The notes beneath the pieces are model-generated. The model was not told the origin of the DNA and did not search any database. It saw only the letters and a program-made list of their open reading frames with translations. Shown here piece by piece: positions 1 to 64,000 of a stretch of 64,000 nt of DNA (its first letter is position 1; each line of letters opens with the position of its first letter). The stretch covers positions 1-64,000 of the IMG/VR virus record IMGVR_UViG_3300023202_000247, one strand, 5' to 3'. The position numbers and the translations under genes are program-made.

Positions 1-630
1 AAATGTGCCGTATCCTTATTCTCTTATTTATTCTATCCAAATGTGCCGTATCCTTTAATTATGGTGGCCCCTTCTTTTATAAATGTGCCGTATCCTTATT
101 CTCTTATTTATTCTATCCAAATGTGTCGTATCCTTTAATTATGGTGGCCCCTTCTTTTATAAATGTGCCGTATCCTTATTCTCTTATTTATTCTATCCAA
201 ATGTGTCGTATCCTTTAATTATGGTGGCCCCTTCTTTTATAAATGTGCCGTATCCTTATTCTCTTATTTATTCTATCCAAATGTGTCGTATCCTTTAATT
301 ATGGTGGCCCCTTCTTTTATAAATGTGCCGTATCCTTATTCTCTTATTTATTCTATCCAAATGTGTCGTATCCTTTAATTATGGTGGCCCCTTCTTTTAT
401 AAATGTGCCGTATCCTTATTCTCTTATTTATTCTATCCAAATGTGTCGTATCCTTTAATTATGGTGGCCCCTTCTTTTATAAATGTGCCGTATCCTTATT
501 CTCTTATTTATTCTATCCAAATGTGCCGTATCCTTTAATTATGGTGGCCCCTTCTTTTATAAATGTGCCGTATCCTTATTCTCTTATTTATTCTATCCAA
601 ATGTGCCGTATCCTTTAATTATGGTGGCCC
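1..630. repeat. 80-bp tandem repeat, about 7.9 copies (cut by the window edge); each unit is a 38-bp plus a 42-bp subunit sharing the 17-bp core AAATGTGYCGTATCCTT
   Basis: Unit starts at 1, 81, 161 ... 561; second core at 39, 119 ... 599; only a C/T variant differs between copies. Confidence 0.98.
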
Positions 631-1075
631 CGCGGGTGCGCGCTGTCAACTCCCATACCCCCTTAGCTTTTCCACCTATCAACCCCTTCTGCGTTTCATC
701 GTGACACATTCTCCGAAACTGTTTCAACAATGAATCAAAAGAAAAACCAAAAACTAAAAAGCTTGCAGAAACTATTATTCTACTTTTCTTTTCCTTTTTC
801 GCAAAACATACACTTGGCATGCCAATTGCTACGCACGCTATGCGCGCAGGATAGGTAGGTTCTGACCCCATCTTAGACCGGTCGGCCGAATTAAAAAAAA
901 GATTGGAACCCTTAGGGTGCGGCCCCGTATTCAGTACAAGCCCGGCGAAAAACCGGGCCCCGGTTCTCTGAAAACCTAACGCATGTTCTGTCGCCGCACT
1001 TTCTAGGCTAGTCCCGGAAAGTTTCGCAGAAACCCGGAGTTACCGGCCTCTGCGGAAAAAAGTCAGCCTTACCGG

Positions 1076-1103
1076 TTGACGCGGCGGAACGCGTGATTAG
1101 GTT
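1076..1103 (+). promoter_or_regulatory. Putative sigma70-type promoter (TTGACG ... TAGGTT) at the start of the structured non-coding region
   Basis: TTGACG, 16-bp spacer, TAGGTT; resembles the promoter-like sequence at 57922-57950 (shared TTGACGC and CGTGATTAG). Confidence 0.45.
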
Positions 1104-1104
1104 C

Positions 1105-2350
1105 CTAATGGGTCGCAACGGCCCCCCGGCGAAAGCCGGGATGATCATTGAAAACAGAATACCTCGCAAGCGGTAAGCCCCGGCTTGCGAGTAGAATCCT
1201 AAAAGGTTCCCATTAGTTTGGGAGCGCAGATTAGGACGTAATTCACGGGGCGGCCGATCTTCGGCCTAATATGTTACCGCGCTCTAAGTGTGCCGTAAGG
1301 GCGCTTATCGCGGTAATGGTATCACACACCGGATCTATAGGGTCAATCAAGTTAACTTCGAACCCTCTGAACCGGCGGATCTTGTCACGCTGTGAAGTGT
1401 TGCACGGTCCCGGGGCGAAAGCTTTGGTTAAGTGGTATCGCAGTTTTACCGGGTAACCGGGACCACATAGTTTTCGTGACTATAGCCAACCTGCATTAGT
1501 AGGGAAACTGTAATGGTTAATAAGTGGCCTAACTCTGTGAATTACGCTAGTCCCGAATTGGGATAAAAGCTCTAATGTCTAGCTCGAGACACTAGTACTT
1601 AGGCGGCTCCTAGTCGTCCGAACCGTCAATCAGGTTTTACCTCGAACGGTTGTGCGCACCTGTCTACGCCGATACCAAGGTTTGACAGTGTTGCAAGGGT
1701 AATGCTCGGTTTTCTACCACTAGCTAGGATGTTACCAGCGGGCCATAGGCCCGACGCGTCACACGCAAACCGTGCGTATGCGCTTTGCTGACCCGTAAAA
1801 CGGCGGTTTTGAGCGCTAAGCCTTCCCCAAAGGCTAAAGTCGGTGGTAACAGTGGAATTCTAGTGGCACAATCGCTGCGAAGCTGCTTAATGTAGTTTTT
1901 GCGGATTGTCACTGATTAACGTGTATGAGTCTGTTAGAGTTTAAAAACGGCCCTACGTATATCGTAGCGGGGCAATCCCGGACAATTGTTCGTTAATTCC
2001 CATGCATAATGCGTGGTCGAGTTATCGATTCTAATCTGTAATGTTTCAATCGGGGAGAATATCTGAGGCAATGTAGGCAGATACACAAGTCTAGCAGCGG
2101 TTATCCGTTGCGTTACGGGCTTTCCCGGCCGTCTTTTTGACGATAACGTAACAATTACGTTATTCGCCGGATCGCGTTGTGATACGCGAGACGTCTATAA
2201 AGCTACGTTGGGCATAATCGTAGGTCATAATGACTTTGCGGTTATTGTAGTTTTTGCCAAAGGTGTTTTAGTAGATTGAAACGGGGGAAGCGGCAAGCGA
2301 GATAGATGAACCGTAGTTTTTACGGGTGTAGTGTGTCTCGCTTGCTTGCT
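1105..2350 (+). ncRNA. Candidate long structured RNA, family not identified
   Basis: No convincing ORF; many stems including CCCGGC-GAAA-GCCGGG (1125-1140), CTAATGGG/CCCATTAG (1105/1209), GGCCGA/TCGGCC (1252/1261), TTACCGCG/CGCGGTAA (1274/1309) and GCAAGCGAGA/TCTCGCTTGC (2293/2336). Confidence 0.4.
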
Positions 2351-2585
2351 ACCTTGGCGGTTTGATGCAGTAATTGTAGGAATCGCGAAGATAGCAAACG
2401 TGGGTGCGGGTGGTTTTCGGAAAGAAAGTTATGCGGAAAACGCAAAGTCTTTTCAGGGATCACCCGCGCACACCAATTCCTAAACCCCCTAAAACTTCAA
2501 AGTCTTTCAGGCGATCAATGTATAATTTTTCGCCCTAAACCCCCAAAACCAGGGCGCAATTGCGCCCAAAGCAAGCGAGGTAATA

Positions 2586-2759
2586 ATGACCGCACGCAAC
2601 GCACACGCACGCAACGCACGCACGGCCCACAAGCGCGAGACGCACGACAAGCGCTCGCACTACGGGTTTTTCAATAGAATGACCAACAAGCTCGAGCGCT
2701 CGAAGCGCTTCGAGCTTGTCTGGATTGACGACATTCCGTGCATGGTCCGCGTCAGCTGA
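2586..2759 (+). CDS. Small hypothetical protein, 57 aa (MTARNAHARNARTAHK...)
   Basis: GAGGT RBS upstream and TATAAT at 2521; below the ORF-track cutoff. Confidence 0.45.
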   Translation: MTARNAHARNARTAHKRETHDKRSHYGFFNRMTNKLERSKRFELVWIDDIPCMVRVS

Positions 2760-2899
2760 GCGCTGGGAATCTGATCCGAACGTTCGAGCATCCGTCGCAT
2801 CCCGCGTCCAGGCGCAAGTGCGTCTCGACGTTGGATGCCGCGGGCATTCGAGCCCGAGCCAACAACCGGGCGGTGATCCGTCCGGTTAAGGAGAACATC

Positions 2900-3163
2900 A
2901 TGGCAAAGAAGACCACGAAGAAGACCGCAAAGAAGACCACGAAGAAGACCACGAAGATGAACGCCAAGGGACCAACCCGCGTGCCGCGCAACCGTGGCGT
3001 GAAGGCCACCCCGGTGGCAGATCGCTTCGTGTGGAAGCGGGAGTGCCCGGTAGTGGCCTTTCGTAAGGGTGATTCGGTCGAAACGGCCGAGGAGCTTCTG
3101 CTCGAGCGCCCGAATCTCGAGCGCAAGTGGGTTCCGGCGGCCGACTGCCAGCTGTCCAGCTAG
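2900..3163 (+). CDS. Hypothetical protein with a Lys/Thr-rich histone-like N-terminus (MAKKTTKKTAKK...)
   Basis: AAGGAG RBS before the ATG at 2900, inside ORF 2738-3163. Confidence 0.7.
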   Translation: MAKKTTKKTAKKTTKKTTKMNAKGPTRVPRNRGVKATPVADRFVWKRECPVVAFRKGDSVETAEELLLERPNLERKWVPAADCQLSS

Positions 3164-3168
3164 GGGGC

Positions 3169-3454
3169 GAAGGTGCGCGGCTAGTCAAACGAGCCAGTAG
3201 GCTTTTCCCGTCAAGCCAAGTCCCGCCGGGTCTCGGCTCGGGCCGTAAGGTCCGGGCCGAGATCCGTTCAGAGTCCGCGCCGAGCCAATAGGCTGGCGCG
3301 GCCGTGAGCACGCATTGATGCGTGCGAGCGAAGGTTTCAATCCATTCTGGCTAATAATGCCAGGGTTCAAAGCCCGTGTAACAATCACGGGAGGAGTGTA
3401 TCTATGACCAACCAGCAAGCAATCCGTCACATGGGCTCGCCCGATCTCGAGGTA
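3169..3454 (+). repeat. Copy 1 of a 286-bp structured leader plus first 17 codons (MTNQQAIRHMGSPDLEV)
   Basis: Identical to 4824-5109; about eight consecutive hairpins ending next to an AGGAG RBS. Confidence 0.95.
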
Positions 3455-3754
3455 ATCGAACATGCCCTCGAAGTGCACGGCTCATACGCCGAGGCCGTAG
3501 CCGCGCTGGAGTCGTGGCACCACGGGATCCTGGTGTCCGCGGGTGGCGGGTCGTACAGAGCGATCTACTGCTGCGCGCCGGAGGATATGCCGAGCGTGCT
3601 GAGCCATGCCGATTCCCGTCGGCACGCTCCGATGCTCGTGACGATCGCCCACCGAGGAGCCGCGCCACAGCACTGGGCCCAGGATCCGTCCGGCCATCGT
3701 CGCGGCGGTAGCAGGGTGATCCGGGTGCAGCGCCCGGCCGAGGTGCAGTCATGA
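3404..3754 (+). CDS. Hypothetical protein, 116 aa
   Basis: RBS GGAGGAG; shares its N-terminus with 5059-5439; stop overlaps the next ATG. Confidence 0.75.
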   Translation: MTNQQAIRHMGSPDLEVIEHALEVHGSYAEAVAALESWHHGILVSAGGGSYRAIYCCAPEDMPSVLSHADSRRHAPMLVTIAHRGAAPQHWAQDPSGHRRGGSRVIRVQRPAEVQS

Positions 3755-3927
3755 GCGCCGACACCGCGATCGTAGTCACGCGCCACCTGGCGCTGGTAGA
3801 GTACCTGCGTGAGCAGGGCCTCATCGACGAGGACACCGACGTGGTGGCCCACGTCACCGATCCGGAGCAGATTCGGGGGCTGCACGTGATAGGGCCCGTC
3901 CCACTGCACCTCGCGGCGGATCAATAG
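3751..3927 (+). pseudogene. csx16: Truncated Csx16-like (ring-nuclease-related) protein, 58 aa
   Basis: IVVTRHLALVEYL...VVAHV...IRGLHVIGPVPLHLAA matches the Csx16-type motif (TRH.A..E ... HVIG.LP.HLAA); C-terminal part missing. Confidence 0.55.
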
Positions 3928-3961
3928 GCTGATCGGAGAGTGGGCGGACGCTCACGGGCTA

Positions 3962-4168
3962 GTGAAGTTCCGGGGGTTGCTCGGGCGCACGCACGCTCTC
4001 CCGGGAGACACCGCAGCAGCGCTCGAGCTGGTGCGACTGAGCAGACTGGATCCTCCGTACGGAGGTGAGATCCAGTGGGTGGGCATGCTCGATGGGATCC
4101 CGTGCGTGCGCCTCGGGATCAAGGTTGCCGGTCACGAGCTGTACGTGTCCTTCGTGCCGGAGCGCTGA
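3962..4168 (+). CDS. Hypothetical protein, possibly 5'-truncated
   Basis: ORF track; its 3' half is duplicated at 5529-5614. Confidence 0.5.
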   Translation: MKFRGLLGRTHALPGDTAAALELVRLSRLDPPYGGEIQWVGMLDGIPCVRLGIKVAGHELYVSFVPER

Positions 4169-4275
4169 CACCCCCATCCTGCCCCGGAGCATGCTCCGGG
4201 TCGGGAGTGGCGGATTCAGCCGCTGACTGGAGGATAGAGATGAAACGGTTCCGTTTGGACCCCGATACCGGCTTT
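4083..4275 (+). repeat. Copy 1 of a 193-bp module: gene end, hairpins, RBS and MKRFRLDPDTGF start
   Basis: Near-identical to 5529-5721; includes the palindrome CCCGGAGCATGCTCCGGG. Confidence 0.93.
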
Positions 4276-4494
4276 CGGCACGTGCCGGTGGTTCCTGCCG
4301 CGGGCTGGGACGAGCAAGATGAACACGTGATGCTGCGGTGGCCGTATGTAGGCTTGCTCGAGCGCTACGAGCGCGAGCCGGTACTCATCTGCTCCGCCGC
4401 GGTCCAAACGGGCCTGTGGACTCGTGGACATGGTTGGTTCGCGGCGGGTGTGTCTGTGCGCGGGTCGAGGCGCAGTCATGAGCGCCGACCTTGA
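4240..4494 (+). CDS. Hypothetical protein starting MKRFRLDPDTGF
   Basis: GGAGGA RBS; lies in frame within ORF 4075-4494. Confidence 0.6.
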   Translation: MKRFRLDPDTGFRHVPVVPAAGWDEQDEHVMLRWPYVGLLERYEREPVLICSAAVQTGLWTRGHGWFAAGVSVRGSRRSHERRP

Positions 4495-4585
4495 GCTACT
4501 GCGCGACAACTGAGCCCGCGGGGGCGGGGCCCGAGTATCTCGGACCTCGCACCGGCTGACTCAATCGAGCCGAAAGGAGTAGACC

Positions 4586-4825
4586 ATGTACGCAGTCATC
4601 CGCAACGCCACCCGCTACACCGGGACCCAAACATTCGCCGGCCACGTCGAGAGCCGGCACGACTCGCTCGAGGATGCGCTCCGCGCGGAGGCTCGCTCAC
4701 AGCGAGCCTGCACGCGCGCGAACGGCCCCCACACCTGGCTCGATCTGAGGGTCATCGAGATCGAGTGGGACGGCGGCGAGGCCGCCCGGGGCGAATCCCG
4801 GAGTAGCGTCGACCTCCTCGACTGA
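4586..4825 (+). CDS. Hypothetical protein, 79 aa
   Basis: AAAGGAG RBS; ORF track. Confidence 0.75.
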   Translation: MYAVIRNATRYTGTQTFAGHVESRHDSLEDALRAEARSQRACTRANGPHTWLDLRVIEIEWDGGEAARGESRSSVDLLD

Positions 4826-5109
4826 AGGTGCGCGGCTAGTCAAACGAGCCAGTAGGCTTTTCCCGTCAAGCCAAGTCCCGCCGGGTCTCGGCTCGGGCCG
4901 TAAGGTCCGGGCCGAGATCCGTTCAGAGTCCGCGCCGAGCCAATAGGCTGGCGCGGCCGTGAGCACGCATTGATGCGTGCGAGCGAAGGTTTCAATCCAT
5001 TCTGGCTAATAATGCCAGGGTTCAAAGCCCGTGTAACAATCACGGGAGGAGTGTATCTATGACCAACCAGCAAGCAATCCGTCACATGGGCTCGCCCGAT
5101 CTCGAGGTA
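4824..5109 (+). repeat. Copy 2 of the 286-bp structured leader module
   Basis: Identical to 3169-3454. Confidence 0.95.
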
Positions 5110-5439
5110 CATGATCTGGCTCGTTTTTGCGAGTCAAAGGTGAAGCGCGTTCGCAAGCGTGCGCTGCACTTGGCGAGCATGCACTTGGTCGAAACCCCGA
5201 AGTGGGGTGCGGCCGAACAGCTGCTAGCCCGGCGAGTGATCCGGGGAATCCAACGGAATCAGGGTGCAAGTCTATCCGACTTGTATGCTCCGGTTCCGGC
5301 CGCGTTCGTACGGGCGTGTGCGTGGGCGCTGGCGTGCAAAGGAAGCACGCGAGGCAAGCTCGAGGGCAAGTTTAGACGAGCCCTACGTGAGAGTCAGTAC
5401 GAGCAGAGCGCGGGGAAGTCCGCGCGGAAGGCTGCGTAA
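5059..5439 (+). CDS. Hypothetical protein, 126 aa
   Basis: Same RBS and N-terminus as 3404, unrelated body. Confidence 0.7.
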   Translation: MTNQQAIRHMGSPDLEVHDLARFCESKVKRVRKRALHLASMHLVETPKWGAAEQLLARRVIRGIQRNQGASLSDLYAPVPAAFVRACAWALACKGSTRGKLEGKFRRALRESQYEQSAGKSARKAA

Positions 5440-5528
5440 GATGGGCGGATTCAAAGGAGATATGATGATAGTCACACGCCACCTGGTCGAGGTGCAGTCG
5501 TGAGCCGGCAGGAGCATCCGCACGAGGT

Positions 5529-5721
5529 GCATGGTCGACGGGGCTCCGTGTGTGCGCCTCGGGATCAAGATCGCCGGTCACGAGCTGTACGTGTCCTTCG
5601 TGCCGGAGCGCTGACACCCCCATCCTGCCCCGGAGCATGCTCCGGGTCGGGAGTGGCGGATTCAGCCGCTGACTGGAGGATAGAGATGAAACGGTTCCGT
5701 TTGGACCCCGATACCGGCTTT
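5529..5721 (+). repeat. Copy 2 of the 193-bp module
   Basis: Near-identical to 4083-4275. Confidence 0.93.
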
Positions 5722-6021
5722 GATGCAATGTTGGATTACGATGACGGCGAGCGTTGTTGGCGCGTGTCGGCGGACCTGCTCGATGATATCGAGGCCGAAG
5801 TCGCCGAGCGCATCGCCGAGGCTGTGCGCACTCTGGCCGAGCCGCTGCAAGCAACCGAGTCCAGCGATGGGGAGTGGTACGACGTTGCCACCGTGAATGC
5901 GTGCGCCGCGTGCGGTGCCCCCACGCGCTACATGGGCTGGCTCCACGGCTACGTGCAGCCGCTCTGCCTGCGGGGCTGCCCCGTGCAGGGCTGTCGCCCG
6001 CCCACCATCGAGGAATCATGA
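5686..6021 (+). CDS. Hypothetical protein starting MKRFRLDPDTGF with a C-terminal CxxC...CxxxC
   Basis: RBS; stop overlaps the ATG at 6018. Confidence 0.65.
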   Translation: MKRFRLDPDTGFDAMLDYDDGERCWRVSADLLDDIEAEVAERIAEAVRTLAEPLQATESSDGEWYDVATVNACAACGAPTRYMGWLHGYVQPLCLRGCPVQGCRPPTIEES

Positions 6022-6155
6022 AAACAATAGTAGTAACGCGCCACCCGGCGCTAGTGGAGTACATTCACGAGATCGGCCTAGCCGGTCCGGACACTAAGGT
6101 TATTCCGCATGCACAGGCTGCGGAGCGCGGCGCAACCACCATCTATTGGGCATAA
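6018..6155 (+). pseudogene. csx16: Second truncated Csx16-like protein, 45 aa (MKTIVVTRHPALVEYIHEIGL...VIPHA)
   Basis: TRHPALVEY motif; similarity is lost after PHA. Confidence 0.55.
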
Positions 6156-6162
6156 GGAAGAA

Positions 6163-8901
6163 ATGAAGATCGAAGTTTCCACGGAAGAGCATGCACGCAT
6201 CATGAAGCACGTTGCCGAGGCCCGCGTGAAGGAGCGCCGAGTCCGCGAAGCTCGCGCACGTCGACGGGAAGCTCTTCGGAAGTACCCTGGCGCAACCATC
6301 GGCGAATTGCTCGAGGCGAAGCACGCGAACCAATAGGTCGAGCGGCAGTCGCCGGGCATGAGCATCGACCAAAGCTCATGCCCGGCCGCAGCAATTCAAC
6401 CAAAAGGAAACATGACGACTTTTGCATTCTGCATTCTGATTGCCGTGGTTGCGGGTCTCACCCGTATCAGCATCGCATCATGAGCAAGCACGCACGTAAA
6501 AGACCGGTTCGAGACGGATGGTGTCGGCAGGCGCGTCGCGAGATGCACACGCTCAATCCGGCATCGAACACCGGAGCCATCTGCGAAAAGGCACGTCTTT
6601 ATGGCATGCCGACTGGTAGTGGTATGTACCGACACGTGGTCGGAACGTCCACGACGTGCAGCAAAACTGGAAAGGAGCGGGTGGTCATTACCGCCCGTCC
6701 AGCCGGCGACCCGCCAGCAAGCAAGCTGGTTTTCGCCGATGAAACCACGGATGAACGTGAAAGCAATCGTCCGAGCCTGAGTCACGTGCTGGTCGGAGCC
6801 AAGCGAAAGGTTGTCAAGCGGCGTCGCAAGCGTCGCAAGATTCTGACACCCGCACAGCGCCGTGCGCGTCGGATTGTCGAGGTGTGACATGTGCAAGTTG
6901 AAGGAGTTCGAACAGGCAAACGGCGGCCACCGCTACGACGGTCGGTGTCGTTGTCAAACGTGCGTCGACTTCGAGTTTTACTTGAAGCTTTCGATCGCAA
7001 AAGAATCCGAGCAAAAGCGCACGAAGCGCGAAAACGGAAGTCTGCTACAATGTCTTTGAGCGATGATTCGCGGCGTCAGCTGAAGTACTCGCTCGGAGAA
7101 AAGCTCGGGTTGTTTCCGGCGAAGCCCGAGCCGACTCCGCAGGACGCTCGCTCGAAGGCGGAACTGTTCGAAATTCACAGGAACGGGTTGTAGCAAAGAT
7201 GCATAGGCAACAATGCGACAAGACCGTTGCCCGACACGCACTCACCTGCCAAGACGATATCTTCTACCATGATCAGGAGTCGATCCCGTGTAGCCTCGAA
7301 TATCACCACCGCCAGCACAACGTCCAATGCCCAGCATGCGGCGAGTGGATGTGTGAATGGTATCAGGTCAACTAACGGCGCTGGTCGCCCGGAGACAAGA
7401 TGCACAAGCAACAATCTATCAATATATGGATCCCAAAGCTGCGCAAGAATGCACCTAGTAACGCTAGCGGCATGCGCGGTATCCACACCCCGTATGCAAC
7501 GCGGAAGGAGGCGCTGTCGCATACGCACTGGGCCAACCAAGCTCCGTATGCGACGGCCAAGCGCGTGACCATCTGCGACGCACTCGGGCCCGACTGGTGT
7601 AGAGACGACGCCGGGCGGGTGCTCGCACAGATCGTGCTCGACGCCGAGGATTACGGCGACGTGCTGTACGAGGTGCACCGTGAAGCCGCGCGCCTCATTG
7701 ACGAAGGTCGCAACGTCGACGCGATCCGATTGTATCTCGGGCTGTAAGGAGAAAACATGAAAGAAAACATCAAGATCAGCAGTGACGCGGGTTGGGGCGA
7801 TCTGGAGATTGGCATCAACGTCTACAGTATCAAACAGTTGACACACTGTGCTAACTCTCTCGAGCATGCTGCTTGGAAGATTCGCCAGCGAATCGACAAT
7901 ATCTCGAAGGGAAACAAGAAGCTGGACCCATACATCTACGCGGAGATTCGCAAAGAGTGTGGCGGTACGGTGTTTCACCGACGTTCAGGAAACAAATTCT
8001 ATTACGAAAACCTGGACACAAAGACCTACATCGCCACACGAGTGCGTGCGAGCGCGTCGCTCGCTGACGAATCCGACGAATATATTTTGCAGCAAGTGGA
8101 AAACGCGATGTACCGCCTGAAAAAGCAGCGCCGAATTCTCGACGAAGAAACGGCCGCGATGCGTAGGGAAGGTATTGACGTTTCGTCACTTAAAAAAATC
8201 GCGATGCTCGAATTCAACAAAGCGGGGTTTTTCCAGAATCCCGAGGATGTTGACAAACTGGTGGACGAGTACCTTTCGACGCCACTTCGAGACATGCACG
8301 TTATCGTGGCGGAAGCAGTGGAAACCCTGCGTGAACGTGGCGAGCTGTATAAAATGTCCAGTGTCTCTAAGGTTTGCAAGTACCGACCCGCCGTCGTCGT
8401 CGTCGGCGAAGACTACGCCGTTGCCAAGATCGCAATCATCAAAGAAGTCCGCCGGATCGCAAACTGTGATTTGCGTACGGCCAAGGATGCAACCGAGCGT
8501 TACATCACAGAAACGAAACTAGGTTAATGCGATGAATAACTCGGAGTGTAGGTTGTGCGGGCATGTGCATCCCGACGACTCCAAGCAGTGTCCTTTGCGT
8601 TGTTCTGCGTGTGGAGGGGAGTTGGATAGCACGGGAAACTGTGCTTTGTACTGTGTCGACGATTCTTACGGTGTTGACCGCGAAAGCGTGAAAAAGGAGG
8701 AATACGATGAATAACCTGAAAAACAGATTCGAGCGAGACATGGCGAAGGGTAGGCTGGCTCGGGCGCGCATTGCGCTGAACGATGCCGAGCGTCGTCAGA
8801 GTCTCGGAGTCGGCAATCCCTTCACGGTCGGCATGGAAGTCGAGGCGGCACGTGCGCGTCTCGGCCGGTGTCGCCGACAGCTTGCGGATCTGAGCCGATA
8901 A
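6163..8901 (+). other. Run of small hypothetical genes (about 6163-6336, 6378-6887, 7400-7747, 7757-8527, 8532-8714, 8707-8901)
   Basis: Closely packed + strand ORFs with RBSs; no family recognised. Confidence 0.6.
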
Positions 8902-8924
8902 CGTACCGCCGAAAGGAAAAGACG

Positions 8925-9518
8925 ATGGAACATCTCATGCTGATTAGCACGCCGGGCTGCGGTCGTACGATGTACGCACGGTCACTGGCCGAAGAACCAT
9001 CTGCCACGAAGTTTTTCATCGCTCGTGAGGGTGCAACGTCTACGTTGCATCGCATGGCGGGATTGCCTCCCCGAAAGGTGCTCGACGTTCCGTTCCGTGC
9101 TCCGTATCACACAGTGAGCGTGACTGGAATAACCGGCTCGCTCATCAACGGATACAATGTCCGTCCGGGTGAATTGTCACTGGCACACGGCGGCATCCTT
9201 TTGCTGGACGAGGCAGCTGAGTTTTCACGCACTGTGCTGGACCACGTGCTCACCGTACTACGTACGGGTGAAGTGGAATTGTATGGTTACAGAGGAACGC
9301 GAGTAATTCTGCCGGCCCAATTCAGGTTGGTAATTTCTACCAATCCTTGTCCGTGCGCATTCCGCACCAGCAACGTTCGCAAGTGTGTGTGTAGCGACCA
9401 ACAGTGCAAGCGGTACATGGATCGACTATCAGCTTTTCGAAACCATTGTCGGGTTGTCGAGGAGCCGGAGATTCGAGAGCGGGTTACAGCTATCAGAGGT
9501 AAAGCAAGCAATGAGTAA
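8925..9518 (+). CDS. YifB/ComM-like (Mg-chelatase family) AAA+ ATPase domain, N-terminally truncated, altered Walker A
   Basis: HLMLISTPGCGRT, PFRAPYHTVS, RPGELSLAHGGILLLDE, STNPCPC...CVC motifs. Confidence 0.85.
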   Translation: MEHLMLISTPGCGRTMYARSLAEEPSATKFFIAREGATSTLHRMAGLPPRKVLDVPFRAPYHTVSVTGITGSLINGYNVRPGELSLAHGGILLLDEAAEFSRTVLDHVLTVLRTGEVELYGYRGTRVILPAQFRLVISTNPCPCAFRTSNVRKCVCSDQQCKRYMDRLSAFRNHCRVVEEPEIRERVTAIRGKASNE

Positions 9519-12068
9519 AACAGTAGAGGGGTCGACGTGTCGGCCCGAGCGCGAGCACTTGCAGCCCGGTGTCGTGATGCGATTCCTTTGCCTGCCGTTC
9601 GCGGATTGCGTGATTGTCAAGGTCGAAAACGAAACGGTTTACTTTGCCCGTCCGTATCTATACGTTAGCGGTGCGGAGTCGATTCCGGTTCCGTTGACTG
9701 GCGTCGAACGATTCGAAGCAAGTATCGATCGTGTGCTCGAAGACGATGGCATGTTCTCCACCGTGATGTGCTACGACGGTCCGAAGAGGTTTCTGACATG
9801 ACATACATCGTACGTTTCACGCAAGAGATGGCAGTCGAGGCGGCGGATGAATCCGCCGCCGAGAAGCGAGCCGAAGCAATTGTGGATACGATGGGTACGA
9901 CCGAATTGCTCACACACATTCATTACGGACACATCAAAACCATCAACCCGAACGATGAATTGAAAAAGCTTCGAACGCTCGTGGATGAGCTCCGTCGTCG
10001 CGCTCGAATCCATGCGAGTCGAGGTTACGAAGAGTCGGCAAACCTTCTCGAAAACTTCATCACGGGAAAAGAAAGATGAGTGACGAATTCTACAAGCATT
10101 CTGGTGTGAGTCCGGATCTGGTTCTAGTTGCCGTGTATCAATACGACGATCTGGAACACGGCATGGTAACCGAGCGGCAAGAAAAGACGGTGGAGCAATG
10201 GGCGCACATGCTTGGCCCGACCGTTTTCGGTTCGCTCGAAACGCTTCACGATATCTGTGACGCAATCTGGTCGGACGAGTGTGTTTGGGTGGGCACGGCC
10301 GAGCAGCATGAGGCGATGGAGGCTGACGAGGAACGCCGCCGGCTCGAGAAGCTAGCCGGAAAGATTGCGAAGGCTGCAAAGGTTGGCGTCGATTCTCTCG
10401 CATTTCTGCGGGTGGTCGACGAGCACATTCAGCGGGCCGAGCGAGAACGAGCCGACTGGAACAGCGGCGAGATTCGCGCCGAGCAGTGGGCCGCGTGCAT
10501 GCATTCGGGCGCTGGTCAGAGTGCATACTTCGACGACTTGAATTTCGAGAACGGTAGGTATGGCTCATAACTGAACGACCTAGAAGCAATCAAGAATTGG
10601 TTGGCCGAGCAGTGTCCGTTGCTGTTCGCTCAATACAACGAGCAAAAGTCATGAGCGTCAATGTTCATTGCCGAACCAATCTCGACGTCGAGCACGAGTG
10701 TTGGCCTGAAACGTTGTGTGTTCGTCCGATGGTGGGAGACTACATCGAGTCCAAAACTCGACGAAAAGTCGACGGATACGATCGGCGACTTCGCTTGGTG
10801 GTATGTCAAGTGGAAGTCCACGAAGACTGCTGTCAAGTTGAGCTTCACCTTCCACCGGGCGAAACCATCAAACAATTCACGTCCCGCTATCGTCGCAACT
10901 ATCTCGGACGAGCCTGGTAGCGTGGAAATCGTCAAACAGAAAACCCGCCGCGGCGCTCCGTCGCGGTGGGAGTATCGAGACTACGAGATCGAATCGGCCA
11001 AGCCATACAGATACACGGTGTACGATCCCGACGGTGAGCTGCTGGACACATACATGAGTCTAGATGAAGCGGCTGACGCAATTGACATGAGTCTAGATGA
11101 AGCAGCTGACGCAATTGAGTTGCTGGACGAAGCAATCGAAGAACGGAGTTAAACATGGGAATCAAAGACGCAATGCCGGAGCGCTGGGGAGACCGGCACG
11201 AACTAACCTGTACTCGTCACTTGAACCGCCGCATGGCGGTGCGCGAGTTTCGCAAAACAAAGTGTCTCACGCTTCGAGAAGAGTGTTTTGATGACGGTGA
11301 GATCACGTTTTGTGAGACGCTAACGCTCGAGAATGATGGTAGCATTACGCTCGAGTCGTACGGTTGCCACGAGGATGAATGCTTCAAACGGAAGGTAAGC
11401 GTAAAAGAATTTCGAAAACTAATCAGTCGTCACTTCGATCGTCACGCTCGTGTATGGGTAAATGCCTACGCTGTGAACCGAATCTGCTTCAGCCCGGCTG
11501 AGGGAGGGTGTTACGCTGACATTGGCGAAGCCGTTGCCAGCGCTCCGGTGTTGGACAGGGACGGTCGACCGATGGAAGTTGCAGCGCACATGTTCGAGGC
11601 GTTGCGTGACGAATACGACGATGGTCGTAATCGTTTCAGTGTGCTCGGCGGGGCGGACTTGATTATCCGTTTCGAAAAGGAAGCGGCCGAAAATTGGCCG
11701 CAGGGACCGCTAAGGTACGAATGAAAAAGAACAAGTTCAGGAACAAGTTGCACGTGGCGCTTCGCGACTTCAACAAAGAGCAGGCGCAGAAACTGTCGGA
11801 CGAGATCCACAAGGCAGAAGAGGATGGTTACGAAACTATCCCTGTCGGAAGACTCTTTGTGGGAAACGTTGACCAATCGCATATGCAGTTGAGCAAACAA
11901 ACGCTCGAGCTGCTGGGTCAGTATGACTCGGCGGCTCGGGCGGCTCATACGAACATGGAAAGCCTCCGACAGTTTCAAAAGCCGTCGGTTGGGTTGTTCG
12001 TATGTGCATGGTTCGATCGAAATAACGGTGTTTACTCCGCATTGGAGTGGAAGCAAAAAAGGATTTAA
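9511..12068 (+). other. Run of hypothetical genes (9511-9801, 9798-10079, 10076-10570, 10649-10920, ...-11152, 11155-11724, 11721-12068)
   Basis: ATGA overlaps and close spacing. Confidence 0.65.
11052..11118. repeat. 33-bp tandem duplication encoding MSLDEAADAI twice
   Basis: Direct inspection. Confidence 0.9.
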
Positions 12069-12070
12069 AG

Positions 12071-13192
12071 ATGGCAAAGAAAAAGAAGAAGTTCGACGCT
12101 CGCGAGAAGGTGGCCGGCTACATTCTCGAGGCGATGGAAAAGCGTCTCAAGATTGTCGAGGTTGTCAATGTGCTTCGGCATCTGCACGGAGTGCCGGAGC
12201 GCGAGCAGCCCGAGGCTTTCTGGAAGAAGCCTTGGAACGCTGGTCTTCTGCCGCGCAATGCGGAGCGCGGTAACCAGTATCGTGGCGGCAATCTGTTTGC
12301 ACTGAGTTTGCTCGGCTCCACGCCGTTCTGGCTCACCTACAAGCAGGCAACCGAGCATGGTGGTGTGGTCGAGACGGGTGAGCACGGAACGCCCATCCTG
12401 TTCACGCAATTCAAGGAATACGAGAAGAAGGATGGTTCCAAGTATACCTCCTTTTTCCGTCGTTACTACTTGGTGTTCAACGTTTCGCAGTGTCGCGCTG
12501 CGACTGCCGACGATGTGGCCAAGTGGCGCAAGCATGCGGCCGAGGGTTTCGGTCGTGTGAAGAACACGGCGGTGCGTGCTCTCGAGGCTGCGAAGGCAAA
12601 GGACAGCGAAAGCGACGAGAAGGTTGCCGAGCGGATGGCAAAGAAGTGGGCGCGATTCGCGAAGAAGTTGGAAAAGCAGCAAGCGGAAGCAACCAAGCTC
12701 CGCGCAGATGTGGAGCCGATTGCTCGTGCCCAAGCCATTCACGACGGTTACGAAAACGGTCCGAAGGTGACTCACAAGGGTGAACGTGCATTCTACCGGC
12801 CCAGCAGTGACTCCATCACGCTGCCAAAGCCGGAGAAGTTCGAGACTCAGGAAGCGTATCATGCGACGCGCTTTCACGAGGAGGTTCATTCGAGCGGACA
12901 CAAGAGCCGGTTGAACCGTGAGACACTGGAAAAGACTGGTTCCTTCGGTGACCACGAATACTCGAAGGAGGAACTGGTTGCCGAATTCGGTGCAGCAATG
13001 CTTTGCAGCGAGGCTGGCATCGAGACGACTCGGGACAATTCGGTCGAGTACCTGATGAATTGGCTCGGCAAGCTCCGAAACGATCCGGTCATGCTGTACG
13101 ACGCAGCGCAGCAAGCCCAACGGGCTGTCGACCACGTTCTCGGAATCACTCACGAAAATGAGAGTGAGGACGAGAGCGAGAAGGCAGCTTGA
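12071..13192 (+). CDS. ardC: ArdC-like ssDNA-binding anti-restriction protein with zincin-like domain
   Basis: YRGGN, WLTYKQA, YLVFNVSQ, AFYRPSSDSITLP, HEEVHSSGH, YSKEELVAE motifs. Confidence 0.9.
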   Translation: MAKKKKKFDAREKVAGYILEAMEKRLKIVEVVNVLRHLHGVPEREQPEAFWKKPWNAGLLPRNAERGNQYRGGNLFALSLLGSTPFWLTYKQATEHGGVVETGEHGTPILFTQFKEYEKKDGSKYTSFFRRYYLVFNVSQCRAATADDVAKWRKHAAEGFGRVKNTAVRALEAAKAKDSESDEKVAERMAKKWARFAKKLEKQQAEATKLRADVEPIARAQAIHDGYENGPKVTHKGERAFYRPSSDSITLPKPEKFETQEAYHATRFHEEVHSSGHKSRLNRETLEKTGSFGDHEYSKEELVAEFGAAMLCSEAGIETTRDNSVEYLMNWLGKLRNDPVMLYDAAQQAQRAVDHVLGITHENESEDESEKAA

Positions 13193-13197
13193 CCAAG

Positions 13198-13233
13198 CGA
13201 CCATGGGGCGAGCTTTTGCTCGCCCCATGGTCG
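13198..13233 (+). terminator. 16-bp perfect hairpin after ardC
   Basis: CGACCATGGGGCGAGC-TTTT-GCTCGCCCCATGGTCG. Confidence 0.8.
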
Positions 13234-13460
13234 AGCGGGTGCTAAGAAGATATAAATGAGTGCACCTTCATTCAAGCAAGAAATGGAACGTCTAGGAAAC
13301 TCTTACGATAAGAGCGATGAAGACGGTTTCATGTGTATTGCAAGTGACCTATATGTATCGTGGTTTTCACACGATGCAAAGTCTTACGTTCCCCAAACGC
13401 AAAAGCATGGTTCAAATTGTGCGCTGCGTGCCAGTGCATATATTCCAGCCAAAGGATGAG

Positions 13461-13829
13461 ATGCGAAAAGAAATTTACTTCCCGGAAGCGAAGCGCCTGG
13501 GCGACTTGTTTTCCGAGGTCAAGCCATACACTGGCCAATCGCGCGTTATCAAAACGCTCACGGAAGGTGTGGATGAATGCCGCGTTCGATCCTATTGCAC
13601 CGTAACCGGTGTGAATGGTCGAGATGCGCTCGATGTGACACCTACCAAGAAAGTGCTCGACTTCATCGAGCAAAACATGCTCATCATCGAGCCGGGCACA
13701 TACTTCGAGATGGTGCAGCGTGACAACGGAGAGACGCTGGTGATGGTCAAGTACGACTCGATCATCGGCAGCCGTTGGCTCGCTGTGATTCCTTCTACGG
13801 AGGTTCCTGCATACACGAGGATGAAATGA
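13461..13829 (+). CDS. Hypothetical protein, likely paralog of 48704-49093
   Basis: PEAKRLGDLF and VMVKYDSIIGSRWLAVI resemble PEATEFSDLF and VVCSYRKMIKHVRLARI. Confidence 0.6.
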   Translation: MRKEIYFPEAKRLGDLFSEVKPYTGQSRVIKTLTEGVDECRVRSYCTVTGVNGRDALDVTPTKKVLDFIEQNMLIIEPGTYFEMVQRDNGETLVMVKYDSIIGSRWLAVIPSTEVPAYTRMK

Positions 13830-14052
13830 AGTTTGATTTCGAGTTTTTGGGTGACCTTTTGATTGCCTATCCGCTCGTCCATTCCTTTGATGAGTGGGAC
13901 GAAAACGAGTCATGATTACATTCAAGGATAATGAGGAAAAGCCCATTTACTTTGCGTTTGAGGCTGCGGATGAGTTTCGCAAGTTTTTGAGCAAAGTGGA
14001 CCATTCCTTTTTTAAAAAGGTTAAGGTTTTTCCATCCACCGATAAAGTGTGA
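13826..14052 (+). pseudogene. Internally deleted, frameshifted paralog of the N-terminal domain of 18491-19054
   Basis: LIAYPLVHS..EW then ITFKDNEEKPIYFAFEAADEFRKFLS..FFKKVKV in another frame (ATGA at 13912). Confidence 0.75.
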
Positions 14053-14073
14053 GCTTGGAAAGAGGCCCATCAA

Positions 14074-14598
14074 ATGAAAGTACCTAAGTACAGTCCGTGG
14101 GGCAAGGTTGAAACTGCACTTCAAGTAGCTGACGGTATCATGGAGATTAGCACGCCGAGCCACGGTGGTTTCAAGCTCGACCGCAAGCGCAACGCTCTCG
14201 TTCCCGCGCCGCTTCGACGCAAAGGCGGCTGGTACGAGGAAGACTGTGAATGGCCAATCGTGATTCTGGTTTTTCCGGAGCTTGCAGGGAACGAAAGTTC
14301 TGTGGAGCGTGCTCGTCGAGCCGTGAAGAACTACTTTCCGCACCAATACTCTGAGGCTTTCGGTGAGAAGGTGGGGCTCGATGAGAGCTACATTCTTCGC
14401 AGGGAAAAGTTCGAGAGAGAGTCGAAAGAAAAGATGGTTGTGTACTCTGCCATCGGAAAAGGTGATAAGGTCCACGTTCATGCGGAGCGTGCGTCGACGG
14501 GGGAACGAGCACAGTTTCTCGTTCCGAAGGATGAGTACAGAATCAAAATAGATGGCGGGTTCATCGTCGATGAGGCGAGACACGAAAAGGTCGCATAA
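14074..14598 (+). CDS. DUF7007-like protein
   Basis: SPWG, STPSHGGFKL, WYEEDCEW motifs. Confidence 0.65.
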   Translation: MKVPKYSPWGKVETALQVADGIMEISTPSHGGFKLDRKRNALVPAPLRRKGGWYEEDCEWPIVILVFPELAGNESSVERARRAVKNYFPHQYSEAFGEKVGLDESYILRREKFERESKEKMVVYSAIGKGDKVHVHAERASTGERAQFLVPKDEYRIKIDGGFIVDEARHEKVA

Positions 14599-14688
14599 AG
14601 TGGAAAAGCTCGAAGTTGGGGGAGCCATTCACGGTGTTCTCTGGAATCTCAGTGGTAGTCGCGGATACTACTCCGTGTATCGGGTAAA

Positions 14689-15956
14689 GTGATGGCTCAA
14701 ATAGTAAGATACTACCAAGACAATGTCGTCTACGAAGACGGTCCGTTTGTCGTTTGTGACCTGAACACCGGCGGCTGGAGCGGATGGCGTCTACAGGTTG
14801 AGGTGAAGGGACTTCCGCATCCAGTTGTTCCAGAAGATAGCATTTTCGATCTGGTGGAGAGTCGATATGGTTGCAGGTACATGCTCAAAAGCAACGACCG
14901 CGAACGTATCGTTGAGATGTGTGATTACATGAACAGTCTGGTCAAAGATGGCAAGATTGTTTTGGATGGCAGCTGGTGGGTACACAAACCATGAAATATC
15001 GAACGTTCTTGCGCTCAGCACGCAACTTCGAAGAATTTGCAAAGGCTTCCAAGCGCACCGTAGATGAGAACCTTACCTACGAGGAAGCTCGCAGAGCGTG
15101 TCAAAACTACAACAACAACAGAACGCGGCAACAGATTGCGCGCGGGACGAAGATGGAGTTCGAGAGCGAATGAGCACACACGTAGAGGACGAAAAGCTAT
15201 TTGACGAATCAACGATCGCAAGGGATATTCCGTCATCCGCCAACTAATCGAAACAGCCCCACAATGGCTGGAAGAGAAATGTGCAACCCTGGAAGGTGAA
15301 GTGCACGAACGCAATGATTGAACTATTCATCTTCACGGTAACTCTCGGAGTGCTCGATTGTTTCGTCGGGTACTTGGAGGCAAAAGAAACGGCACAAGTG
15401 AAAGAAAGGTTAAACAATGCAAACGTTCAAAACTCCAAGGGATAGGTTCAAGCGTATCATTTCGTGCCAATGTGGATGTGAGTTTAGCATCAAAGCGAGC
15501 GACATTCACGAGGTACGACGTGGCGGTGTTACGCAGCTATCCTATTACGGTGTGCGTTGTCCACATTGTAACCGTACCCATGAAGGGCGCGATTACGGTG
15601 AAAGGTGGCCAGAGCCATAAACAAAATGGTTTTTCGGACGTTTGCTCATGAAGGTACGTGAAGAAATCAATGAGTGATTCAAACAGAAAGGTGAATAAAT
15701 GAGAACCGCAGAAAGTAAAGTTGAAGACCCGTTCGATGAAATAATTGGCGACCTAGCAAAAGAGCTGGGCGTTTCCAAAGAATGTGCATCCAACGTGCGT
15801 TATCTGCGTTCACGTTCACGTTGGACACAAGAACTCGAGGACGAGTTGATTCGTCTTCACAAAGAAGGTAACCCGCCGAACATGAATGAGTTTGGTTGTG
15901 ACAATGGCTCGGCTCTCGAGGCTGAGCTGGAAAAAAAGTACGGAGCAAAGAAGTGA
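14689..15956 (+). other. Small hypothetical genes (14689-14994, 14991-15173, 15417-15620, 15699-15956)
   Basis: ORF track and packing. Confidence 0.6.
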
Positions 15957-16570
15957 AAAAGTTTTCAATCATCATGATGCTCATGCTCGTTGCATGTTCA
16001 TCGAAGAACGTTTCTCGTGTCGATACTGTCGATGCGGGTGGGCAAGCGGGAACCGCGGGTGAGGCAGGAGCCGCTGGTGGTAGCGCTGGTTCTGCCGGTG
16101 CTGGTGGAGCCGGTGCTGGTGGAGCCGGTGTTGGTGGAGCTGCCGGTGTTGGTGGTATTGCAGGTTTTGGAGGTTACGCAGGAACTGCTGGGACCAGCGG
16201 TTCCGGTGGTGCTGCTGGTGCTGCTGGCATGGCTGGCGCGGCTGGTGGAGCGTGTGTCCCAACGACGTGCGACGAGTTTGCCGCAGACAACGGCGGTGAG
16301 TATGCGTGCGATGTGATCGAAGATGGCTGCGGTGGCTTTCTGGATTGCGGAACGTGTCATGCTCAATCCGGCAACGCATACATGACTTGTGGAAAAAAGA
16401 ACGTGTGTGGCGGTGGATGTTCCGATGCAGGTTTGCTACCAAGCTGCCCAGATGGGCAGAAATATGCGTGGACCTGTGCAAGGCCAAAGGGCAACTACCT
16501 GCCTCACCCGAGTTGCACTTGGGATAACGTCAATCTCACTTGGTGTTGTGGTGTTCCACACGGACCATGA
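15953..16570 (+). CDS. Lipoprotein with a Gly/Ala-rich linker and a myxobacteria-type Cys-rich domain
   Basis: Signal peptide with lipobox LVAC; GAGG repeats; CVPTTC...DGCGGFLDCGTC. Confidence 0.8.
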   Translation: MKKFSIIMMLMLVACSSKNVSRVDTVDAGGQAGTAGEAGAAGGSAGSAGAGGAGAGGAGVGGAAGVGGIAGFGGYAGTAGTSGSGGAAGAAGMAGAAGGACVPTTCDEFAADNGGEYACDVIEDGCGGFLDCGTCHAQSGNAYMTCGKKNVCGGGCSDAGLLPSCPDGQKYAWTCARPKGNYLPHPSCTWDNVNLTWCCGVPHGP

Positions 16571-18477
16571 TTGTTGACGGATTCTTTGTCGTTGCATCCA
16601 TGTCCGAAGGTTTCGTAGAAAAACTACGAAACCTTCGGGCCCGAGGAATATTGCTTGGAGGTGAGGTACGTCAAACGGATGGTGACTACATCCGTGCAGT
16701 ACGCAAGCAACGTTACTCACCGGTCGTCCCAAAGATTACAAAGAAGAAAAAGAACAAAAAGAAAAAGGGAAAGTCTACACCCGAGCCGGAGTGTTCGGTT
16801 CCACCAGAGCTGCTACAAGGAATGCTTTACTTTCCATTGCTACAGATGGTTGAGCGACCATCTGAATGCGTCGGGGTGAGCGACGAACGTTGTTGTAGCT
16901 ATGGTGCGCAACAAAGGTGTGAGTGATGAGTCCGTACAGAGAAAATCCGACAAAGGATAAGGATCTTTGCATCGAATGCAAGCATTCATTTGATTGTAAC
17001 GGAACCCTGCACTGTTTGGTAAAGAAAGACACGAAACGAAAGCGTAACGCGGAATCACTTGCGCTAGAAGAGTGTTCTTACGTGCGCTACTATACTGGTA
17101 GCAAGTGTCCCAACTTCAAGCTCAAACTACAACTACTGTAGGTACATGCTCAAAAGGAGAAAACATGGGAGCAATTGTTAAATTCCTTCTGCCCGATCCG
17201 CCCGCTCCCAAAGGTGATGGTTGGAAGAAGAAGGAAGACAAGGTAGTTGAATCATTCGTGCTACGTACCTGGGAGTACGTTCTCGAAGACGATAACCTGT
17301 TAACTGTCGCTTGCATGGCAATGCGCGATTACCTGGGTAAGAAGCGTTACAGCGTTGTAGCTTGCGTAAGTCTGACAGGTAAAGAAACAATCGAAGCAGG
17401 CGAAGAACACATTCGTGTGTTTACGAAAGCGTTCGACAAAGACCGAGCCGACATCAAAAAGAACGTCAACAATACGTTCGGTTTCAATGACGGAGATGAT
17501 TGAGATGAAAAGCACGAGCAAGCAAGCTGAGAGATTGAAGATTGAAATCTCGGGTGGTGAGTACTACCAAAACATCTGGCTCACGCTAGAGGATGGTGGA
17601 AGTGGTAGTTGGACCTACGTCTGCCGTGAAGGACTCACATACATTTTCATCAAAATCATGGACATGGTGGATGCATGCGGCAAAGATATCATCGGTGACG
17701 ATAGCATTCATGCCACGGTGTCCACGGTCGACCTGTTCAATGCTTCGCCTGAAAACATTGGCGATGCTTTGAGATGCATCGGCTATGAGGATGAGCTGAA
17801 CATGTTGGAGGAAAGGGACCGTCTAATCGTTGCTCAGGCAATGATGGAGTACGGAAACCATTCTCCACTTGAACAGTTTAGTGGTCGTCCCGTTACCGAG
17901 AAAAACCTTTGGGATGGTTTCAACGAAGATAACCCCTACTTTCGCAAGGTTCGAGCAGAAGCACGACGCTTTGCCGAAACTCTTTTCGACGAAGAAACGC
18001 GCAATGAATTGCTTGACACGAAGGTGGTGAATGCCATCGGCCAAACGGCGCGAGAGTTTGCCGGTGGTATTGGATCACTTTGGAATTCTCTGCGCAAGAT
18101 CAGGGATAACCCGGAAGCAACGGACGAACAGAAGTTGCTTCTAGGTTTGTACCAAAAAGCGGAAAGAACCCTCGGTGGTCAAAAGATTCCGGAGGATTTG
18201 AGGGAAAATGAATCAGCTTCCGGATGAAGTAAAACAATTCATTACTACGTGTAATGAGAACGCGCAAAAAGCGATTGAAATTGATGATATCATCTACGTC
18301 CAAAAATGCGAAGATGGTTCATTTGAAATAAGCGATAACTACGATCGCTTTTTTAGTACTGTGTGGAAGTACACCGCTGACAAAAAGTGGATGGTGTACG
18401 ACCGAGGCGAAGAACGCTGGGATGAATATTCATTCGAACTAGCAATGGAAGATGCCTCCATTTTGATGACGGGGTGA
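16567..18477 (+). other. Hypothetical genes (about 16567-16926, 16926-17141, 17165-17503, 17505-18227, 18208-18477)
   Basis: ORF track and packing. Confidence 0.6.
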
Positions 18478-18490
18478 AAGCAGGAATAAA

Positions 18491-19054
18491 ATGGGCAGTT
18501 TTAAATTCGAGTTTCGGAACAGTAGCTTTTTGCTCGCCTATCCGCTCATCTATTCTCATGGTGAGTGGAGTCCGAGACAGGACAAAGAGAACGTTGTGCG
18601 TGTCGACTTGGATAAGGTTGACACGATTCGAACCGAGAATGTTGCCAATGGTGGTTGTGACAATTCCGTTCTGATCACATTCAAAGATGATGGCGAGGAG
18701 CCCATTTACTTTGCGTTTGAGGCTGCGGATGAGTTTCGCGAGTTTCTGAGCGAGGTAGATATTTCCTTTTTCAAAAAGGTTAAGGTTTACCCAGCATTTG
18801 GTCCTCGAAACGAGAAAGAAAGGGCCATCTTTGCATGTGAAAACCTCCGCGTTGATGTTCAGTGTGCCATTAACGAGTTGATGGTTGAGAAAGGCATCAG
18901 TCAAGAACAACTAGCAGCTCTCACAGGGTATAGCCTTTCCAAGATCAAAGCTGTCTTTAGCGATGATTGCAAGCTTTCCGTTCGCAAGCTCGGACGCATT
19001 GCTCATGCATTGGGTGTTGAATGTACCATCTCTTTCAAAGGAAAAGATCAATGA
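18491..19054 (+). CDS. Protein with a C-terminal XRE-type helix-turn-helix
   Basis: LMVEKGISQEQLAALTG...LSVRKLGRIAHALG. Confidence 0.8.
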   Translation: MGSFKFEFRNSSFLLAYPLIYSHGEWSPRQDKENVVRVDLDKVDTIRTENVANGGCDNSVLITFKDDGEEPIYFAFEAADEFREFLSEVDISFFKKVKVYPAFGPRNEKERAIFACENLRVDVQCAINELMVEKGISQEQLAALTGYSLSKIKAVFSDDCKLSVRKLGRIAHALGVECTISFKGKDQ

Positions 19055-22000
19055 ACGAATATGAGGTTATCGATCATGGCTGGGATCATTCCCAATACTT
19101 TCGTGGCTGTGGTGTAACGTACTCGGACTACGACCACTGTGCAACAGGGGTTGGTTTCTCTCCAAAGGAAGCTCTCGAAAATGCTTTGGAGCAGATGGCG
19201 ATGAGCGGTGTCGACTGGACCGAAAAGATTCTGGACGAATTGTCGGAAGAGGATGAAAGAGATTGCGAGTGCAAAGATACCGAAGAGTGCGAGCACTACC
19301 ACTACGTTTCTGTACGATGGAAGGACTCTGATGAGCAAAGCTAAGAGTGCCCTGGAGCAGAAGCACATGCAACAGAAAGCTGACGTGCGTACAGCTGAAA
19401 TCTACAAAGCTTTCCGAGATATTCAAGATGGTCCCAATCCGATGACCGATGAAGAAATCATCAAGCTGTCGAAGAAGCGACCACACTATGCTTTTCTTGC
19501 AAAGTATGCGAAGAAGGGCTGATAACATGAACAAAGACACGAACACGCTTCTTGGCGAGTTGGAAGACTTGCGATTCGGCAAGGAAAATGCCGAACGTTT
19601 TGAGGCAATCATCGACGAGTTGGTAGCGCGCGGTGTGTATAAACCCACACCGACTGCTACTACTCGTGAAGAATTCGGCAAGATGGTCAGCGGTTGGGGA
19701 GCACGTTGGCACGAGTGGACGACAGCAGGTGGTCCGCTCGAGTGTCCATCGTGCAAGGCAGACTTACGAGATTACAAAGCCGGCCCACCTTTCAAACGGG
19801 TGATTGGGTTGAGCAATCGTGATAGAATTCATACCTGGCAATGTCCGGATTGCAATCACCAATGGGCGCGACGATGAACGAAGAACAAGTATGTCCGTCA
19901 TGTAAACAAAAAGAAAAGGCTGCGTACATCAGACAACACGTTCTCGCGGAAGTGTCATGCGTTGCAAGTGAAGTAACCGAGCCTCCCATGTACGAGCCTT
20001 GGCTTTTGAGGTTTCGCTTGGGGCAAGCTTTGGTTGACGTTGAATTGGAGCCTGGTCGAATCACGGTGCTCGACGGAGTATCCAAAAGTGCTAGCCATTT
20101 CGATAGCGTTGAAGGTGCGACAGCATGTGTAGTCGGGCTGCTGAAAGATCACTCTCCTTTCAACACACGCAGGCTGTAAATGAGATTCAATCAGACAACT
20201 GGAAGGTACGAGTAAAAATGTTCACCAAAGTTTTTGTGTTCTTCTGTGTTTTCATCGTGAGCGGTGTTCTGTTCTCCGGCTGTGATACGTTGTCACGTGG
20301 TACCGGACTAACCGTTCTCAACTTCAGCATCACATGGGCATTCATGCTCGCCATTGCAACCGCATACATGTGCGTGAAAGGCGTGGGCAAGAAATGAGCG
20401 AAGAGAACGTGTTGCGTGACGAATTGCGATTGACCGCAATTCGTCTGCGCAACATCATGCAACAAAACAAAAATAATCTCTCTGCTGCGGTCAATCATCG
20501 GCTTCAAATGGAGGCAAACAAGGTTGCTGAGCTTGCGGAGAAAGTGGAAAAGCAGCTGAGCGATGTTGTCGTGGATTTTGATGATGCCATCCGTACTCAG
20601 TTTGATCCCTTCGATGGTGGTCTGTTGAATGACCCGTCCGCATACCGTCAATCACTGACGGAGTATGAGGTGTCAAAGCGGTTTCGTTTGCGACTTCGCG
20701 AACATTTGCGAGCGAACGGCTTCGAGGAAGTTGCAGAGCGAATGCCCAACCGAGACTTGGACTTGGAGTCTCAGTGCAAGGTTGATTTCGCTAGGCGGCG
20801 TCTCGAAGGGTTGGAATGTCTGGAGGAAAAGGAATGAATATCAAGTTTGGAAAGCTAAATGTTCAGATGGATCTTTCATCTCTTTCGCTGGAAGAGCTGA
20901 ATAGTGTCGATGTTCAGTTGCGTGAAGCGCGAAAGAGGGTAAGTGACAGCATCAATAGCATTCGCTATGTTTCTGACATTAAGGATCTCAACAAGTGGTT
21001 CGACTTCAGCGGCGGCAACTTCAATCGAACTGAATTGTATCGGACAATGCTCAATTTGATTGAAATGACGCTTAAAAACGAAAACCACTGTCCGAATTCC
21101 TTTTTTGCTAAGAAGATTGCAGATTTTCAATGGCTTCATTCTCGAGTCTTGGGCGTAGACTTGAGTCTAGTTGAAGCTGGAGATATTGTTGGCAGCTTCA
21201 TCAAGTAGGAACAAAGATGAAAAACTTGGTAGGTAAGAAGGTTCACATTGCTCCGGAGTCTTGTGCAAGTCAGGATTACGGAAGGTGGTTCGGTCACTCT
21301 GGTGTGGTCGAACGTAGGTCCGCCAAGAACAAGGGATACTGGGTCCGTGTAGATACGGGCACCAAGACGGAGCCTGTCATCTTCGTTCGCGAAGTTGACT
21401 TGGACTACCTGTTCGTTCCCGAAGACGAGGTGGATTACAGCGTAAATGTAACCATCGAGGAACGTGACAGTGGTTGGTTCTGGTTGACGATGGACAGCAA
21501 GTACGAGATGGGACCGTTTCGTTCACAGCAGGATGCGGACGAGAACGCAACCAAGACTGGCTTCCGTTATCGTGAGCCCAAGGAAACGTTTCGGACCGTC
21601 AATGAATCGCTGAACTGAAATACCGTGTTAGATAAACAGTGGCGAACGTTGCCAACCACAAAGGATAACTGGTCAGAAACGACCAAGATTATCGAACAGT
21701 TGAACGACAACCTAACGAAGCTTTATGGTCAGTATAAGATTGACCAGGATCGTATCGCTGAAAAGAATCAGCAGATTGAACGGCTCGAAAGCTTTGTTCG
21801 TTATGTCAACGAACACGCTGAGAAAAACCCGATGCTCAGGGAACATTTGAGTCATTGGACCGGCTGAAAACATCAACAATTTCAACAACTTGCTCCAAAC
21901 TGGAGAATAACAAATGAAGAAAGAGGTAGAGCTATGAGTAGTGATCTAAAAGATGATGTCAGAGATGAACTAGAGAACTGTATCAGGACTCTAGATGTTG

Positions 22001-22164
22001 AGGGTTTGATCGATGCTCTTGACAATCTAAAGGGGAGTTATGCTGTCCAATACATTCTCAGTGTAATGGAAGAGAATGACTTCGACATCTCTCTACTGGA
22101 TCTCTTGAAAAATGCACGAGATTCTGATGATGAAGAGGATGAAGGTGTGGAAAATGACGAATAA
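19051..22164 (+). other. Run of about 11 small hypothetical genes, several with CxxC pairs
   Basis: Overlapping start/stop codons throughout. Confidence 0.65.
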
Positions 22165-22516
22165 CAACTTTCGTGTCAAGGGTGGTGGTCGAGCAAATGC
22201 GCGGCGTACTCGTCGAGCATTCCGGATGAAGCGTCGCAACGTTGGCAAGGTGCTTGCGATGGTTGCGGGTCTCGTCGCGCTTCATTCGTCGGAGGAATTT
22301 GCCAAGGCTGAGCCTGCGAAGATGGTCGAGCCTGCTGAGCCTGCCGAGGCTGTCAAGGTGTCCGATGCTTTGGCAGAGGTTTTGGCCAAGCGTTCGTGGC
22401 AGAAGGCTGACCGCGATGTCGTGTGCAGTGAGGCAACGCGACTGGGCCTGACTGCCGCAGAGTTTGCCGAGAAGTTCGGCGTGAGCGAGCGGCGCGTCAA
22501 GAACGCTGGTGTGTAG
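22154..22516 (+). CDS. Basic protein with a possible C-terminal HTH
   Basis: Arg-rich N-terminus; GLTAAEFAEKFGVSERRV. Confidence 0.6.
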   Translation: MTNNNFRVKGGGRANARRTRRAFRMKRRNVGKVLAMVAGLVALHSSEEFAKAEPAKMVEPAEPAEAVKVSDALAEVLAKRSWQKADRDVVCSEATRLGLTAAEFAEKFGVSERRVKNAGV

Positions 22517-22519
22517 CAC

Positions 22520-22548
22520 GATGGGGCGGGGCAATGCCCCGCCCCATC
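22520..22548 (+). terminator. 14-bp perfect hairpin
   Basis: GATGGGGCGGGGCA-A-TGCCCCGCCCCATC directly after the stop codon. Confidence 0.75.
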
Positions 22549-22562
22549 CATCGGTGACAATC

Positions 22563-23450
22563 ATGGAAATAAGAGCTGACGAAAAGCTACCGATCATCGA
22601 GCAGGTGAAGCAGGTAGTCGAGCAAAAGCAAGCTATGCTCGTAGGTGGCATGCTGCTGGATATGTTTAGTGCATCGCTCGTGATGAGCATGTACGATCGG
22701 ATTGAGTCTCCCGAAGTCAAGCGAAAGTTCGAGAGTCTTCCGGTCGAACAAATGGTTCACATCTGTCTAGACATTCAGGCAAAGCAATGAAAAGTTGGAA
22801 TCCTCGCTATGTCGAGTATGCTCGTGCTCATGATGTGACTCCCGTTCAGATGCGTGCTCTGGACCAAGCACATTGGCCAGGAGGCAGAAACGCCGGCTTC
22901 ATTCTTTGGATGAATGAGCGCTGGAATGAGTTTTGCAAAAAGCATGGTCTCAAACGTCACGCAAGTGGCCCTGGTGAGACGAATGACTATCTCGACCAGG
23001 ACAAGTTCGATGAATGGCTGCCGGGTCGTGTTGATGAACTGTTGAAAGAGGGTTGATGAAAAATGGTGTACATCCTGACCGACTGCAAAGCGCCATTCGT
23101 GTGAGAGACGTTCTGAAATGAAATACACAGATGAAACCCTTGATACCTGTAGAGCTTACGATTTGAGCGTTGGTATGGAGGTTCAATTTAGACGTAAAGT
23201 ATTTAAGCTAAATGCCATTGTAGAAGAAATCAAGTCACCAGATGCACTAATAAACGCTTCCGTCAAGCGTTTTTTATATTGGGTAGATATAAATGAACTA
23301 TACCCTGTCGATTACGAAGCCGATGAAGATGAGAACAATGTCTCGTGCGGTGCAACGTGCGTCGAGTGCGGAACCATGAATGAGTACCAGCCTGCTCGAG
23401 CTGGTTACGTCTGCGGGTTATGCAAGGGTCGCAGAGCCATGTGGTGTTGA
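22563..23450 (+). other. Hypothetical genes (22563-22790, 22787-23056, 23118-23450)
   Basis: ORF track. Confidence 0.6.
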
Positions 23451-24045
23451 CGTGCTTGACTGGAACGAGTCTTATCCGAACGACTTACGAGAATGCGTAA
23501 AAACCCTTAGCCCTGAGTTTGCCAACAAACTCGGCAAAAAGTTGGGAAGCGGTTCAGACCACGTAGTCTATGAACTATGTGGCGATGAACGCAAGGTTGT
23601 ATCCGTAACGACACGGCTGGGAAGCTGCTTGCGTGGCAAGTTTTTTCTAGAAAAAGCAAGAGGTCTTAAGACAAAGCCTTCTCCACATATCGTGCGTGTA
23701 TACGACTGTGGAATCTTTGGAAAGCTGGGAGATGAGCATACCATAATCTATACGATTATGGAAAAACTGAATCCACTTGACGAATATGTGCAGAATGTTG
23801 TTGATACGGTTGTTGATATGTTGTGGGAACGCACCTATGGCAAGTGGAGTCAGCACATCAATCAGCGAGCTAACGAGTTAATCACTGAGTTATCAGCTGA
23901 AAAGCAAAAATCAGTTAGAACGTTTTTTAGGGCTTTGCGTTCATCGCACTTTCACTGTCATGACCTATGGAAAAATTACATGGCTGATGACACAGGAAAG
24001 TTGAAAGTAATTGATATCGATCAGTTACACAGGATTACCAGATGA
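23380..24045 (+). CDS. Protein kinase-like (ePK/APH fold) protein; true start probably near 23452
   Basis: LGSGSDHVVY Gly-loop, PHIVRVYD, IMEKL, HDLWKNYM, KVIDID. Confidence 0.7.
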   Translation: MSTSLLELVTSAGYARVAEPCGVDVLDWNESYPNDLRECVKTLSPEFANKLGKKLGSGSDHVVYELCGDERKVVSVTTRLGSCLRGKFFLEKARGLKTKPSPHIVRVYDCGIFGKLGDEHTIIYTIMEKLNPLDEYVQNVVDTVVDMLWERTYGKWSQHINQRANELITELSAEKQKSVRTFFRALRSSHFHCHDLWKNYMADDTGKLKVIDIDQLHRITR

Positions 24046-25907
24046 GATTTGTTTACCTAGTACGAGGAAACACTGTAGGCGTCGACACCAAGCAGTGGGT
24101 AGTGCGAGCCGCCAAGTCCGAGGAGCGAGCTGAAGAGTTTGTCGACAGACTCAACGATTGGTGCAAAGACCACAATGTCTTTGGAAACTTCAATGTTATG
24201 GCTAAGCATGAAGACATCGAAGCTTTGGCAACGAAGCCCAATCCGTTCGACCCGCATATGGAAGTTGGAGACCACGGTGTGCACTATGATGTGCAAGTGG
24301 TTGAGATGTTGGGATGACTGAACAAGAACACAGAGCATACATACAAAGTCTTCCGCGTGAAATCATGTGGAGGGGTGCAACGCTCAAGCTCAGCTGTTTA
24401 CAGGGTGGCAGTCCAGAATACATCGATCCGGACCGTCGGCTTTCCGTCCTTCAAGTTGGCGATCCCGACGTTCACCAAAGCTGGCGAGCCAGGTTCGAAG
24501 CTTCGAGCGGTTCATCGAAATTGTTCGTTTGTGGATACGGTAAGGATCCGTACGGTGCAATCCGTTCTGCTGATGGACACGCTGTCGCATTGGCAAAGCT
24601 TTTGTGATGAAAAAGTATTCGGTTCACATCGGAGACCGAGCTGGAGTTTGGGGAGTCTTCGACTATCAGACATGGGCCAACGTGCTCGTCGGCGCTGTAC
24701 AATTCGCTAGGCGTTTCGGTCGGGATAAGAAGGTCGTTGTGTTCAACAATGACATGTGCGACTATGACTGGAACGGTTTGAGCGAACGGCAAGAATACAT
24801 TTTGGAAAGATGTGGAGTGTGAAGTCATGAATAAACCATCTGTGATAAAAATTGCTTTTGCTTCAGATGGTGTCTTGCTTTGCGCTCCGGAGAGGTTGAG
24901 ATGATAACAATCAGGTTACGTCTAGGTATAACTGACTACTCTTTTGTAACTGTCGTCGCGCTAGCTTTTCAATTACTTTCGATGGCGTGTTTCATTCCGT
25001 TCGTAATGACACCAAGTGACGCTGCTTACTTTGCACTTAACGATTTCGCATTCTTAATCGCGGCCTTTTTTGCAGCAGGAGGAACAATTGCATCGGTACC
25101 AGCGTTGATCTTTCACTTGGAACTATTCAGCCAATATCAAGAGCTAAAAGAAAAGGAAAAGCTATGGAAAACGTTCAAGTGAAAACCAAGATTAAGTCCA
25201 CCAAACCATATGCCTTTCGTCTTTGGGAATCCCGACTTTACGAGCTTGTAGATGAGTACAAAAATCTGTGCGATGGCACAGAAGAACTCAAGGCTGCGCT
25301 CGAAGCCGTTAACGCAAAACGTGTGGAATGCGCCCTGCATGAGTTTGCAGGTGAGCTGGAAAATTGGAAGGATGCTCACGATAGCAATACTGAACAGTAC
25401 TATGACATTGCTGAAGATTGCAGGGTCGTACTAGAAGCAGCTTCGGATTTTTGGTTCGAGCAGACGAAAAAGACGCGACCTGCGTATCAGTATCAAGTCT
25501 TCTTTGAAGATCACGAACCGATGTTCATCACGGTTCCGTTTCTCAACGATGACGGAAAACTTGCTTATTCCTGGATCGAGCATGTTGCATCGTACCAAGG
25601 CAAAAAGGTAAAGGAGATTGTGCTCCTCGATGGCGGCCCGCTCGAACAAATCGAGATGACCAACAAGCAGTTGAGGAATATCAAAAATGATGCGTTTTTA
25701 GAGTTGGTGTTGAAAGACATGATTAACCGTGTTAAAAGTAGCATGGATGACATCGATGATTGGAGAAAGAGTAATCTGCGCAACGAACAAGAACTTCATA
25801 GTTTTTTGAAAGCGGCAAACTCCTCGCTACTCACTCTTTCTCTCATGGCTGCAAAGGGTTACGGTCAATCAGCGCAGTTTGGCCGCTTCACCAAGAATAG
25901 AACATGA
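24042..25907 (+). other. Hypothetical genes (24042-24317, 24314-24607, 24604-24822, membrane protein about 24901-25182, 25164-25907)
   Basis: ORF track and overlaps. Confidence 0.6.
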
Positions 25908-26647
25908 CACTATACAAACTCGATGAGTGGGAGCACAATGGTCGTGACGATTCCGACTGGTACGCCGTTGTCTACGACGATGAGAAAGACGACGTGTACC
26001 GCGTCGAGACTGGCACGACTCGCGCAGCCAATGCGCTAAACATCGGCCCCAAGATGCAGGAGCCAACCGAAGAAGTTTTGAAGAAGGCTGAGATTGCTTA
26101 CGCTCGCAAGCTCGTGCCAGTTGTGAAGACTCAAGAAGAAAGCCGAATTCTTTTTCCAGATCCGACGAAACTACCCAAGGGTTTGGAGCTGCGTACAACC
26201 AGACGTATACGTTTTCAGAAGCGCGAGTACGTCCACAGTGAATGTAAAAAATGTGGAGGTACTGGCAAGTGGGTCAACCCTTTCTCGCAAAAGGACGTGC
26301 GCAATTGTTTTAACTGCAATGGCACTGGGCAATATGCCAAGAGTGTTGGTGTTACGGACAAAAATGGTAAGAAAGTTTGGGTATACATCCAACCTGGCAC
26401 TGTTGTGAAGGTTCGTGATTCCAAGAGCTATGGCACATTCTATCGGAATGGTTACAATAAGCCAAATGGTTGGAATACAACTGTGAGCTTTACATTGCCT
26501 GACGGCAGTGAAGGACGAGCAAAGCTTGAAGCTTTGCGGTTGAATGAGCCGTTGCCCACGGACGAGTGGGCCGAAGAGAAAGCAATGAAACTTGCAAAGA
26601 CTCGTAACTTTTACGTTCTGTTTAGAACGGCTGGAGGGAGGCTATGA
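25904..26647 (+). CDS. Hypothetical protein with a DnaJ-type zinc finger
   Basis: CKKCGGTG and CFNCNGTG repeats. Confidence 0.75.
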   Translation: MTLYKLDEWEHNGRDDSDWYAVVYDDEKDDVYRVETGTTRAANALNIGPKMQEPTEEVLKKAEIAYARKLVPVVKTQEESRILFPDPTKLPKGLELRTTRRIRFQKREYVHSECKKCGGTGKWVNPFSQKDVRNCFNCNGTGQYAKSVGVTDKNGKKVWVYIQPGTVVKVRDSKSYGTFYRNGYNKPNGWNTTVSFTLPDGSEGRAKLEALRLNEPLPTDEWAEEKAMKLAKTRNFYVLFRTAGGRL

Positions 26648-27354
26648 GCGATAGAAACAAGCGTATCGTTGAATCGATGCAAGAGATGTTGTCCAACCAT
26701 GTGCTTATACGTGAGCATGTGTGGAATGATGACAAGCAGGCAAGCTGGGTGCTGGCTCGTGAGGGTCCGAGCGAACCCATCGAGGTAATTGCTGGCGTTG
26801 GAAATACCATCCTGATTCATGGCAACTGGCCGTTGATTCGGCTATGCTGTGAGGGTGGCAGCTGCTTCGAACGGCTCATGTGTGTAGCACATGCACGAGC
26901 CGATAAGCTCATGACGTATGCATCGTTGGGTGGTACCGAGTATGATGCTTACAATGCGAGCGAAGCAGCTGAAAAGCTCATGGAACTACGCGGTGATTAC
27001 AACGCTGATCATCAGTATGATCTTGGCAAGTTGATGGATGAAGCTATCAATCATGTTGAGATTGAAACGTCATTGTACGATTACCTACATCATAACAACT
27101 ACAGCTTCGAGCACGATACTTTTCGAGTAGTTCATGATAATCTGATTCAAGGTCAGGTAATCCTGAATCACTTGGTCAAGATATTGATTCGTCATCGTGA
27201 AGATGGTCCAGCTATTGAACATGCAGATGGATATAAATCTTGGTGGATAAATGGTACCAAACTGACAGAAGAAGAGTTTAACAATCGTTACTCATCTTGT
27301 ACCAGCAAGATTGTAGAGATTGACGGAAAACGTTACAAACTAGAAGAGGTTTGA
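26644..27354 (+). CDS. Chimeric protein: unrelated N-terminus fused to the HREDGPA-family C-terminus
   Basis: Switch at about 27190 (LIR|HREDGPA...KRYKLEEV). Confidence 0.8.
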   Translation: MSDRNKRIVESMQEMLSNHVLIREHVWNDDKQASWVLAREGPSEPIEVIAGVGNTILIHGNWPLIRLCCEGGSCFERLMCVAHARADKLMTYASLGGTEYDAYNASEAAEKLMELRGDYNADHQYDLGKLMDEAINHVEIETSLYDYLHHNNYSFEHDTFRVVHDNLIQGQVILNHLVKILIRHREDGPAIEHADGYKSWWINGTKLTEEEFNNRYSSCTSKIVEIDGKRYKLEEV

Positions 27355-27357
27355 AAA

Positions 27358-27864
27358 ATGGAAAAACTTCGAGTAGAGATTAATGATTGTGGTGACAAAA
27401 GGTATTACAAGTGGAATACGTATGAACTGCATAATCCATATGGTCCAGCAATTGAATTTGCATATGGATCTAAATCTTGGTATCTAAACGGTAAACTTCA
27501 TCGTGAAGATGGTCCAGCAATTGAATGGACAGATGGACATAAAGAGTGGTGGATAAACGGTAAAGTTCATCGTGAGGATGGTCCAGCAATTGAACATGTA
27601 GATGGAGCTAAAGAGTGGTGGATAAACGGTAAACGTCACCGAGAAGATGGCCCAGCTGTTGAATACGCAAATGGATCTAAATTTTGGTATGTAAACAGTA
27701 AACGTCATCGTGAAGATGGTCCAGCAATTGAATGGGCAGATGGACATAAAGAGTGGTATCTAAACGGTGTCGAATTGACAGAAAAAGAGTTCAACAATCG
27801 TCACTCTTGCGCTGGTAAAGTTGTAGAGATTGACGGAAAACGTTACAAGCTAGAAGAGGTTTGA
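27358..27864 (+). CDS. HREDGPA 23-aa-repeat protein, 5 units
   Basis: Conserved MEKLRVEI N-cap and VEIDGKRYKLEEV C-cap. Confidence 0.92.
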   Translation: MEKLRVEINDCGDKRYYKWNTYELHNPYGPAIEFAYGSKSWYLNGKLHREDGPAIEWTDGHKEWWINGKVHREDGPAIEHVDGAKEWWINGKRHREDGPAVEYANGSKFWYVNSKRHREDGPAIEWADGHKEWYLNGVELTEKEFNNRHSCAGKVVEIDGKRYKLEEV

Positions 27865-27867
27865 AAA

Positions 27868-28236
27868 ATGGAAAAGCTTCGAGTAGAGATTAAAGATTGT
27901 GGTACCAAGAGATACTACAAGTGGGATACGGATGAACTGCATAATCCGTATGGTCCAGCTGTTGAATATGCAGATGGAGATAAAGTTTGGTATCTAAACG
28001 GTAAACGTCATCGTGAAGATGGTCCAGCTGTTGAAGATGCAGATGGAGATAAATCTTGGTGGATAAACGGTAAACGTCACCGAGAAGATGGTCCAGCAAT
28101 TGAATATGCAGATGGAGATAAAGAATGGTGGGTAAACGGTGTCGAATTGACAGAAAAAGAGTTTCACAATCGTCACTCTTGTACCAGCAAGATTGTAGAG
28201 ATTGATGGAAAACGTTACAAACTAGAAGAGGTTTGA
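27868..28236 (+). CDS. HREDGPA repeat protein, 3 units
   Basis: Paralog of 27358. Confidence 0.92.
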   Translation: MEKLRVEIKDCGTKRYYKWDTDELHNPYGPAVEYADGDKVWYLNGKRHREDGPAVEDADGDKSWWINGKRHREDGPAIEYADGDKEWWVNGVELTEKEFHNRHSCTSKIVEIDGKRYKLEEV

Positions 28237-28239
28237 AAA

Positions 28240-28677
28240 ATGGAAAAACTTCGAGTAGAGATTGACCATCATGGTAACAATAGATACTACAAGTGGGATA
28301 CGGATGAACTGCATAATCCATATGGTCCAGCTGTTGAATATGCAGATGGAGATAAAGTTTGGTATCTAAACGGTAAACGTCATCGTGAAGCTGGTCCAGC
28401 TGTTGAATGGGAAGATGGAGATAAAGAGTGGTGGATAAATGGTAAACGTCACCGAGAAAATGGTCCAGCAATTGAACATGTAGATGGATCTAAATTTTGG
28501 TATATAAACAATAAACTTCATCGTGAAGATGGTCCAGCAATTGAATATGCAGATGGAGATAAAGAATGGTGGGTAAACGGTGTCGAATTGACAGAAAAAG
28601 AGTTTCACAATCGTCACTCTTATGCTGGCAAAGTTGTAGAGATTGACGGAAAACGTTACAAACTAGAAGAGGTTTGA
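28240..28677 (+). CDS. HREDGPA repeat protein, 4 units
   Basis: Paralog of 27358. Confidence 0.92.
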   Translation: MEKLRVEIDHHGNNRYYKWDTDELHNPYGPAVEYADGDKVWYLNGKRHREAGPAVEWEDGDKEWWINGKRHRENGPAIEHVDGSKFWYINNKLHREDGPAIEYADGDKEWWVNGVELTEKEFHNRHSYAGKVVEIDGKRYKLEEV

Positions 28678-28680
28678 AAT

Positions 28681-28980
28681 ATGGAAAAGCTTCGAGTAGA
28701 GATTAATGATTGTGGTGACAAGAGGTATTACAAGTGGGATACGGATGAGTATCATAATCCATATGGTCCTGCTATTGAACGTGCAAATGGAACTAAATGT
28801 TGGTATGTAAACGATAAGCGTCATCGTGAAGATGGCCCTGCTATTGAATTTGCAAATGGACATAAAGAGTGGTATCTAAACGGTGTCGAATTGACAGAAA
28901 AAGAGTTCAACAATCGTCACTATTGCGCTGGTAAAGTTGTAGAGATTGACGGAAAACGCTATAAACTAGAAGAGGTTTGA
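28681..28980 (+). CDS. HREDGPA repeat protein, 2 units
   Basis: Paralog of 27358. Confidence 0.92.
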   Translation: MEKLRVEINDCGDKRYYKWDTDEYHNPYGPAIERANGTKCWYVNDKRHREDGPAIEFANGHKEWYLNGVELTEKEFNNRHYCAGKVVEIDGKRYKLEEV

Positions 28981-30626
28981 GAACAAGAGATGATGCTAAT
29001 CAGGTTGTAATATGAAAAAAGAAGCTGACGATTACGATCATATCATTTTCGTCAATCTGCCCGGTAATGGGGGAACGATTCGAAGGTTTTTCTGGACCGG
29101 AAAAGATTGGTCGGAAAAGTTTGAAGATGCAATGGCATATCCGAAATACAGCGGGGGCTTGCGAGCCCTCTTCGATATTCCCGAGGAAAAAATCCAGGAA
29201 ATTTGCGTTTCAAAAGATGATGGGCAAATCGTAGCTAGTGCACTTACTACACCTAGACATCATATGAAGCTTTCCCACTTTGGGCTTTGGGATCCATTCA
29301 AGGATAAGCCCAGTGAATTCGAGGAAGATAACAGAAACACGTACAAATTCAAGGAAGAGTAAGTGAAAGCAGCAGAAGACGATTACAACTGTAAACACAC
29401 GAATAAGAACCGTCCCTTCAATTCCGTGTTTGACACATTGGGTGAAGGGTATATCGTCCTACGTGATTGTCTCGATTGTCACTCGACTTTGACCGAGCCG
29501 ATGCCAACGGATGTGCGTGACTGTTTAGAGTTATTGCGAGAAGCATGTAGACTATACAAAAAGCCTTACCATCTTTACTGGTGGGAAGCTACGCTCATGG
29601 TGCGGGCAACTGGTGACGTGACGTATTCAGACGCCATTGCTCAAACAATCATGAAGATGCGAAAGGAATCAAATGCGTAAAAAATGCGAGCCTAATTGTG
29701 ATCTTGATAACCTGGAGGATAGGGAGATGAGTGATATCGAATATGTGAGCTGGTATCGTGAGGGAGAGCATGGCTGCATCGTTGCTGTGCTGACGGGCAT
29801 GCCGGAGCAGAATGTCCGTGTGGGCATCGGGGACACGTGCCTCGAGGCATATGAGGCGCTCCAGGGCACCGCGATCCAGTGCACGGGTCGTGACTGCGGT
29901 GAGGCAGCCGCGCTCGAGTGGGCAGTCGGTGCGGGCTGGTGCGAGTCGGGACTTGATGAGTACGAGCCGGACCCGGACGAATTGACCGTGGGCGACGACG
30001 ACGACGATGATGACACGATTGCCGCGACCATCCACGAGCACGGCAACGGCCTGGTAGACGTGGGAGACCACGTCGCCGGCAACGACGGCGAGCTGTACGA
30101 GGTGGTCGAGACTGGCGGGATCCATTGTAGCCCGAGCGGCAGCGGCGGTGGCAACTACATGCATGGCCGTGTACGGCTCGCCGATTGGGATGATTTGACG
30201 GAAGAAGAGGCGGAATACGTGACGTGCTCAGCCGAGGTGCAGTCATGAGCGCCGTCAAGGAATTCGAAGTCAAGGTCTATGACTGTGACCCGAACGATAA
30301 CGGCGGCGGCGAGTGGCCCGAGAGCTATTCAGTACGCTGCGCCCCGGAGGATGCGGAACACATGGCGGCCCTCGAGCTGGAGTATCTCGCGCAAGACCTC
30401 GGCGGCGTGTCCGACTACGCGCCGGGCCAGACTATCTACGCACTCGTTTTCGTGCCCGGGGACGTGCGCCAGGTATCACATGTGCTGACTGCTGAGGATC
30501 TCGGGATCAACAGTTGAGAAATTGAAGGTTCTTTTGCAATGATTGAGCTGTTTGGTGCGCAAACGAAAAAGCAGTTTCGCGAGTATTATTACAGCTGACA
30601 CTCGAGACGGAGATGAAAGATGAACG

Positions 30627-30841
30627 ACGATCTAACCTGGCACACCCGACCCGTTGATGCGGGTCAGATAATTCACGAAGAATACGCCGCAGACGGGGAT
30701 TGGCTTTACTGCCGCTCAACTGACCGCAGCGACGGCGAGGTCACCTATTACCGGGTGGCTTGGGATGCCGTAGAGGTAACCGGTGAGTTTGAACCATGGA
30801 ACGGCCGGGTCGGTGCGATTATCGACGATGAGGATTGGGAG
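30627..30841 (+). repeat. Copy 1 of a 215-bp coding duplication (DAGQIIHEEYAADGDWLY...)
   Basis: Near-identical to 32104-32318. Confidence 0.9.
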
Positions 30842-32103
30842 AGTTTTGATCCGGCCAACTACGTCGTGCGTACGATTGTGAGCGACAACGGCATCACGTA
30901 TGAGGTACTGGCCGACGGCACAATGCGGCTGGTTAACTTTCTCGAGGCTGGAATCGAGTTGGAATGAAAAAGCTTACGTACGAGCAACGCATCAACCTTT
31001 ACGATGCGTTGCGAAAGGAAGGATGGCGCACGCCTGACAAAGAAACTCATGAATCTCACATGCAAGTCCGCATGGAAGGTTTGACTCATGAACTGCTTCA
31101 TATCGTAGACGTGCTCGGGCCAAAGATTTTTGAGCGAAAGGGTTTGAAAAGCCCAGATTTTGTAATTGGTACGGTTAAGAAAGCTTATCCTGACCCACCA
31201 AGGAAAAGTCACTACGAAATCAGTGGTGCTAGAGAGCTTTTTCAGAATCTTCCTTGCACCTACACAGCAAACTATCCGGGGGATAGAGCAGAAGTTCGTG
31301 TAAGTTCCGCTACGGTTCTCGTCCTGAAGCACTTTGGATTCAATGTCAAACGTAGCTTCAAACATAGTGTTTATAACAAGGTCTTGTTCAATATCAAGAT
31401 GAACTTGACAAGTCCGAATTACAAGATGAACGCTCAGTATATGGTCGATATGTGTATGGATCATCCTCGTGTTCGAGAGATGGCTGCACAAACGATTGAA
31501 TACTACGAAAGGTTTGTATAAGTGGCCAAGAACCTTTCTGAGCTTTGTAATGAATGGGAAAGACGAGCCGCGGCACTCCTATCAAACCCGGAAGCCTCTT
31601 CACATGACAAAGAGCTTGGGAGATGGCTCGCAAGTTTTGTGCAAGGAATACAAGGCGGCAGTGTGATTAGTCATGTTGCCGTTGCCATAAGGTATAGTCT
31701 GCATGAGACTACAAAACAAGCAGCTCATGAGTGCTTGAAAGAATACTGTGCTATACGCAGGCAGCGAAAAGGATAAATAGATGACTGAGAAAATGACCAG
31801 CTACGACGTTCCAATTGTTCACCACGCAGCATTGACCCTCAGCGAAACCGCTCCCAATAACCACGATGACCGCTACGGCGTGCTTGGCTGGCTCAACGAC
31901 GGTCGCGCTGTGGTGGCTGGGCTCATCGGTCGCTCACTATGGGACGAGCTGGAGGCAGACGACTATGTGATCGAGTATCAGACGTGCCTCCCGTGCGAGC
32001 ATGATCATCCGGACGCGATGGAGGTCGAGGGCGCATACAGTACGTACTGGGTTCGCTGGGACGACCGCTGACACAGAGTAATTGATTGACACCAAGATGA
32101 CTA

Positions 32104-32318
32104 ACGATCTAAAATGGTACACTCGACCCGTTGATGCGGGTCAGATCATCCACGAAGAGTACGCCGCAGACGGGGATTGGCTCTACTGCCGCTCGACCGA
32201 CCGTAGCGACGGCGAGGTCACCTATTACCGGGTGGCTTGGGATGCCGTGGAGGTGACCGGCGACTTCGAGCCCTGGAACGGCCGGGTCGGCGCGATTATC
32301 GACGATGAGGATTGGGAG
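32104..32318 (+). repeat. Copy 2 of the coding duplication
   Basis: Near-identical to 30627-30841. Confidence 0.9.
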
Positions 32319-32451
32319 TTATTTAACCCGAAAAAAGAGTAAGCAATGAATCATAAGTTTAGAATGGTTTCGGTCTTTTGCGCACATGCCATCGGGTCCG
32401 TGTATGACCACATTCGCGAGTACACTCAAAAGCTGGTTCAATCGAGACCTG

Positions 32452-32487
32452 GTAACAAAGAATGCTGTGCTCCTAAAAGTCACAGAC
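32452..32487 (+). CRISPR. Solitary CRISPR repeat, type B (GTAACAAAGAATGCTGTGCTCCTAAAAGTCACAGAC)
   Basis: 36 bp; aligns without gaps to the array repeat at 44040; stem CTGTG/CACAG. Confidence 0.85.
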
Positions 32488-33550
32488 CTGCCATGGATTC
32501 AATTGGCATGCCTCCCGTAAACGTGTACATGCTTCGTCGTCGTAAGAATTACGAGCTACCGAACTGAAGATAAAATAAGAGATTACATTTGCATATGTGG
32601 CAATTGTGACCACGAGTGGAAACAATCTGGAAATATTGACACTTTAAAGGTTTCATGCTCCGAGTGTTTTGATGACGATGATATCGCTTGGCACGAACTG
32701 GAAGATGAAGAGTTTGACAAGACAGTAAACCATTTAGCAGAAGAAATCGAAGGGATTTATGCGCCAGGCGAGCTTTATAACTACGTACAAGACGCTCTAA
32801 TGGAGGAAGCTGCTAAAAAAGCAAAAAGCATTAGATACCAGCAGGATAAACAGCTCGAAGCTCTTGTAAGAGTAAAAGGAAGTGAGTGGGTTAGAAAAAA
32901 TCTAATTCATCCATGGCGCTAACGTTATCGGGCCATATGGCCCGATAAATGGCCCGATACAATTTTGGAATGAGGAAATGGACGATGGCGGGCACAACTT
33001 GGAAAGCAGCATGAGCAGTCACATCTGTTGTCCAGCACAAACCGTAGAGAAAGCTTGTCTCAAAGCTCGCGATGTTTTGGAGCAAAAGCATGAGCAAATT
33101 CTAAAAGAAGGTAAAAACAGGGTAACCAAAGCGGAGGCATCATTGCTACGCTTTTTACGGTAAAGTTCTCGAAAGCGTTCAAAGCCGAAGTGGTGGCGTC
33201 CTTGGATTCCCGCACGATTCAAGCGAGAACCTGACAAACTATCTCTTCGTGAGATGTTGAGACCCAATTGACAGTTGGATCTTTGATTCGTGTGTAAGTG
33301 ACTACATTTTGTATGAACGATATGTATTGCTTGGACGTGCAAAAGAAACCATGCTGCCCGTTTCCTACTCTTATTACGATGACGTGGAAGAGCTGGAACG
33401 CTTGATTAACTTGTGCAACGTTAGCACTGGTGAAATTTTTCTCACCGGTGAAGATTTGAAACTTATCGGCGATTTCCTAGAATCAAGTCCATATCGATGA
33501 TAACAATAGAAAGAAAGGAGGAGGTTATGTATTAACCTCAACAAAGGAGC

Positions 33551-34009
33551 GTGGCCTTGTCCACGAAGAAACTCAGCCGTACGGTCAACGAACGAGGCCG
33601 TAACAAAGGAAACAAAGCTAGGCGTCGTCAGTCCAACAGACGTAACAGACAGCAGGCCAACGTGTTCTTGCGCCAATGCGCACTGGACCCCGACTTGTTC
33701 TCGGAAAAGCCGCTACCAAAACGGGAGCCGGTCCTCAAAGAGTGCGGGGCAAACATGGGACCCTTGTGTCGCTGGATAAACAAGAACATCCAAGGGCTCA
33801 GCTACGATGAGAAACGTGGCCGAGTATTGCAGGCATTCGAGAGAACGAATAGCTTGCGCATCATGTTCGTGTTAATCGATTGCTTAGAAGATGATATAGC
33901 ATTCACGTTGTTTTGCGGATACGAATCCACATACTGGCTATATCCCAAACACACAATCTGGAATAAGAAAAACTATCTTTGCCGAAACCGAACGCCCTGG
34001 AAAGGATAG
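33551..34009 (+). CDS. Arg-rich hypothetical protein, 152 aa
   Basis: AAGGAG RBS and GTG start. Confidence 0.7.
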   Translation: MALSTKKLSRTVNERGRNKGNKARRRQSNRRNRQQANVFLRQCALDPDLFSEKPLPKREPVLKECGANMGPLCRWINKNIQGLSYDEKRGRVLQAFERTNSLRIMFVLIDCLEDDIAFTLFCGYESTYWLYPKHTIWNKKNYLCRNRTPWKG

Positions 34010-34016
34010 TTTCCCT

Positions 34017-34253
34017 TATCACGACCGACCCGCTGGTCGAATGTCTCCGTTGTGTCACGGTTGCCGCAGTGCGTCACAACAAAACGTAGACACAACTGTT
34101 ACACAACGGAGACAAAAGTCGTTACCAGCCAGCGGGCCGGCGTGATATATTCCTTTTCTACCACTCGGCTCGCTATTCGCTCGCCTCGTAACTACTATAA
34201 CAACTCTGATCATATATTGATCGATCTGTAGCTACGAAGACGAGCGTAGCGAG
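34017..34253. other. Non-coding region with nested inverted repeats (origin-like or structured RNA)
   Basis: TGTCTCCGTTGTGT/ACACAACGGAGACA (34042/34101), CCCGCTGG/CCAGCGGG (34029/34129), CTCGCTA/TAGCGAG (34169/34247). Confidence 0.6.
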
Positions 34254-34358
34254 TCTGAGTAGCTTGCAGGTTTTCATTTGATTACATTACCTGATAGTGT
34301 TTTTAACATGGGTAGTTATCATAAAAGGTAATTATGGTGGCAGCCCGCGCTCATAATT

Positions 34359-34392
34359 TTACAAGGATGCTGTGCTCCTAAAAGTCAAGAGC
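34359..34392 (+). CRISPR. Solitary type B repeat with a degenerate 3' end
   Basis: TTACAAGGATGCTGTGCTCCTAAAAGTCAAGAGC, 32 nt upstream of ORF 34425. Confidence 0.75.
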
Positions 34393-34424
34393 TGAACAAG
34401 AACGTATGGATGAAAGAGTAAACA

Positions 34425-34799
34425 ATGCATAAATTTCTCAAGGATATGGAGCAAAGTGGCGACCTACTCCTCTTTAAGCAAAAACAGATGCATCTAAATG
34501 AAGGTCCGACATTCTTTGGCAAGTCATTAACTGAGCGATGCTGTGGTACCAATTCATTTTTGACGGTGCGCTACTCATTCTTCACGTTAGAAATTCGTCA
34601 AGCTTATGACGTAGAAAACGTAAAGAAGAGTTTTACGCCTGTTAGGTGGGAATTGCGTTTCGAAGGTGGTCATGAAATCGACTGGGGTATGGCAGAGACC
34701 GTTGTAGATGCCATCGAAGATGCAGAGTCTGCGTTGCGAAAACGAGTAAAAGAATTCGTAGATATCGTTACGCTTTCTAAGAACGTTTCTAATGATTGA
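34425..34799 (+). CDS. Hypothetical protein, 124 aa
   Basis: ORF track; preceded by a type B repeat. Confidence 0.75.
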   Translation: MHKFLKDMEQSGDLLLFKQKQMHLNEGPTFFGKSLTERCCGTNSFLTVRYSFFTLEIRQAYDVENVKKSFTPVRWELRFEGGHEIDWGMAETVVDAIEDAESALRKRVKEFVDIVTLSKNVSND

Positions 34800-34893
34800 T
34801 AATTTACAACATGTCCAAGAATACGAGGGAATCCACAATGATCTAATGATTGATAATTTACAACATGTCCAAGAATACGAGGGAATCCACAAT
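34788..34893. repeat. 54-bp tandem duplication (could encode MIDNLQHVQEYEGIHN twice)
   Basis: Direct inspection. Confidence 0.9.
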
Positions 34894-34956
34894 AAATAAA
34901 CCACTGGAATAACTGGTCTGGTAGCATTCCGGCCAAACTAAACGATAGGAAAAGAA

Positions 34957-35265
34957 ATGAATAGGCTCAAAGAAGACTCCTACAAAGATGCAGCTGCTCT
35001 CATTCGTATGTACAAAAAGTACGATGATGAACGGTTCTTGACCCAAGCAGCTTTTGTGCTGAGTACCACAAACGAATACGGTGTTGAGTTGTCTACGGTG
35101 ATTGCCATGTCGGAGCTGGATGCTGTCAAGGTTAATCATCAAAACCTGATGAAGTTGCACGAGTTCAAGGCTGATGGCCAAAAGGATCCTGTGCCGCTCA
35201 AATGGTGGGTATCAAACTTGTGTGAACTTGACAATCTGTTAAATCATCGAAACTATAATGCCTGA
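34957..35265 (+). CDS. Hypothetical protein, 102 aa
   Basis: ORF track. Confidence 0.7.
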   Translation: MNRLKEDSYKDAAALIRMYKKYDDERFLTQAAFVLSTTNEYGVELSTVIAMSELDAVKVNHQNLMKLHEFKADGQKDPVPLKWWVSNLCELDNLLNHRNYNA

Positions 35266-36517
35266 AAGATTTTTCAATATATTCGAGTACGAATCTTCCA
35301 GTTTAGATGATAACTGTATCATTTATCATGACGTAACGTTTATAAATGACGTTACACAGATCAAAGCTGGAACGAAATTTAGTCAGTGTGCTTTTCAAGT
35401 TGCATCTGGCAGACTAGTAGTTAGTGACGGTCGCACGGTAAATCTCGAGTACTATCAAGAGTTTCTTCGAGAACGCAACCGCTGTGATAAGTGCGGCGGT
35501 CCGGTTGAGCTTCAAAGCAATCTGAAACAATCTTTTTGTATTGACTCTCTATCTAACAATCCTGGTAAAGCATATAATCGTGAATGGATGAGCATTCCAC
35601 ACTGGTGGGAGTATGAGTGGTGTCACAAATGTGAAAGTATATCGGAGAGTGACAAAAAAGAAGTTATGGTTAAGCTCAGGCAAAATTTGAAGCGCTGCAA
35701 GATCGCAGAGAATATCTTGGGCATCTGTGAACGTGGCCATTATCATACACATGGTGGACAACATGTAAAACTAGAAATCAATAAGTCTCCAGATGTAGTT
35801 GCTCATAAAGGTTTCGATTACAAGCCGTTGCTCCATACCCCTCAGTTGAGTGTAAACAACGAAACAACGCAAAACGCCATCTTTCGTTTACATGAAAAAT
35901 ACCCAGAGGCAAGTATCGTTGCGCTGAACTTTGCATCAGCTAAGCGTCCGGGTGGTGGCTTCCTCGAAGGTTCCATGGCGCAAGAGGAAGACTTGTGTTA
36001 TAGTTCAACACTATACGCATCTCTTCGCAATGCTAGTTCGTTTTACGAGATGAATGCTGAAAGCAGGCTGATTTGTGGTCATCCATATAATGCTGGACTT
36101 TACGAAAACGTACTAGCCATTAGTCGCAACGTTGCCTTTATCAAAAATAATGCATATGGAGTTTTTACCAGGCCAACATACGTAGATGTGGTTACATGTG
36201 CCGCACCGAACGCAAACGAATTCTTCAGACTCTATGAGCGTGCTGATAAAGATGGCCAATCAATTTTAGAAGAGGTGTTGGACAAGCGTATTCGTTTCAT
36301 GCTACATGAAATTGGTCCACGGTATGACATTCTCATCTTGGGAGCATGGGGCTGTGGTGTGTTTGGAAATGACCCGCACTTTGTTGCGCGACTGTTCAAA
36401 CAGAACTTGCAAATGGATTTCTGCGAGAAGGTGAAGCTTGCACACTTTCCCGTGTATGACAGGGAACCTGGCTCTAAGACATTCAACACATTTAAAAAGG
36501 TTCTACAGTATGTTTGA
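35258..36517 (+). CDS. TIGR02452-family macrodomain (bacterial PARG-like ADP-ribose glycohydrolase) with an extra N-terminal region
   Basis: LNFASAKRPGGGF...AQEEDLC and ILGAWGCGVFGNDP. Confidence 0.9.
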   Translation: MPERFFNIFEYESSSLDDNCIIYHDVTFINDVTQIKAGTKFSQCAFQVASGRLVVSDGRTVNLEYYQEFLRERNRCDKCGGPVELQSNLKQSFCIDSLSNNPGKAYNREWMSIPHWWEYEWCHKCESISESDKKEVMVKLRQNLKRCKIAENILGICERGHYHTHGGQHVKLEINKSPDVVAHKGFDYKPLLHTPQLSVNNETTQNAIFRLHEKYPEASIVALNFASAKRPGGGFLEGSMAQEEDLCYSSTLYASLRNASSFYEMNAESRLICGHPYNAGLYENVLAISRNVAFIKNNAYGVFTRPTYVDVVTCAAPNANEFFRLYERADKDGQSILEEVLDKRIRFMLHEIGPRYDILILGAWGCGVFGNDPHFVARLFKQNLQMDFCEKVKLAHFPVYDREPGSKTFNTFKKVLQYV

Positions 36518-38476
36518 TAAGCTTGCTCCATTTGGAGCTGCGCAGGTCCATACGGACCAGTATCTGCGCTGGTGTCGACGTGAATTGTCGATGAGTCATA
36601 AAGAATACGAAAGCTGTGGAGAGATCAACGCAACCGGGCTTGCAGAGGCATGTGCTCAGGAGCTTGAAGCATATGTAGATTTTGAAGAATTCAAAATCTA
36701 GCCGGAAGTGTTTGATGCTGCCGCAGAAGCTGCGCTCGAATGGGAGCGAGCTGTAATCAAAGGAGATAATTAAATGCTACATTTCAATCTACCAACTACT
36801 CGCGAGCGTGCTGACTGGGGCTGTTATGGCCGTGGAGTTAGCGAGCAATACCGTCTCGTTGCCATCGAAGATGATGATACGATTCGTGCATGGGATTATG
36901 TTGGTGAAACTTACAGCGTGCATCACGATCTGAGTGATGCAGAGTGCGAAGAGATCAGGCGTATGGCTGTGCTTGTACGTAATGGCAAGTACTATACGGC
37001 TGGCGGCTTCCTCATAAGGAAAGATGAACAAGCGGCGTAAAGCAACCATCATCAAGGTTCTCGAGTCGGCATCTGTACGTATTCAGACGGCTCCGAAAAC
37101 AGCTGCGTGGATGCTTACACATCCCGAGTCTTTGCATGATGAAGCAAAGGTTCGGGATGTGGCCATACAGTATAGTGAGCCATGGATTGGACAACCATTT
37201 ATCGTGGTAGATGTTGAGTATGAGTAAAAAATCTGAAGAAAACGATATGCTCAATGTGAGCGAGAACACTGAACTGATTGGAAGGTAATTAGGTGAGGTT
37301 CAAATGGGAAATAAATTCGCGACTTATTCTTTGGTAGCGGTTCATTCCCGTGAAGCTGGCCAAGTCAGCGGCATGTGGGTGCAGGACCATGTTGGAACTC
37401 TGGACACTGCTAAGAAAGCTGCTGCCCGAACTGAAACTGTGAACGGGAACGTAAAGATCGCAGTGGTTTTCGGAGTCAACAAGACTGGCCCGATGCCGAG
37501 TTATCACGAATGTTTGGTGGAGCTGTGATGGTCATCATATCTTTTCTCACAGGCTATTGTCTATTTTCCTATGTTGCAGCCGGCTTGATTGCAAACAAGC
37601 GTGTCGGAGGCCAAGAAGCCAAAGTTATGTTTGGAGATGTAATGGTTGGTATTCTGTGGCCGTTGTGGATTTCGTTAGCCTGCTTTAAGGCTTTGTATCT
37701 TTTCGCATGTTGGTTGCCCAATGCATTTGTAAGACTTTACAAATGGTCTGTTGTATCTGGTAGTACTGTAAAGACATCGTTGCTTGCAGCAATTTCAATG
37801 TCACTCGGACTTGAGTCTGAGAAAAAGGATGATGTACGAGAGCATGGTGCTTATCGTACATGCGCAAGGGTCGAACTTCTAGAAGTGGACAATGATTATG
37901 ACTACATCGATCGTCCGCTTCTGATTCCAACAGAGGTGAATTGGGATTGGGACTACTCATACGGTGACTGCGAAGATGATGAAGATGGATTTTACGATGA
38001 AAAGTTTCAAAACATGCTGGATGAAAGCCCCGCCATCAAGATGGCAAAGTTTCGAGACGTGATGAATGATGATGGCTAAGCCGATACGATTCGTTGTAAT
38101 CCTACCATCGTTGCTTTTTACATTGAGTGCGTTTATCCTGCTTTGGGTGGCCACTCGAGGTTCGGTGTTTGAGGCGATTGTTTTTCTCATAGCATCGCTC
38201 TTCCATTTCTTTGCAGCTTACAAGTTCTACCTTTACATGGATATGAAAGATGCTCCGTTACCAAAGCGCAAGGAGCATCCGGGTCCATTGGTTGCGTTGG
38301 TATATCCCAATGCATTTCCAAATGTTGACCGGGAAAAACTTCAAGAACATATCAAAGAGTGTTTGCCATGCAGACTCTTTGTTGAAAGCGAATGTGAGAA
38401 CAATCCTCATCGCGATGCGACTCGCGATGAATTGCGTGAAATCTGGGAACGAAGAATAAATAAAGAAACGGAGTAA
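36510..38476 (+). other. Small hypothetical genes, including two membrane proteins (37528-38079, 38066-38476)
   Basis: ORF track; hydrophobic segments. Confidence 0.6.
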
Positions 38477-38573
38477 AAAGTGACTAAAAGGATTTCTTGC
38501 AGTGTTCAAAAAGCTTTCGCATAGTGACCAGCAAAAGGTTTTGAACTCCATTTGAAACAAAAGAGTCGTATAG

Positions 38574-39359
38574 ATGGAAAAGTTACGAGTAGAGATTAAT
38601 TGTCGTGGTAACAAGATGTATTACAAGTGGGATACGGATGAACTGCATAATCCGTATGGTCCAGCTGTTGAATACGCAAATGGAACTAAATATTGGTATC
38701 TAAACGGTAAACATCACAGAGATGATGGCCCAGCTGTTGAATATGCAAATGGAGCTAAAGAGTGGTGGATAAACGATAAGCGTCATCGTGAGGATGGTCC
38801 AGCTGTTGAAGGTGCAAATGGACATAAAGAGTGGTATCTAAACAATAAACTTCATCGTGAAGATGGTCCAGCTGTTGAAGGTGCAAATGGACATAAAGAT
38901 TGGTATCTAAATAGTAAACGTCACCGAGAAGATGGTCCAGCTGTTGAATATGCAAATGGATATAAATCTTGGTGGATAAATGGTAAACGTCACCGAGAAG
39001 ATGGTCCAGCTATTGAATATGCAGATGGATATAAAGATTGGTATGTAAACGGCAAGCTTCATCGTGAAAATGGTCCAGCTGTTGAATTTGCAAATGGACA
39101 TAAAGAATGGTATCTAAACGGTAAACTTCATCGTAAAGATGGTCCAGCAATTGAAAATGCAAATGGACGTAAAGAGTGGTGGGTAAACGGAAAGCTTCAT
39201 CGTGAGGATGGTCCAGCTGTTGAATATGCAAATGGAGATAAATGTTGGTATGTAAATGGTACCAAACTGACAGAAGAAGAGTTCAACAGTCGTCACTCAT
39301 CTTGTACCAGCAAGATTGTTAAGATTGACGGAAAACGCTACAAGTTAGAAGAGATTTGA
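38574..39359 (+). CDS. HREDGPA repeat protein, 9 units
   Basis: Same caps and 23-aa period as array 1. Confidence 0.92.
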   Translation: MEKLRVEINCRGNKMYYKWDTDELHNPYGPAVEYANGTKYWYLNGKHHRDDGPAVEYANGAKEWWINDKRHREDGPAVEGANGHKEWYLNNKLHREDGPAVEGANGHKDWYLNSKRHREDGPAVEYANGYKSWWINGKRHREDGPAIEYADGYKDWYVNGKLHRENGPAVEFANGHKEWYLNGKLHRKDGPAIENANGRKEWWVNGKLHREDGPAVEYANGDKCWYVNGTKLTEEEFNSRHSSCTSKIVKIDGKRYKLEEI

Positions 39360-39802
39360 AAATGGAAAAGATAAGATTAGAGATTAATTGTCGTGGTGAC
39401 AAGAAGTATTACAAGTGGGATACGGATGAGTATCATAATCCATATGGTCCAGCTGTTGAATACGAAAATGGAGATAAATATTGGTATTTAAACGATAAGT
39501 GTCACCGAGAAGATGGTCCAGCTGTTGAACATGCAGATGGGCGTAAAGCTTGGTATCTAAACGGAAATCGTCACCGAGAAGATGGTCCAGCTGTTGAATA
39601 TACAAGTGGGGATAAAGAGTGGTGGGTAAATGGGGTACTTCACCGAGAAGATGGTCCGGCAATTGAAGGTGCAGATGGACGTAAATCTTGGTATGTAAAC
39701 GGTACCAAACTGACAAAAGAAGAATTCAACAGTCGTCACTCATCTTGTACCAGCAAGATTGTGGAGATTGACGGAAAACGTTACAAGCTAGAAGAAGTTT
39801 GA
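39356..39802 (+). CDS. HREDGPA repeat protein, 4 units
   Basis: Paralog. Confidence 0.92.
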   Translation: MKMEKIRLEINCRGDKKYYKWDTDEYHNPYGPAVEYENGDKYWYLNDKCHREDGPAVEHADGRKAWYLNGNRHREDGPAVEYTSGDKEWWVNGVLHREDGPAIEGADGRKSWYVNGTKLTKEEFNSRHSSCTSKIVEIDGKRYKLEEV

Positions 39803-40314
39803 GCATGGAAAAGCTAAGATTAGAGATTGACTGTGATGGTACAAAAAAGTATTACAAGTGGGATATGGATGAACTGCATAATCCATATGGTCCAGCTGTT
39901 GAATACGAAAATGGAGATAAATATTGGTATCTAAACGATAAGCTTCACCGAGAAGATGGTCCAGCTGTTGAACATGCAGATGGAAATAAATCTTGGTATC
40001 TAAACGGTAAACTTCATCGTGAGGGTGGTCCAGCTGTTGAAAATGCAAATGGAGATAAAGAGTGGTGGGTAAACGTAAAGCTTCATCGTGAGGATGGTCC
40101 AGCAGTTGAACATGTAGATGGATCTAAATTTTGGTATGTAAACAACAAGCTTCACCGAGATGATGGTCCAGCTGTTGAATATGCAAATGGAACTAAATGT
40201 TGGTATGTAAACGGTACCAAACTGACAAAAGAAGAATTCAACAGTCGTCACTCATCTTGTACCAGCAAGATTGTGGAGATTGACGGAAAACGTTACAAGC
40301 TAGAAGAGATTTGA
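39799..40314 (+). CDS. HREDGPA repeat protein, 5 units
   Basis: Paralog. Confidence 0.92.
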   Translation: MSMEKLRLEIDCDGTKKYYKWDMDELHNPYGPAVEYENGDKYWYLNDKLHREDGPAVEHADGNKSWYLNGKLHREGGPAVENANGDKEWWVNVKLHREDGPAVEHVDGSKFWYVNNKLHRDDGPAVEYANGTKCWYVNGTKLTKEEFNSRHSSCTSKIVEIDGKRYKLEEI

Positions 40315-40685
40315 AAATGGAAAAGCTAAGATTAGAGATTAATTGTCGTGGTGACAAGAAGTATTACAAGTGGGATACGTGTGAACTGCATAATCCATAT
40401 GGTCCAGCAATTGAATTTGCTGGAGATAAATATTGGTATCTAAACGATAAGTGTCATCGAAAAGATGGTCCAGCAATTGAATTTGTAAATGGAACCAAAT
40501 CTTGGTGGATAAACAATAAACTTCATCGGGAAGATGGTCCAGCAATTGAATGGGCAAATGGATCTAAATATTGGTATGTAAACGGTGTCGAATTGACAGA
40601 GGCAGAGTTCAACAATCGTCACTCATCTTGTGCTGGTAAAGTTGTAGAAATTGACGGAAAACGTTACAAACTAGAAGAGATTTGA
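40311..40685 (+). CDS. HREDGPA repeat protein, 3 units
   Basis: Paralog. Confidence 0.92.
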   Translation: MKMEKLRLEINCRGDKKYYKWDTCELHNPYGPAIEFAGDKYWYLNDKCHRKDGPAIEFVNGTKSWWINNKLHREDGPAIEWANGSKYWYVNGVELTEAEFNNRHSSCAGKVVEIDGKRYKLEEI

Positions 40686-41254
40686 AAATGGAAAAGCTAA
40701 GATTAGAGATTAACCATCATGGTGACAAGAGGTATTACAAGTGGGATACGGATGAACTGCATAATCCGTATGGTCCATCTGTTGAATACAAAAATGGATC
40801 TAAATATTGGTATGTAAACGGCAAGCTTCATCGTGAAAATGGTCCAGCTATTGAATTTGCAAGTGGGCGTAAAGATTGGTATGTAAACGGCAAGCTTCAT
40901 CGTGAAAATAGTCCAGCTATTGAATTTGCAAATGGACATAAAGAATGGTATGTAAACGGTAAACTTCATCGTGAAGATGGTCCAGCACCGGCTGACTCAA
41001 TCACGAGCTGGAACATTCGGGAAGATGATGGTTCGAATCCATCACGGCCGGTCATGCACAAATTGCATAAATTGTTAATATCATTGTGGTTTTTGATGCT
41101 CGTACTCATATGTGTGGGTGACCATGTGTATGAGTATCACGAGTGTAAAAGTATCGAGCAGCGTAGTAAGTTCTCCGTGATAAACGGATGTGAAGTAAAT
41201 GTGGGTGGAACGTGGGTTCCACGGCAAGCGTGGGGTGGTGATAAAAATGAATGA
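40682..41254 (+). CDS. Chimeric ORF: HREDGPA N-terminal part read through into a 66-aa membrane-protein ORF (ATG 41054)
   Basis: Repeat breaks at GPA|PADS (about 40987); MHKLHKLLISLWFL... follows. Confidence 0.7.
   Translation: MKMEKLRLEINHHGDKRYYKWDTDELHNPYGPSVEYKNGSKYWYVNGKLHRENGPAIEFASGRKDWYVNGKLHRENSPAIEFANGHKEWYVNGKLHREDGPAPADSITSWNIREDDGSNPSRPVMHKLHKLLISLWFLMLVLICVGDHVYEYHECKSIEQRSKFSVINGCEVNVGGTWVPRQAWGGDKNE
40986..41054 (+). tRNA. Degenerate tRNA-like element (not a functional tRNA call)
   Basis: GATGG-TTCGAAT-CCATC T-arm, ACCGGC/GCCGGT acceptor-like stem, CTC-AATCAC-GAG D-arm-like; no credible anticodon arm or CCA. Confidence 0.35.
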
Positions 41255-41370
41255 AGAAAAATATGTTGACTATGATGAGGATACCAATTGCTATGGTATC
41301 TTTGCTGTAGAGCGAGACTTTTGTTTCGCATTGTTCACGGACGAAAAAACTGCCAAGCAGTACATGAAGG

Positions 41371-41916
41371 ATGCATACGGACAAGATTGTTGATTATATC
41401 AACAGCCGTTTGATAAGTATTCAAAAGAAGTACAACTTTCCTCCGAACGTCAAGTTGCGTGACGTTCCAGATAATAAAGATGCAATAAAACATTATCATC
41501 AATTCAAAGAATTGGTGAGGTTAATTGAAAAAACGAATCTCGACGTTGATATTCCGTATGACGAGAGTGGTGAGTCGCCCACAGAAAAGTTTGTGAAGCT
41601 CACTCAACGTGATGTATTCGTTTACTTCTGCCAAGAAGGCTTCTCCACAACTTGGAAGATTGGATACTCAACCCAATCATTTCGAAGAATAAAAGCAGTG
41701 CAGACTGGCAATCCGAACGATTTGCACTTGCGCTATGAGGTGCCTGGTTCCTTTGACCTAGAGCAAAGCCTTCATAGGTATCTGAAGAACTTTAGAATCA
41801 AGGGTCGGTCGAAGGAGTGGTTCGACCTTGACCCTGCAATGGTTGAGAACATTGTTAAACGCCTGAAAAATGGCGAAGATTTTTATACACAAAAGGCTTT
41901 GAAAAATGAAACGTAA
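41371..41916 (+). CDS. GIY-YIG (T5orf172/MUG113-like) domain protein
   Basis: VYFCQEG...WKIGYS...IKAVQTGNP...LEQSLHRYL...EWF. Confidence 0.85.
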   Translation: MHTDKIVDYINSRLISIQKKYNFPPNVKLRDVPDNKDAIKHYHQFKELVRLIEKTNLDVDIPYDESGESPTEKFVKLTQRDVFVYFCQEGFSTTWKIGYSTQSFRRIKAVQTGNPNDLHLRYEVPGSFDLEQSLHRYLKNFRIKGRSKEWFDLDPAMVENIVKRLKNGEDFYTQKALKNET

Positions 41917-43921
41917 GACTTCATCGTTGCCTACGCGAATTTACACATATGGCATCGTAAGTATGGATACAGATAGTCATAGCATCATCATGGAGCAGTT
42001 GTTCGAAGGCAACAAAGTTCGTAATCAACTTGTTGCTCTCGAGCGTGAGCGACGCGCAAAGTTTCGCACGCTTCGCTCCGAGGTTGCTCCGCAGCTCGCT
42101 GTTCTCGAGATGGAAAAAGACGGTATCGTATCCCTATACGATGATGCACTTGTCCAGTTGAAGAAGCTCAAGCGTACTGAGCGTGATGGTTCGGCAGAGC
42201 TTGATGTTTTGAATGGTGTGAAAAAGAAACTAGCCATAGTCAAAGAACGTCTGAAGAAGATGCGGCAAGAGGTTGATGACGAGCACTTCAAGCCTGGTAA
42301 AATCGCTTTCAAGAAAGAGTACAAGAAAAGGGTTGAAGATTACAAGGCTCAAGATGAAAACGGTAACTGCGGGCCACATATCCAAGCACGTATCAAAAAA
42401 GAATTGCGTGAAGAGTTTCGTGCCGATTGCAAGTACTCTAGTTGGTTGAAGAGTGACGAGATTCAGGAGTGGTTCGAGTCAGAGTTCAAGCGCATCAAGA
42501 ATGAGAGTCCTTGTTACCCTGGTACCAAGGCTGCTGTATCTGATGCAGCTATGAAGTCATTTAGTGACTCTATGGTTGATCCAGCATTCAAACCTTTTGA
42601 TGGTGGTCGAGTCGAGCGTCAGCTGTTAGAGGCGGTAAAAGGAAAGTATATTGCTGCCATTCCAGAACGAATCATGTCTGGAGAGCTACGTAACATTTGC
42701 ATCACGCCGGTAATGCCAAAACTCAGCAATGGTGGAGAATATCAGGCAAAAATCAGATTGGCCAATGATGTTTACGTAACTGTAAACTTCATCATGCATC
42801 GACCATTGCCTCAAGACTCGTCCGCAAAGTTTGTTCGCGTTCTCGCAAAACGAGTTGGAAATCATTTCAAGTTCGAGTTACAATTTGTAATCGAGTTTGA
42901 TTTGCCCGATCGTCAAACTACTGATAGCTTGATTGCTCTCGACATTGGTTGGCGAGTGCTAGATGATGGTAGTTTCTTGGTTGCTACGTCATGGGATGGT
43001 AAAGAAACGAAACAGTTGAAGTTGCCATCCGAACTTGCAAGTATCAACGCACGATGTGTAGAGCTTCTTGGTTATGCTGATAAGCATCTTGATAATATCA
43101 AGGTGTTTGCTGGTGAACACAAGGAAGACATTGCCAAGGTAATTGGTGATCGTATGGATCTTTCACACATTCACAAGTGGCGCTCGTCAAAAAAGATGCG
43201 CAAACTAACAAACATCTTTGTGCAAGATGTACTTGATGAGCGTGTCCATGAACTATGGAGGTCTTGGAAAAAGCATCGTGGGTTCAACAAAACTAAGGGT
43301 CAAACTTGGTCTCAGTGGAGGGCTTTGCGAAAGACACCACCAAAGGATCTGTATGATAAGCCAGACATCATCTTTGCGTGGGCATCTAGCCTTGATTTGA
43401 GTAATGATGAGTGCATTGCTGTGTGTTTGGAATGGTGGCGTCGTAAGGATATTCACCTGACTGACTATGCACGGAATACTCAGCATCGTTTGTTCTTGCG
43501 TCGTCGCGAAATCTTCCGAGTTTTTGCAAGTCAGATTGCTAAAAAGTATGATACTTTGGTAATTGCAAAGCTCAATCGCTCCAAGCTAGCAGAAAAGCCC
43601 AAGGCGGATAAGGACCGACGTACCAAGCATGACGAGAACACAAATAGTGTGCGTCAGTTTGTTGGGCCTTCCATTCTAGTACAAGCATGTAAGGAAGCGT
43701 TCCGAGGCTCCGTTGTGGAGCTTTCTGGCGTGAAGAATCTTCATCACAACTGTGGAGGCAAGCCTAAGACTGAACACAAGATTCAAAATGTCTTGTGTGG
43801 TAAGTGTGAAAAAATGTTTAACCATGATTTGAATTACGCAAAGGTATTGTATCATCGCGGTAGCGAGCGGTCCGGTGGTGCCGCAGGTACCGGCAGCGCT
43901 CGTAAAAGTGCAAGTGCGTGA
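41906..43921 (+). CDS. cas12m: Type V CRISPR effector, Cas12m (V-M, formerly V-U1)-like, probably DNase-inactive
   Basis: RIYTYG N-terminus, MHRPLP, RuvC-I LDIGWR, RuvC-II position LVIAKLN without an acidic residue, CGKC zinc ribbon, RuvC-III HDLNYA; immediately followed by leader and repeats. Confidence 0.8.
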   Translation: MKRKTSSLPTRIYTYGIVSMDTDSHSIIMEQLFEGNKVRNQLVALERERRAKFRTLRSEVAPQLAVLEMEKDGIVSLYDDALVQLKKLKRTERDGSAELDVLNGVKKKLAIVKERLKKMRQEVDDEHFKPGKIAFKKEYKKRVEDYKAQDENGNCGPHIQARIKKELREEFRADCKYSSWLKSDEIQEWFESEFKRIKNESPCYPGTKAAVSDAAMKSFSDSMVDPAFKPFDGGRVERQLLEAVKGKYIAAIPERIMSGELRNICITPVMPKLSNGGEYQAKIRLANDVYVTVNFIMHRPLPQDSSAKFVRVLAKRVGNHFKFELQFVIEFDLPDRQTTDSLIALDIGWRVLDDGSFLVATSWDGKETKQLKLPSELASINARCVELLGYADKHLDNIKVFAGEHKEDIAKVIGDRMDLSHIHKWRSSKKMRKLTNIFVQDVLDERVHELWRSWKKHRGFNKTKGQTWSQWRALRKTPPKDLYDKPDIIFAWASSLDLSNDECIAVCLEWWRRKDIHLTDYARNTQHRLFLRRREIFRVFASQIAKKYDTLVIAKLNRSKLAEKPKADKDRRTKHDENTNSVRQFVGPSILVQACKEAFRGSVVELSGVKNLHHNCGGKPKTEHKIQNVLCGKCEKMFNHDLNYAKVLYHRGSERSGGAAGTGSARKSASA

Positions 43922-44039
43922 TTTCATTGCTAAAGATGTAGAATGAGAAAATAATTTTGCAAGTTGTTATAATAATAATTTGCAACCTCTTGCAAAACAA
44001 CCCGTAACCATTTGAAATCATTGATGATTTCAAATGGGG
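43899..44039 (+). promoter_or_regulatory. CRISPR leader copy 1 with an extended -10 promoter (TGTTATAAT, 43965-43973) and a 14-bp palindrome
   Basis: CCATTTGAAATCAT-TG-ATGATTTCAAATGG directly before repeat 1; duplicated at 44526-44686. Confidence 0.8.
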
Positions 44040-44183
44040 GTAACAAAGGATGCTACGCTCCTTAAAGTTGTAGACGATTGGTTGGGAGTGGAGTCGCTAC
44101 GTCGAGCCAGGTAACAAAGGATGCTACGCTCCTTAAAGTCACAGACAAACTCAAAGAATGCTGTGCTCCTAAAAGTCACAGAC
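44040..44183 (+). CRISPR. Mini-array 1: type A repeat, 35-nt spacer, A/B hybrid repeat (44111-44146), type B repeat (44148-44183)
   Basis: Direct inspection. Confidence 0.9.
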
Positions 44184-44213
44184 AAAAGAATAACGAAACG
44201 GAAAGAGTAAAGA

Positions 44214-44519
44214 ATGAAGAAGAGTAACGAAACGAATTTTTCATCAGCATATTTCCACATTTACAATGGTGGAATGTCAATTTCTATCGTCAAAATATCT
44301 GAAGGTGATACCTTAGAATTTAGATTGAGAATTGCAAACTCAATTTTCGGAGCAGCGTTTAGTCATGAATTTCCGTTGCCTCCACCAAAGGGGTTGCGTT
44401 GGATTGCAAAATCCTTTGAAAGTTTGGCTGATTATATAGAGAAAGAATCAGCCAATGGTCATAACAGTATTTCTCCATTTGAGACCATCCAGATAAATGG
44501 TAGCGAATCTAAGCTTTAA
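44214..44519 (+). CDS. Hypothetical protein, 101 aa, embedded in the CRISPR locus
   Basis: ATG 30 nt after a type B repeat; stop just before leader copy 2. Confidence 0.7.
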   Translation: MKKSNETNFSSAYFHIYNGGMSISIVKISEGDTLEFRLRIANSIFGAAFSHEFPLPPPKGLRWIAKSFESLADYIEKESANGHNSISPFETIQINGSESKL

Positions 44520-44525
44520 AGGACT

Positions 44526-44686
44526 CTCGCAAAAGTGCAAGTGCGTGATTTCATTGCAATCGGAGACAGCATGCCCCTAAAGATGTAGACTGAAAAAATA
44601 ATTTTGCAAGTTGTTATAATAATAATCTGCAACCACTCGCAAAACAACCCGTAACCATTTGAAATCATTGATGATTTCAAATGGGG
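44526..44686 (+). promoter_or_regulatory. CRISPR leader copy 2
   Basis: Near-identical to leader 1 with a 20-nt insertion; TGTTATAAT at 44612-44620. Confidence 0.8.
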
Positions 44687-45377
44687 GTAACAAAGGATGC
44701 TACGCTCCTTAAAGTTGTAGACGACGATAGCCGCTGCAGTGTGCACTGAATACGCAAGTAACAAAGGATGCTACGCTCCTTAAAGTTGTAGACAAATCGC
44801 CCGGCCAGACAGGGAGCTGGCGAAGTTGGTCGAGCCGGTGTAACAAAGGATGCTACCCTCCTTAAAGTTGTAGACTATTCTTACAATGTGCATCTGAGCA
44901 TTATTTACAAGTAACAAAGGATGCTACGCTCCTTAAAGTTGTAGATTAGGACTGATTGTGGTGAAGCAGAAAGAAGGTAACAAAGGATGCTACGCTCCTT
45001 AAAGTTGTAGACTAGACAGCTCGCCGAGCGATCCGAAGTTGGTCGAGCCGGTGTAACAAAGGATGCTACCCTCCTTAAAGTTGTAGACTATTCTTACAAT
45101 GTGCATCTGAGCATTATTTACAAGTAACAAAGGATGCTACGCTCCTTAAAGTTGTAGATTAGGACTGATTGTGGTGAAGCAGAAAGAAGGTAACAAAGGA
45201 TGCTACGCTCCTTAAAGTTGTAGACTAGACCGCGGCACCGCGTGTGACGCTCCTCATGTAATAAAGGATGCTACGCTCCTTAAAGTTGTAGACAGGGGAC
45301 GAGCCGTGAGCGGCTCGTAATAAAGGATGTAGACAGCCACAGCCATAGCCAATGGATGCCACGCTCCTTAAAGTTGT
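44687..45377 (+). CRISPR. Main array, repeat GTAACAAAGGATGCTACGCTCCTTAAAGTTGTAGAC
   Basis: Full repeats at 44687, 44758, 44840, 44911, 44977, 45053, 45124, 45190, 45258; degenerate repeats at 45317 and about 45354; spacers 23-46 nt. Confidence 0.97.
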
Positions 45378-45566
45378 TGTAAAAATGTACCTGGGGTGCG
45401 CCTATATAAAGTAACAGTAATAAAATGTCACCAAAACCATGGACCATTGAAGGTATAATAATTTCTGCAAGGAATGATTTGGCTTTAGGTAAGACACCAA
45501 GTGGTGGGCCACTTACAATCATAGCCGCAAGCATACTTGCCAAACAATATAGTCCACGAAAGCAAG

Positions 45567-46016
45567 AGTATGGAAGCAACGGAAAGCAACGATTCGCTGT
45601 ATACATTCCAGCAAAAAACAAATGATGTAGATGCCAACCCGCGAGCCGCCCGAGCTTTCGTCTCGAGACTGGCGCGTGACGATGAAATGGCGTATGATTG
45701 GCTTGTGAAAGGTGAGGTGGGTACCTCCTCGCCTCGTGAACGTTTCATAGCAATTGTAGCGATGGCACGTCAGGACCAAGGGTTTGACGAAGAGTACTCA
45801 GAGGTTGAGCTTCATCATGACATTCTGTCTGAAGGTATTGACTTATTCTCGCTGATCCCTGTGCTTGCAATCAGATACATCATGTATCTGCTGGACAATC
45901 CTGATATGTTAGAGTTCTACAGACGGATTGATGATTTCAAGCTAAAAGCATTCTCATTGCATGTCAAACGTAATGGAATCAAACCATGTCAAGCGGGCCT
46001 TATCGTCGTAGGTTAA
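45567..46016 (+). CDS. Hypothetical protein
   Basis: ORF track (in-frame ATG after a GAG-containing RBS-like motif). Confidence 0.65.
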   Translation, partial: SMEATESNDSLYTFQQKTNDVDANPRAARAFVSRLARDDEMAYDWLVKGEVGTSSPRERFIAIVAMARQDQGFDEEYSEVELHHDILSEGIDLFSLIPVLAIRYIMYLLDNPDMLEFYRRIDDFKLKAFSLHVKRNGIKPCQAGLIVVG

Positions 46017-46447
46017 GGTCCCAAAAGCATCAGGGTAGTGTTGTTTTTATCGCAATGGATGGCTTACATGTGATTGAGAGCTTCTTTGGAGGTATAAGAT
46101 AAATGCAGAAAATCATAGGCAAAGTGTTGTTCGTTGGCAAACCCGGTTACATTCTATCATTTGTGACAATCTCACTGATGTGTTACATGTCATATGTAGC
46201 TGGTAAAATTGTCAGGGTGACAAATGAGCAAGTATCGTAGAAGTGCAGAACCTCCGGATATCCGCAAGTGATGAGCAATTTCAAGTATAAAGTCACCAAA
46301 GTTGGTGATCAATGCTTTGTTAAATATCTTTTCCTTTTGCGCGGCACATGGGTGAGCATGGGTGGGTGCATATGTGCCGAAGCAGAAATTGAAAAACGAC
46401 TCCAGCGTTTCGTCGAAGATGTAATAGATGCAGCTAATGGATAAAAA

Positions 46448-47152
46448 ATGACCTCTACAGTAGATATTCCCCAGACCGTTCTCGATAAGATTCAAGGTCT
46501 CCTCAACATGACGGAGGCCAATGGTTGCTCGGAAGCAGAGGCGGCCAATGCTGCGGCAGCTGCCAGCGCTTTGATGCTCAAGCATCGTATTGAGCGAGCT
46601 GAACTTGATAAAGATGAAAAACCCGAGTTAATTGAGGTTATCATTGATTTTGGGTTCAAGCGAACAACCAGTTGGAAGTTTCATTTGCTTGGTCAGATTG
46701 CGAGGTTAAACGGTTGTTTTATTGTTTTTGATTCTCAAAGGCTTGGAAATAGTGGAGCTTACTCTGCTTATGGTCGAAGTGAAAACATCGTAATTGTGCG
46801 ATGGTTGTACAAATATCTCGTTGAGAACATCGAAAGGCTTGCTAAAGAGCAAAAGCCTGGTGGCATGAGTCGTGGCGAGGGCAAACGTTGGAACAATAGT
46901 TTCAAGCTTGGAGCCAGTGATCGTATCTCCAATCGATTGCAAGAAGAGCATGACCGAGAAAAGCAGCGTAATGTTAGTGAGACCGCGCTCGTAAAAGTTG
47001 AATCTGAGTTTGATGAAGCAAAGTATTTTGCCACACAACTTTGTGGTAAACTTACCTTTACTAACAAAACACACTGTGTTGATATGAATGCTTATGAAAA
47101 GGGTCAACAGGCAGGAAACAAGGTTTCCCTAAACAAACCACTGCAATCATGA
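46448..47152 (+). CDS. DUF2786-domain protein
   Basis: LDKIQGLLNMTEANGCSEAEAANAAAAASALMLKH N-terminus; NSFKLGASDRI. Confidence 0.8.
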   Translation: MTSTVDIPQTVLDKIQGLLNMTEANGCSEAEAANAAAAASALMLKHRIERAELDKDEKPELIEVIIDFGFKRTTSWKFHLLGQIARLNGCFIVFDSQRLGNSGAYSAYGRSENIVIVRWLYKYLVENIERLAKEQKPGGMSRGEGKRWNNSFKLGASDRISNRLQEEHDREKQRNVSETALVKVESEFDEAKYFATQLCGKLTFTNKTHCVDMNAYEKGQQAGNKVSLNKPLQS

Positions 47153-50100
47153 GATACGAATACAAAACAACTATTAATTATACTTATCATCTTGAAACAA
47201 TGATAACACCTGTTAAACCAAATGATGAAAGTAATTGGGAGTGTGTAAATGTTAGCATTTCCCGTTCAGGTGTATTTGTTTACTTAGCGTGGCTCTGGCG
47301 CAGACGTATCGACGAATCAACGAGTCCTTATCGTAGTAGCGGTGGTCAGTTTGATGATGATTCCTGTGAACAATTCGGGGATAAATAAAGCATGATGAAT
47401 AACAAAGAAAAGGAGATGATGCGTATCCTTGATGCAATCGCATTGCACGTGGCAGCCATGGAGGATACACAAACAATTAAACCTGAAGACGCAGAGTTTT
47501 TGAAAAACTTTGTTACTGAGGGTTTAAGTCTACTGGGTGTTGACTTAGAACTTAGAGTTTTAGCTGAAATTGCTAAGCAACACACAACTACAACACCAGA
47601 AGATATTCAACAGAGAATGAAAGAGGCAGCTGAAATCGTTGCCAAAGCTCGAAAAAACCCGGTGATAAGGTATAGGATGACTTTCAGGGAAGCTGTTCAA
47701 AATCGTGACGCAGTCAACTGCGGACGATATGTAGATGTATTTCGTAGCAACGGTATGAAATACGATGATGTATTCAAGCGTGTACAAGCGATTGACCCAA
47801 CAGTTACTCTTGCTGAGTGGGAAACGCTAATGGATGAAGCTGACAATGAAAAAGAATAGTACTGACAAGCCCGTGCCCAATGCTCGTCCGATGGTAATTG
47901 GAGAGCACAGGTTTTGGTTCGAGATTGGTAAGCGTAAGCTCAATGTGTGGGAACCAGATGGCGAGCGTACTGCTTTCAATCTCAGCGAGGTAGTTGAGCG
48001 TAGTCAATATGATATTGATGAAGGTCGCTACGATGGTACTGATGATGGTATGATCAAGCCATCTGATGTGTCTAAGTTTATCCGCAAGATGTATGCAGGT
48101 AAGTACAAGATGCCTGCTGAGAAAAAGAAGAGTGGGGAGTTTGTCCTCGAGGTTGACTGGGCAAAAGTGTGGGATACCAAGCGCAAGGCTGAAATTCTCG
48201 AGAAAAATCCTGGCACATCTATGTTCAAGATTAACATCATCACCAGTATTGAGATTTATTTGCAAGTATGTGGATGGGAGAATGTTAGGTGTAATGGTCT
48301 CGGAAGCTTGTGGAAGCATCCAAAGCTCAGCAATGAACACAGTTGGCAAACTGCGTTCTTCGTTGCTATAACTGATGACAAAGAAATTCCGCTAGTGTAA
48401 ATATGCTGAAAATTCAAGGTAGTTTATTGGGTGAGCAAATTATTACGGAGCAGGGGTGGGGCCGTAAAAACTTGTACCCAGAAATCAAGCATAAGAATAA
48501 AGCTGGTGATAAATGCGTGGTGCGCATCAAAGGGCAACAGGCATGGATTGACAAAAGGCTTCAGTTCTCACCAACTATGTACTATCTCATGACGCTCGAA
48601 TCTGATGGTGGATATCCTCCGAAGGTTGTGCTCGAAGAAATCGAGCGCAAAAAATCAGGGCGACACTGGCGTCAGGTATTCAACGAGATGAAAGCGAAAT
48701 GTGATGAGCAATAATATCCTAGCAATGCCAGAAGCTACGGAGTTTTCGGATCTATTCAAGTATGCAACGTTAGAGGAGTTGCCTCCAATCATGTGGGGTC
48801 ACAGACGCAACGTTAAGTTTGGACGCATCTGTGAGGTTAACATTGCTGGTTGTGCTCGGAGCATGTATGTATCACCCAACGATGCGCTACTCGAAACACT
48901 AAAGCGAAATGTGTTTGCCATTTATGACGAAACCTATTTTCGTATCGTAAATGAAAACAAAATCAGTGGTCGACGCAGTGTCAAAACCAACAAAGCTTAC
49001 GTTGTTTGCTCGTACCGAAAGATGATTAAGCATGTGCGATTGGCACGCATTGACATATCGAGTGTGCCTCATCCAAAAATCGGTGGTAAATGAGTAACAG
49101 TCCGTATCGAAGAGACCCACGGCCAATCGAGCCAAAGGTTGGTTGGTTCAGCCGAATCTTTCGGGCGATAAGGAAATATGAGATGAGCAACAACCTTGCA
49201 AATACTTTACAATTTACAGTGGCAGCAATAGTATTTACATTTTCATTTTGCTTTATCGTCTTTCACGTACAAAATTGTTTGGTTTCCAAAGGGGAGCGAG
49301 GTTGTGTTTCCAAGGCTTACGATATAGAACAGTATCGTAAAAATTATTATACACTAGAGTGTAAGCACTCACAACAAAAGATTATCTCCAAAGAAATTAA
49401 CGGAGTAAAATACTTAGTTTGTGAATGTCAAGATATGAAAGGAGATGCCGGTGTCCAAGAAAAGCAAGACGAGCAAGTTCCTTGAGGATACTTCTGCATT
49501 CATTGCCAAAATGTTGGATAACGAGTCCTTTTTGCATGACTACGCAGAAAAGCGTACCAATGCTACCGAGCCGTTAACTGATGTCAAGCATAGTCCATTC
49601 AAGACTGGTGTGGAGGTTGCGGCAGATATGGGTGACCCGCAGTGGAGTAAGCGATGATTGTAACAGTTGAAGTTACCGACCGTGCCATTGCATCTACGCT
49701 AGTTACGGCCTTCGAAACTGGGAGCTGGTGTGAGCCTGGAAAGGTTCATGATCATGTTGGTGAAAACAATCCAGCTTTCAAAGGATTTCCATGGTATGCT
49801 GCTTGGCCAGTTGCTGTGGTCTTTTTGAACGAGGATGATTTCTCGGAAAAAGAATTTCTTCTAAATGAGGTCAAGATTCGACATGGGCTCAAATTGATGC
49901 TCGAAAAGAGTCCCAGCCATTTTGCTGACGTTGCCATGGGCGATGCGGATGTTGACGTTGCAGATTTGTTTTTGCAGTACTGTGTCTTTGAAGAAGAGAA
50001 GTACGCTTGAGCGTTTTCATAAATCATTGTAATGACGGCTCCCATCTTTGGATATGTTTTACCAACAGAATGTTGGCGGACGAGTATATGTCCAAACGTG

Positions 50101-51434
50101 GGGGCGCATACACCATACGGGAGGGTGTGGGGTTTGATCCTAAATGGATTGAAACCGAAAAGAAACTACGAAGGAGTTGCTAATGGCATCTGCTGATATT
50201 ATCAGGTTTCCCGACAAGCCAAGTAAAAAGCTCAGCGCTATCGATATGATGTCGCTAGCTCAAGAAATCGTCGAGCATGTGTTTGACGACTCAACGTTGG
50301 TTGAGCATCATGATGGCGATGGTGATCCGACGATTTACATCGATACATATACATGTGTCTATTGCAATGGTGATACATATTACGCTGCATCTACTGACCC
50401 TGATGGTTACTTCACCAAAGACGATGAAGCATTTGATAGTTTCAATGACGCCATGCGGGCTGCGCTCGTGTTGGTTGTTCAGAAACGCTTTGCTGAATAC
50501 CTAGAAGAGTTTCCGTGAAATATGTTGGCTCATGGGGAATCGTTGCGCCTGTTGATGATATATGCAATATCTTCTTTAAAAGAAAGAAGGATGGTGCCTA
50601 TGTATATGTGTACACAGGTAAGAAGTCCATGAGCTATGAGTTTTTCTTTAGTGTCGAGCCTGGGACGATGCTCATGTCTGTGCGTGATGTGCTAGACACA
50701 TCTACGGTCAATGAGTTGTTGTCCATAACGAACAACATGTTGCGCGAAGAATTCGTCAACAAAAAGTTGCGTCCCAGGTTCGTCATGAATATATCAGCCG
50801 AAGAATGGTTGAGCAAAGATTCACAGGGCATTATGCTCGGGTTGAAAGCTCTGGGTATTGATGCTGTAGTTGAACGCGAAGTGTTTGAGTCACAACAGCA
50901 AGGCTATGAGATATCCAGGGCGGATTTGTTTGGGGAATTGAGTAAATGGAACATTTAACTTCAAAGTTGATGGCCAATTGTTTACCAGAACCCGATCATA
51001 GTGATCGATAAGGTATAAAAATGGAACGTTTAAGCGAAGAAGATGCTGATAAGCGTTTGAAGTTTGATTCCGACCTTGTAAAGTATCGTTCGGAACTAGA
51101 AGACGCAGTTGAAACATATAACAATGCTTGTAAGGAAGCGCGAAAGACCCTTGTAAAAGAAATTTCTCGTTATAATCAAGTCGTCAATGATGCAAACTCT
51201 TTCATTGAAGACCAGCATGATGCTATGAAAGCATACTATCACAATCAAAGTGCTTCTTGGAAAGAATCTGATGAAGGAGATGAGTATTTTGATTGGATGG
51301 CTCAGTGGAACGTGAGTCTACAAGATTGTTTAGAACCAGATGAACGATATGAGTTGGGCATTGATGATATTCTTGATGCTTTTGATGGCGAAGAACACAT
51401 CATGTCAAACCTAGACGACAGCCCTGGCTATTAA
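47149..51434 (+). other. Run of about 12 hypothetical genes
   Basis: ORF track and overlaps; 48704-49093 resembles 13461-13829. Confidence 0.65.
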
Positions 51435-51446
51435 ATAAGGTACAAA

Positions 51447-53645
51447 ATGAGATTTCAAAAGCCTGAAAGTACTGTAATTAGCGCAAGTACTCCTGAAAAA
51501 GTTTCGGAGTTTGGAATTCGTAAGAAGGATATGGTATTCGTCTTGTCGATTTTGCGCGACAAGATGTACTCCGATCCTATGGGAGCGATCTGTCGAGAGA
51601 TTGCATGCAATGCTCGTGACGCTCATCGCGAAGCTGGCATTCCCGATACTCCAATCGAGATTTATCTGCCGAGCGCAACCAGTCCACACATCGAGTTTGT
51701 CGACTTTGGGCCTGGAATCAATCCCACGCGCATGGAAGATATTTTCATCAACTATGGTGCAAGTACCAAGCGTAAGAGCAACCAACAGACTGGTGGCTTT
51801 GGCCTGGGCGCAAAGACTCCGTTTGCGTACACGGATACGTTTAGCGTTGTTACGGTTTGGAACGGTAAGAAGCGCGAGTATACGGCATTCATTGATGATA
51901 GCCGCCACGGTTTGCTACATCTCGTTCGTACGTCTGATACGGATGAACCCACTGGTACTCGTATTATCGTTCCAGTTACTCCGTACGACAACGATCGTTT
52001 CATTACAAAGGCAGTGAAAGCAACCAAATACTGGAGTGTAAAGCCAAAATTCCACGGGCTTTCCAAGCACGTTGTCAGCGATGAGCCGTTGGCGGTACTG
52101 CTAGAGGACGAAGACTATATTATCTTCGACAACAACAAGACCTTATCATCGGATAAGTTTGCACTCGTAGATGAAATTCCATATGATTTCAAGATTCACG
52201 ATGTAATCGAAGATAGTGAGGAGCTTCAACACCTCAAATTCAAGCACATGTGTCTCAAGTTTAACACCGGTGAAGTCATCATGACTCCCAACCGTGAGAG
52301 CTTGCAGCTCGATGATTATACGAAAAAGAGCCTTCTCAAAAAACTGGTTGCTGTTAACGAAAAGCTTGTCAAGCAAGCTTTTGAAAAAGTTGATCGGCAA
52401 CAGTATCTCGATGATGCTGAATATGCTTTGATGGGTGCTGGGACCATCATTGGTACAAAGAATATTCCAGATGAATATTTCTGGAATGATGTCAAGCTTC
52501 GCTGTTCGACCATGCGTAAGGCTGGCAAGCTTGATGAGATGCAAATCATCAAGTATTTTTGGAAAACTCGTCGCAGTGGCCAATACATCGAGTCTGATAC
52601 AGTTAGCCATCTAGAATTGGATTGTAAGATTATCGTCGATCACAATTGGGAGATTGATGATGATGGCAAGCGCAAGTTCTTGCATGGACGCAATACGATT
52701 ACTCGATACGTCCGTCATTACATGCAAAAGGTTGCGGGCGGTGCATCTTTTGATGATGTTTATTATGTCGTCCGATTCCACAACGATGCGACTGAGCAAA
52801 AGTGGCTTGACCAAATCAAGTATCTAAACCCAGCAAACGTTATTGACTTTGCAAATTTGCCCAAGCCTCCGCGCAAGCGTGGTGGTAGTCGCCGCCACGT
52901 TGAACGTGGTAGTATCGATGCGTATTGTCTCAATAGGTACTATCTTGGTAATTATGACCATGATAGGTACTTGAAGCCGGAAATCATCGAAAAAGATGGA
53001 GAAGGTGTTTACATCATTTCATTTAGCAAGTCGAAGCGTCATTTTGGCGCAGGTGATTTGAAGATTGATTCCATCTTTAGCCTGCCACTAGCACTGAAGT
53101 CTTTCTATGAAAGTGTGACTGGTGAATCTCTAAAGATTCACGTTGTGTCCAAGCGCTTCGAGAAGACTCTCGGTGACGACTGGGTTCGCCTCGACGATTT
53201 CATCAAGGAAAACGTCGAGGACTTGTTTGACAAGGTCGATGTGCGCATGGCAAACACGCATGCTAAAGTCAAACGCTTTCAACGAACTCTCGAGGACAGG
53301 GACCTCGAAGTCGCTATGGAGCTTGATAAAGAGTTTGCTGCATTCTTGGAAAAAATCAAGGATATTAAAGCACCACCGTTTATCAAACTAATTGCAGAGT
53401 CTGTGGGTTTCGATCTGGAATCCTATGGTCGTGACGAGGAATTGTGCAAAGAGGCCGAGCGTTTCAAGCATTATTTCTTGTTAGATGGTTATTATGGAAA
53501 AAAGCGTCGAGACATTATCAATCTTATGATTGATTACAGACGCTTGAAAGATTTGGAAAAAGACGGTGGTCTCTCTGAGACCGAGGAAAACGAAAATGTT
53601 CAGCTTAACGCTGACGAGTTGCAACAATTGAACGAAGCAGTCTAA
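51447..53645 (+). CDS. rIIA: RIIA-like protein (GHKL/HSP90-type ATPase N-terminus)
   Basis: REIACNARDAH, DFGPGI, TGGFGLGAK; adjacent to rIIB. Confidence 0.88.
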   Translation: MRFQKPESTVISASTPEKVSEFGIRKKDMVFVLSILRDKMYSDPMGAICREIACNARDAHREAGIPDTPIEIYLPSATSPHIEFVDFGPGINPTRMEDIFINYGASTKRKSNQQTGGFGLGAKTPFAYTDTFSVVTVWNGKKREYTAFIDDSRHGLLHLVRTSDTDEPTGTRIIVPVTPYDNDRFITKAVKATKYWSVKPKFHGLSKHVVSDEPLAVLLEDEDYIIFDNNKTLSSDKFALVDEIPYDFKIHDVIEDSEELQHLKFKHMCLKFNTGEVIMTPNRESLQLDDYTKKSLLKKLVAVNEKLVKQAFEKVDRQQYLDDAEYALMGAGTIIGTKNIPDEYFWNDVKLRCSTMRKAGKLDEMQIIKYFWKTRRSGQYIESDTVSHLELDCKIIVDHNWEIDDDGKRKFLHGRNTITRYVRHYMQKVAGGASFDDVYYVVRFHNDATEQKWLDQIKYLNPANVIDFANLPKPPRKRGGSRRHVERGSIDAYCLNRYYLGNYDHDRYLKPEIIEKDGEGVYIISFSKSKRHFGAGDLKIDSIFSLPLALKSFYESVTGESLKIHVVSKRFEKTLGDDWVRLDDFIKENVEDLFDKVDVRMANTHAKVKRFQRTLEDRDLEVAMELDKEFAAFLEKIKDIKAPPFIKLIAESVGFDLESYGRDEELCKEAERFKHYFLLDGYYGKKRRDIINLMIDYRRLKDLEKDGGLSETEENENVQLNADELQQLNEAV

Positions 53646-54553
53646 TGGGAAAAATTACAGCACATACTTTGACCAAGCAATCATTTACGGTTTCTTGGGT
53701 TGATGACGACGACAAGTCGCGCTTTCGCACCATCAATGCGGATGACCCCGTGTATGAGAAATGTAAGGAAGCACTAAAAGACGGTGACGAAGAGTTGATT
53801 CTCAAGCTTCTTTATGAAGTTGAGAATAAGGTTAAGGCATCGATTGATAAAACGTTGGCAGCTGGCGTAGAGCTGGTTGAGGGTCGCTACGTCACTATCG
53901 ATGGTGAGACTGTTGGCCAAGAGTTGAGCAAGCGTATCATGGATCTTGCCGAGGAAGGGCTTCCATTTGATGCGATGGTTGAGTTCTGGCGAAACCTTTC
54001 CGAGAACCCATCGTTCCGTGCGGTGACTGGGCTGTTCAGGTTCTTGGAGACCAATCACTTCCCCATTACACCCGATGGACATTTCATTGCGTGGAAGGGA
54101 ATCGGTAGTAACTTCAAGGATCTTCACTCTAACACTATGGATAATAGTGTCGGGGCGGTTGTAAAGATGCCGCGCAATCATGTGAACGAAGATCCGAACG
54201 TCGCATGTGCAACAGGCTTGCATGTTGCAAGTCACGAGTACGCCACTGAAAACTATGGTGGCGCTGTCGTTGTCGAGGTTAAGGTCAATCCCAAGAACGT
54301 CGTTGCAGTCCCGTACGACCATAATTCTGAGAAGCTTCGCGCTTGTGAGTATAAGGTTGTGCGTGTCGCTCGTGAACCCATCATGGATCAGGTCTTTGAC
54401 GATAACGCTCTCGATAATGAGACTCGCGTTGTTGACATTGACAATGATTATGATGATGACGATGACGAGGATTATAACCCCGGCGTTTCACACGTTAGTC
54501 CTTATAATGATTACGAGGATGATGAGGATGACGATGATGACGATGATTGGTGA
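53645..54553 (+). CDS. rIIB: RIIB-like protein with an acidic tail
   Basis: FLETNHFPITPDGHFIAWKGI, CATGLHVAS, VNPKNVVAVPYD. Confidence 0.88.
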   Translation: MGKITAHTLTKQSFTVSWVDDDDKSRFRTINADDPVYEKCKEALKDGDEELILKLLYEVENKVKASIDKTLAAGVELVEGRYVTIDGETVGQELSKRIMDLAEEGLPFDAMVEFWRNLSENPSFRAVTGLFRFLETNHFPITPDGHFIAWKGIGSNFKDLHSNTMDNSVGAVVKMPRNHVNEDPNVACATGLHVASHEYATENYGGAVVVEVKVNPKNVVAVPYDHNSEKLRACEYKVVRVAREPIMDQVFDDNALDNETRVVDIDNDYDDDDDEDYNPGVSHVSPYNDYEDDEDDDDDDDW

Positions 54554-54678
54554 GGTGTAGAGATTTGGGTTAATGCCCTGCTTGATGCAGATGATTCTCT
54601 TCAAACTCTTTATGATGTCTTGGCTCGTGTAGCCTGCTTGCGTAGTGGCGAAACATGGTGTTCAGATAAATAAATCTC

Positions 54679-55497
54679 ATGTCCCGCATCAATGAGTATG
54701 TAGGTCCGAAAGAGAGCGTCCGCAAGGACGCTCTTTTTCGTTATACCTCTGACAAATGGCTTGCCCAAGAAAAGCATGATGGTGTTTGGGCATTGATTTC
54801 AACCGATGAGTATGGCAAGATTGAATCCATCATATCTCGTACGGGTTTGCAGCATCCCGACGAGTACACACGTGGATTCATCGGTCTCGGTATCGGACTC
54901 ACATCTAGCAAGCTCGTTGCAGAGCTAGAGGCCGGAACGCAAGCTGCAACGAAACGTTTCAAGCGTAATGGTTATCGTAAGATTTGGTTCTTTGATGTCA
55001 TTCAGTTGCTCGGAAAAGATATTCATGAGCTAAGCCTGGAACAACGTCTTCACCTACTAAAGAGAGCATTACCATCTTCTCGAAACTTTTCCATCGTAAG
55101 AACTTCAAACTCTAACCTAGAGCAGTTCTATGACGAAGTTATGGCTGCCGGTGGTGAAGGAATCGTTCTCAAACAAAAAGATAGCAAGTACATTTCCGAA
55201 TATTCCAGTGGTAAAACCACCAAGTGGGTGCGCTGTAAACCTACGAATACACTGGACTTTTTCGTCATGGGTACTGGGTTGACGGAAAGTCGTGTACCGA
55301 ATTTGGAGCTTGGCCTTTACAAGAATGGTAAGCTGTGTTATGTTCAGTCGCTCACGGTCCCGAAGGGTTATCGAGCGAAGGAGCTGGTTGGCAAGGTAAT
55401 CGAGTGTGTCGGAGACGTGCAGATGGACTCGGGAGCGCTGAGACATGCACGTTTCAAAAGAGTGAGAAATGACAAAAATCCCGAAGCATGCACGTAG
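54679..55497 (+). CDS. lig: Minimal ATP-dependent DNA ligase
   Basis: Motif I QEKHDG, motif IV EGIVLK, motif V region KWVRCKP, C-terminal OB fold. Confidence 0.9.
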   Translation: MSRINEYVGPKESVRKDALFRYTSDKWLAQEKHDGVWALISTDEYGKIESIISRTGLQHPDEYTRGFIGLGIGLTSSKLVAELEAGTQAATKRFKRNGYRKIWFFDVIQLLGKDIHELSLEQRLHLLKRALPSSRNFSIVRTSNSNLEQFYDEVMAAGGEGIVLKQKDSKYISEYSSGKTTKWVRCKPTNTLDFFVMGTGLTESRVPNLELGLYKNGKLCYVQSLTVPKGYRAKELVGKVIECVGDVQMDSGALRHARFKRVRNDKNPEACT

Positions 55498-55741
55498 TTT
55501 GATTGTTACATATGAGTCGACACGTGCTCTTGGTCTTCCATGGAATCCATTGGCAGCCAGACGTGCACAAATGCAAGTCTGCGATGCTGTGGATAGTATG
55601 CGAAAGTATCAAAGCTTGCTCAATTCTAACGAAGAATTCGTAAAAGTTTGGGCAGTTCAAAAAGAACTTATTGATCGATACGTAGTTGAACTCCAACTAA
55701 TCAAAGATCCAAAGGTAGAGTTGAAAAATGAAAAGTACTAA
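55469..55741 (+). CDS. Hypothetical protein, 90 aa
   Basis: Overlaps lig and ku. Confidence 0.65.
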   Translation: MTKIPKHARSLIVTYESTRALGLPWNPLAARRAQMQVCDAVDSMRKYQSLLNSNEEFVKVWAVQKELIDRYVVELQLIKDPKVELKNEKY

Positions 55742-56597
55742 GAAGAGTGGTGCTCCGCGTGCAACTGGTAGTGCGGTCATTTCGTTCGGAATGGTTTCCA
55801 TTCCCGTCAAGCTGTATACTTCTACGAAAGATGAGAGTGTTCGTTTTAACATGATCAACCCTGCAACGCACAATCGTTGCAAGCAGAAGATTGTGGATGC
55901 GGTGACCGAGGAAGAGGTTAATCGCAACGAAACTCTCAAAGGTTTCGAGTATCAGAAAGATAACATCGTTACCTTCACCAAAGAAGAATTGGAAAAGCTC
56001 TCGGCATCTCAAGACAAGATGGTTGAGATTACCGAGTTCGTCAACAGCGATGACATCGATCCTGTTTACTTCTCCAAGAGTTACTATCTTGGTGCAGACA
56101 AGGGTGGAGATAAGCCTTACGCATTGCTGACCGAGGTAATGCGACGCACTGGTCGCGTAGCTATTGGTCGCTGGTATACTCGTGGCCAGGGACGATTGGT
56201 TCTGCTTGCACCATACGGTGAAGGATTGATTCTTCACCAGCTATGGTATGCTAATGAGGTTCGAGGCTGTGAGCACATTGCTCCAGAAGCTACGGTTTCT
56301 GAACAAGAAATTGCTCTTGCTGAGAAGCTTGTGGCCACGCTTGCCAGTGATGAGTTCGATGCAACCAAGTATCGTGACGAGTATGGTGACCGTGTGCGTG
56401 AGAGTGCGGAGTTGAAGGCTGCTGGTGGTGAGATTGCAACCCCGCAGGTCGAGAACAAAACCAATGTTACCGACCTGTTTGCTGCTCTCAACGCTAGTCT
56501 CGATAAGGTTGAGACCAAGGAAACGAAGGCAACTAAGAAAAAGGCTGCAAAGAAGACCGCACGTAAGCGCTCAACGAAAAAGAAGGCTTCGTCATAA
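55728..56597 (+). CDS. ku: Ku (NHEJ DNA end-binding) protein
   Basis: ISFGMVSIPVKLY, IDPVYFSKSYYL, DKPYALL, basic C-terminal tail. Confidence 0.95.
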   Translation: MKSTKKSGAPRATGSAVISFGMVSIPVKLYTSTKDESVRFNMINPATHNRCKQKIVDAVTEEEVNRNETLKGFEYQKDNIVTFTKEELEKLSASQDKMVEITEFVNSDDIDPVYFSKSYYLGADKGGDKPYALLTEVMRRTGRVAIGRWYTRGQGRLVLLAPYGEGLILHQLWYANEVRGCEHIAPEATVSEQEIALAEKLVATLASDEFDATKYRDEYGDRVRESAELKAAGGEIATPQVENKTNVTDLFAALNASLDKVETKETKATKKKAAKKTARKRSTKKKASS

Positions 56598-57071
56598 TAG
56601 GAGAAAAACGGTTTGAGGTATCGGCCGACATGCGCGACTGCACAGTATCATTGAATTTGAGGAAGAAAACAATGAAAAAGTTTTTCAAAATGGACGAACG
56701 TACACGTCTGGAGGATTGAAAAATGGAAGAGCAGAATCATATGACAAACGAAGAAAATCAACAATGGTGGGACAAATACGAATATATTCAAAAGCACCAT
56801 GCTTTGATGTGTCAAATTCCATTTGAAAAACGCAAGGTTGGCGACCTCACCGTTTTTCAGTTTAAGGAAATGATTGCTCCGGTTATTCGTCTACATGCAT
56901 TTGTTGCTTGTTTTGTGAGTACGTTTTTCATGGTACTACTTATTTTGTTCTGCTTGGCCTGAACGACGTTTGATTCCTCGGAAAGCCCGGAATCGCGATT
57001 ACGCCAATATACCGTACGCTCGCAAATATGGACTATGAAAAAGAATAGTTAGCAAAGAAAGCAATGGTTGG

Positions 57072-57482
57072 GTGAATCTAAACTTTAAATTCTCCGAAGA
57101 CATTGAAGAGGAGAATAGAGGTTTTATTTGTCATAAGCTCTCGGTCGTAGCAAACGACCGAGAGCTTGGCTATATCAAAGTAAGCTACATTCCAAGCTCA
57201 GTTTACAGAACGTGCTATGCATCTGCGCTCGATTATGCAGTTAAGCATGCTGGTTGGCATATGGATGATAGATTCTACGACCTTGCGACTGTTTCCTATT
57301 CGAGAGTATATGAAGAGTTTCAACGAAAAGGTATTGCTACAGCTATGTATCTTGAGATGGCCCGACAGCTCAAGAAAAGGTACTATATCAAGCTAAGAGC
57401 TAGTGCTCTTTGGGAATCCTTCAAAGAAAAGGGCTTGACAAAAACCTGGGAAGGATTTACAATACTGAATCCTTTAGAATAA
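57072..57482 (+). CDS. GNAT-like acetyltransferase
   Basis: VYEEFQRKGIATAMY acetyl-CoA motif A. Confidence 0.65.
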   Translation: MNLNFKFSEDIEEENRGFICHKLSVVANDRELGYIKVSYIPSSVYRTCYASALDYAVKHAGWHMDDRFYDLATVSYSRVYEEFQRKGIATAMYLEMARQLKKRYYIKLRASALWESFKEKGLTKTWEGFTILNPLE

Positions 57483-57492
57483 GGAGAGTCGA

Positions 57493-57792
57493 ATGCTTCC
57501 GGACGAACAAAGACTGCTAGATTTCTTCAACAACAAGTCAAAACCATTCGACCCAGCGTCTGATGGGCCGACCATTGGTCATCCAAATGGATACAATCCG
57601 AAAGATATTTGTCTAGCATCTGATCAATGGTTGGAGGAGTCTCACGATTAGTGGGCCTTTCCTTTGCCGGAAAGGTCGACGTTTAACCCGTCGGCTCCGG
57701 TTCTCACCGAGACTTGCGTTGCTTTGATCAACCGCAATTCGCTTTACAGCATGTTTGATCGGATGATGCAGTTTTACTTTCGGAACACTTAG
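57493..57792 (+). pseudogene. OGFr-N-like (opioid growth factor receptor conserved region) pseudogene
   Basis: DQWLEESHD*WAFPLPERSTFNPSAPVLT resembles WLE..HDYIQWLFPL.E.S.FNP.APVLT; in-frame TAG at 57649. Confidence 0.6.
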
Positions 57793-57882
57793 GTCACAGA
57801 CAAGTATCGTAGTTAGATGGAGCCTCAGTGGTAACGCAGAACGTGAGACGAGGCTGTCACTGCATTTGATCTACGAAGAATT

Positions 57883-57992
57883 TTTACAAAGGATGCTGTG
57901 CTCCTAAAAGTCACAGACGGCTTGACGCCGCCAGAATTCGTGATTAGCATGATGTTTCATCACAAAGGATGCTGTGCTCCTAAGTCACAGAC
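57883..57992 (+). CRISPR. Mini-array of two type B repeats (57883-57918, about 57958-57992) around a spacer of about 40 nt
   Basis: Direct inspection; the second repeat has a 2-nt deletion in the loop; a further 3'-end remnant GTCACAGAC lies at 57793-57801. Confidence 0.85.
57922..57950 (+). promoter_or_regulatory. sigma70-type promoter occupying the mini-array spacer
   Basis: TTGACG, exactly 17 bp, TAGCAT; predicted start site about 57957, at the 5' end of the second repeat. Confidence 0.65.
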
Positions 57993-58049
57993 GCTCATCG
58001 AAACAACGGACCCCTGTAACCTTCTCGAAAACAAGAAAGACCTGGAAAA

Positions 58050-58556
58050 ATGAGTAACCAAACCAAGCAAGCCTACACTTCGCATGACGCCGCCAAGATC
58101 CTGGGTGTGAGCAATAGCTCCGTGCTCAAGTGGATTGACGACGAAAAGCTCGCAGCCTACCGTACCCCTGGTGGTCACCGGCGCATCAAGCCCGAGGATC
58201 TTCGTGCGTTCGCTGCCGAGTATGAGATGCCGTTTGCTGCCGGCGACGCTGGCGAGGGCAAGGTATTCTTCCTGGGCAAGCGTCTGCCCAAGAGCCTGAA
58301 GGATTACGACACCCAGAAGTTCTCGCCGAGTGACATGGTCAAAACGATCGTGGCCATCGCTTCCGAGAAGCCTGCGGTTGTCGTGCAGGCCGAGGGTGAC
58401 AATGCCGAGAGCGTACTCGAGGCAATTCAGGAGAGCAGTGCGGGTTCCCGCTACGTTCTCGTGGCCGAGGAGAACGAGGAGAACGCGGCCCTGCTCAAGA
58501 GCGTGAAGAAGCTCGGCGGCGAGGTTGTGGCCTCTCTGAAGGATCTCGAGCTGTAA
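58050..58556 (+). CDS. Excisionase-type HTH (HTH_17/MerR-like) regulator with a degenerate receiver-like C-terminus
   Basis: YTSHDAAKILGVSNSSVLKWID...AYRTPGGHRRI. Confidence 0.85.
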   Translation: MSNQTKQAYTSHDAAKILGVSNSSVLKWIDDEKLAAYRTPGGHRRIKPEDLRAFAAEYEMPFAAGDAGEGKVFFLGKRLPKSLKDYDTQKFSPSDMVKTIVAIASEKPAVVVQAEGDNAESVLEAIQESSAGSRYVLVAEENEENAALLKSVKKLGGEVVASLKDLEL

Positions 58557-58582
58557 TAGCTAAACGATTCTCCTGACGATGA

Positions 58583-58611
58583 CATCCCGCATGCATAATG
58601 CATGCGGGATG
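58583..58611 (+). terminator. 14-bp perfect hairpin
   Basis: CATCCCGCATGCAT-A-ATGCATGCGGGATG. Confidence 0.7.
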
Positions 58612-59783
58612 CTCGCGTTTATACGTTGGTACATTTTATGTATCAACATATGAGCATGAGCGTGTTCACGTCCAAAAACCCAATTGAAAATATCGAAACA
58701 ATATTTTGTGAGAAAGGAGCGTATGAATACCCATTGACCAAAATCATTTTGGACAGGTACTCAAAAGCAAATGTTATCGACGTTGATTCTCACAATAACA
58801 TACCAGATGTTTATGACGACCCAGATAACGTCAAATATTGGAACAAGATAAAAGCTCATACACTAGTGCTTGGCATCAAGAAAAGTGTTAGTGCTAGGCC
58901 CAATTGCAGAAGTACTGATTGGATTGCGCCAAGCTTCTCAAATGGATGTGCGCTGGCCTGTTCGTATTGCTATGTTGTGCGACGAAAAGGATATGCAAAC
59001 CCAATTACATTGTTTGTAAACGTCGAACGCATCAAGAAATATTTGCGCGGCCATAGTAAGCGCCGAGGTCCAAAGGTTTTGACACCGGAAAATGCTCAAA
59101 CGGACACGATTTACTGGACATATGATATAGGCGAGAATTGTGATGTGAGCGTTGATGCTTTGCTAAGCGATACGCCTCGCGAGATTGTTCAGTTCTTTCG
59201 CGATGAGATGCCTCACGGCAAAGCCTCGTTTGCAACCAAGTATGTTAACCGTAGCATGCTTGATTATGATCCCGGAAGAAAAACGAGAATCAGATTTTCT
59301 ATGATGCCTCAAAAACCTTCCAAGGTTGTTGATGTACGCACGTCTTCGATTAAAGATCGTATTAATGCAATTAATGATTTTCACCGCGCCGGCTACGAAG
59401 TTCATTTAAACTTTTCTCCTGTCATCATCTACGACGGTTGGGAAAGGGATTACGTGGAGTTGTTTGAGCAAATCAATGACTGCACAAACAATGCTGTAAA
59501 GAAACAGCTCAAGTGTGAGGTCATTTTTCTTACCCATAATGAAAAGCTTCATGAGTTAAACATGAAGTGGCATCCCAAAGCTGAGCGTGAGTACCTGTAT
59601 AGGTATAAAAATGTTGATGGTAAGAATAAGTTTGGGCTCCCCGTGTTACAACAACGTAAGTTGAGCCAAAACGGTATGTGGAATTTGAGATATAAAAATA
59701 ATCACAAGAAAGCTGGTGTACAGACTTTTCGTGATTTGCTCGATTCTCATATGGGCTACTGTAACATACGTTACATTTTTTAG
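58602..59783 (+). CDS. splB: Spore photoproduct lyase-family radical SAM protein (start probably a downstream Met)
   Basis: NGCALACSYCY CxxxCxxC motif, YDIGENCD, FATKYVN, RIRFSMMP. Confidence 0.85.
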   Translation: MRDARVYTLVHFMYQHMSMSVFTSKNPIENIETIFCEKGAYEYPLTKIILDRYSKANVIDVDSHNNIPDVYDDPDNVKYWNKIKAHTLVLGIKKSVSARPNCRSTDWIAPSFSNGCALACSYCYVVRRKGYANPITLFVNVERIKKYLRGHSKRRGPKVLTPENAQTDTIYWTYDIGENCDVSVDALLSDTPREIVQFFRDEMPHGKASFATKYVNRSMLDYDPGRKTRIRFSMMPQKPSKVVDVRTSSIKDRINAINDFHRAGYEVHLNFSPVIIYDGWERDYVELFEQINDCTNNAVKKQLKCEVIFLTHNEKLHELNMKWHPKAEREYLYRYKNVDGKNKFGLPVLQQRKLSQNGMWNLRYKNNHKKAGVQTFRDLLDSHMGYCNIRYIF

Positions 59784-59790
59784 GAGAATA

Positions 59791-61335
59791 ATGTCTATTG
59801 AAAAACAAATGTTGAATGCGTTCAAGCATGCTTGTCTTCTCTACGAAGGCACGCCGGTTGTTTGGTCGCTGTTCAGCGGTGGACGTGCTAAACTGCTCGT
59901 GTTCGACCGAGACACACGTAAGATCATCTACCGTAGTAAATGGTATGATGATGTGTCTACATGTCTGAGAAACTTTAACCGTAAGAAAGTCAAACGTGCA
60001 AGAAAATCAGCTTGACATTAGAACATCTCGTGTGGATAATGACAACTACATAGTAGAGTTTCTTTCCGGGGATTCTATTGAATGGGCAGCTGACAATATC
60101 AAGAACGGTGTTTGGTCAAAGAACGGCTATAGACTTTACTTGGAGTCTCAATATTATGACCATCTCATTTATGAGTTGGAAGATCAAGAGTTTGAGATAG
60201 AGGAAGAGGAATATTACGATGAAACTGACGATTGATAGAAGCAAGTGGTGGCGTGGTAACGGTTCTCGAGACTCAGCGCTTTCAAACAAAGCGAAAAAGA
60301 TGTGTTGCCTTGGATTCCTTTCACTTGCCTGCGGGTATAGCGAGGAAGACATCCGGGGCCTCAAGACAATTGAGCATCTTGTTGAGAACCTGGCCAATGA
60401 TAGTTGCAATCCCGAAGATTGGGAAAGGGTATGTAAACGACTGCCCGAGAAAATTCGTCCAGACTTGGTAAAAGATACGATGCCAAACATCGATGTTCCA
60501 ATGGAGGAGCGCCTTGCAGGTAACGTTGATGATGTTATTATTGAGATTACATCTGAAGATGTTGATTTGGTACAAAAGCTTTATTCTCTAAATGATGATC
60601 CCATCGGCTGGGAACACTTCGATATGGATGAATTCAATGTCTTGTCCAGCGAGGAGAAAGAAGAATACAAAGGGAAACTTCGTGAAAAGTTGTTGACCGA
60701 GACATTTGCAGAAGCTGGAGTTGAAGTTGAGTTCATTGGATGAAACGAAAAAAGGGGAGGCAGCTAAAACCAAAACGCTTCGAAACGATGGAGCAGGCTA
60801 AGGGTTTCATTCTTGGTGTTAAGTTTGCATCAGATATGTATGGTCTTCCCATTATCACAAGTGGAATGCCGTTCATGAGAGGCTACGAGTTTTACGTAAA
60901 CATTTGGAGAGAAGATGTCTGAAACAATTATCATGATTGTTGTGCTTGGTGTATCATCTAGTACAATGGATGTTCAGAGTGTTGATGTTTTGAACGATTC
61001 GCCACCCACCACAATTGATCACAAACACTTCATTGAGGTTTCCGATGATGACTACGAACAAGAATAAGCTCGAGAAGATGTGTGATTTTCTCATCACACA
61101 CACGTCTCTGGGTGATTACGTTGTTCTTAGAAGTGCTTACTCTGAAAGTAAACGAATCAACCGAGAGCTTCAAGCAAAGCTGCTCGAAAAACCAGTTGAC
61201 AAAACTGTCACGAGTGCTTATAGAGAACCTGTCAAGAACTACGACGGGCTTTTCACGAAGCTCAAAGGGTTCGCTGCGCGATTGCCTTCCTCATATCGTC
61301 ACGAGCTGGTGGATATTCTCAAAGAAGAGAGATAA
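59791..61335 (+). other. Small hypothetical genes (about 59791-60015, 59996-60235, 60219-60743, 60740-60922, ...-61335)
   Basis: ORF track and overlaps. Confidence 0.6.
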
Positions 61336-61338
61336 AAC

Positions 61339-62169
61339 ATGTCAGATGTCAATGAAAACTTTGCCGCCTATTTTTCCGCAACCGATGTTGCCATGCTTCA
61401 GGAGTTCATCGATGAGCACTTGACCAAATGTAACATGACTGCTAAGGAAATCTACGAGAAGTTCAAGGATAAGACTACACATACTCTTACCGAGGCTGTG
61501 TTTCGTAATGCCCTTGGTAGCAACGTCCGGTGTGGTTACATCGTTGGTGTGGAGGGTCGTCGGCGCGTAGGATACGTGCCCGTACCTCGCGAAACTCCCA
61601 AGGAAAAGCCTGACTGGCATGGTGATAAACGCCAAGGTCGTGGCGGTCGTGGCAAAAAGAAGACTGTCAAACCCGAGCCTGCCAAGCCTGCCAAGCCTGC
61701 CAAGCCTGCCAAGGCCAACACGGTTGAACCGTCCAAGAATGAAGATGAGCATGATGAAAGCCTCGAGGCCGAGGAGACTTTGCATGCCGAGCCAGAGGTA
61801 AAGAAAGAGCTACCCAAGCGTGAACAAAAGCCGCTTCCCCAACCTCAAAAGTATAAAGGGTATCATCGATACTTGTGGGTTCGTAACCGTATGTATAAGG
61901 TTCCGTATTCCCGAGCATCCGATGTGTCCCTGACGATTACCAAGGTCATGAATTGTAAGCAAGATGCTGAAGGTAATATCACTTACAAGGGAAAGACTTG
62001 GAAGTGTGATGACGAAGATATCTTCAAGCGCATGATCACTACGCTTTGGAGTGGAAGCTTCGTTGCTGCTTGCGCTCCCGTTGTTGACGACGGAACTGGT
62101 GTTGCAGTTGAGCTGAGAATTGATAGTGGACAAACACACGTCCAGCTTGATCAAAAGCTTGTTTCGTAG
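61339..62169 (+). CDS. Hypothetical protein with a PAK-repeat linker
   Basis: 9-bp GCCAAGCCT tandem at about 61678-61714. Confidence 0.75.
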   Translation: MSDVNENFAAYFSATDVAMLQEFIDEHLTKCNMTAKEIYEKFKDKTTHTLTEAVFRNALGSNVRCGYIVGVEGRRRVGYVPVPRETPKEKPDWHGDKRQGRGGRGKKKTVKPEPAKPAKPAKPAKANTVEPSKNEDEHDESLEAEETLHAEPEVKKELPKREQKPLPQPQKYKGYHRYLWVRNRMYKVPYSRASDVSLTITKVMNCKQDAEGNITYKGKTWKCDDEDIFKRMITTLWSGSFVAACAPVVDDGTGVAVELRIDSGQTHVQLDQKLVS

Positions 62170-62297
62170 CTGGTGGCCTGCGTATGTTACTGGAGGAGGT
62201 GTCATTCTGTATGTAAAGATACTTACAGGTGGCACCTTCTTCGTAACATTAGCAATGCTTGCAGCATTTACATTACTAATAATAGCAGTAGCAATAT

Positions 62298-63827
62298 ATG
62301 ACATACGCAAGTAAGCTGCCCATGCAGGGTAAGTTCAAGCGCAAGAGAAAGCCCAAGCCATTCAAGAAAGCAGAGCGTGACAATTTAACTTGGAGTGATC
62401 ATCAAGAGGCAATCTTCGATGAGGTTGTTGATGGTGACGAACACATCGTGGTTCTGGCCGGTCCCGGAGCTGGCAAAACCGCAACCATCGTGGAGGCACA
62501 ACATCGCTTGCCCGCACACATGCGTGACAGTATGCTTTTCACCGCCTTCAACGCCTCCGTTGCTGCAAAGTTGGGCAAGAAAATTCCTGCTGATTGTAAA
62601 ACTCATCATGCGGTGGGGTTTGCGTGTGTCAAAAGACACTGGGGTTCGACGTATAACATCGGAGGTTACGGTACCGTTGATGCTTACAACGATGCATTGA
62701 AGCAGCTTGCGGCCAAACATGTGGGCGAAAAGAATCCAAAGCTGATTGAGAATCTAATCAGGGCTTTGGATCTTTGCAAGGTTCAGTTGGCTGAAGACTT
62801 TGACGAGATTGACGATGTAATCATTCGTCATGGCATCCCACTCTGCGATATGAACTCCAAGTCTTTTGCAGAGGTTGTGCTTTCTATGATGGAACGCACT
62901 CGAGAAAGTCCTCTCACTCGCAAGGGTAAGAACGTAATCAGCTTCACGGATATGATTTGGCTTCCGTATGTACACGGATGGCAACCAAAGAAGTATGACT
63001 ACGTGTTCGTGGACGAGGCTCAAGACTTGTCCGAGTGTCGTACCAACTTGCTCATGAAGTCTCTCAATCATGGTGGACGTATGCTTGCAGCGGGAGACAT
63101 ACATCAAGCAATATACAGCTTTGCCGGAGCATCAGTAGATTCGCTCAACGGTTTGATTCGGACTCTCGAGGCACGTTCCTTGCCATTGTCCATCTCGTAT
63201 CGTTGCGCTGTCAATATCGTTGAGCATGCAAAGCGCATCAATCCTACAATTGAGGCAGCGCCAGGTGCAATTGATGGTATCGTTGAAACATTCGAAGGTG
63301 AAGACATTCTAGATAAAGTAAAGTCTGGTGATGCCATTCTTTCGCGTAGCAACTACCCTCTAGTTCGTCTGTGCTTTCAGTTGATTCGCAAGGGTTTCAA
63401 AGCGAATATTCAAGGCCGAGACATCGGCAATCGTTTGCTTTGGCGTATCGAATGTTGGGAACCGTCCAATGTGAATGAATTGTTTCGTATCATTCAAAAT
63501 TGGCGGGATGGAATGGTTGATTACCTGGAATCCTTGAACATTGATACGTCGGGTGTATTCGATGAAGCTAATTGTATCGAGGAATTCGCAAGTAACTGTG
63601 ATACGTTGACAGAGGTGCGTGAGCGCATCAAAGAGTTTTTCAGTGATGATGATGCTCAAGTCAAACTCAGCAGCGTGCACAAGGCCAAGGGTTTGGAATG
63701 GGATAGCGTCATCATGTTGGGAAAGACTTTCAAACCCGACCGTGGGCTCGAAGAGTTAAACATCGAGTATGTGGCAATCACACGTGCCAAGCGTGAGTTG
63801 AAAATTGCAGAAGGGAAGCTACCGTGA
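62298..63827 (+). CDS. uvrD: UvrD/Rep-like superfamily 1 helicase
   Basis: AGPGAGKT, VDEAQD, GDIHQAIYSFAGA, SYRC, HKAKGLEW, YVAITRAK. Confidence 0.93.
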   Translation: MTYASKLPMQGKFKRKRKPKPFKKAERDNLTWSDHQEAIFDEVVDGDEHIVVLAGPGAGKTATIVEAQHRLPAHMRDSMLFTAFNASVAAKLGKKIPADCKTHHAVGFACVKRHWGSTYNIGGYGTVDAYNDALKQLAAKHVGEKNPKLIENLIRALDLCKVQLAEDFDEIDDVIIRHGIPLCDMNSKSFAEVVLSMMERTRESPLTRKGKNVISFTDMIWLPYVHGWQPKKYDYVFVDEAQDLSECRTNLLMKSLNHGGRMLAAGDIHQAIYSFAGASVDSLNGLIRTLEARSLPLSISYRCAVNIVEHAKRINPTIEAAPGAIDGIVETFEGEDILDKVKSGDAILSRSNYPLVRLCFQLIRKGFKANIQGRDIGNRLLWRIECWEPSNVNELFRIIQNWRDGMVDYLESLNIDTSGVFDEANCIEEFASNCDTLTEVRERIKEFFSDDDAQVKLSSVHKAKGLEWDSVIMLGKTFKPDRGLEELNIEYVAITRAKRELKIAEGKLP

Positions 63828-64000
63828 AAGATTTTGAAAAAATTATGTTGTTCATTGGAATAGCATGTGTGCTTATGGTACTTGGACTCTTGTTCTTTTT
63901 GCCAACCGATATGTGGACGGGTGCAAGGGGAATAGGAGCGTCGCTCACATTCATTATAAGCATTCCGCTTGTGATGGTTTCACTCGGCAGGAATTTTTTG

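What the first reader, a model, noticed from the sequence alone, without database searches (positions are those of the whole stretch)
43899..44686. Duplicated leader brackets a protein-coding gene inside the CRISPR locus, with an A/B hybrid repeat at the junction
Seen: about 140-160 bp comprising the last codons of cas12m and the leader occur twice (43899 and 44526). Between them are one spacer, a chimeric repeat (A 5' half with B 3' half, stem broken), a B repeat and a 101-aa ORF. Each leader also has a repeat-like end (TAAAGATGTAGA) just after the cas stop, an extended -10 and a 14-bp palindrome. Inference: A-by-B recombination inserted a B-headed gene cassette, so the CRISPR promoter now drives a cargo gene. 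This is direct evidence that B repeats can move genes.
Basis: partly seen in the sequence, partly recalled or inferred. Interest (0 to 1): 0.65.

Follow-up and report, generated by a model that had tools for sequence, protein, structure and literature searches.

The report
Gene spliced into phage CRISPR array
In a 321-kb phage, recombination between two versions of the CRISPR repeat has put a small real protein gene, plus a second copy of the CRISPR promoter region, inside the Cas12m CRISPR locus, and the same variant repeat also sits just upstream of about ten other phage genes.

Summary
The same layout occurs in four JGI assemblies, and every junction is covered by contigs from four runs of another study. 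The order is: cas12m tail, leader 1, A repeat, spacer, A/B chimera, B repeat, ORF101, cas12m tail, leader 2, main array.

The chimera-to-B junction is identical to the inside of the spacer-less B-B doublets that flank another gene at 108 kb. An A-by-B crossover is therefore well supported. The right junction falls on a repeat-like stretch in the last codons of cas12m.

ORF101 is a genuine gene (dN/dS 0.11). It is predicted to be a PUR-alpha-like dimer. Its relatives elsewhere are not linked to CRISPR.

B repeats (about 17 copies, all on the + strand) lie mostly 11-78 nt upstream of start codons. They keep exactly the part of the repeat that a mature Cas12m crRNA retains. An unrelated Cas12m huge phage has the same repeat-headed gene layout.

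I therefore read B repeats mainly as Cas12m-handle RNA elements in 5' UTRs. Their recombination is a by-product that occasionally reshuffles genes.

"The CRISPR promoter drives the cargo" is plausible but untested. "Direct evidence that B repeats move genes" is overstated.

The parts
41906..43921 (+). cas12m-like effector gene (671 aa, P0001)
   Evidence: PADLOC Cas12u1 E 1.8e-47. PDB Cas12m 23vw E 1.2e-24. It is the only copy in the 321-kb record.
43896..43914 (+). Repeat-like stretch in the last codons of cas12m; the left edge of the duplicated unit
   Evidence: 14 of 19 positions match B-repeat positions 16-34. Only one other non-repeat site in the genome (109186) matches this well on either strand.
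43899..44039 (+). Copy 1 of the duplicated unit: cas12m tail, truncated pseudo-repeat end (43931-43942) and leader 1. Leader 1 has an extended -10 (43965-43973) and a 30-nt palindrome (44008-44037).
   Evidence: The leader RNA fold has z -4.7, driven by the palindrome hairpin.
44040..44075 (+). A-type CRISPR repeat R1 (intact)
44076..44110 (+). Spacer S1 (35 nt, 60% GC against 40.6% for the genome); no target found
44111..44146 (+). Chimeric repeat: A positions 1-29 joined to B positions 30-36. Stem I is reduced to 3 of 5 pairs.
   Evidence: It is also present in the independent contigs spanning 44048-44139.
44148..44183 (+). B-type repeat, the second unit of a former B-B doublet
44184..44213 (+). 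5' UTR with a purine-rich ribosome-binding site
   Evidence: Direct reading. A similar RBS stretch occurs at 34412-34427.
44214..44519 (+). ORF101 (P0002): a real gene, predicted to be a PUR-alpha-like beta-beta-beta-beta-alpha homodimer
   Evidence: dN/dS 0.11 against P0019. Family of 18 proteins. AF2 pLDDT 84.9. Pur-alpha 3n8b Z 6.4, rmsd 2.5 over 70 residues. Foldseek probability 0.91, E 0.13. Dimer ipSAE 0.69 against a best control of 0.00.
44526..44686 (+). Copy 2 of the duplicated unit: cas12m tail (44526-44557), full-length degenerate pseudo-repeat (about 44556-44590) and leader 2. Leader 2 has a -10 at 44612-44620 and a palindrome at 44655-44684.
44687..45381 (+). Main A-type array: 10 repeats plus a degenerate terminal repeat. 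It contains a 213-bp internal duplication and the self-matching spacer at 44876-44910 and 45089-45123.
32452..32487 (+). Solitary B repeat
34357..34392 (+). Degenerate B repeat, 32 nt upstream of the ATG at 34425
57785..57992 (+). B mini-array: partial B end, an 81-nt filler, B, a 40-nt 'spacer' and a B unit with a 2-nt deletion. It lies 57 nt upstream of the HTH gene at 58050.

Best explanation
The locus is a phage-borne type V-M (Cas12m) CRISPR locus whose leader-proximal end was rebuilt by ectopic recombination between CRISPR repeats of two sequence types.

Shown:
- The phage carries an A-type array next to cas12m. It also carries about 17 dispersed B-type copies.
- B differs from A by three compensatory changes in the 5-bp stem.
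- All B copies are on the + strand. Most lie 11-78 nt upstream of a start codon. Some are spacer-less B-B doublets that flank a gene on both sides.

Inferred history:
- An A repeat of the array crossed over with the first unit of a B-B doublet heading ORF101. This produced the chimera.
- The far end of the cassette was joined to a repeat-like stretch in the last codons of cas12m, on a second genome copy or a co-infecting variant.
- That join re-created a second cas12m tail, pseudo-repeat, leader and first repeat.

Inferred function:
- Leader 1 transcribes R1, S1, the chimera, B and ORF101. It probably reads on into leader 2 and the main array.
- Cas12m processes its own pre-crRNA upstream of the repeat scaffold. 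It would cut at R1 and at B, and probably not at the broken chimera.
- This would release an S1 crRNA and an ORF101 mRNA that carries a Cas12m handle at its 5' end.
- Genome-wide, B units would act as Cas12m-recognised 5'-UTR elements for mRNA processing and/or Cas12m-dependent control of the ribosome-binding site.
- Their similarity to array repeats makes them occasional recombination substrates that reshuffle genes.
For: Structure and reality of the locus.

Cas12m identity.

Left junction: the chimera-to-B junction is identical to the internal junction of the B-B doublets.

Right junction: the edge of the duplication coincides with a 14/19 match to the B repeat, which is rare in the genome.

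Age of the duplication: each leader copy has its own derived changes relative to the 82% relative L015. The duplication is therefore not brand new, or it joined two variants.

B inventory: all copies are on the + strand, intergenic and upstream of ATGs.

Conservation pattern: B copies differ in their first 4-5 nt but share an identical 31-nt remainder. In Cas12m2 the first 7 nt of the 36-nt repeat part are disordered, and cleavage is upstream of the scaffold (PMC10442227; PMC11013384).

Stem support: the A and B stems differ by 3 two-sided compensatory changes, and the L015 relative carries a third variant of the 5' half of the stem, its 3' half lying beyond the contig end.

Independent example: the huge-phage contig L042 has a Cas12m-like gene (23% identity), an array, and a solitary repeat 22 nt upstream of an ATG with an AGGAG in between.

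Transcription: no + strand terminator is predicted between leader 1 and ORF101.

ORF101: it is under purifying selection.
Against: - No RNA data exist for this phage. Transcription from leader 1, processing at B and any effect on translation are all untested.
- The record holds one cas12m, but it is only 75% complete. B could belong to another effector.
- The right-junction model rests on a short, imperfect similarity.
- The 5' halves of two B copies carry a G10-to-A change that weakens the second predicted stem.
- B-headed genes share no homology or common function.
- The L042 parallel is a single solitary repeat in 22 kb. A related fragment, G001, shows none.
Confidence: 0.55

Rival explanations
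1. B units are RNA decoys (Racr-like solitary repeat units). They would be aimed at the Cas12m of a host or a rival phage whose repeats have the B stem. The small genes behind them, ORF101 included, would be anti-defence cargo. On this reading the A/B chimera is an incidental recombination scar.
For: - Racrs are repeat mimics encoded as solitary units in viral genomes, often next to acr genes (PMC10651486).
- Spacer-less B-B doublets would yield repeat-only RNA.
- Related phages carry different stem variants in their arrays, as expected if orthogonality is under selection.
- Several B-headed genes are small ORFans, and one is an HTH protein.
Against: - No array with B repeats turned up in 185,579 species genomes or in the viral and metagenome collections.
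- B units sit in 5' UTRs rather than behind promoters of their own.
- A large RtcB ligase gene is also B-headed.
- In L042 the solitary unit is nearly identical to the phage's own array repeat.
Confidence: 0.2
2. There was no repeat-mediated gene capture. The leader and first repeat were duplicated by ordinary tandem duplication or replication slippage. ORF101 arrived by illegitimate recombination. The chimera arose by gene conversion or point changes.
For: - The right junction has only weak similarity to a repeat.
- The main array itself shows slippage-type events: a 213-bp duplication and fused spacers.
- Another Cas12m locus (L050) also has a second, 75% similar copy of its 'cas tail plus downstream' segment ahead of an array.
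Against: - The three B-state bases of the chimera are contiguous.
- They are followed by the exact linker and 5' end of a doublet-type B unit.
- Independent point changes would not produce that pattern.
Confidence: 0.12
3. The layout is an assembly artefact or a chimera of two strains.
For: - The region is repeat-rich.
- Short-read contigs break at the repeats.
- One JGI contig ends just after ORF101.
Against: - Four assemblies give an identical layout.
- Contigs from a second study cover every junction, including the copy-specific variants.
- Depth is equal over cas12m and ORF101.
Confidence: 0.02
4. This is a dedicated integron-like cassette system. B repeats would be recombination sites used by a site-specific recombinase. 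The CRISPR leader would play the part of the common promoter.
For: - One gene (108243-108704) is flanked by B-B doublets on both sides.
- ORF101 now lies behind a strong-looking promoter.
- B-flanked 126-nt elements are duplicated at 57.8 and 72.6 kb.
Against: - No integron-type or other tyrosine recombinase matches the integron integrase profile in the record. No Cas1 is present either.
- B sites do not vary between strains.
- The ORF101 homologue in L014 is not B-headed.
Confidence: 0.04

Closest known systems
Type V-M (Cas12m, formerly V-U1) CRISPR-Cas, including copies carried by mobile elements and huge phages
   Same: - The effector is homologous to Cas12m profiles and structures.
- A 36-nt repeat array lies adjacent to the gene.
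- The repeat has two predicted stems compatible with a stem-plus-pseudoknot scaffold.
- There is no adaptation module.
   Different: - The locus has two leaders with a protein gene between them.
- A second repeat type is scattered through the genome.
- One array spacer matches the phage's own genome perfectly.
Solitary repeat units and mini-arrays in viral genomes; RNA anti-CRISPRs (Racr; PMC10651486)
   Same: Single repeat-like units and one-spacer mini-arrays lie outside the array in a virus genome.
   Different: - There are about 17 copies.
- They are variants of the phage's own cas-adjacent repeat.
- They lie in the 5' UTRs of genes rather than behind their own promoters.
- Some are spacer-less doublets that bracket a gene.
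- No host array with this repeat was found.
CRISPR repeat-like regulatory RNAs in cas loci (CreTA, crlRNA, tracr-L, V-A solitary repeat units; bioRxiv 10.1101/2023.03.03.530964)
   Same: Degenerate or stand-alone repeats lie next to a cas gene. Here this is the pseudo-repeat immediately after the cas12m stop.
   Different: No partially matching target for any sequence downstream of a repeat was found in the genome. Most units here are also far from the cas gene.
Integron gene cassettes
   Same: Structured repeats flank promoterless genes, and one upstream promoter could drive them.
   Different: - There is no integrase.
- There is no evidence of site-specific exchange.
- The repeat is a CRISPR repeat that very likely works as RNA.
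PUR-alpha / PC4 / Whirly-type nucleic-acid-binding proteins (for ORF101)
   Same: ORF101 is predicted to have the beta-beta-beta-beta-alpha repeat. It is predicted to form a helix-swapped homodimer.
   Different: - No sequence-level match to Pfam PurA or DUF3276.
- The fold scores are middling.
- Nucleic-acid binding is untested.

Membership tests
Type V-M CRISPR-Cas (Cas12m) | Effector homologous to Cas12m/V-U1, with a TnpB-like C-terminal RuvC and zinc-ribbon region | tested here: met
   PADLOC Cas12u1 E 1.8e-47. PDB Cas12m 23vw E 1.2e-24, plus 8hhl Cas12m2. Homologues carry PF07282.
Type V-M CRISPR-Cas (Cas12m) | Adjacent CRISPR array of about 36-nt repeats with a structured 3' part | tested here: met
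   Array at 44687-45381 plus the unit at 44040-44146. The stem is supported by 3 compensatory pairs between A and B. Spacers are mostly 54-68% GC against 40.6% for the genome.
Type V-M CRISPR-Cas (Cas12m) | PAM-dependent DNA binding without cleavage; self-processing of pre-crRNA | not testable with these tools
   These are known for characterised orthologues (PMC11013384, PMC10442227). They are not measurable here.
Viral solitary repeat units / Racr | Repeat mimic outside an array in a virus genome | tested here: met
Viral solitary repeat units / Racr | Mimics the repeat of a host (or rival) CRISPR-Cas system | tested here: inconclusive
   No B-type array was found in the genome, viral or metagenome collections. 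Absence from these collections does not prove absence.
Viral solitary repeat units / Racr | [quoted passage not shown] | tested here: inconclusive
   Consensus scans show no consistent promoter ahead of B units. No RNA data are available.
Integron | IntI-type tyrosine recombinase | tested here: not met
   TIGR02249 gives no match at E 0.01 in the 321-kb record, while the search rings in all 14 control genomes. The record is 75% complete.
Integron | Cassettes bounded by recombination sites and exchanged between contexts | tested here: inconclusive
   One gene is flanked by B-B doublets. ORF101 lies in a different context in L014, but without a B head. No strain polymorphism was seen.
Regulatory cr-like RNAs (CreTA / crlRNA) | The pseudo-spacer partially matches a promoter target in the same genome | tested here: not met
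   The 40 nt after each repeat unit have no second match in the genome, apart from duplicated elements.
PUR-alpha-like proteins (ORF101) | PUR repeat fold (four strands plus a helix) that pairs into a PUR domain | tested here: met
   The model has pLDDT 84.9. The top hits in three searches are Pur-alpha. The scores are middling: Z 6.4, Foldseek E 0.13. The predicted homodimer scores 0.69 against a best control of 0.00, agrees on at least 97% of contacts between runs and has pLDDT of at least 82. That mark was reached by 20 of 30 solved pairs and 1 of 23 single chains.
PUR-alpha-like proteins (ORF101) | Sequence membership in Pfam PurA/DUF3276 | tested here: not met
   No Pfam domain is on record for any of the 18 family members. 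There is no PDB sequence match.

The most novel reading that the evidence does not exclude
Cas12m-bearing huge phages use copies of their CRISPR repeat as 5'-UTR modules. Cas12m would cut and stay bound to these handles, and so process and control ordinary phage mRNAs. Because genes are then framed by repeats like spacers, repeat-by-repeat recombination can move whole genes into and out of the CRISPR array transcript. This would be a natural case of a Cas effector used for mRNA processing, and of genes occupying the spacer position.
Probability: 0.25. Interest if true: 0.85.

Novelty: new variant of a known kind. Interest (0 to 1): 0.62.

Why it matters
Solitary CRISPR repeats in viruses are known, but their roles are mostly guessed at. 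Here one phage offers a cas12m gene, its array, a compensatory-variant repeat placed in front of about ten genes, and a recombinant that physically joins the two repeat types with a real gene between two CRISPR leaders.

This makes three questions testable with a small construct:
- Does a DNA-binding-only Cas12m also process and regulate mRNAs?
- Do stem variants give orthogonality or decoy function?
- Do CRISPR repeats act as recombination modules for gene shuffling in huge phages?

A second, unrelated Cas12m phage with a repeat-headed gene hints that this may be general.

Tried and rejected
Collection searches that found nothing useful:
- Megablast of the locus against GenBank phages gave no match.
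- The Cas12m peptide scan of viral contigs gave nothing.
- Exact A and B repeat searches in viral contigs gave nothing.
- The B repeat was absent from metagenome contigs. A degenerate A/B pattern hit only one unrelated gut-bacterial gene, 12 times.
- The B repeat was absent from 185,579 species genomes.
- The spacer S1 protospacer was absent from genome and viral collections.

ORF101 annotation:
- It has no PADLOC, PHROG or PDB sequence match.
- The first AF2 model, built from 2 sequences, was too poor to use (pLDDT 46).
- Its relatives P0025 and P0031 sit in ordinary operons with no CRISPR context. I therefore did not test or claim binding between Cas12m and ORF101.

Ideas tested and dropped:
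- 'Sequence after B acts as a guide against the phage's own genome': no second matches.
- 'B units sit behind their own promoters': consensus scans show nothing consistent.
- 'B sites vary between strains': they are identical in all the contigs I could fetch.

Limits of the tools:
- The record behind L042 could not be searched as a whole.
- No RNA run holds the locus.
Full report
**Setting**

The window is the first 64 kb of a 321,461-bp IMG/VR virus record (CheckV completeness 75%). The ORF at 41906-43921 encodes a 671-aa protein. It matches the PADLOC Cas12u1 model at E 1.8e-47 and solved Cas12m structures at E 1.2e-24. It is the only such gene in the record. No Cas1 is present.

**The observation**

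The repeat finder reports two duplicated blocks: 43899-43930 with 44526-44557 (32 nt, 97%) and 43930-44077 with 44577-44724 (148 nt, 97%). Copy 2 has 20 extra bases between the blocks. BLAST against the whole genome finds no further copy of the leader and no paralogue of ORF101.

The array repeat (type A, 36 nt) and a second type (B) differ at seven positions. Three of the changed pairs turn the stem CTACG/TGTAG into CTGTG/CACAG, so both sides change together.

The unit at 44111-44146 has the A state at positions 16, 17 and 24, and the B state at positions 30-32. This leaves two mismatches in the 5-bp stem. One base later comes a B unit, then 30 nt with a purine-rich ribosome-binding site, then ORF101 at 44214-44519.

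- TAAAGATGTAGA
- the extended -10 TGTTATAAT
- a 14+14 palindrome, which dominates the predicted leader RNA fold (z -4.7)

**Not an artefact**

The same order, with the same spacer S1, is found in four JGI assemblies from different samples. They differ from the window by only 0-3 base changes across 43.2-44.7 kb.

Contigs from four sequencing runs of a different study cover each junction separately:
- 43000-43977
- 43948-44068
- 44048-44139
- 44154-44624
- 44595-44722

In run X1 the depth is equal over cas12m (247) and ORF101 (235). No contig joins leader 1 directly to the main array. These are all one near-clonal population. They prove the structure but not its evolutionary age.

**How the structure arose**

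B units occur elsewhere as spacer-less doublets with a 37-nt period. Doublets at 108136/108173 and 108716/108753 bracket a 153-aa gene. The junction inside those doublets is the same string as the junction between the chimera and the B unit in the finding. The chimera is therefore most simply the first unit of a B-B doublet that crossed over with an A repeat, within the five shared bases between positions 24 and 30.

At the other end, homology to cas12m starts at 44526. The corresponding place in cas12m (43896-43914) matches B positions 16-34 at 14 of 19 bases. Only one other non-repeat site in the genome reaches that level. I infer that the second crossover also used a repeat-like sequence.

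A cassette joined on its left to the second array repeat, and on its right to the cas12m tail of another genome copy, would duplicate exactly the interval observed: tail, pseudo-repeat, leader and first repeat.

Compared with the 82%-identical relative L015, each leader copy has its own derived substitutions. Either the event is not very recent or it joined two variants. This would also explain why S1 is present only in the first unit.

The pseudo-repeat just after the cas12m stop is full length in copy 2 (about 44556-44590) and truncated in copy 1. It resembles the arrangement in other Cas12m loci, where the first repeat starts 8-60 nt after the stop.

**ORF101**

A homologue with 83% amino-acid identity lies on a Logan contig (L014), in a different gene context and without a B unit in front of it. 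DNA homology is limited to 44203-44521. That contig does end in the first bases of a doublet-type B unit.

dN/dS between the two genes is 0.11, so ORF101 is a functional gene.

A profile search gathered 18 small proteins that share an AYFHI-NGG motif, many of them on contigs of 100-450 kb. With that alignment, AlphaFold gives pLDDT 84.9 and a four-strand-plus-helix fold.

Borrelia Pur-alpha is the best hit both in the all-against-representatives search (Z 6.4, rmsd 2.5 over 70 of 74 residues) and in Foldseek (probability 0.91, E 0.13). The ESM Atlas model's neighbours are DUF3276/PurA clusters at TM about 0.5. These scores are middling.

A homodimer prediction passes its controls:
- score 0.69 against a best control of 0.00
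- at least 97% of contacts agree between runs
- partner pLDDT of at least 82
- the pass mark was reached by 20 of 30 solved pairs and 1 of 23 single chains

The predicted interface is a helix-to-helix and helix-to-sheet contact of the PUR type. The model supports pairing but does not prove it.

Relatives of ORF101 elsewhere are not next to CRISPR elements.

**What the B units are**

Hamming, 9-mer and nhmmer scans find B-type or degenerate copies at these positions:
- 32452
- 34357
- 44148
- 57793 (partial)
- 57883
- 57959
- 72132
- 72287
- 72559 (partial)
- 72649
- 108136, 108173, 108716 and 108753
- 117033
- 171961

There is also an A-like variant at 116986. All are on the + strand and all lie in the first 172 kb.

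Start codons follow at 11, 13, 28, 30, 32, 34, 57 and 78 nt. The genes behind them are unrelated to one another. They include an HTH protein, an intein-containing RtcB ligase and several ORFans.

The copies differ in their first 4-5 bases but share an identical 31-nt remainder. That is the part a mature Cas12m crRNA keeps. In Cas12m2, cleavage is upstream of the scaffold, and nucleotides -36 to -30 are disordered.

A distant Cas12m-like locus on a 496-kb contig (L042) shows the same design. It has an eight-repeat array right after the cas gene. Four kb further on there is a solitary copy, again with the first ~7 nt of the repeat not conserved. That copy is followed by AGGAG and an ATG 22 nt later.

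I therefore favour an RNA-level role as Cas12m handles in 5' UTRs. The decoy (Racr-like) reading is the main rival. Recombination between units would be a side effect.

**Limits**

- There is no RNA evidence.
- No close relatives have complete loci.
- The host is unknown.
- The PAM is unknown.
- A quarter of the genome may be missing.

Noticed in passing
window 44876-44910 and 45089-45123; target at G000 260161-260195 (L034:6862-6896), minus strand: One array spacer (29% GC) matches the phage's own genome 35/35. The match lies inside a + strand 682-aa ORF (258306-260354), about 175 nt before an endonuclease VII/HNH-like gene. The flank on the spacer strand reads ..TTTTATC. All other spacers are GC-rich and have no self match. 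With a binding-only Cas12m, this could be self-regulation.
   Followed up: partly
window 44821-45233; L011 and L012 arrays: The main array is polymorphic between samples. The window has a 213-bp internal duplication that L011 lacks. L012 carries eight more spacers, and the window shows a fused spacer in their place. The leader-proximal spacer is the same in all samples, so change occurs by internal recombination, not by acquisition at the leader end.
   Followed up: partly
window 57793-57918 and G000 72559-72684 (L030:760-885): Two 126-nt B-flanked elements are identical except for a central 34-nt segment. That segment is inverted between them (57845-57878 against 72611-72644, 2 mismatches).
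   Followed up: partly
window 57919-57958: The 40-nt 'spacer' of the B mini-array contains a sigma-70-like TTGACG-17-TAGCAT match. It points at the HTH gene at 58050.
   Followed up: no
L042:10001-12436 and L042:16530-16587: An unrelated 496-kb phage contig has a Cas12m-like gene and an array that starts 8 nt after the stop. It also has a solitary repeat 22 nt upstream of a gene start.
   Followed up: partly
L050:8662-8734 and L050:11768-11840: In another Cas12m-like locus, a 73-nt segment spanning the cas stop codon is 75% similar to a segment just upstream of the array that precedes the cas gene. This is a second case of a duplicated 'cas tail plus leader'.
   Followed up: partly
G000 116986-119549 (L032): An A-like variant repeat, 11 nt, a B repeat and a hairpin precede an 800-aa RtcB RNA ligase with a LAGLIDADG/intein-like insert. 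RtcB seals RNA ends that carry a 3'-phosphate or 2',3'-cyclic phosphate and a 5'-OH (background knowledge).
   Followed up: no
window 27190-28884 and 38656-41030: There are two clusters of genes built from 69-nt (23-aa) tandem repeats of MORN-like type. Gene boundaries differ between strain assemblies.
   Followed up: no
window 1-631: An 80-bp tandem repeat (7.9 copies, 99% identical) lies at the very start of the record. It is possibly a genome-end or packaging-related repeat.
   Followed up: no
window 45318-45335 and L012:4575-4593: Internally deleted repeat remnants lie inside 'spacers' of the main array. These are further signs of slippage between repeats.
   Followed up: no
window 41371-41916: A T5orf172/MUG113 (GIY-YIG-like) gene overlaps the start of cas12m. 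It is conserved next to cas12m in the 82% relative L015.
   Followed up: no

What the first reader, a model, noticed from the sequence alone, without database searches (positions are those of the whole stretch)
57883..58050. A mini-array whose spacer is a promoter, directly upstream of an HTH regulator
Seen: between two B repeats lies TTGACG-17 bp-TAGCAT, so transcription would begin at the 5' end of the second repeat. That gives an mRNA for the HTH gene (58050) that opens with a crRNA-like handle. If the first repeat is transcribed from upstream, its guide would be a promoter sequence partly matching the promoter-like site at 1076 (TTGACGC...GAA...CGTGATTAG). Inference: a regulatory circuit linking Cas12m to a transcription factor, possibly with a guide aimed at a phage promoter class.
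Basis: partly seen in the sequence, partly recalled or inferred. Interest (0 to 1): 0.8.

Follow-up and report, generated by a model that had tools for sequence, protein, structure and literature searches.

The report
Solo Cas12m repeats pasted beside PAM sites
The "mini-array" is two stray copies of a phage CRISPR repeat pasted into a decaying gene pair in front of a regulator gene; its "spacer" is a leftover piece of those genes, not a captured promoter, and across this phage family such stray repeats sit exactly where repeat-less relatives carry a Cas12m recognition motif, so they may turn the phage's own sequence into guides against rival phages.

Summary
The window is the left end of a 321-kb phage with a Cas12m-like gene and arrays.

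The interpretation mostly fails:
- **Promoter:** it scores 9/12, which is chance level.
- **Match to 1076:** 23% of shuffled spacers match some site in the genome as well.
- **Spacer origin:** repeat-less relatives show the "spacer" is native DNA. It holds the last 8 codons and stop of an OGFr_N-family gene (now a pseudogene, 57493-57947) plus the start of a lost ORF. R1 and R2 replace about 175 and 430 nt of those genes.

B-type repeats are a dispersed, plus-strand, intergenic family (about 16 copies including degenerate ones), and most lie 12-80 nt upstream of a start codon. In 8 of 9 junctions that could be compared with a repeat-less allele, the native sequence after the repeat is preceded there by TTG or TTT (P about 1e-8). 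This is the 5'-TTN PAM of Cas12m2.

My best reading is that each repeat plus its flank is an in-situ crRNA aimed at repeat-less relatives. The carrier is spared because the repeat has replaced its PAM. No RNA data or experiment supports this yet.

The parts
57435..57463 (+). Strong sigma-70-like promoter, TTGACA-17-TACAAT (11/12), ahead of the OGFr_N pseudogene. It is the likeliest source of transcripts through the repeats and the HTH gene.
   Evidence: No convincing terminator lies between it and 58050.
57493..57789 (+). 5' 300 nt of an OGFr_N-family gene, now a pseudogene. It has an in-frame TAG at 57649-57651 with a 6-nt deletion. Homology to the intact gene of relative L015 stops at 57789.
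   Evidence: tblastn of the L015 OGFr_N protein, E=2e-46. DNA alignment.
57790..57801 (+). Degenerate 3' end of a B repeat (CTTAGGTCACAGAC).
57802..57882 (+). 81-nt unit starting AAGTATCGTAG. A second copy lies at genome 72568-72648, in which the last 34 nt are inverted. Function unknown.
57883..57918 (+). B repeat R1, 36 nt, with an intact stem (CTGTG/CACAG).
57919..57958 (+). The 40-nt 'spacer'. Positions 57921-57947 are the last 8 codons plus stop of the OGFr_N gene (LDAARIRD*). Position 57949 onward is the ATG and first codons of the lost ORF-X. The TTGACG-17-TAGCAT site (57922-57950) lies inside it.
   Evidence: the 4 differences from L015 in the coding part are all synonymous or stop-to-stop..
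57959..57992 (+). B repeat R2, 34 nt, loop shorter by AA. It stands where relatives carry about 430 nt of ORF-X.
57949..58053 (+). 34-codon upstream ORF made of the ORF-X start, R2 and the ORF-X tail (LIETTDPCNL, same frame as in L015). Its TGA overlaps the HTH ATG as ATGA.
58050..58556 (+). HTH_17 (excisionase/MerR-like) DNA-binding protein of 168 aa, 59% GC in a 41% GC genome. Distant relatives carry a receiver domain at the C-terminus.
41371..41916 (+). T5orf172/MUG113 (GIY-YIG-like) gene that overlaps the cas12m start by 11 nt. The same pairing occurs in relative L009.
41906..43921 (+). Cas12m-like effector of 671 aa. The RuvC-II acidic residue appears to be missing (VIAKLN).
44040..44183 (+). 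A repeat, 35-nt spacer, A/B hybrid repeat (44111-44146), then a B repeat (44148-44183) ahead of a 101-aa gene.
44687..45293 (+). Main A-type CRISPR array. Its spacer content differs between strains. One spacer matches the phage's own genome.
32452..32487 (+). Solitary B repeat in an intergenic region.
34357..34392 (+). Solitary B repeat with a decayed 3' stem, 33 nt ahead of a 124-aa gene.
1076..1100 (+). The similarity is at chance level and there is no PAM.

Best explanation
What it is (shown): the locus is not an adaptation-built mini-array. It is an OGFr_N-family gene and a small zinc-finger ORF (ORF-X) upstream of the HTH_17 gene, and dispersed B-variant Cas12m-type repeats now occupy parts of both. 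R1, with its 81-nt upstream unit, replaces the middle of the OGFr_N gene. R2 replaces nearly all of ORF-X. The 40 nt between them is the surviving gene junction.

How it most likely works (inferred): the locus is transcribed from the promoter at 57435, or from any upstream promoter. Cas12m cuts the RNA within or just upstream of each repeat, as described for other Cas12m enzymes. It then keeps a handle followed by native sequence as guide. For R1 the guide is GGCTTGACGCC...; for R2 it is GCTCATCGAAAC..., which is the HTH 5' UTR.

In the carrier phage these sequences are preceded by the repeat end (..AGAC), so there is no PAM and no self-binding. In relatives without the repeat, the same sequences are preceded by TTT or TTG, so a binding-only Cas12m would sit on the 5' ends of the rival's genes. 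The dispersed repeats therefore act like omega-RNA ends of TnpB elements or like viral mini-arrays: guides against the 'empty' allele during co-infection.

How the repeats come to lie exactly at PAM|protospacer boundaries is open. It could be targeted insertion or recombination.
For: 1. Native origin of the spacer. The L015 OGFr_N protein matches window 57493 onward at E=2e-46. Homology breaks at 57790 and resumes at 57919 and again at 57993. The four differences in the coding remnant are synonymous or stop-to-stop. Two further relatives have the same repeat-less layout (gene table; X5 record 25).
2. A family, not a one-off. About 16 B-type copies, all on the plus strand and all intergenic, most 12-80 nt before a start codon. 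They also occur at other sites in relatives (L021 start, L023, X5 record 26).
3. PAM-precise right junctions. 8 of 9 repeat-less alleles have TTG or TTT immediately 5' of the sequence that follows the repeat. The TT background is 0.074-0.085, giving a binomial P of 8e-9 to 2e-8 (underlying alignments). One case is a clean 82-nt insertion between TTG and the target.
4. Cas12m2 uses a 5'-TTN PAM, a single crRNA with pseudoknot and stem, processes its own pre-crRNA and binds without cutting (PMC10442227; PMC11013384).
5. Repeat variants A, B and C keep the stem through compensatory changes at 3 of 5 pairs. 91% of cells pair, against 31-49% when the partner is slid.
6. The guides have no other match in the phage's own genome.
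7. The first 10-11 nt after the junction are identical in the repeat-less allele in 6 of 7 cases, and 20/20 nt match in two.
Against: - There are no transcript data. No RNA run was listed, so neither transcription through the repeats nor processing is shown.
- Whether this Cas12m accepts the B stem is untested. Only A repeats lie in its arrays, and the genome record is about 75% complete, so a cognate B-type array or effector could be missing.
- A second type V protein, Cas12f-like, lies 1 kb from a cluster of B units.
- Some copies are decayed (34357, 72131, 171961). R2 has a shortened loop and its target in L015 has 3 mismatches in 20 nt.
- One junction of nine has ATC rather than TTN.
- The census has only nine junctions, taken from four or five related lineages, and the junctions were placed by eye at the canonical repeat end.
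- The only self-matching array spacer has ATC, not TTN, beside its target, so the PAM of this enzyme is not established directly.
Confidence: 0.5

Rival explanations
1. The 40-nt interval is a working sigma-70 promoter that starts the HTH mRNA at the 5' end of R2. R1 plus the interval gives a guide that directs Cas12m to similar promoters such as the one at 1076, forming a Cas12m-transcription factor circuit.
For: - TTGACG-17-TAGCAT is present, and a start about 7 nt downstream would fall at R2.
- The hexamers are retained in relative L015 as TTGACG-17-TAAGAT.
- TTGACGC...CGTGATTAG occurs only twice in the genome.
- Both sites lie in GC-rich DNA.
Against: - The 9/12 score is at chance frequency.
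- The hexamers are codons plus a stop and a start codon, so coding explains their conservation.
- In L015 the predicted start would lie inside ORF-X, past its ATG.
- The 1076 match is reached by 23% of shuffles, has seed mismatches and an indel, and has TAC/ACC rather than TTN 5' of it.
- A much better promoter lies 460 nt upstream.
Confidence: 0.08
2. The repeats are cis-acting 5'-UTR elements for the phage's own genes. Cas12m binds or cleaves the repeat in the mRNA and so sets its 5' end, stability or translation. This would be a post-transcriptional regulon with no DNA targeting.
For: - The repeats are in sense orientation and 12-80 nt from start codons.
- Cas12m processes RNA at its repeat.
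- For several copies the ribosome-binding site lies within the first 20 nt after the repeat. Examples are 72684 and 171996, with starts at +12 and +14.
Against: - This model does not explain why the junctions fall at TTN sites of repeat-less alleles.
- The genes served have nothing in common.
- Relatives express the same genes without the element.
Confidence: 0.2
3. The repeats are functionless scars. Array fragments were pasted into the genome by recombination between array spacers (taken next to PAMs from related phages) and the homologous resident sequence, and are now decaying.
For: - The right junctions are PAM-precise while the left junctions are ragged, with deletions.
- The loci look like array fragments: doublets with a 37-nt period, A-like plus B, and an A/B hybrid.
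- Several copies are degenerate.
- One array spacer matches the phage's own genome 35/35.
Against: - Eleven copies keep an intact stem and are nearly identical.
- All copies share the orientation of the genes.
- The 129-nt R1 element is a copy of the one at 72556-72684, yet the sequence after that source repeat has no homology to the R1 target. Simple spacer-homology recombination from that source therefore does not work.
- An origin by this route would still leave functional guides.
Confidence: 0.17
4. The repeats are RNA decoys (anti-CRISPR RNAs). They soak up the Cas12m of a competing phage or host whose arrays use the B-type repeat.
For: - Related lineages carry Cas12m with different stem variants (L009, L020).
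- Solitary repeats in viruses have been proposed to inhibit their cognate effectors (PMC10120712).
Against: - No array with B repeats was found in viral, metagenome or genome collections.
- Decoy function gives no reason for PAM-precise junctions.
Confidence: 0.05

Closest known systems
Virus-borne mini-CRISPR arrays and solitary repeat units (discussed in PMC10120712; the primary papers are cited from my own knowledge)
   Same: CRISPR repeats lie outside a full array in a viral genome. They lack adaptation genes and are thought to act against closely related viruses or on effectors.
   Different: Here the sequences next to the repeats are not acquired spacers. They are the resident, colinear genome sequence. 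The repeats sit in 5' UTRs and number more than a dozen.
TnpB/IscB omega-RNA logic of IS200/IS605 elements (my own knowledge; Cas12m-TnpB kinship in PMC10442227)
   Same: An RNA scaffold at the end of an inserted element reads out into the flank, so the flank becomes the guide. The empty site carries the TAM/PAM directly before the target. The clean 82-nt insertion after TTG at 171.9 kb has exactly this geometry.
   Different: The scaffold is a 36-nt CRISPR repeat, not a 100-150-nt omega RNA. The effector is encoded elsewhere, next to a true array. The record holds no intact Y1 transposase, only an 83-aa fragment. Most events are replacements rather than simple insertions.
Regulatory mini-arrays and cr-like RNAs (CreTA, scaRNA, tracr-L, type I and V-A mini-arrays; PMC10120712)
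   Same: A two-repeat unit lies outside the array, upstream of a cargo or regulator gene, in a system whose effector can silence transcription.
   Different: Those spacers pair partially with a nearby promoter that has a valid PAM. No such target exists here: 1076 fails and no other self-match was found.
Type V-M CRISPR-Cas12m (PMC10442227, PMC11013384) and the phage-encoded Cas12m of myxophage MV-1 (bioRxiv 10.64898/2026.09.14.751636)
   Same: The effector is a Cas12m homologue with an adjacent array and no tracrRNA. The repeat can form a pseudoknot plus stem. TTN is found next to the inferred targets. The system is phage-borne and lacks cas1/cas2.
   Different: The protein is 671 aa and only about 25% identical to characterised enzymes. 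It overlaps a T5orf172 nuclease-like gene. A second, dispersed repeat variant is present.
Free-standing homing endonuclease genes and mobile promoter-stem-loop cassettes of T4-type phages (my own knowledge)
   Same: Small intergenic elements lie at synteny breakpoints, are present or absent between relatives, and are associated with gene loss or gain on one side.
   Different: No endonuclease is encoded in the element. Any specificity would come from RNA guides.

Membership tests
Type V-M CRISPR-Cas12m system | Effector homologous to Cas12m | tested here: met
   phmmer against PDB: 23vw_A Cas12m E=1.2e-24; 8pm4 and 23vu 1e-7; 8hhl 0.05.
Type V-M CRISPR-Cas12m system | Adjacent CRISPR array with spacer turnover | tested here: met
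   Arrays at 44040-44146 and 44687-45293. Strain L006 carries 8 further spacers.
Type V-M CRISPR-Cas12m system | Single crRNA with no tracrRNA or anti-repeat | tested here: met
   The best anti-repeat alignments in the genome score 23-27, which is the level of the shuffled 40-nt controls.
Type V-M CRISPR-Cas12m system | Repeat folds into a pseudoknot plus stem | tested here: met
   91% of cells pair in the proposed two-helix structure, against 31-49% when slid. Compensatory changes occur at 3 of 5 stem pairs. The sample is small: 7 sequences.
Type V-M CRISPR-Cas12m system | 5'-TTN (T/C-rich) PAM | tested here: inconclusive
   Indirect only. TTG or TTT stands beside 8 of 9 inferred targets. The one array spacer with a known match has ATC beside it.
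Type V-M CRISPR-Cas12m system | Binds DNA without cleaving it | not testable with these tools
   The alignment places A/K where the RuvC-II glutamate should be. This is suggestive only.
CRISPR mini-array (repeat-spacer-repeat made by adaptation) | Two repeats separated by 20-60 nt | tested here: met
   R1 and R2 are 40 nt apart.
CRISPR mini-array (repeat-spacer-repeat made by adaptation) | Spacer is foreign or acquired, not colinear resident sequence | tested here: not met
   The spacer is the OGFr_N 3' end plus the ORF-X start. It keeps its native order between the OGFr_N 5' part and the HTH 5' UTR.
Regulatory cr-like RNA (spacer partly matches a promoter that has a PAM) | Partial match with intact seed and a valid PAM at a promoter | tested here: not met
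   The 1076 site is a chance-level match with seed mismatches and no TTN. No other self-match was found.
Sigma-70 promoter | -35 and -10 hexamers with 16-18 nt spacing, more frequent than chance | tested here: inconclusive
   9/12 match. The scan found 3 sites against 2.8 expected in the 2-kb region.
Sigma-70 promoter | Transcription start about 7 nt downstream | not testable with these tools
   No RNA run was listed.
IS200/IS605-type element with TnpB-like guide | Insertion directly 3' of the TAM, with the flank serving as guide | tested here: met
   Clean 82-nt insertion after TTG at genome 171914-171996 compared with L019. 8 of 9 junctions fit overall.
IS200/IS605-type element with TnpB-like guide | Y1 (HUH) transposase available | tested here: not met
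   Only an 83-aa fragment at 220092-220343 that lacks the C-terminal part of the Y1_Tnp domain. The record is about 75% complete.

The most novel reading that the evidence does not exclude
The dispersed repeats are guide-only selfish or competitive elements. Each is a CRISPR repeat placed exactly between a PAM and its protospacer, which converts resident DNA into a guide against every genome that lacks the insertion. Cas12m, possibly working with the overlapping T5orf172 (GIY-YIG-like) nuclease, would then silence or cut the empty allele during co-infection. The repeat and its linked genes would be favoured or copied across. This would be an RNA-guided analogue of homing-endonuclease marker exclusion, and a living intermediate between TnpB omega-RNA ends and CRISPR arrays.
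Probability: 0.2. Interest if true: 0.9.

Novelty: new variant of a known kind. Interest (0 to 1): 0.66.

Why it matters
As written, the finding (a promoter captured as a spacer, wiring Cas12m to a regulator) does not hold up, and that is worth knowing.

What lies beneath it is less ordinary. A huge phage with a binding-only type V-M effector carries more than a dozen solitary repeats. Their junctions with resident sequence coincide with PAM sites in repeat-less relatives.

If these repeats act as guides, phages can make anti-rival guides without an adaptation machinery, simply by where a repeat lands. The geometry also matches that of TnpB omega RNAs, which bears on how CRISPR arrays arose from transposon ends. 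The idea can be tested directly with small-RNA sequencing, binding assays and co-infection experiments.

Tried and rejected
- **Relatives in public collections.** I searched viral, metagenome and genome collections by the B repeat, by a degenerate A/B/L009 repeat pattern, and by the Cas12m, HTH and Cas12f-like proteins. Nothing turned up, or only two chance hits inside coding sequence. BLAST of the array and the locus against phage records also found nothing. The useful relatives came only from exact-protein look-ups of cluster members.
- **RNA evidence.** No RNA run was listed. The one read-laying run used DNA contigs only.
- **tracrRNA or anti-repeat for A or B repeats.** None scored above chance. 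I therefore set aside the idea that the AAGTATCGTAG units are tracr-like partners of the Cas12f-like protein. An 11-nt complement at genome 71944 remains unexplained.
- **TTGACGC shared by the sequences after R1 and after the repeat at 117068.** About one shared 7-mer is expected among the 14 downstream windows, so I dropped this.
- **TAG recoding.** TAG appears at a Tyr position in the OGFr_N gene and in tandem-repeat consensus units. I rejected recoding because none of the 54 MORN units has an in-frame TAG and the record has only a tRNA-Met.
- **Source of the HTH gene or its promoter.** Homologues share only the HTH domain, at about 50% identity.
- **Rfam.** No match in the window or in the structured left end.
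- **A 26%-identical Cas12m-like homologue (L024).** It has no repeats nearby and told me nothing.

Full report
**Setting**

The window is the first 64 kb of a 321,461-bp IMG/VR phage record with 40.6% GC, estimated about 75% complete.
- At 41906-43921 it encodes a 671-aa protein that matches solved Cas12m structures by sequence (23vw_A E=1.2e-24; 8pm4 and 23vu about 1e-7).
- That gene overlaps an upstream T5orf172/MUG113 gene by 11 nt.
- It is followed by A-type arrays, repeat GTAACAAAGGATGCTACGCTCCTTAAAGTTGTAGAC, at 44040-44146 and 44687-45293.
- Strain variants of the phage differ in spacer content, so the arrays are real.

**Observation**

The two B repeats, the 40-nt interval, the TTGACG-17-TAGCAT motif and the HTH_17 gene at 58050 are all present as described.

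B differs from A mainly in the stem: CTGTG/CACAG in B against CTACG/TGTAG in A. A third variant in a strain (L020: CCACG/TGTGG) and the cut-off repeat of an 86%-identical Cas12m locus (L009) follow the same pattern. On an alignment of seven repeat variants, a pseudoknot-plus-stem structure pairs 91% of cells, against 31-49% when the partner is slid. Three of the five stem pairs show compensatory changes. That matches the published Cas12m2 crRNA architecture (PMC10442227).

The promoter and the 1076 match do not stand up statistically:
- The site scores 9/12, the minimum the scan reports. The scan found three such sites in the 2-kb region against 2.8 expected.
- A much stronger promoter, TTGACA-17-TACAAT (11/12), lies at 57435.
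- The composite TTGACGC-N-CGTGATTAG is unique to 1076 and 57922. That is a post hoc motif, however: 231 of 1000 shuffled spacers find an equally long two-block match somewhere in the genome.
- The spacer's best local alignment elsewhere in the genome equals the shuffle mean.
- As a guide-target pair, the 1076 site has mismatches at positions 1 and 3, an indel, and no TTN.

**What the interval is**

The 90% cluster of the HTH protein led to a relative, L015. Its gene order is ligase, 90-aa gene, Ku, OGFr_N (169 aa), then an ORF-X-HTH open frame. It contains no B repeat.
- The L015 OGFr_N protein matches window 57493 onward at E=2e-46. The called 52-aa gene (57493-57651) and the 42-aa ORF (57664-57792) are two in-frame pieces of one gene, broken by a TAG and a 6-nt deletion.
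- DNA homology (about 80%) ends at 57789 and resumes exactly at 57919. It breaks again after the ORF-X start codon and resumes at 57993.
- Within the interval, 57921-57947 reads CTT GAC GCC GCC AGA ATT CGT GAT TAG, which is LDAARIRD-stop. L015 has CTT GAC GCT GCT AGA ATT CGT GAC TAA. All four differences are synonymous or stop-to-stop, the signature of sequence that was coding until recently.
- The next codons are the ATG of ORF-X.
- TTGACG is therefore codons Leu-Asp-Ala. TAGCAT is the stop codon, one base, and the first two bases of the next start codon.
- In L015 the same hexamers survive (TAAGAT). A start 7 nt downstream would lie inside ORF-X beyond its ATG, so the motif is not that gene's promoter there.
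- R1, with a degenerate repeat end and an 81-nt unit (57790-57918), replaces about 175 nt of the OGFr_N gene. R2 replaces about 430 nt of ORF-X.
- What remains of ORF-X is a 34-codon upstream ORF that keeps the original frame and overlaps the HTH start as ATGA.
- Two more relatives fit the repeat-less layout: the contig that carries P0032 (gene table only) and contig 25 of run X5.
- Close strains of this phage carry the repeats unchanged.

**The family**

B-type repeats occur at genome positions 32455, 34360, 44114 (A/B hybrid), 44151, 57886, 57962, 72134, 72290, 72652, 108139/108176, 108719/108756, 117036 (after an A-like copy at 116989) and 171964.
- All are on the plus strand and all are intergenic. 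Most lie 12-80 nt before a start codon.
- The downstream genes are unrelated to one another: the HTH, an intein-bearing RtcB, a transglycosylase and small ORFs.
- About eleven copies keep an intact stem. Others are decayed.
- Relatives carry B repeats at other sites (L021 start, L023, X5 contig 26). The family is therefore older than this phage and its positions turn over.

**The junction rule**

Wherever a repeat-bearing locus could be compared with a repeat-less allele, homology starts at the first base after the canonical repeat end. In the repeat-less genome that base is preceded by TTN in eight of nine cases.

| Junction (repeat-bearing genome) | Repeat-less allele | 3 nt before the target |
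|---|---|---|
| R1 (57918) | L015 | TTT |
| R2 (57992) | L015 | TTG |
| 171996 | L019 | TTG (clean 82-nt insertion, 20/20 match after the junction) |
| 108208 | L021 | TTG |
| 108788 | L021 | TTT |
| A-like 117021 | L016 | TTG |
| 117068 | L016 | ATC |
| X5's B repeat | this genome, 30962 | TTG |
| Strain L020's C-type repeat | this genome, 36715 | TTG (20/20 match) |

The alignments are, and the table is. With TT at 7-9% of positions, the binomial P is 8e-9 to 2e-8, and it is still 2e-5 at a generous 20% background.

The left junctions are irregular, and whole genes present in relatives are missing there. Cas12m2 needs a 5'-TTN PAM, uses a single self-processed crRNA, and silences by binding.

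**Mechanism proposed**

The shown steps are the native origin of the interval, the existence of the dispersed family, the conserved stem and the TTN rule.

The inferred steps are as follows:
1. The repeats are transcribed with their genes.
2. Cas12m processes the RNA and keeps a handle plus flank.
3. The flank guides it to repeat-less alleles in co-infecting relatives.
4. The carrier is exempt because ..AGAC has replaced the PAM.

The guides are sense-strand sequences at the 5' ends of genes, which I take to be a favourable place for a transcriptional roadblock. This geometry is that of a TnpB omega RNA reading out of a transposon end into a TAM-adjacent flank.

How the repeats reach such sites is unresolved. 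One route is recombination between array spacers and their resident homologues. The other is a targeted insertion process. The 129-nt R1 element is a copy of the one at 72556-72684, and the downstream sequence there has no homology to the R1 target. That argues against the simplest recombination route. No intact Y1 transposase is present.

**Rivals**
- A purely cis-acting 5'-UTR role fits the positions of the repeats but not the TTN rule.
- Functionless recombination scars fit the ragged left sides and the decayed copies. They fit less well with eleven intact, co-oriented copies.
- Decoy RNAs lack any known B-type array to act against.

**Limits**
- No RNA data were available.
- There are nine junctions, from a handful of related lineages.
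- The PAM of this particular enzyme has not been measured.
- Whether the enzyme accepts the B handle is untested.
- A quarter of the genome is unseen.
- A second type V protein, Cas12f-like with RuvC-I Asp replaced by Asn, lies next to a cluster of B units.

Noticed in passing
Outside the window: genome 69522-71003 (L001:5522-7003): A second type V effector of 493 aa, Cas12f-like (PDB 9nzq_A E=1e-18). Its RuvC-I Asp is replaced by Asn (VLNRG). It is followed by a 185-aa ORF, a CI-like HTH (98 aa), and then a 650-nt non-coding stretch holding 4-5 B-type units.
   Followed up: partly
window 44876-44910 and 45089-45123; target at genome 260161-260195 (minus strand): An A-array spacer matches the phage's own genome 35/35, inside a 682-aa gene. 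The 5' flank on the protospacer strand is ..TTTTATC. The spacer is kept in all three strains examined, and its repeat carries a G-to-C variant.
   Followed up: partly
window 57845-57878 versus genome 72611-72644 (L001:8611-8644): The 129-nt element ending in R1 is duplicated at 72556-72684. A 34-nt internal segment is inverted between the copies, with 2 substitutions. In the window copy the segment forms a 13-bp hairpin with the AAGTATCGTAG region; in the other copy it does not.
   Followed up: partly
window 46230, 57802; genome 72057, 72169, 72250, 72568, 79766: The motif AAGTATCGTAG, often followed by ..GCAGAAC, recurs in intergenic DNA, usually right after a repeat end. Its complement CTACGATAC lies at genome 71944. 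Its function is unknown.
   Followed up: partly
window 41371-41916 and L009:264-974: A T5orf172/MUG113 (GIY-YIG-like) gene overlaps the cas12m start in this phage and in the 86%-identical relative. This suggests a conserved nuclease-Cas12m operon.
   Followed up: no
window 44111-44686: An A/B hybrid repeat plus a B repeat precede a 101-aa gene. The gene is followed by a duplicate of the last ~30 nt of cas12m and the whole array leader. This looks like a gene cassette recombined into the array through the repeats.
   Followed up: partly
window 1-2700: An 80-bp tandem repeat (7.9 copies, 1-631) is followed by about 1.8 kb of ORF-poor, hairpin-rich DNA at 50% GC with no Rfam match. After that comes a 55-69% GC block up to about 13 kb, which holds ArdC-like and ChlI/ComM-like AAA genes.
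   Followed up: partly
genome 108135-108788 (L002:8135-8788): Two tandem B doublets (37-nt period) bracket a 153-aa gene. Relative L021 has three other genes at these two breakpoints.
   Followed up: yes
genome 117147-119549 (L002:17147-19549): RtcB is 800 aa here and 468 aa in relatives. The extra part has a weak LAGLIDADG match, so it is probably an intein.
   Followed up: no
genome 220092-220343: An 83-aa remnant of an IS200-type Y1 transposase. It keeps the HUH motif but the C-terminal part of the domain is missing. It sits among tail-fibre-like genes.
   Followed up: partly
window 54679-56597 and 58602-59783: The phage encodes an ATP-dependent DNA ligase and Ku (an end-joining pair) and a spore-photoproduct-lyase-like radical SAM enzyme, on either side of the locus.
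   Followed up: no
window 27190-28884 and 38656-40986; genome 73900-78740: Long runs of 23-residue MORN-like repeats (69-nt period) are spread over many adjacent genes.
   Followed up: no
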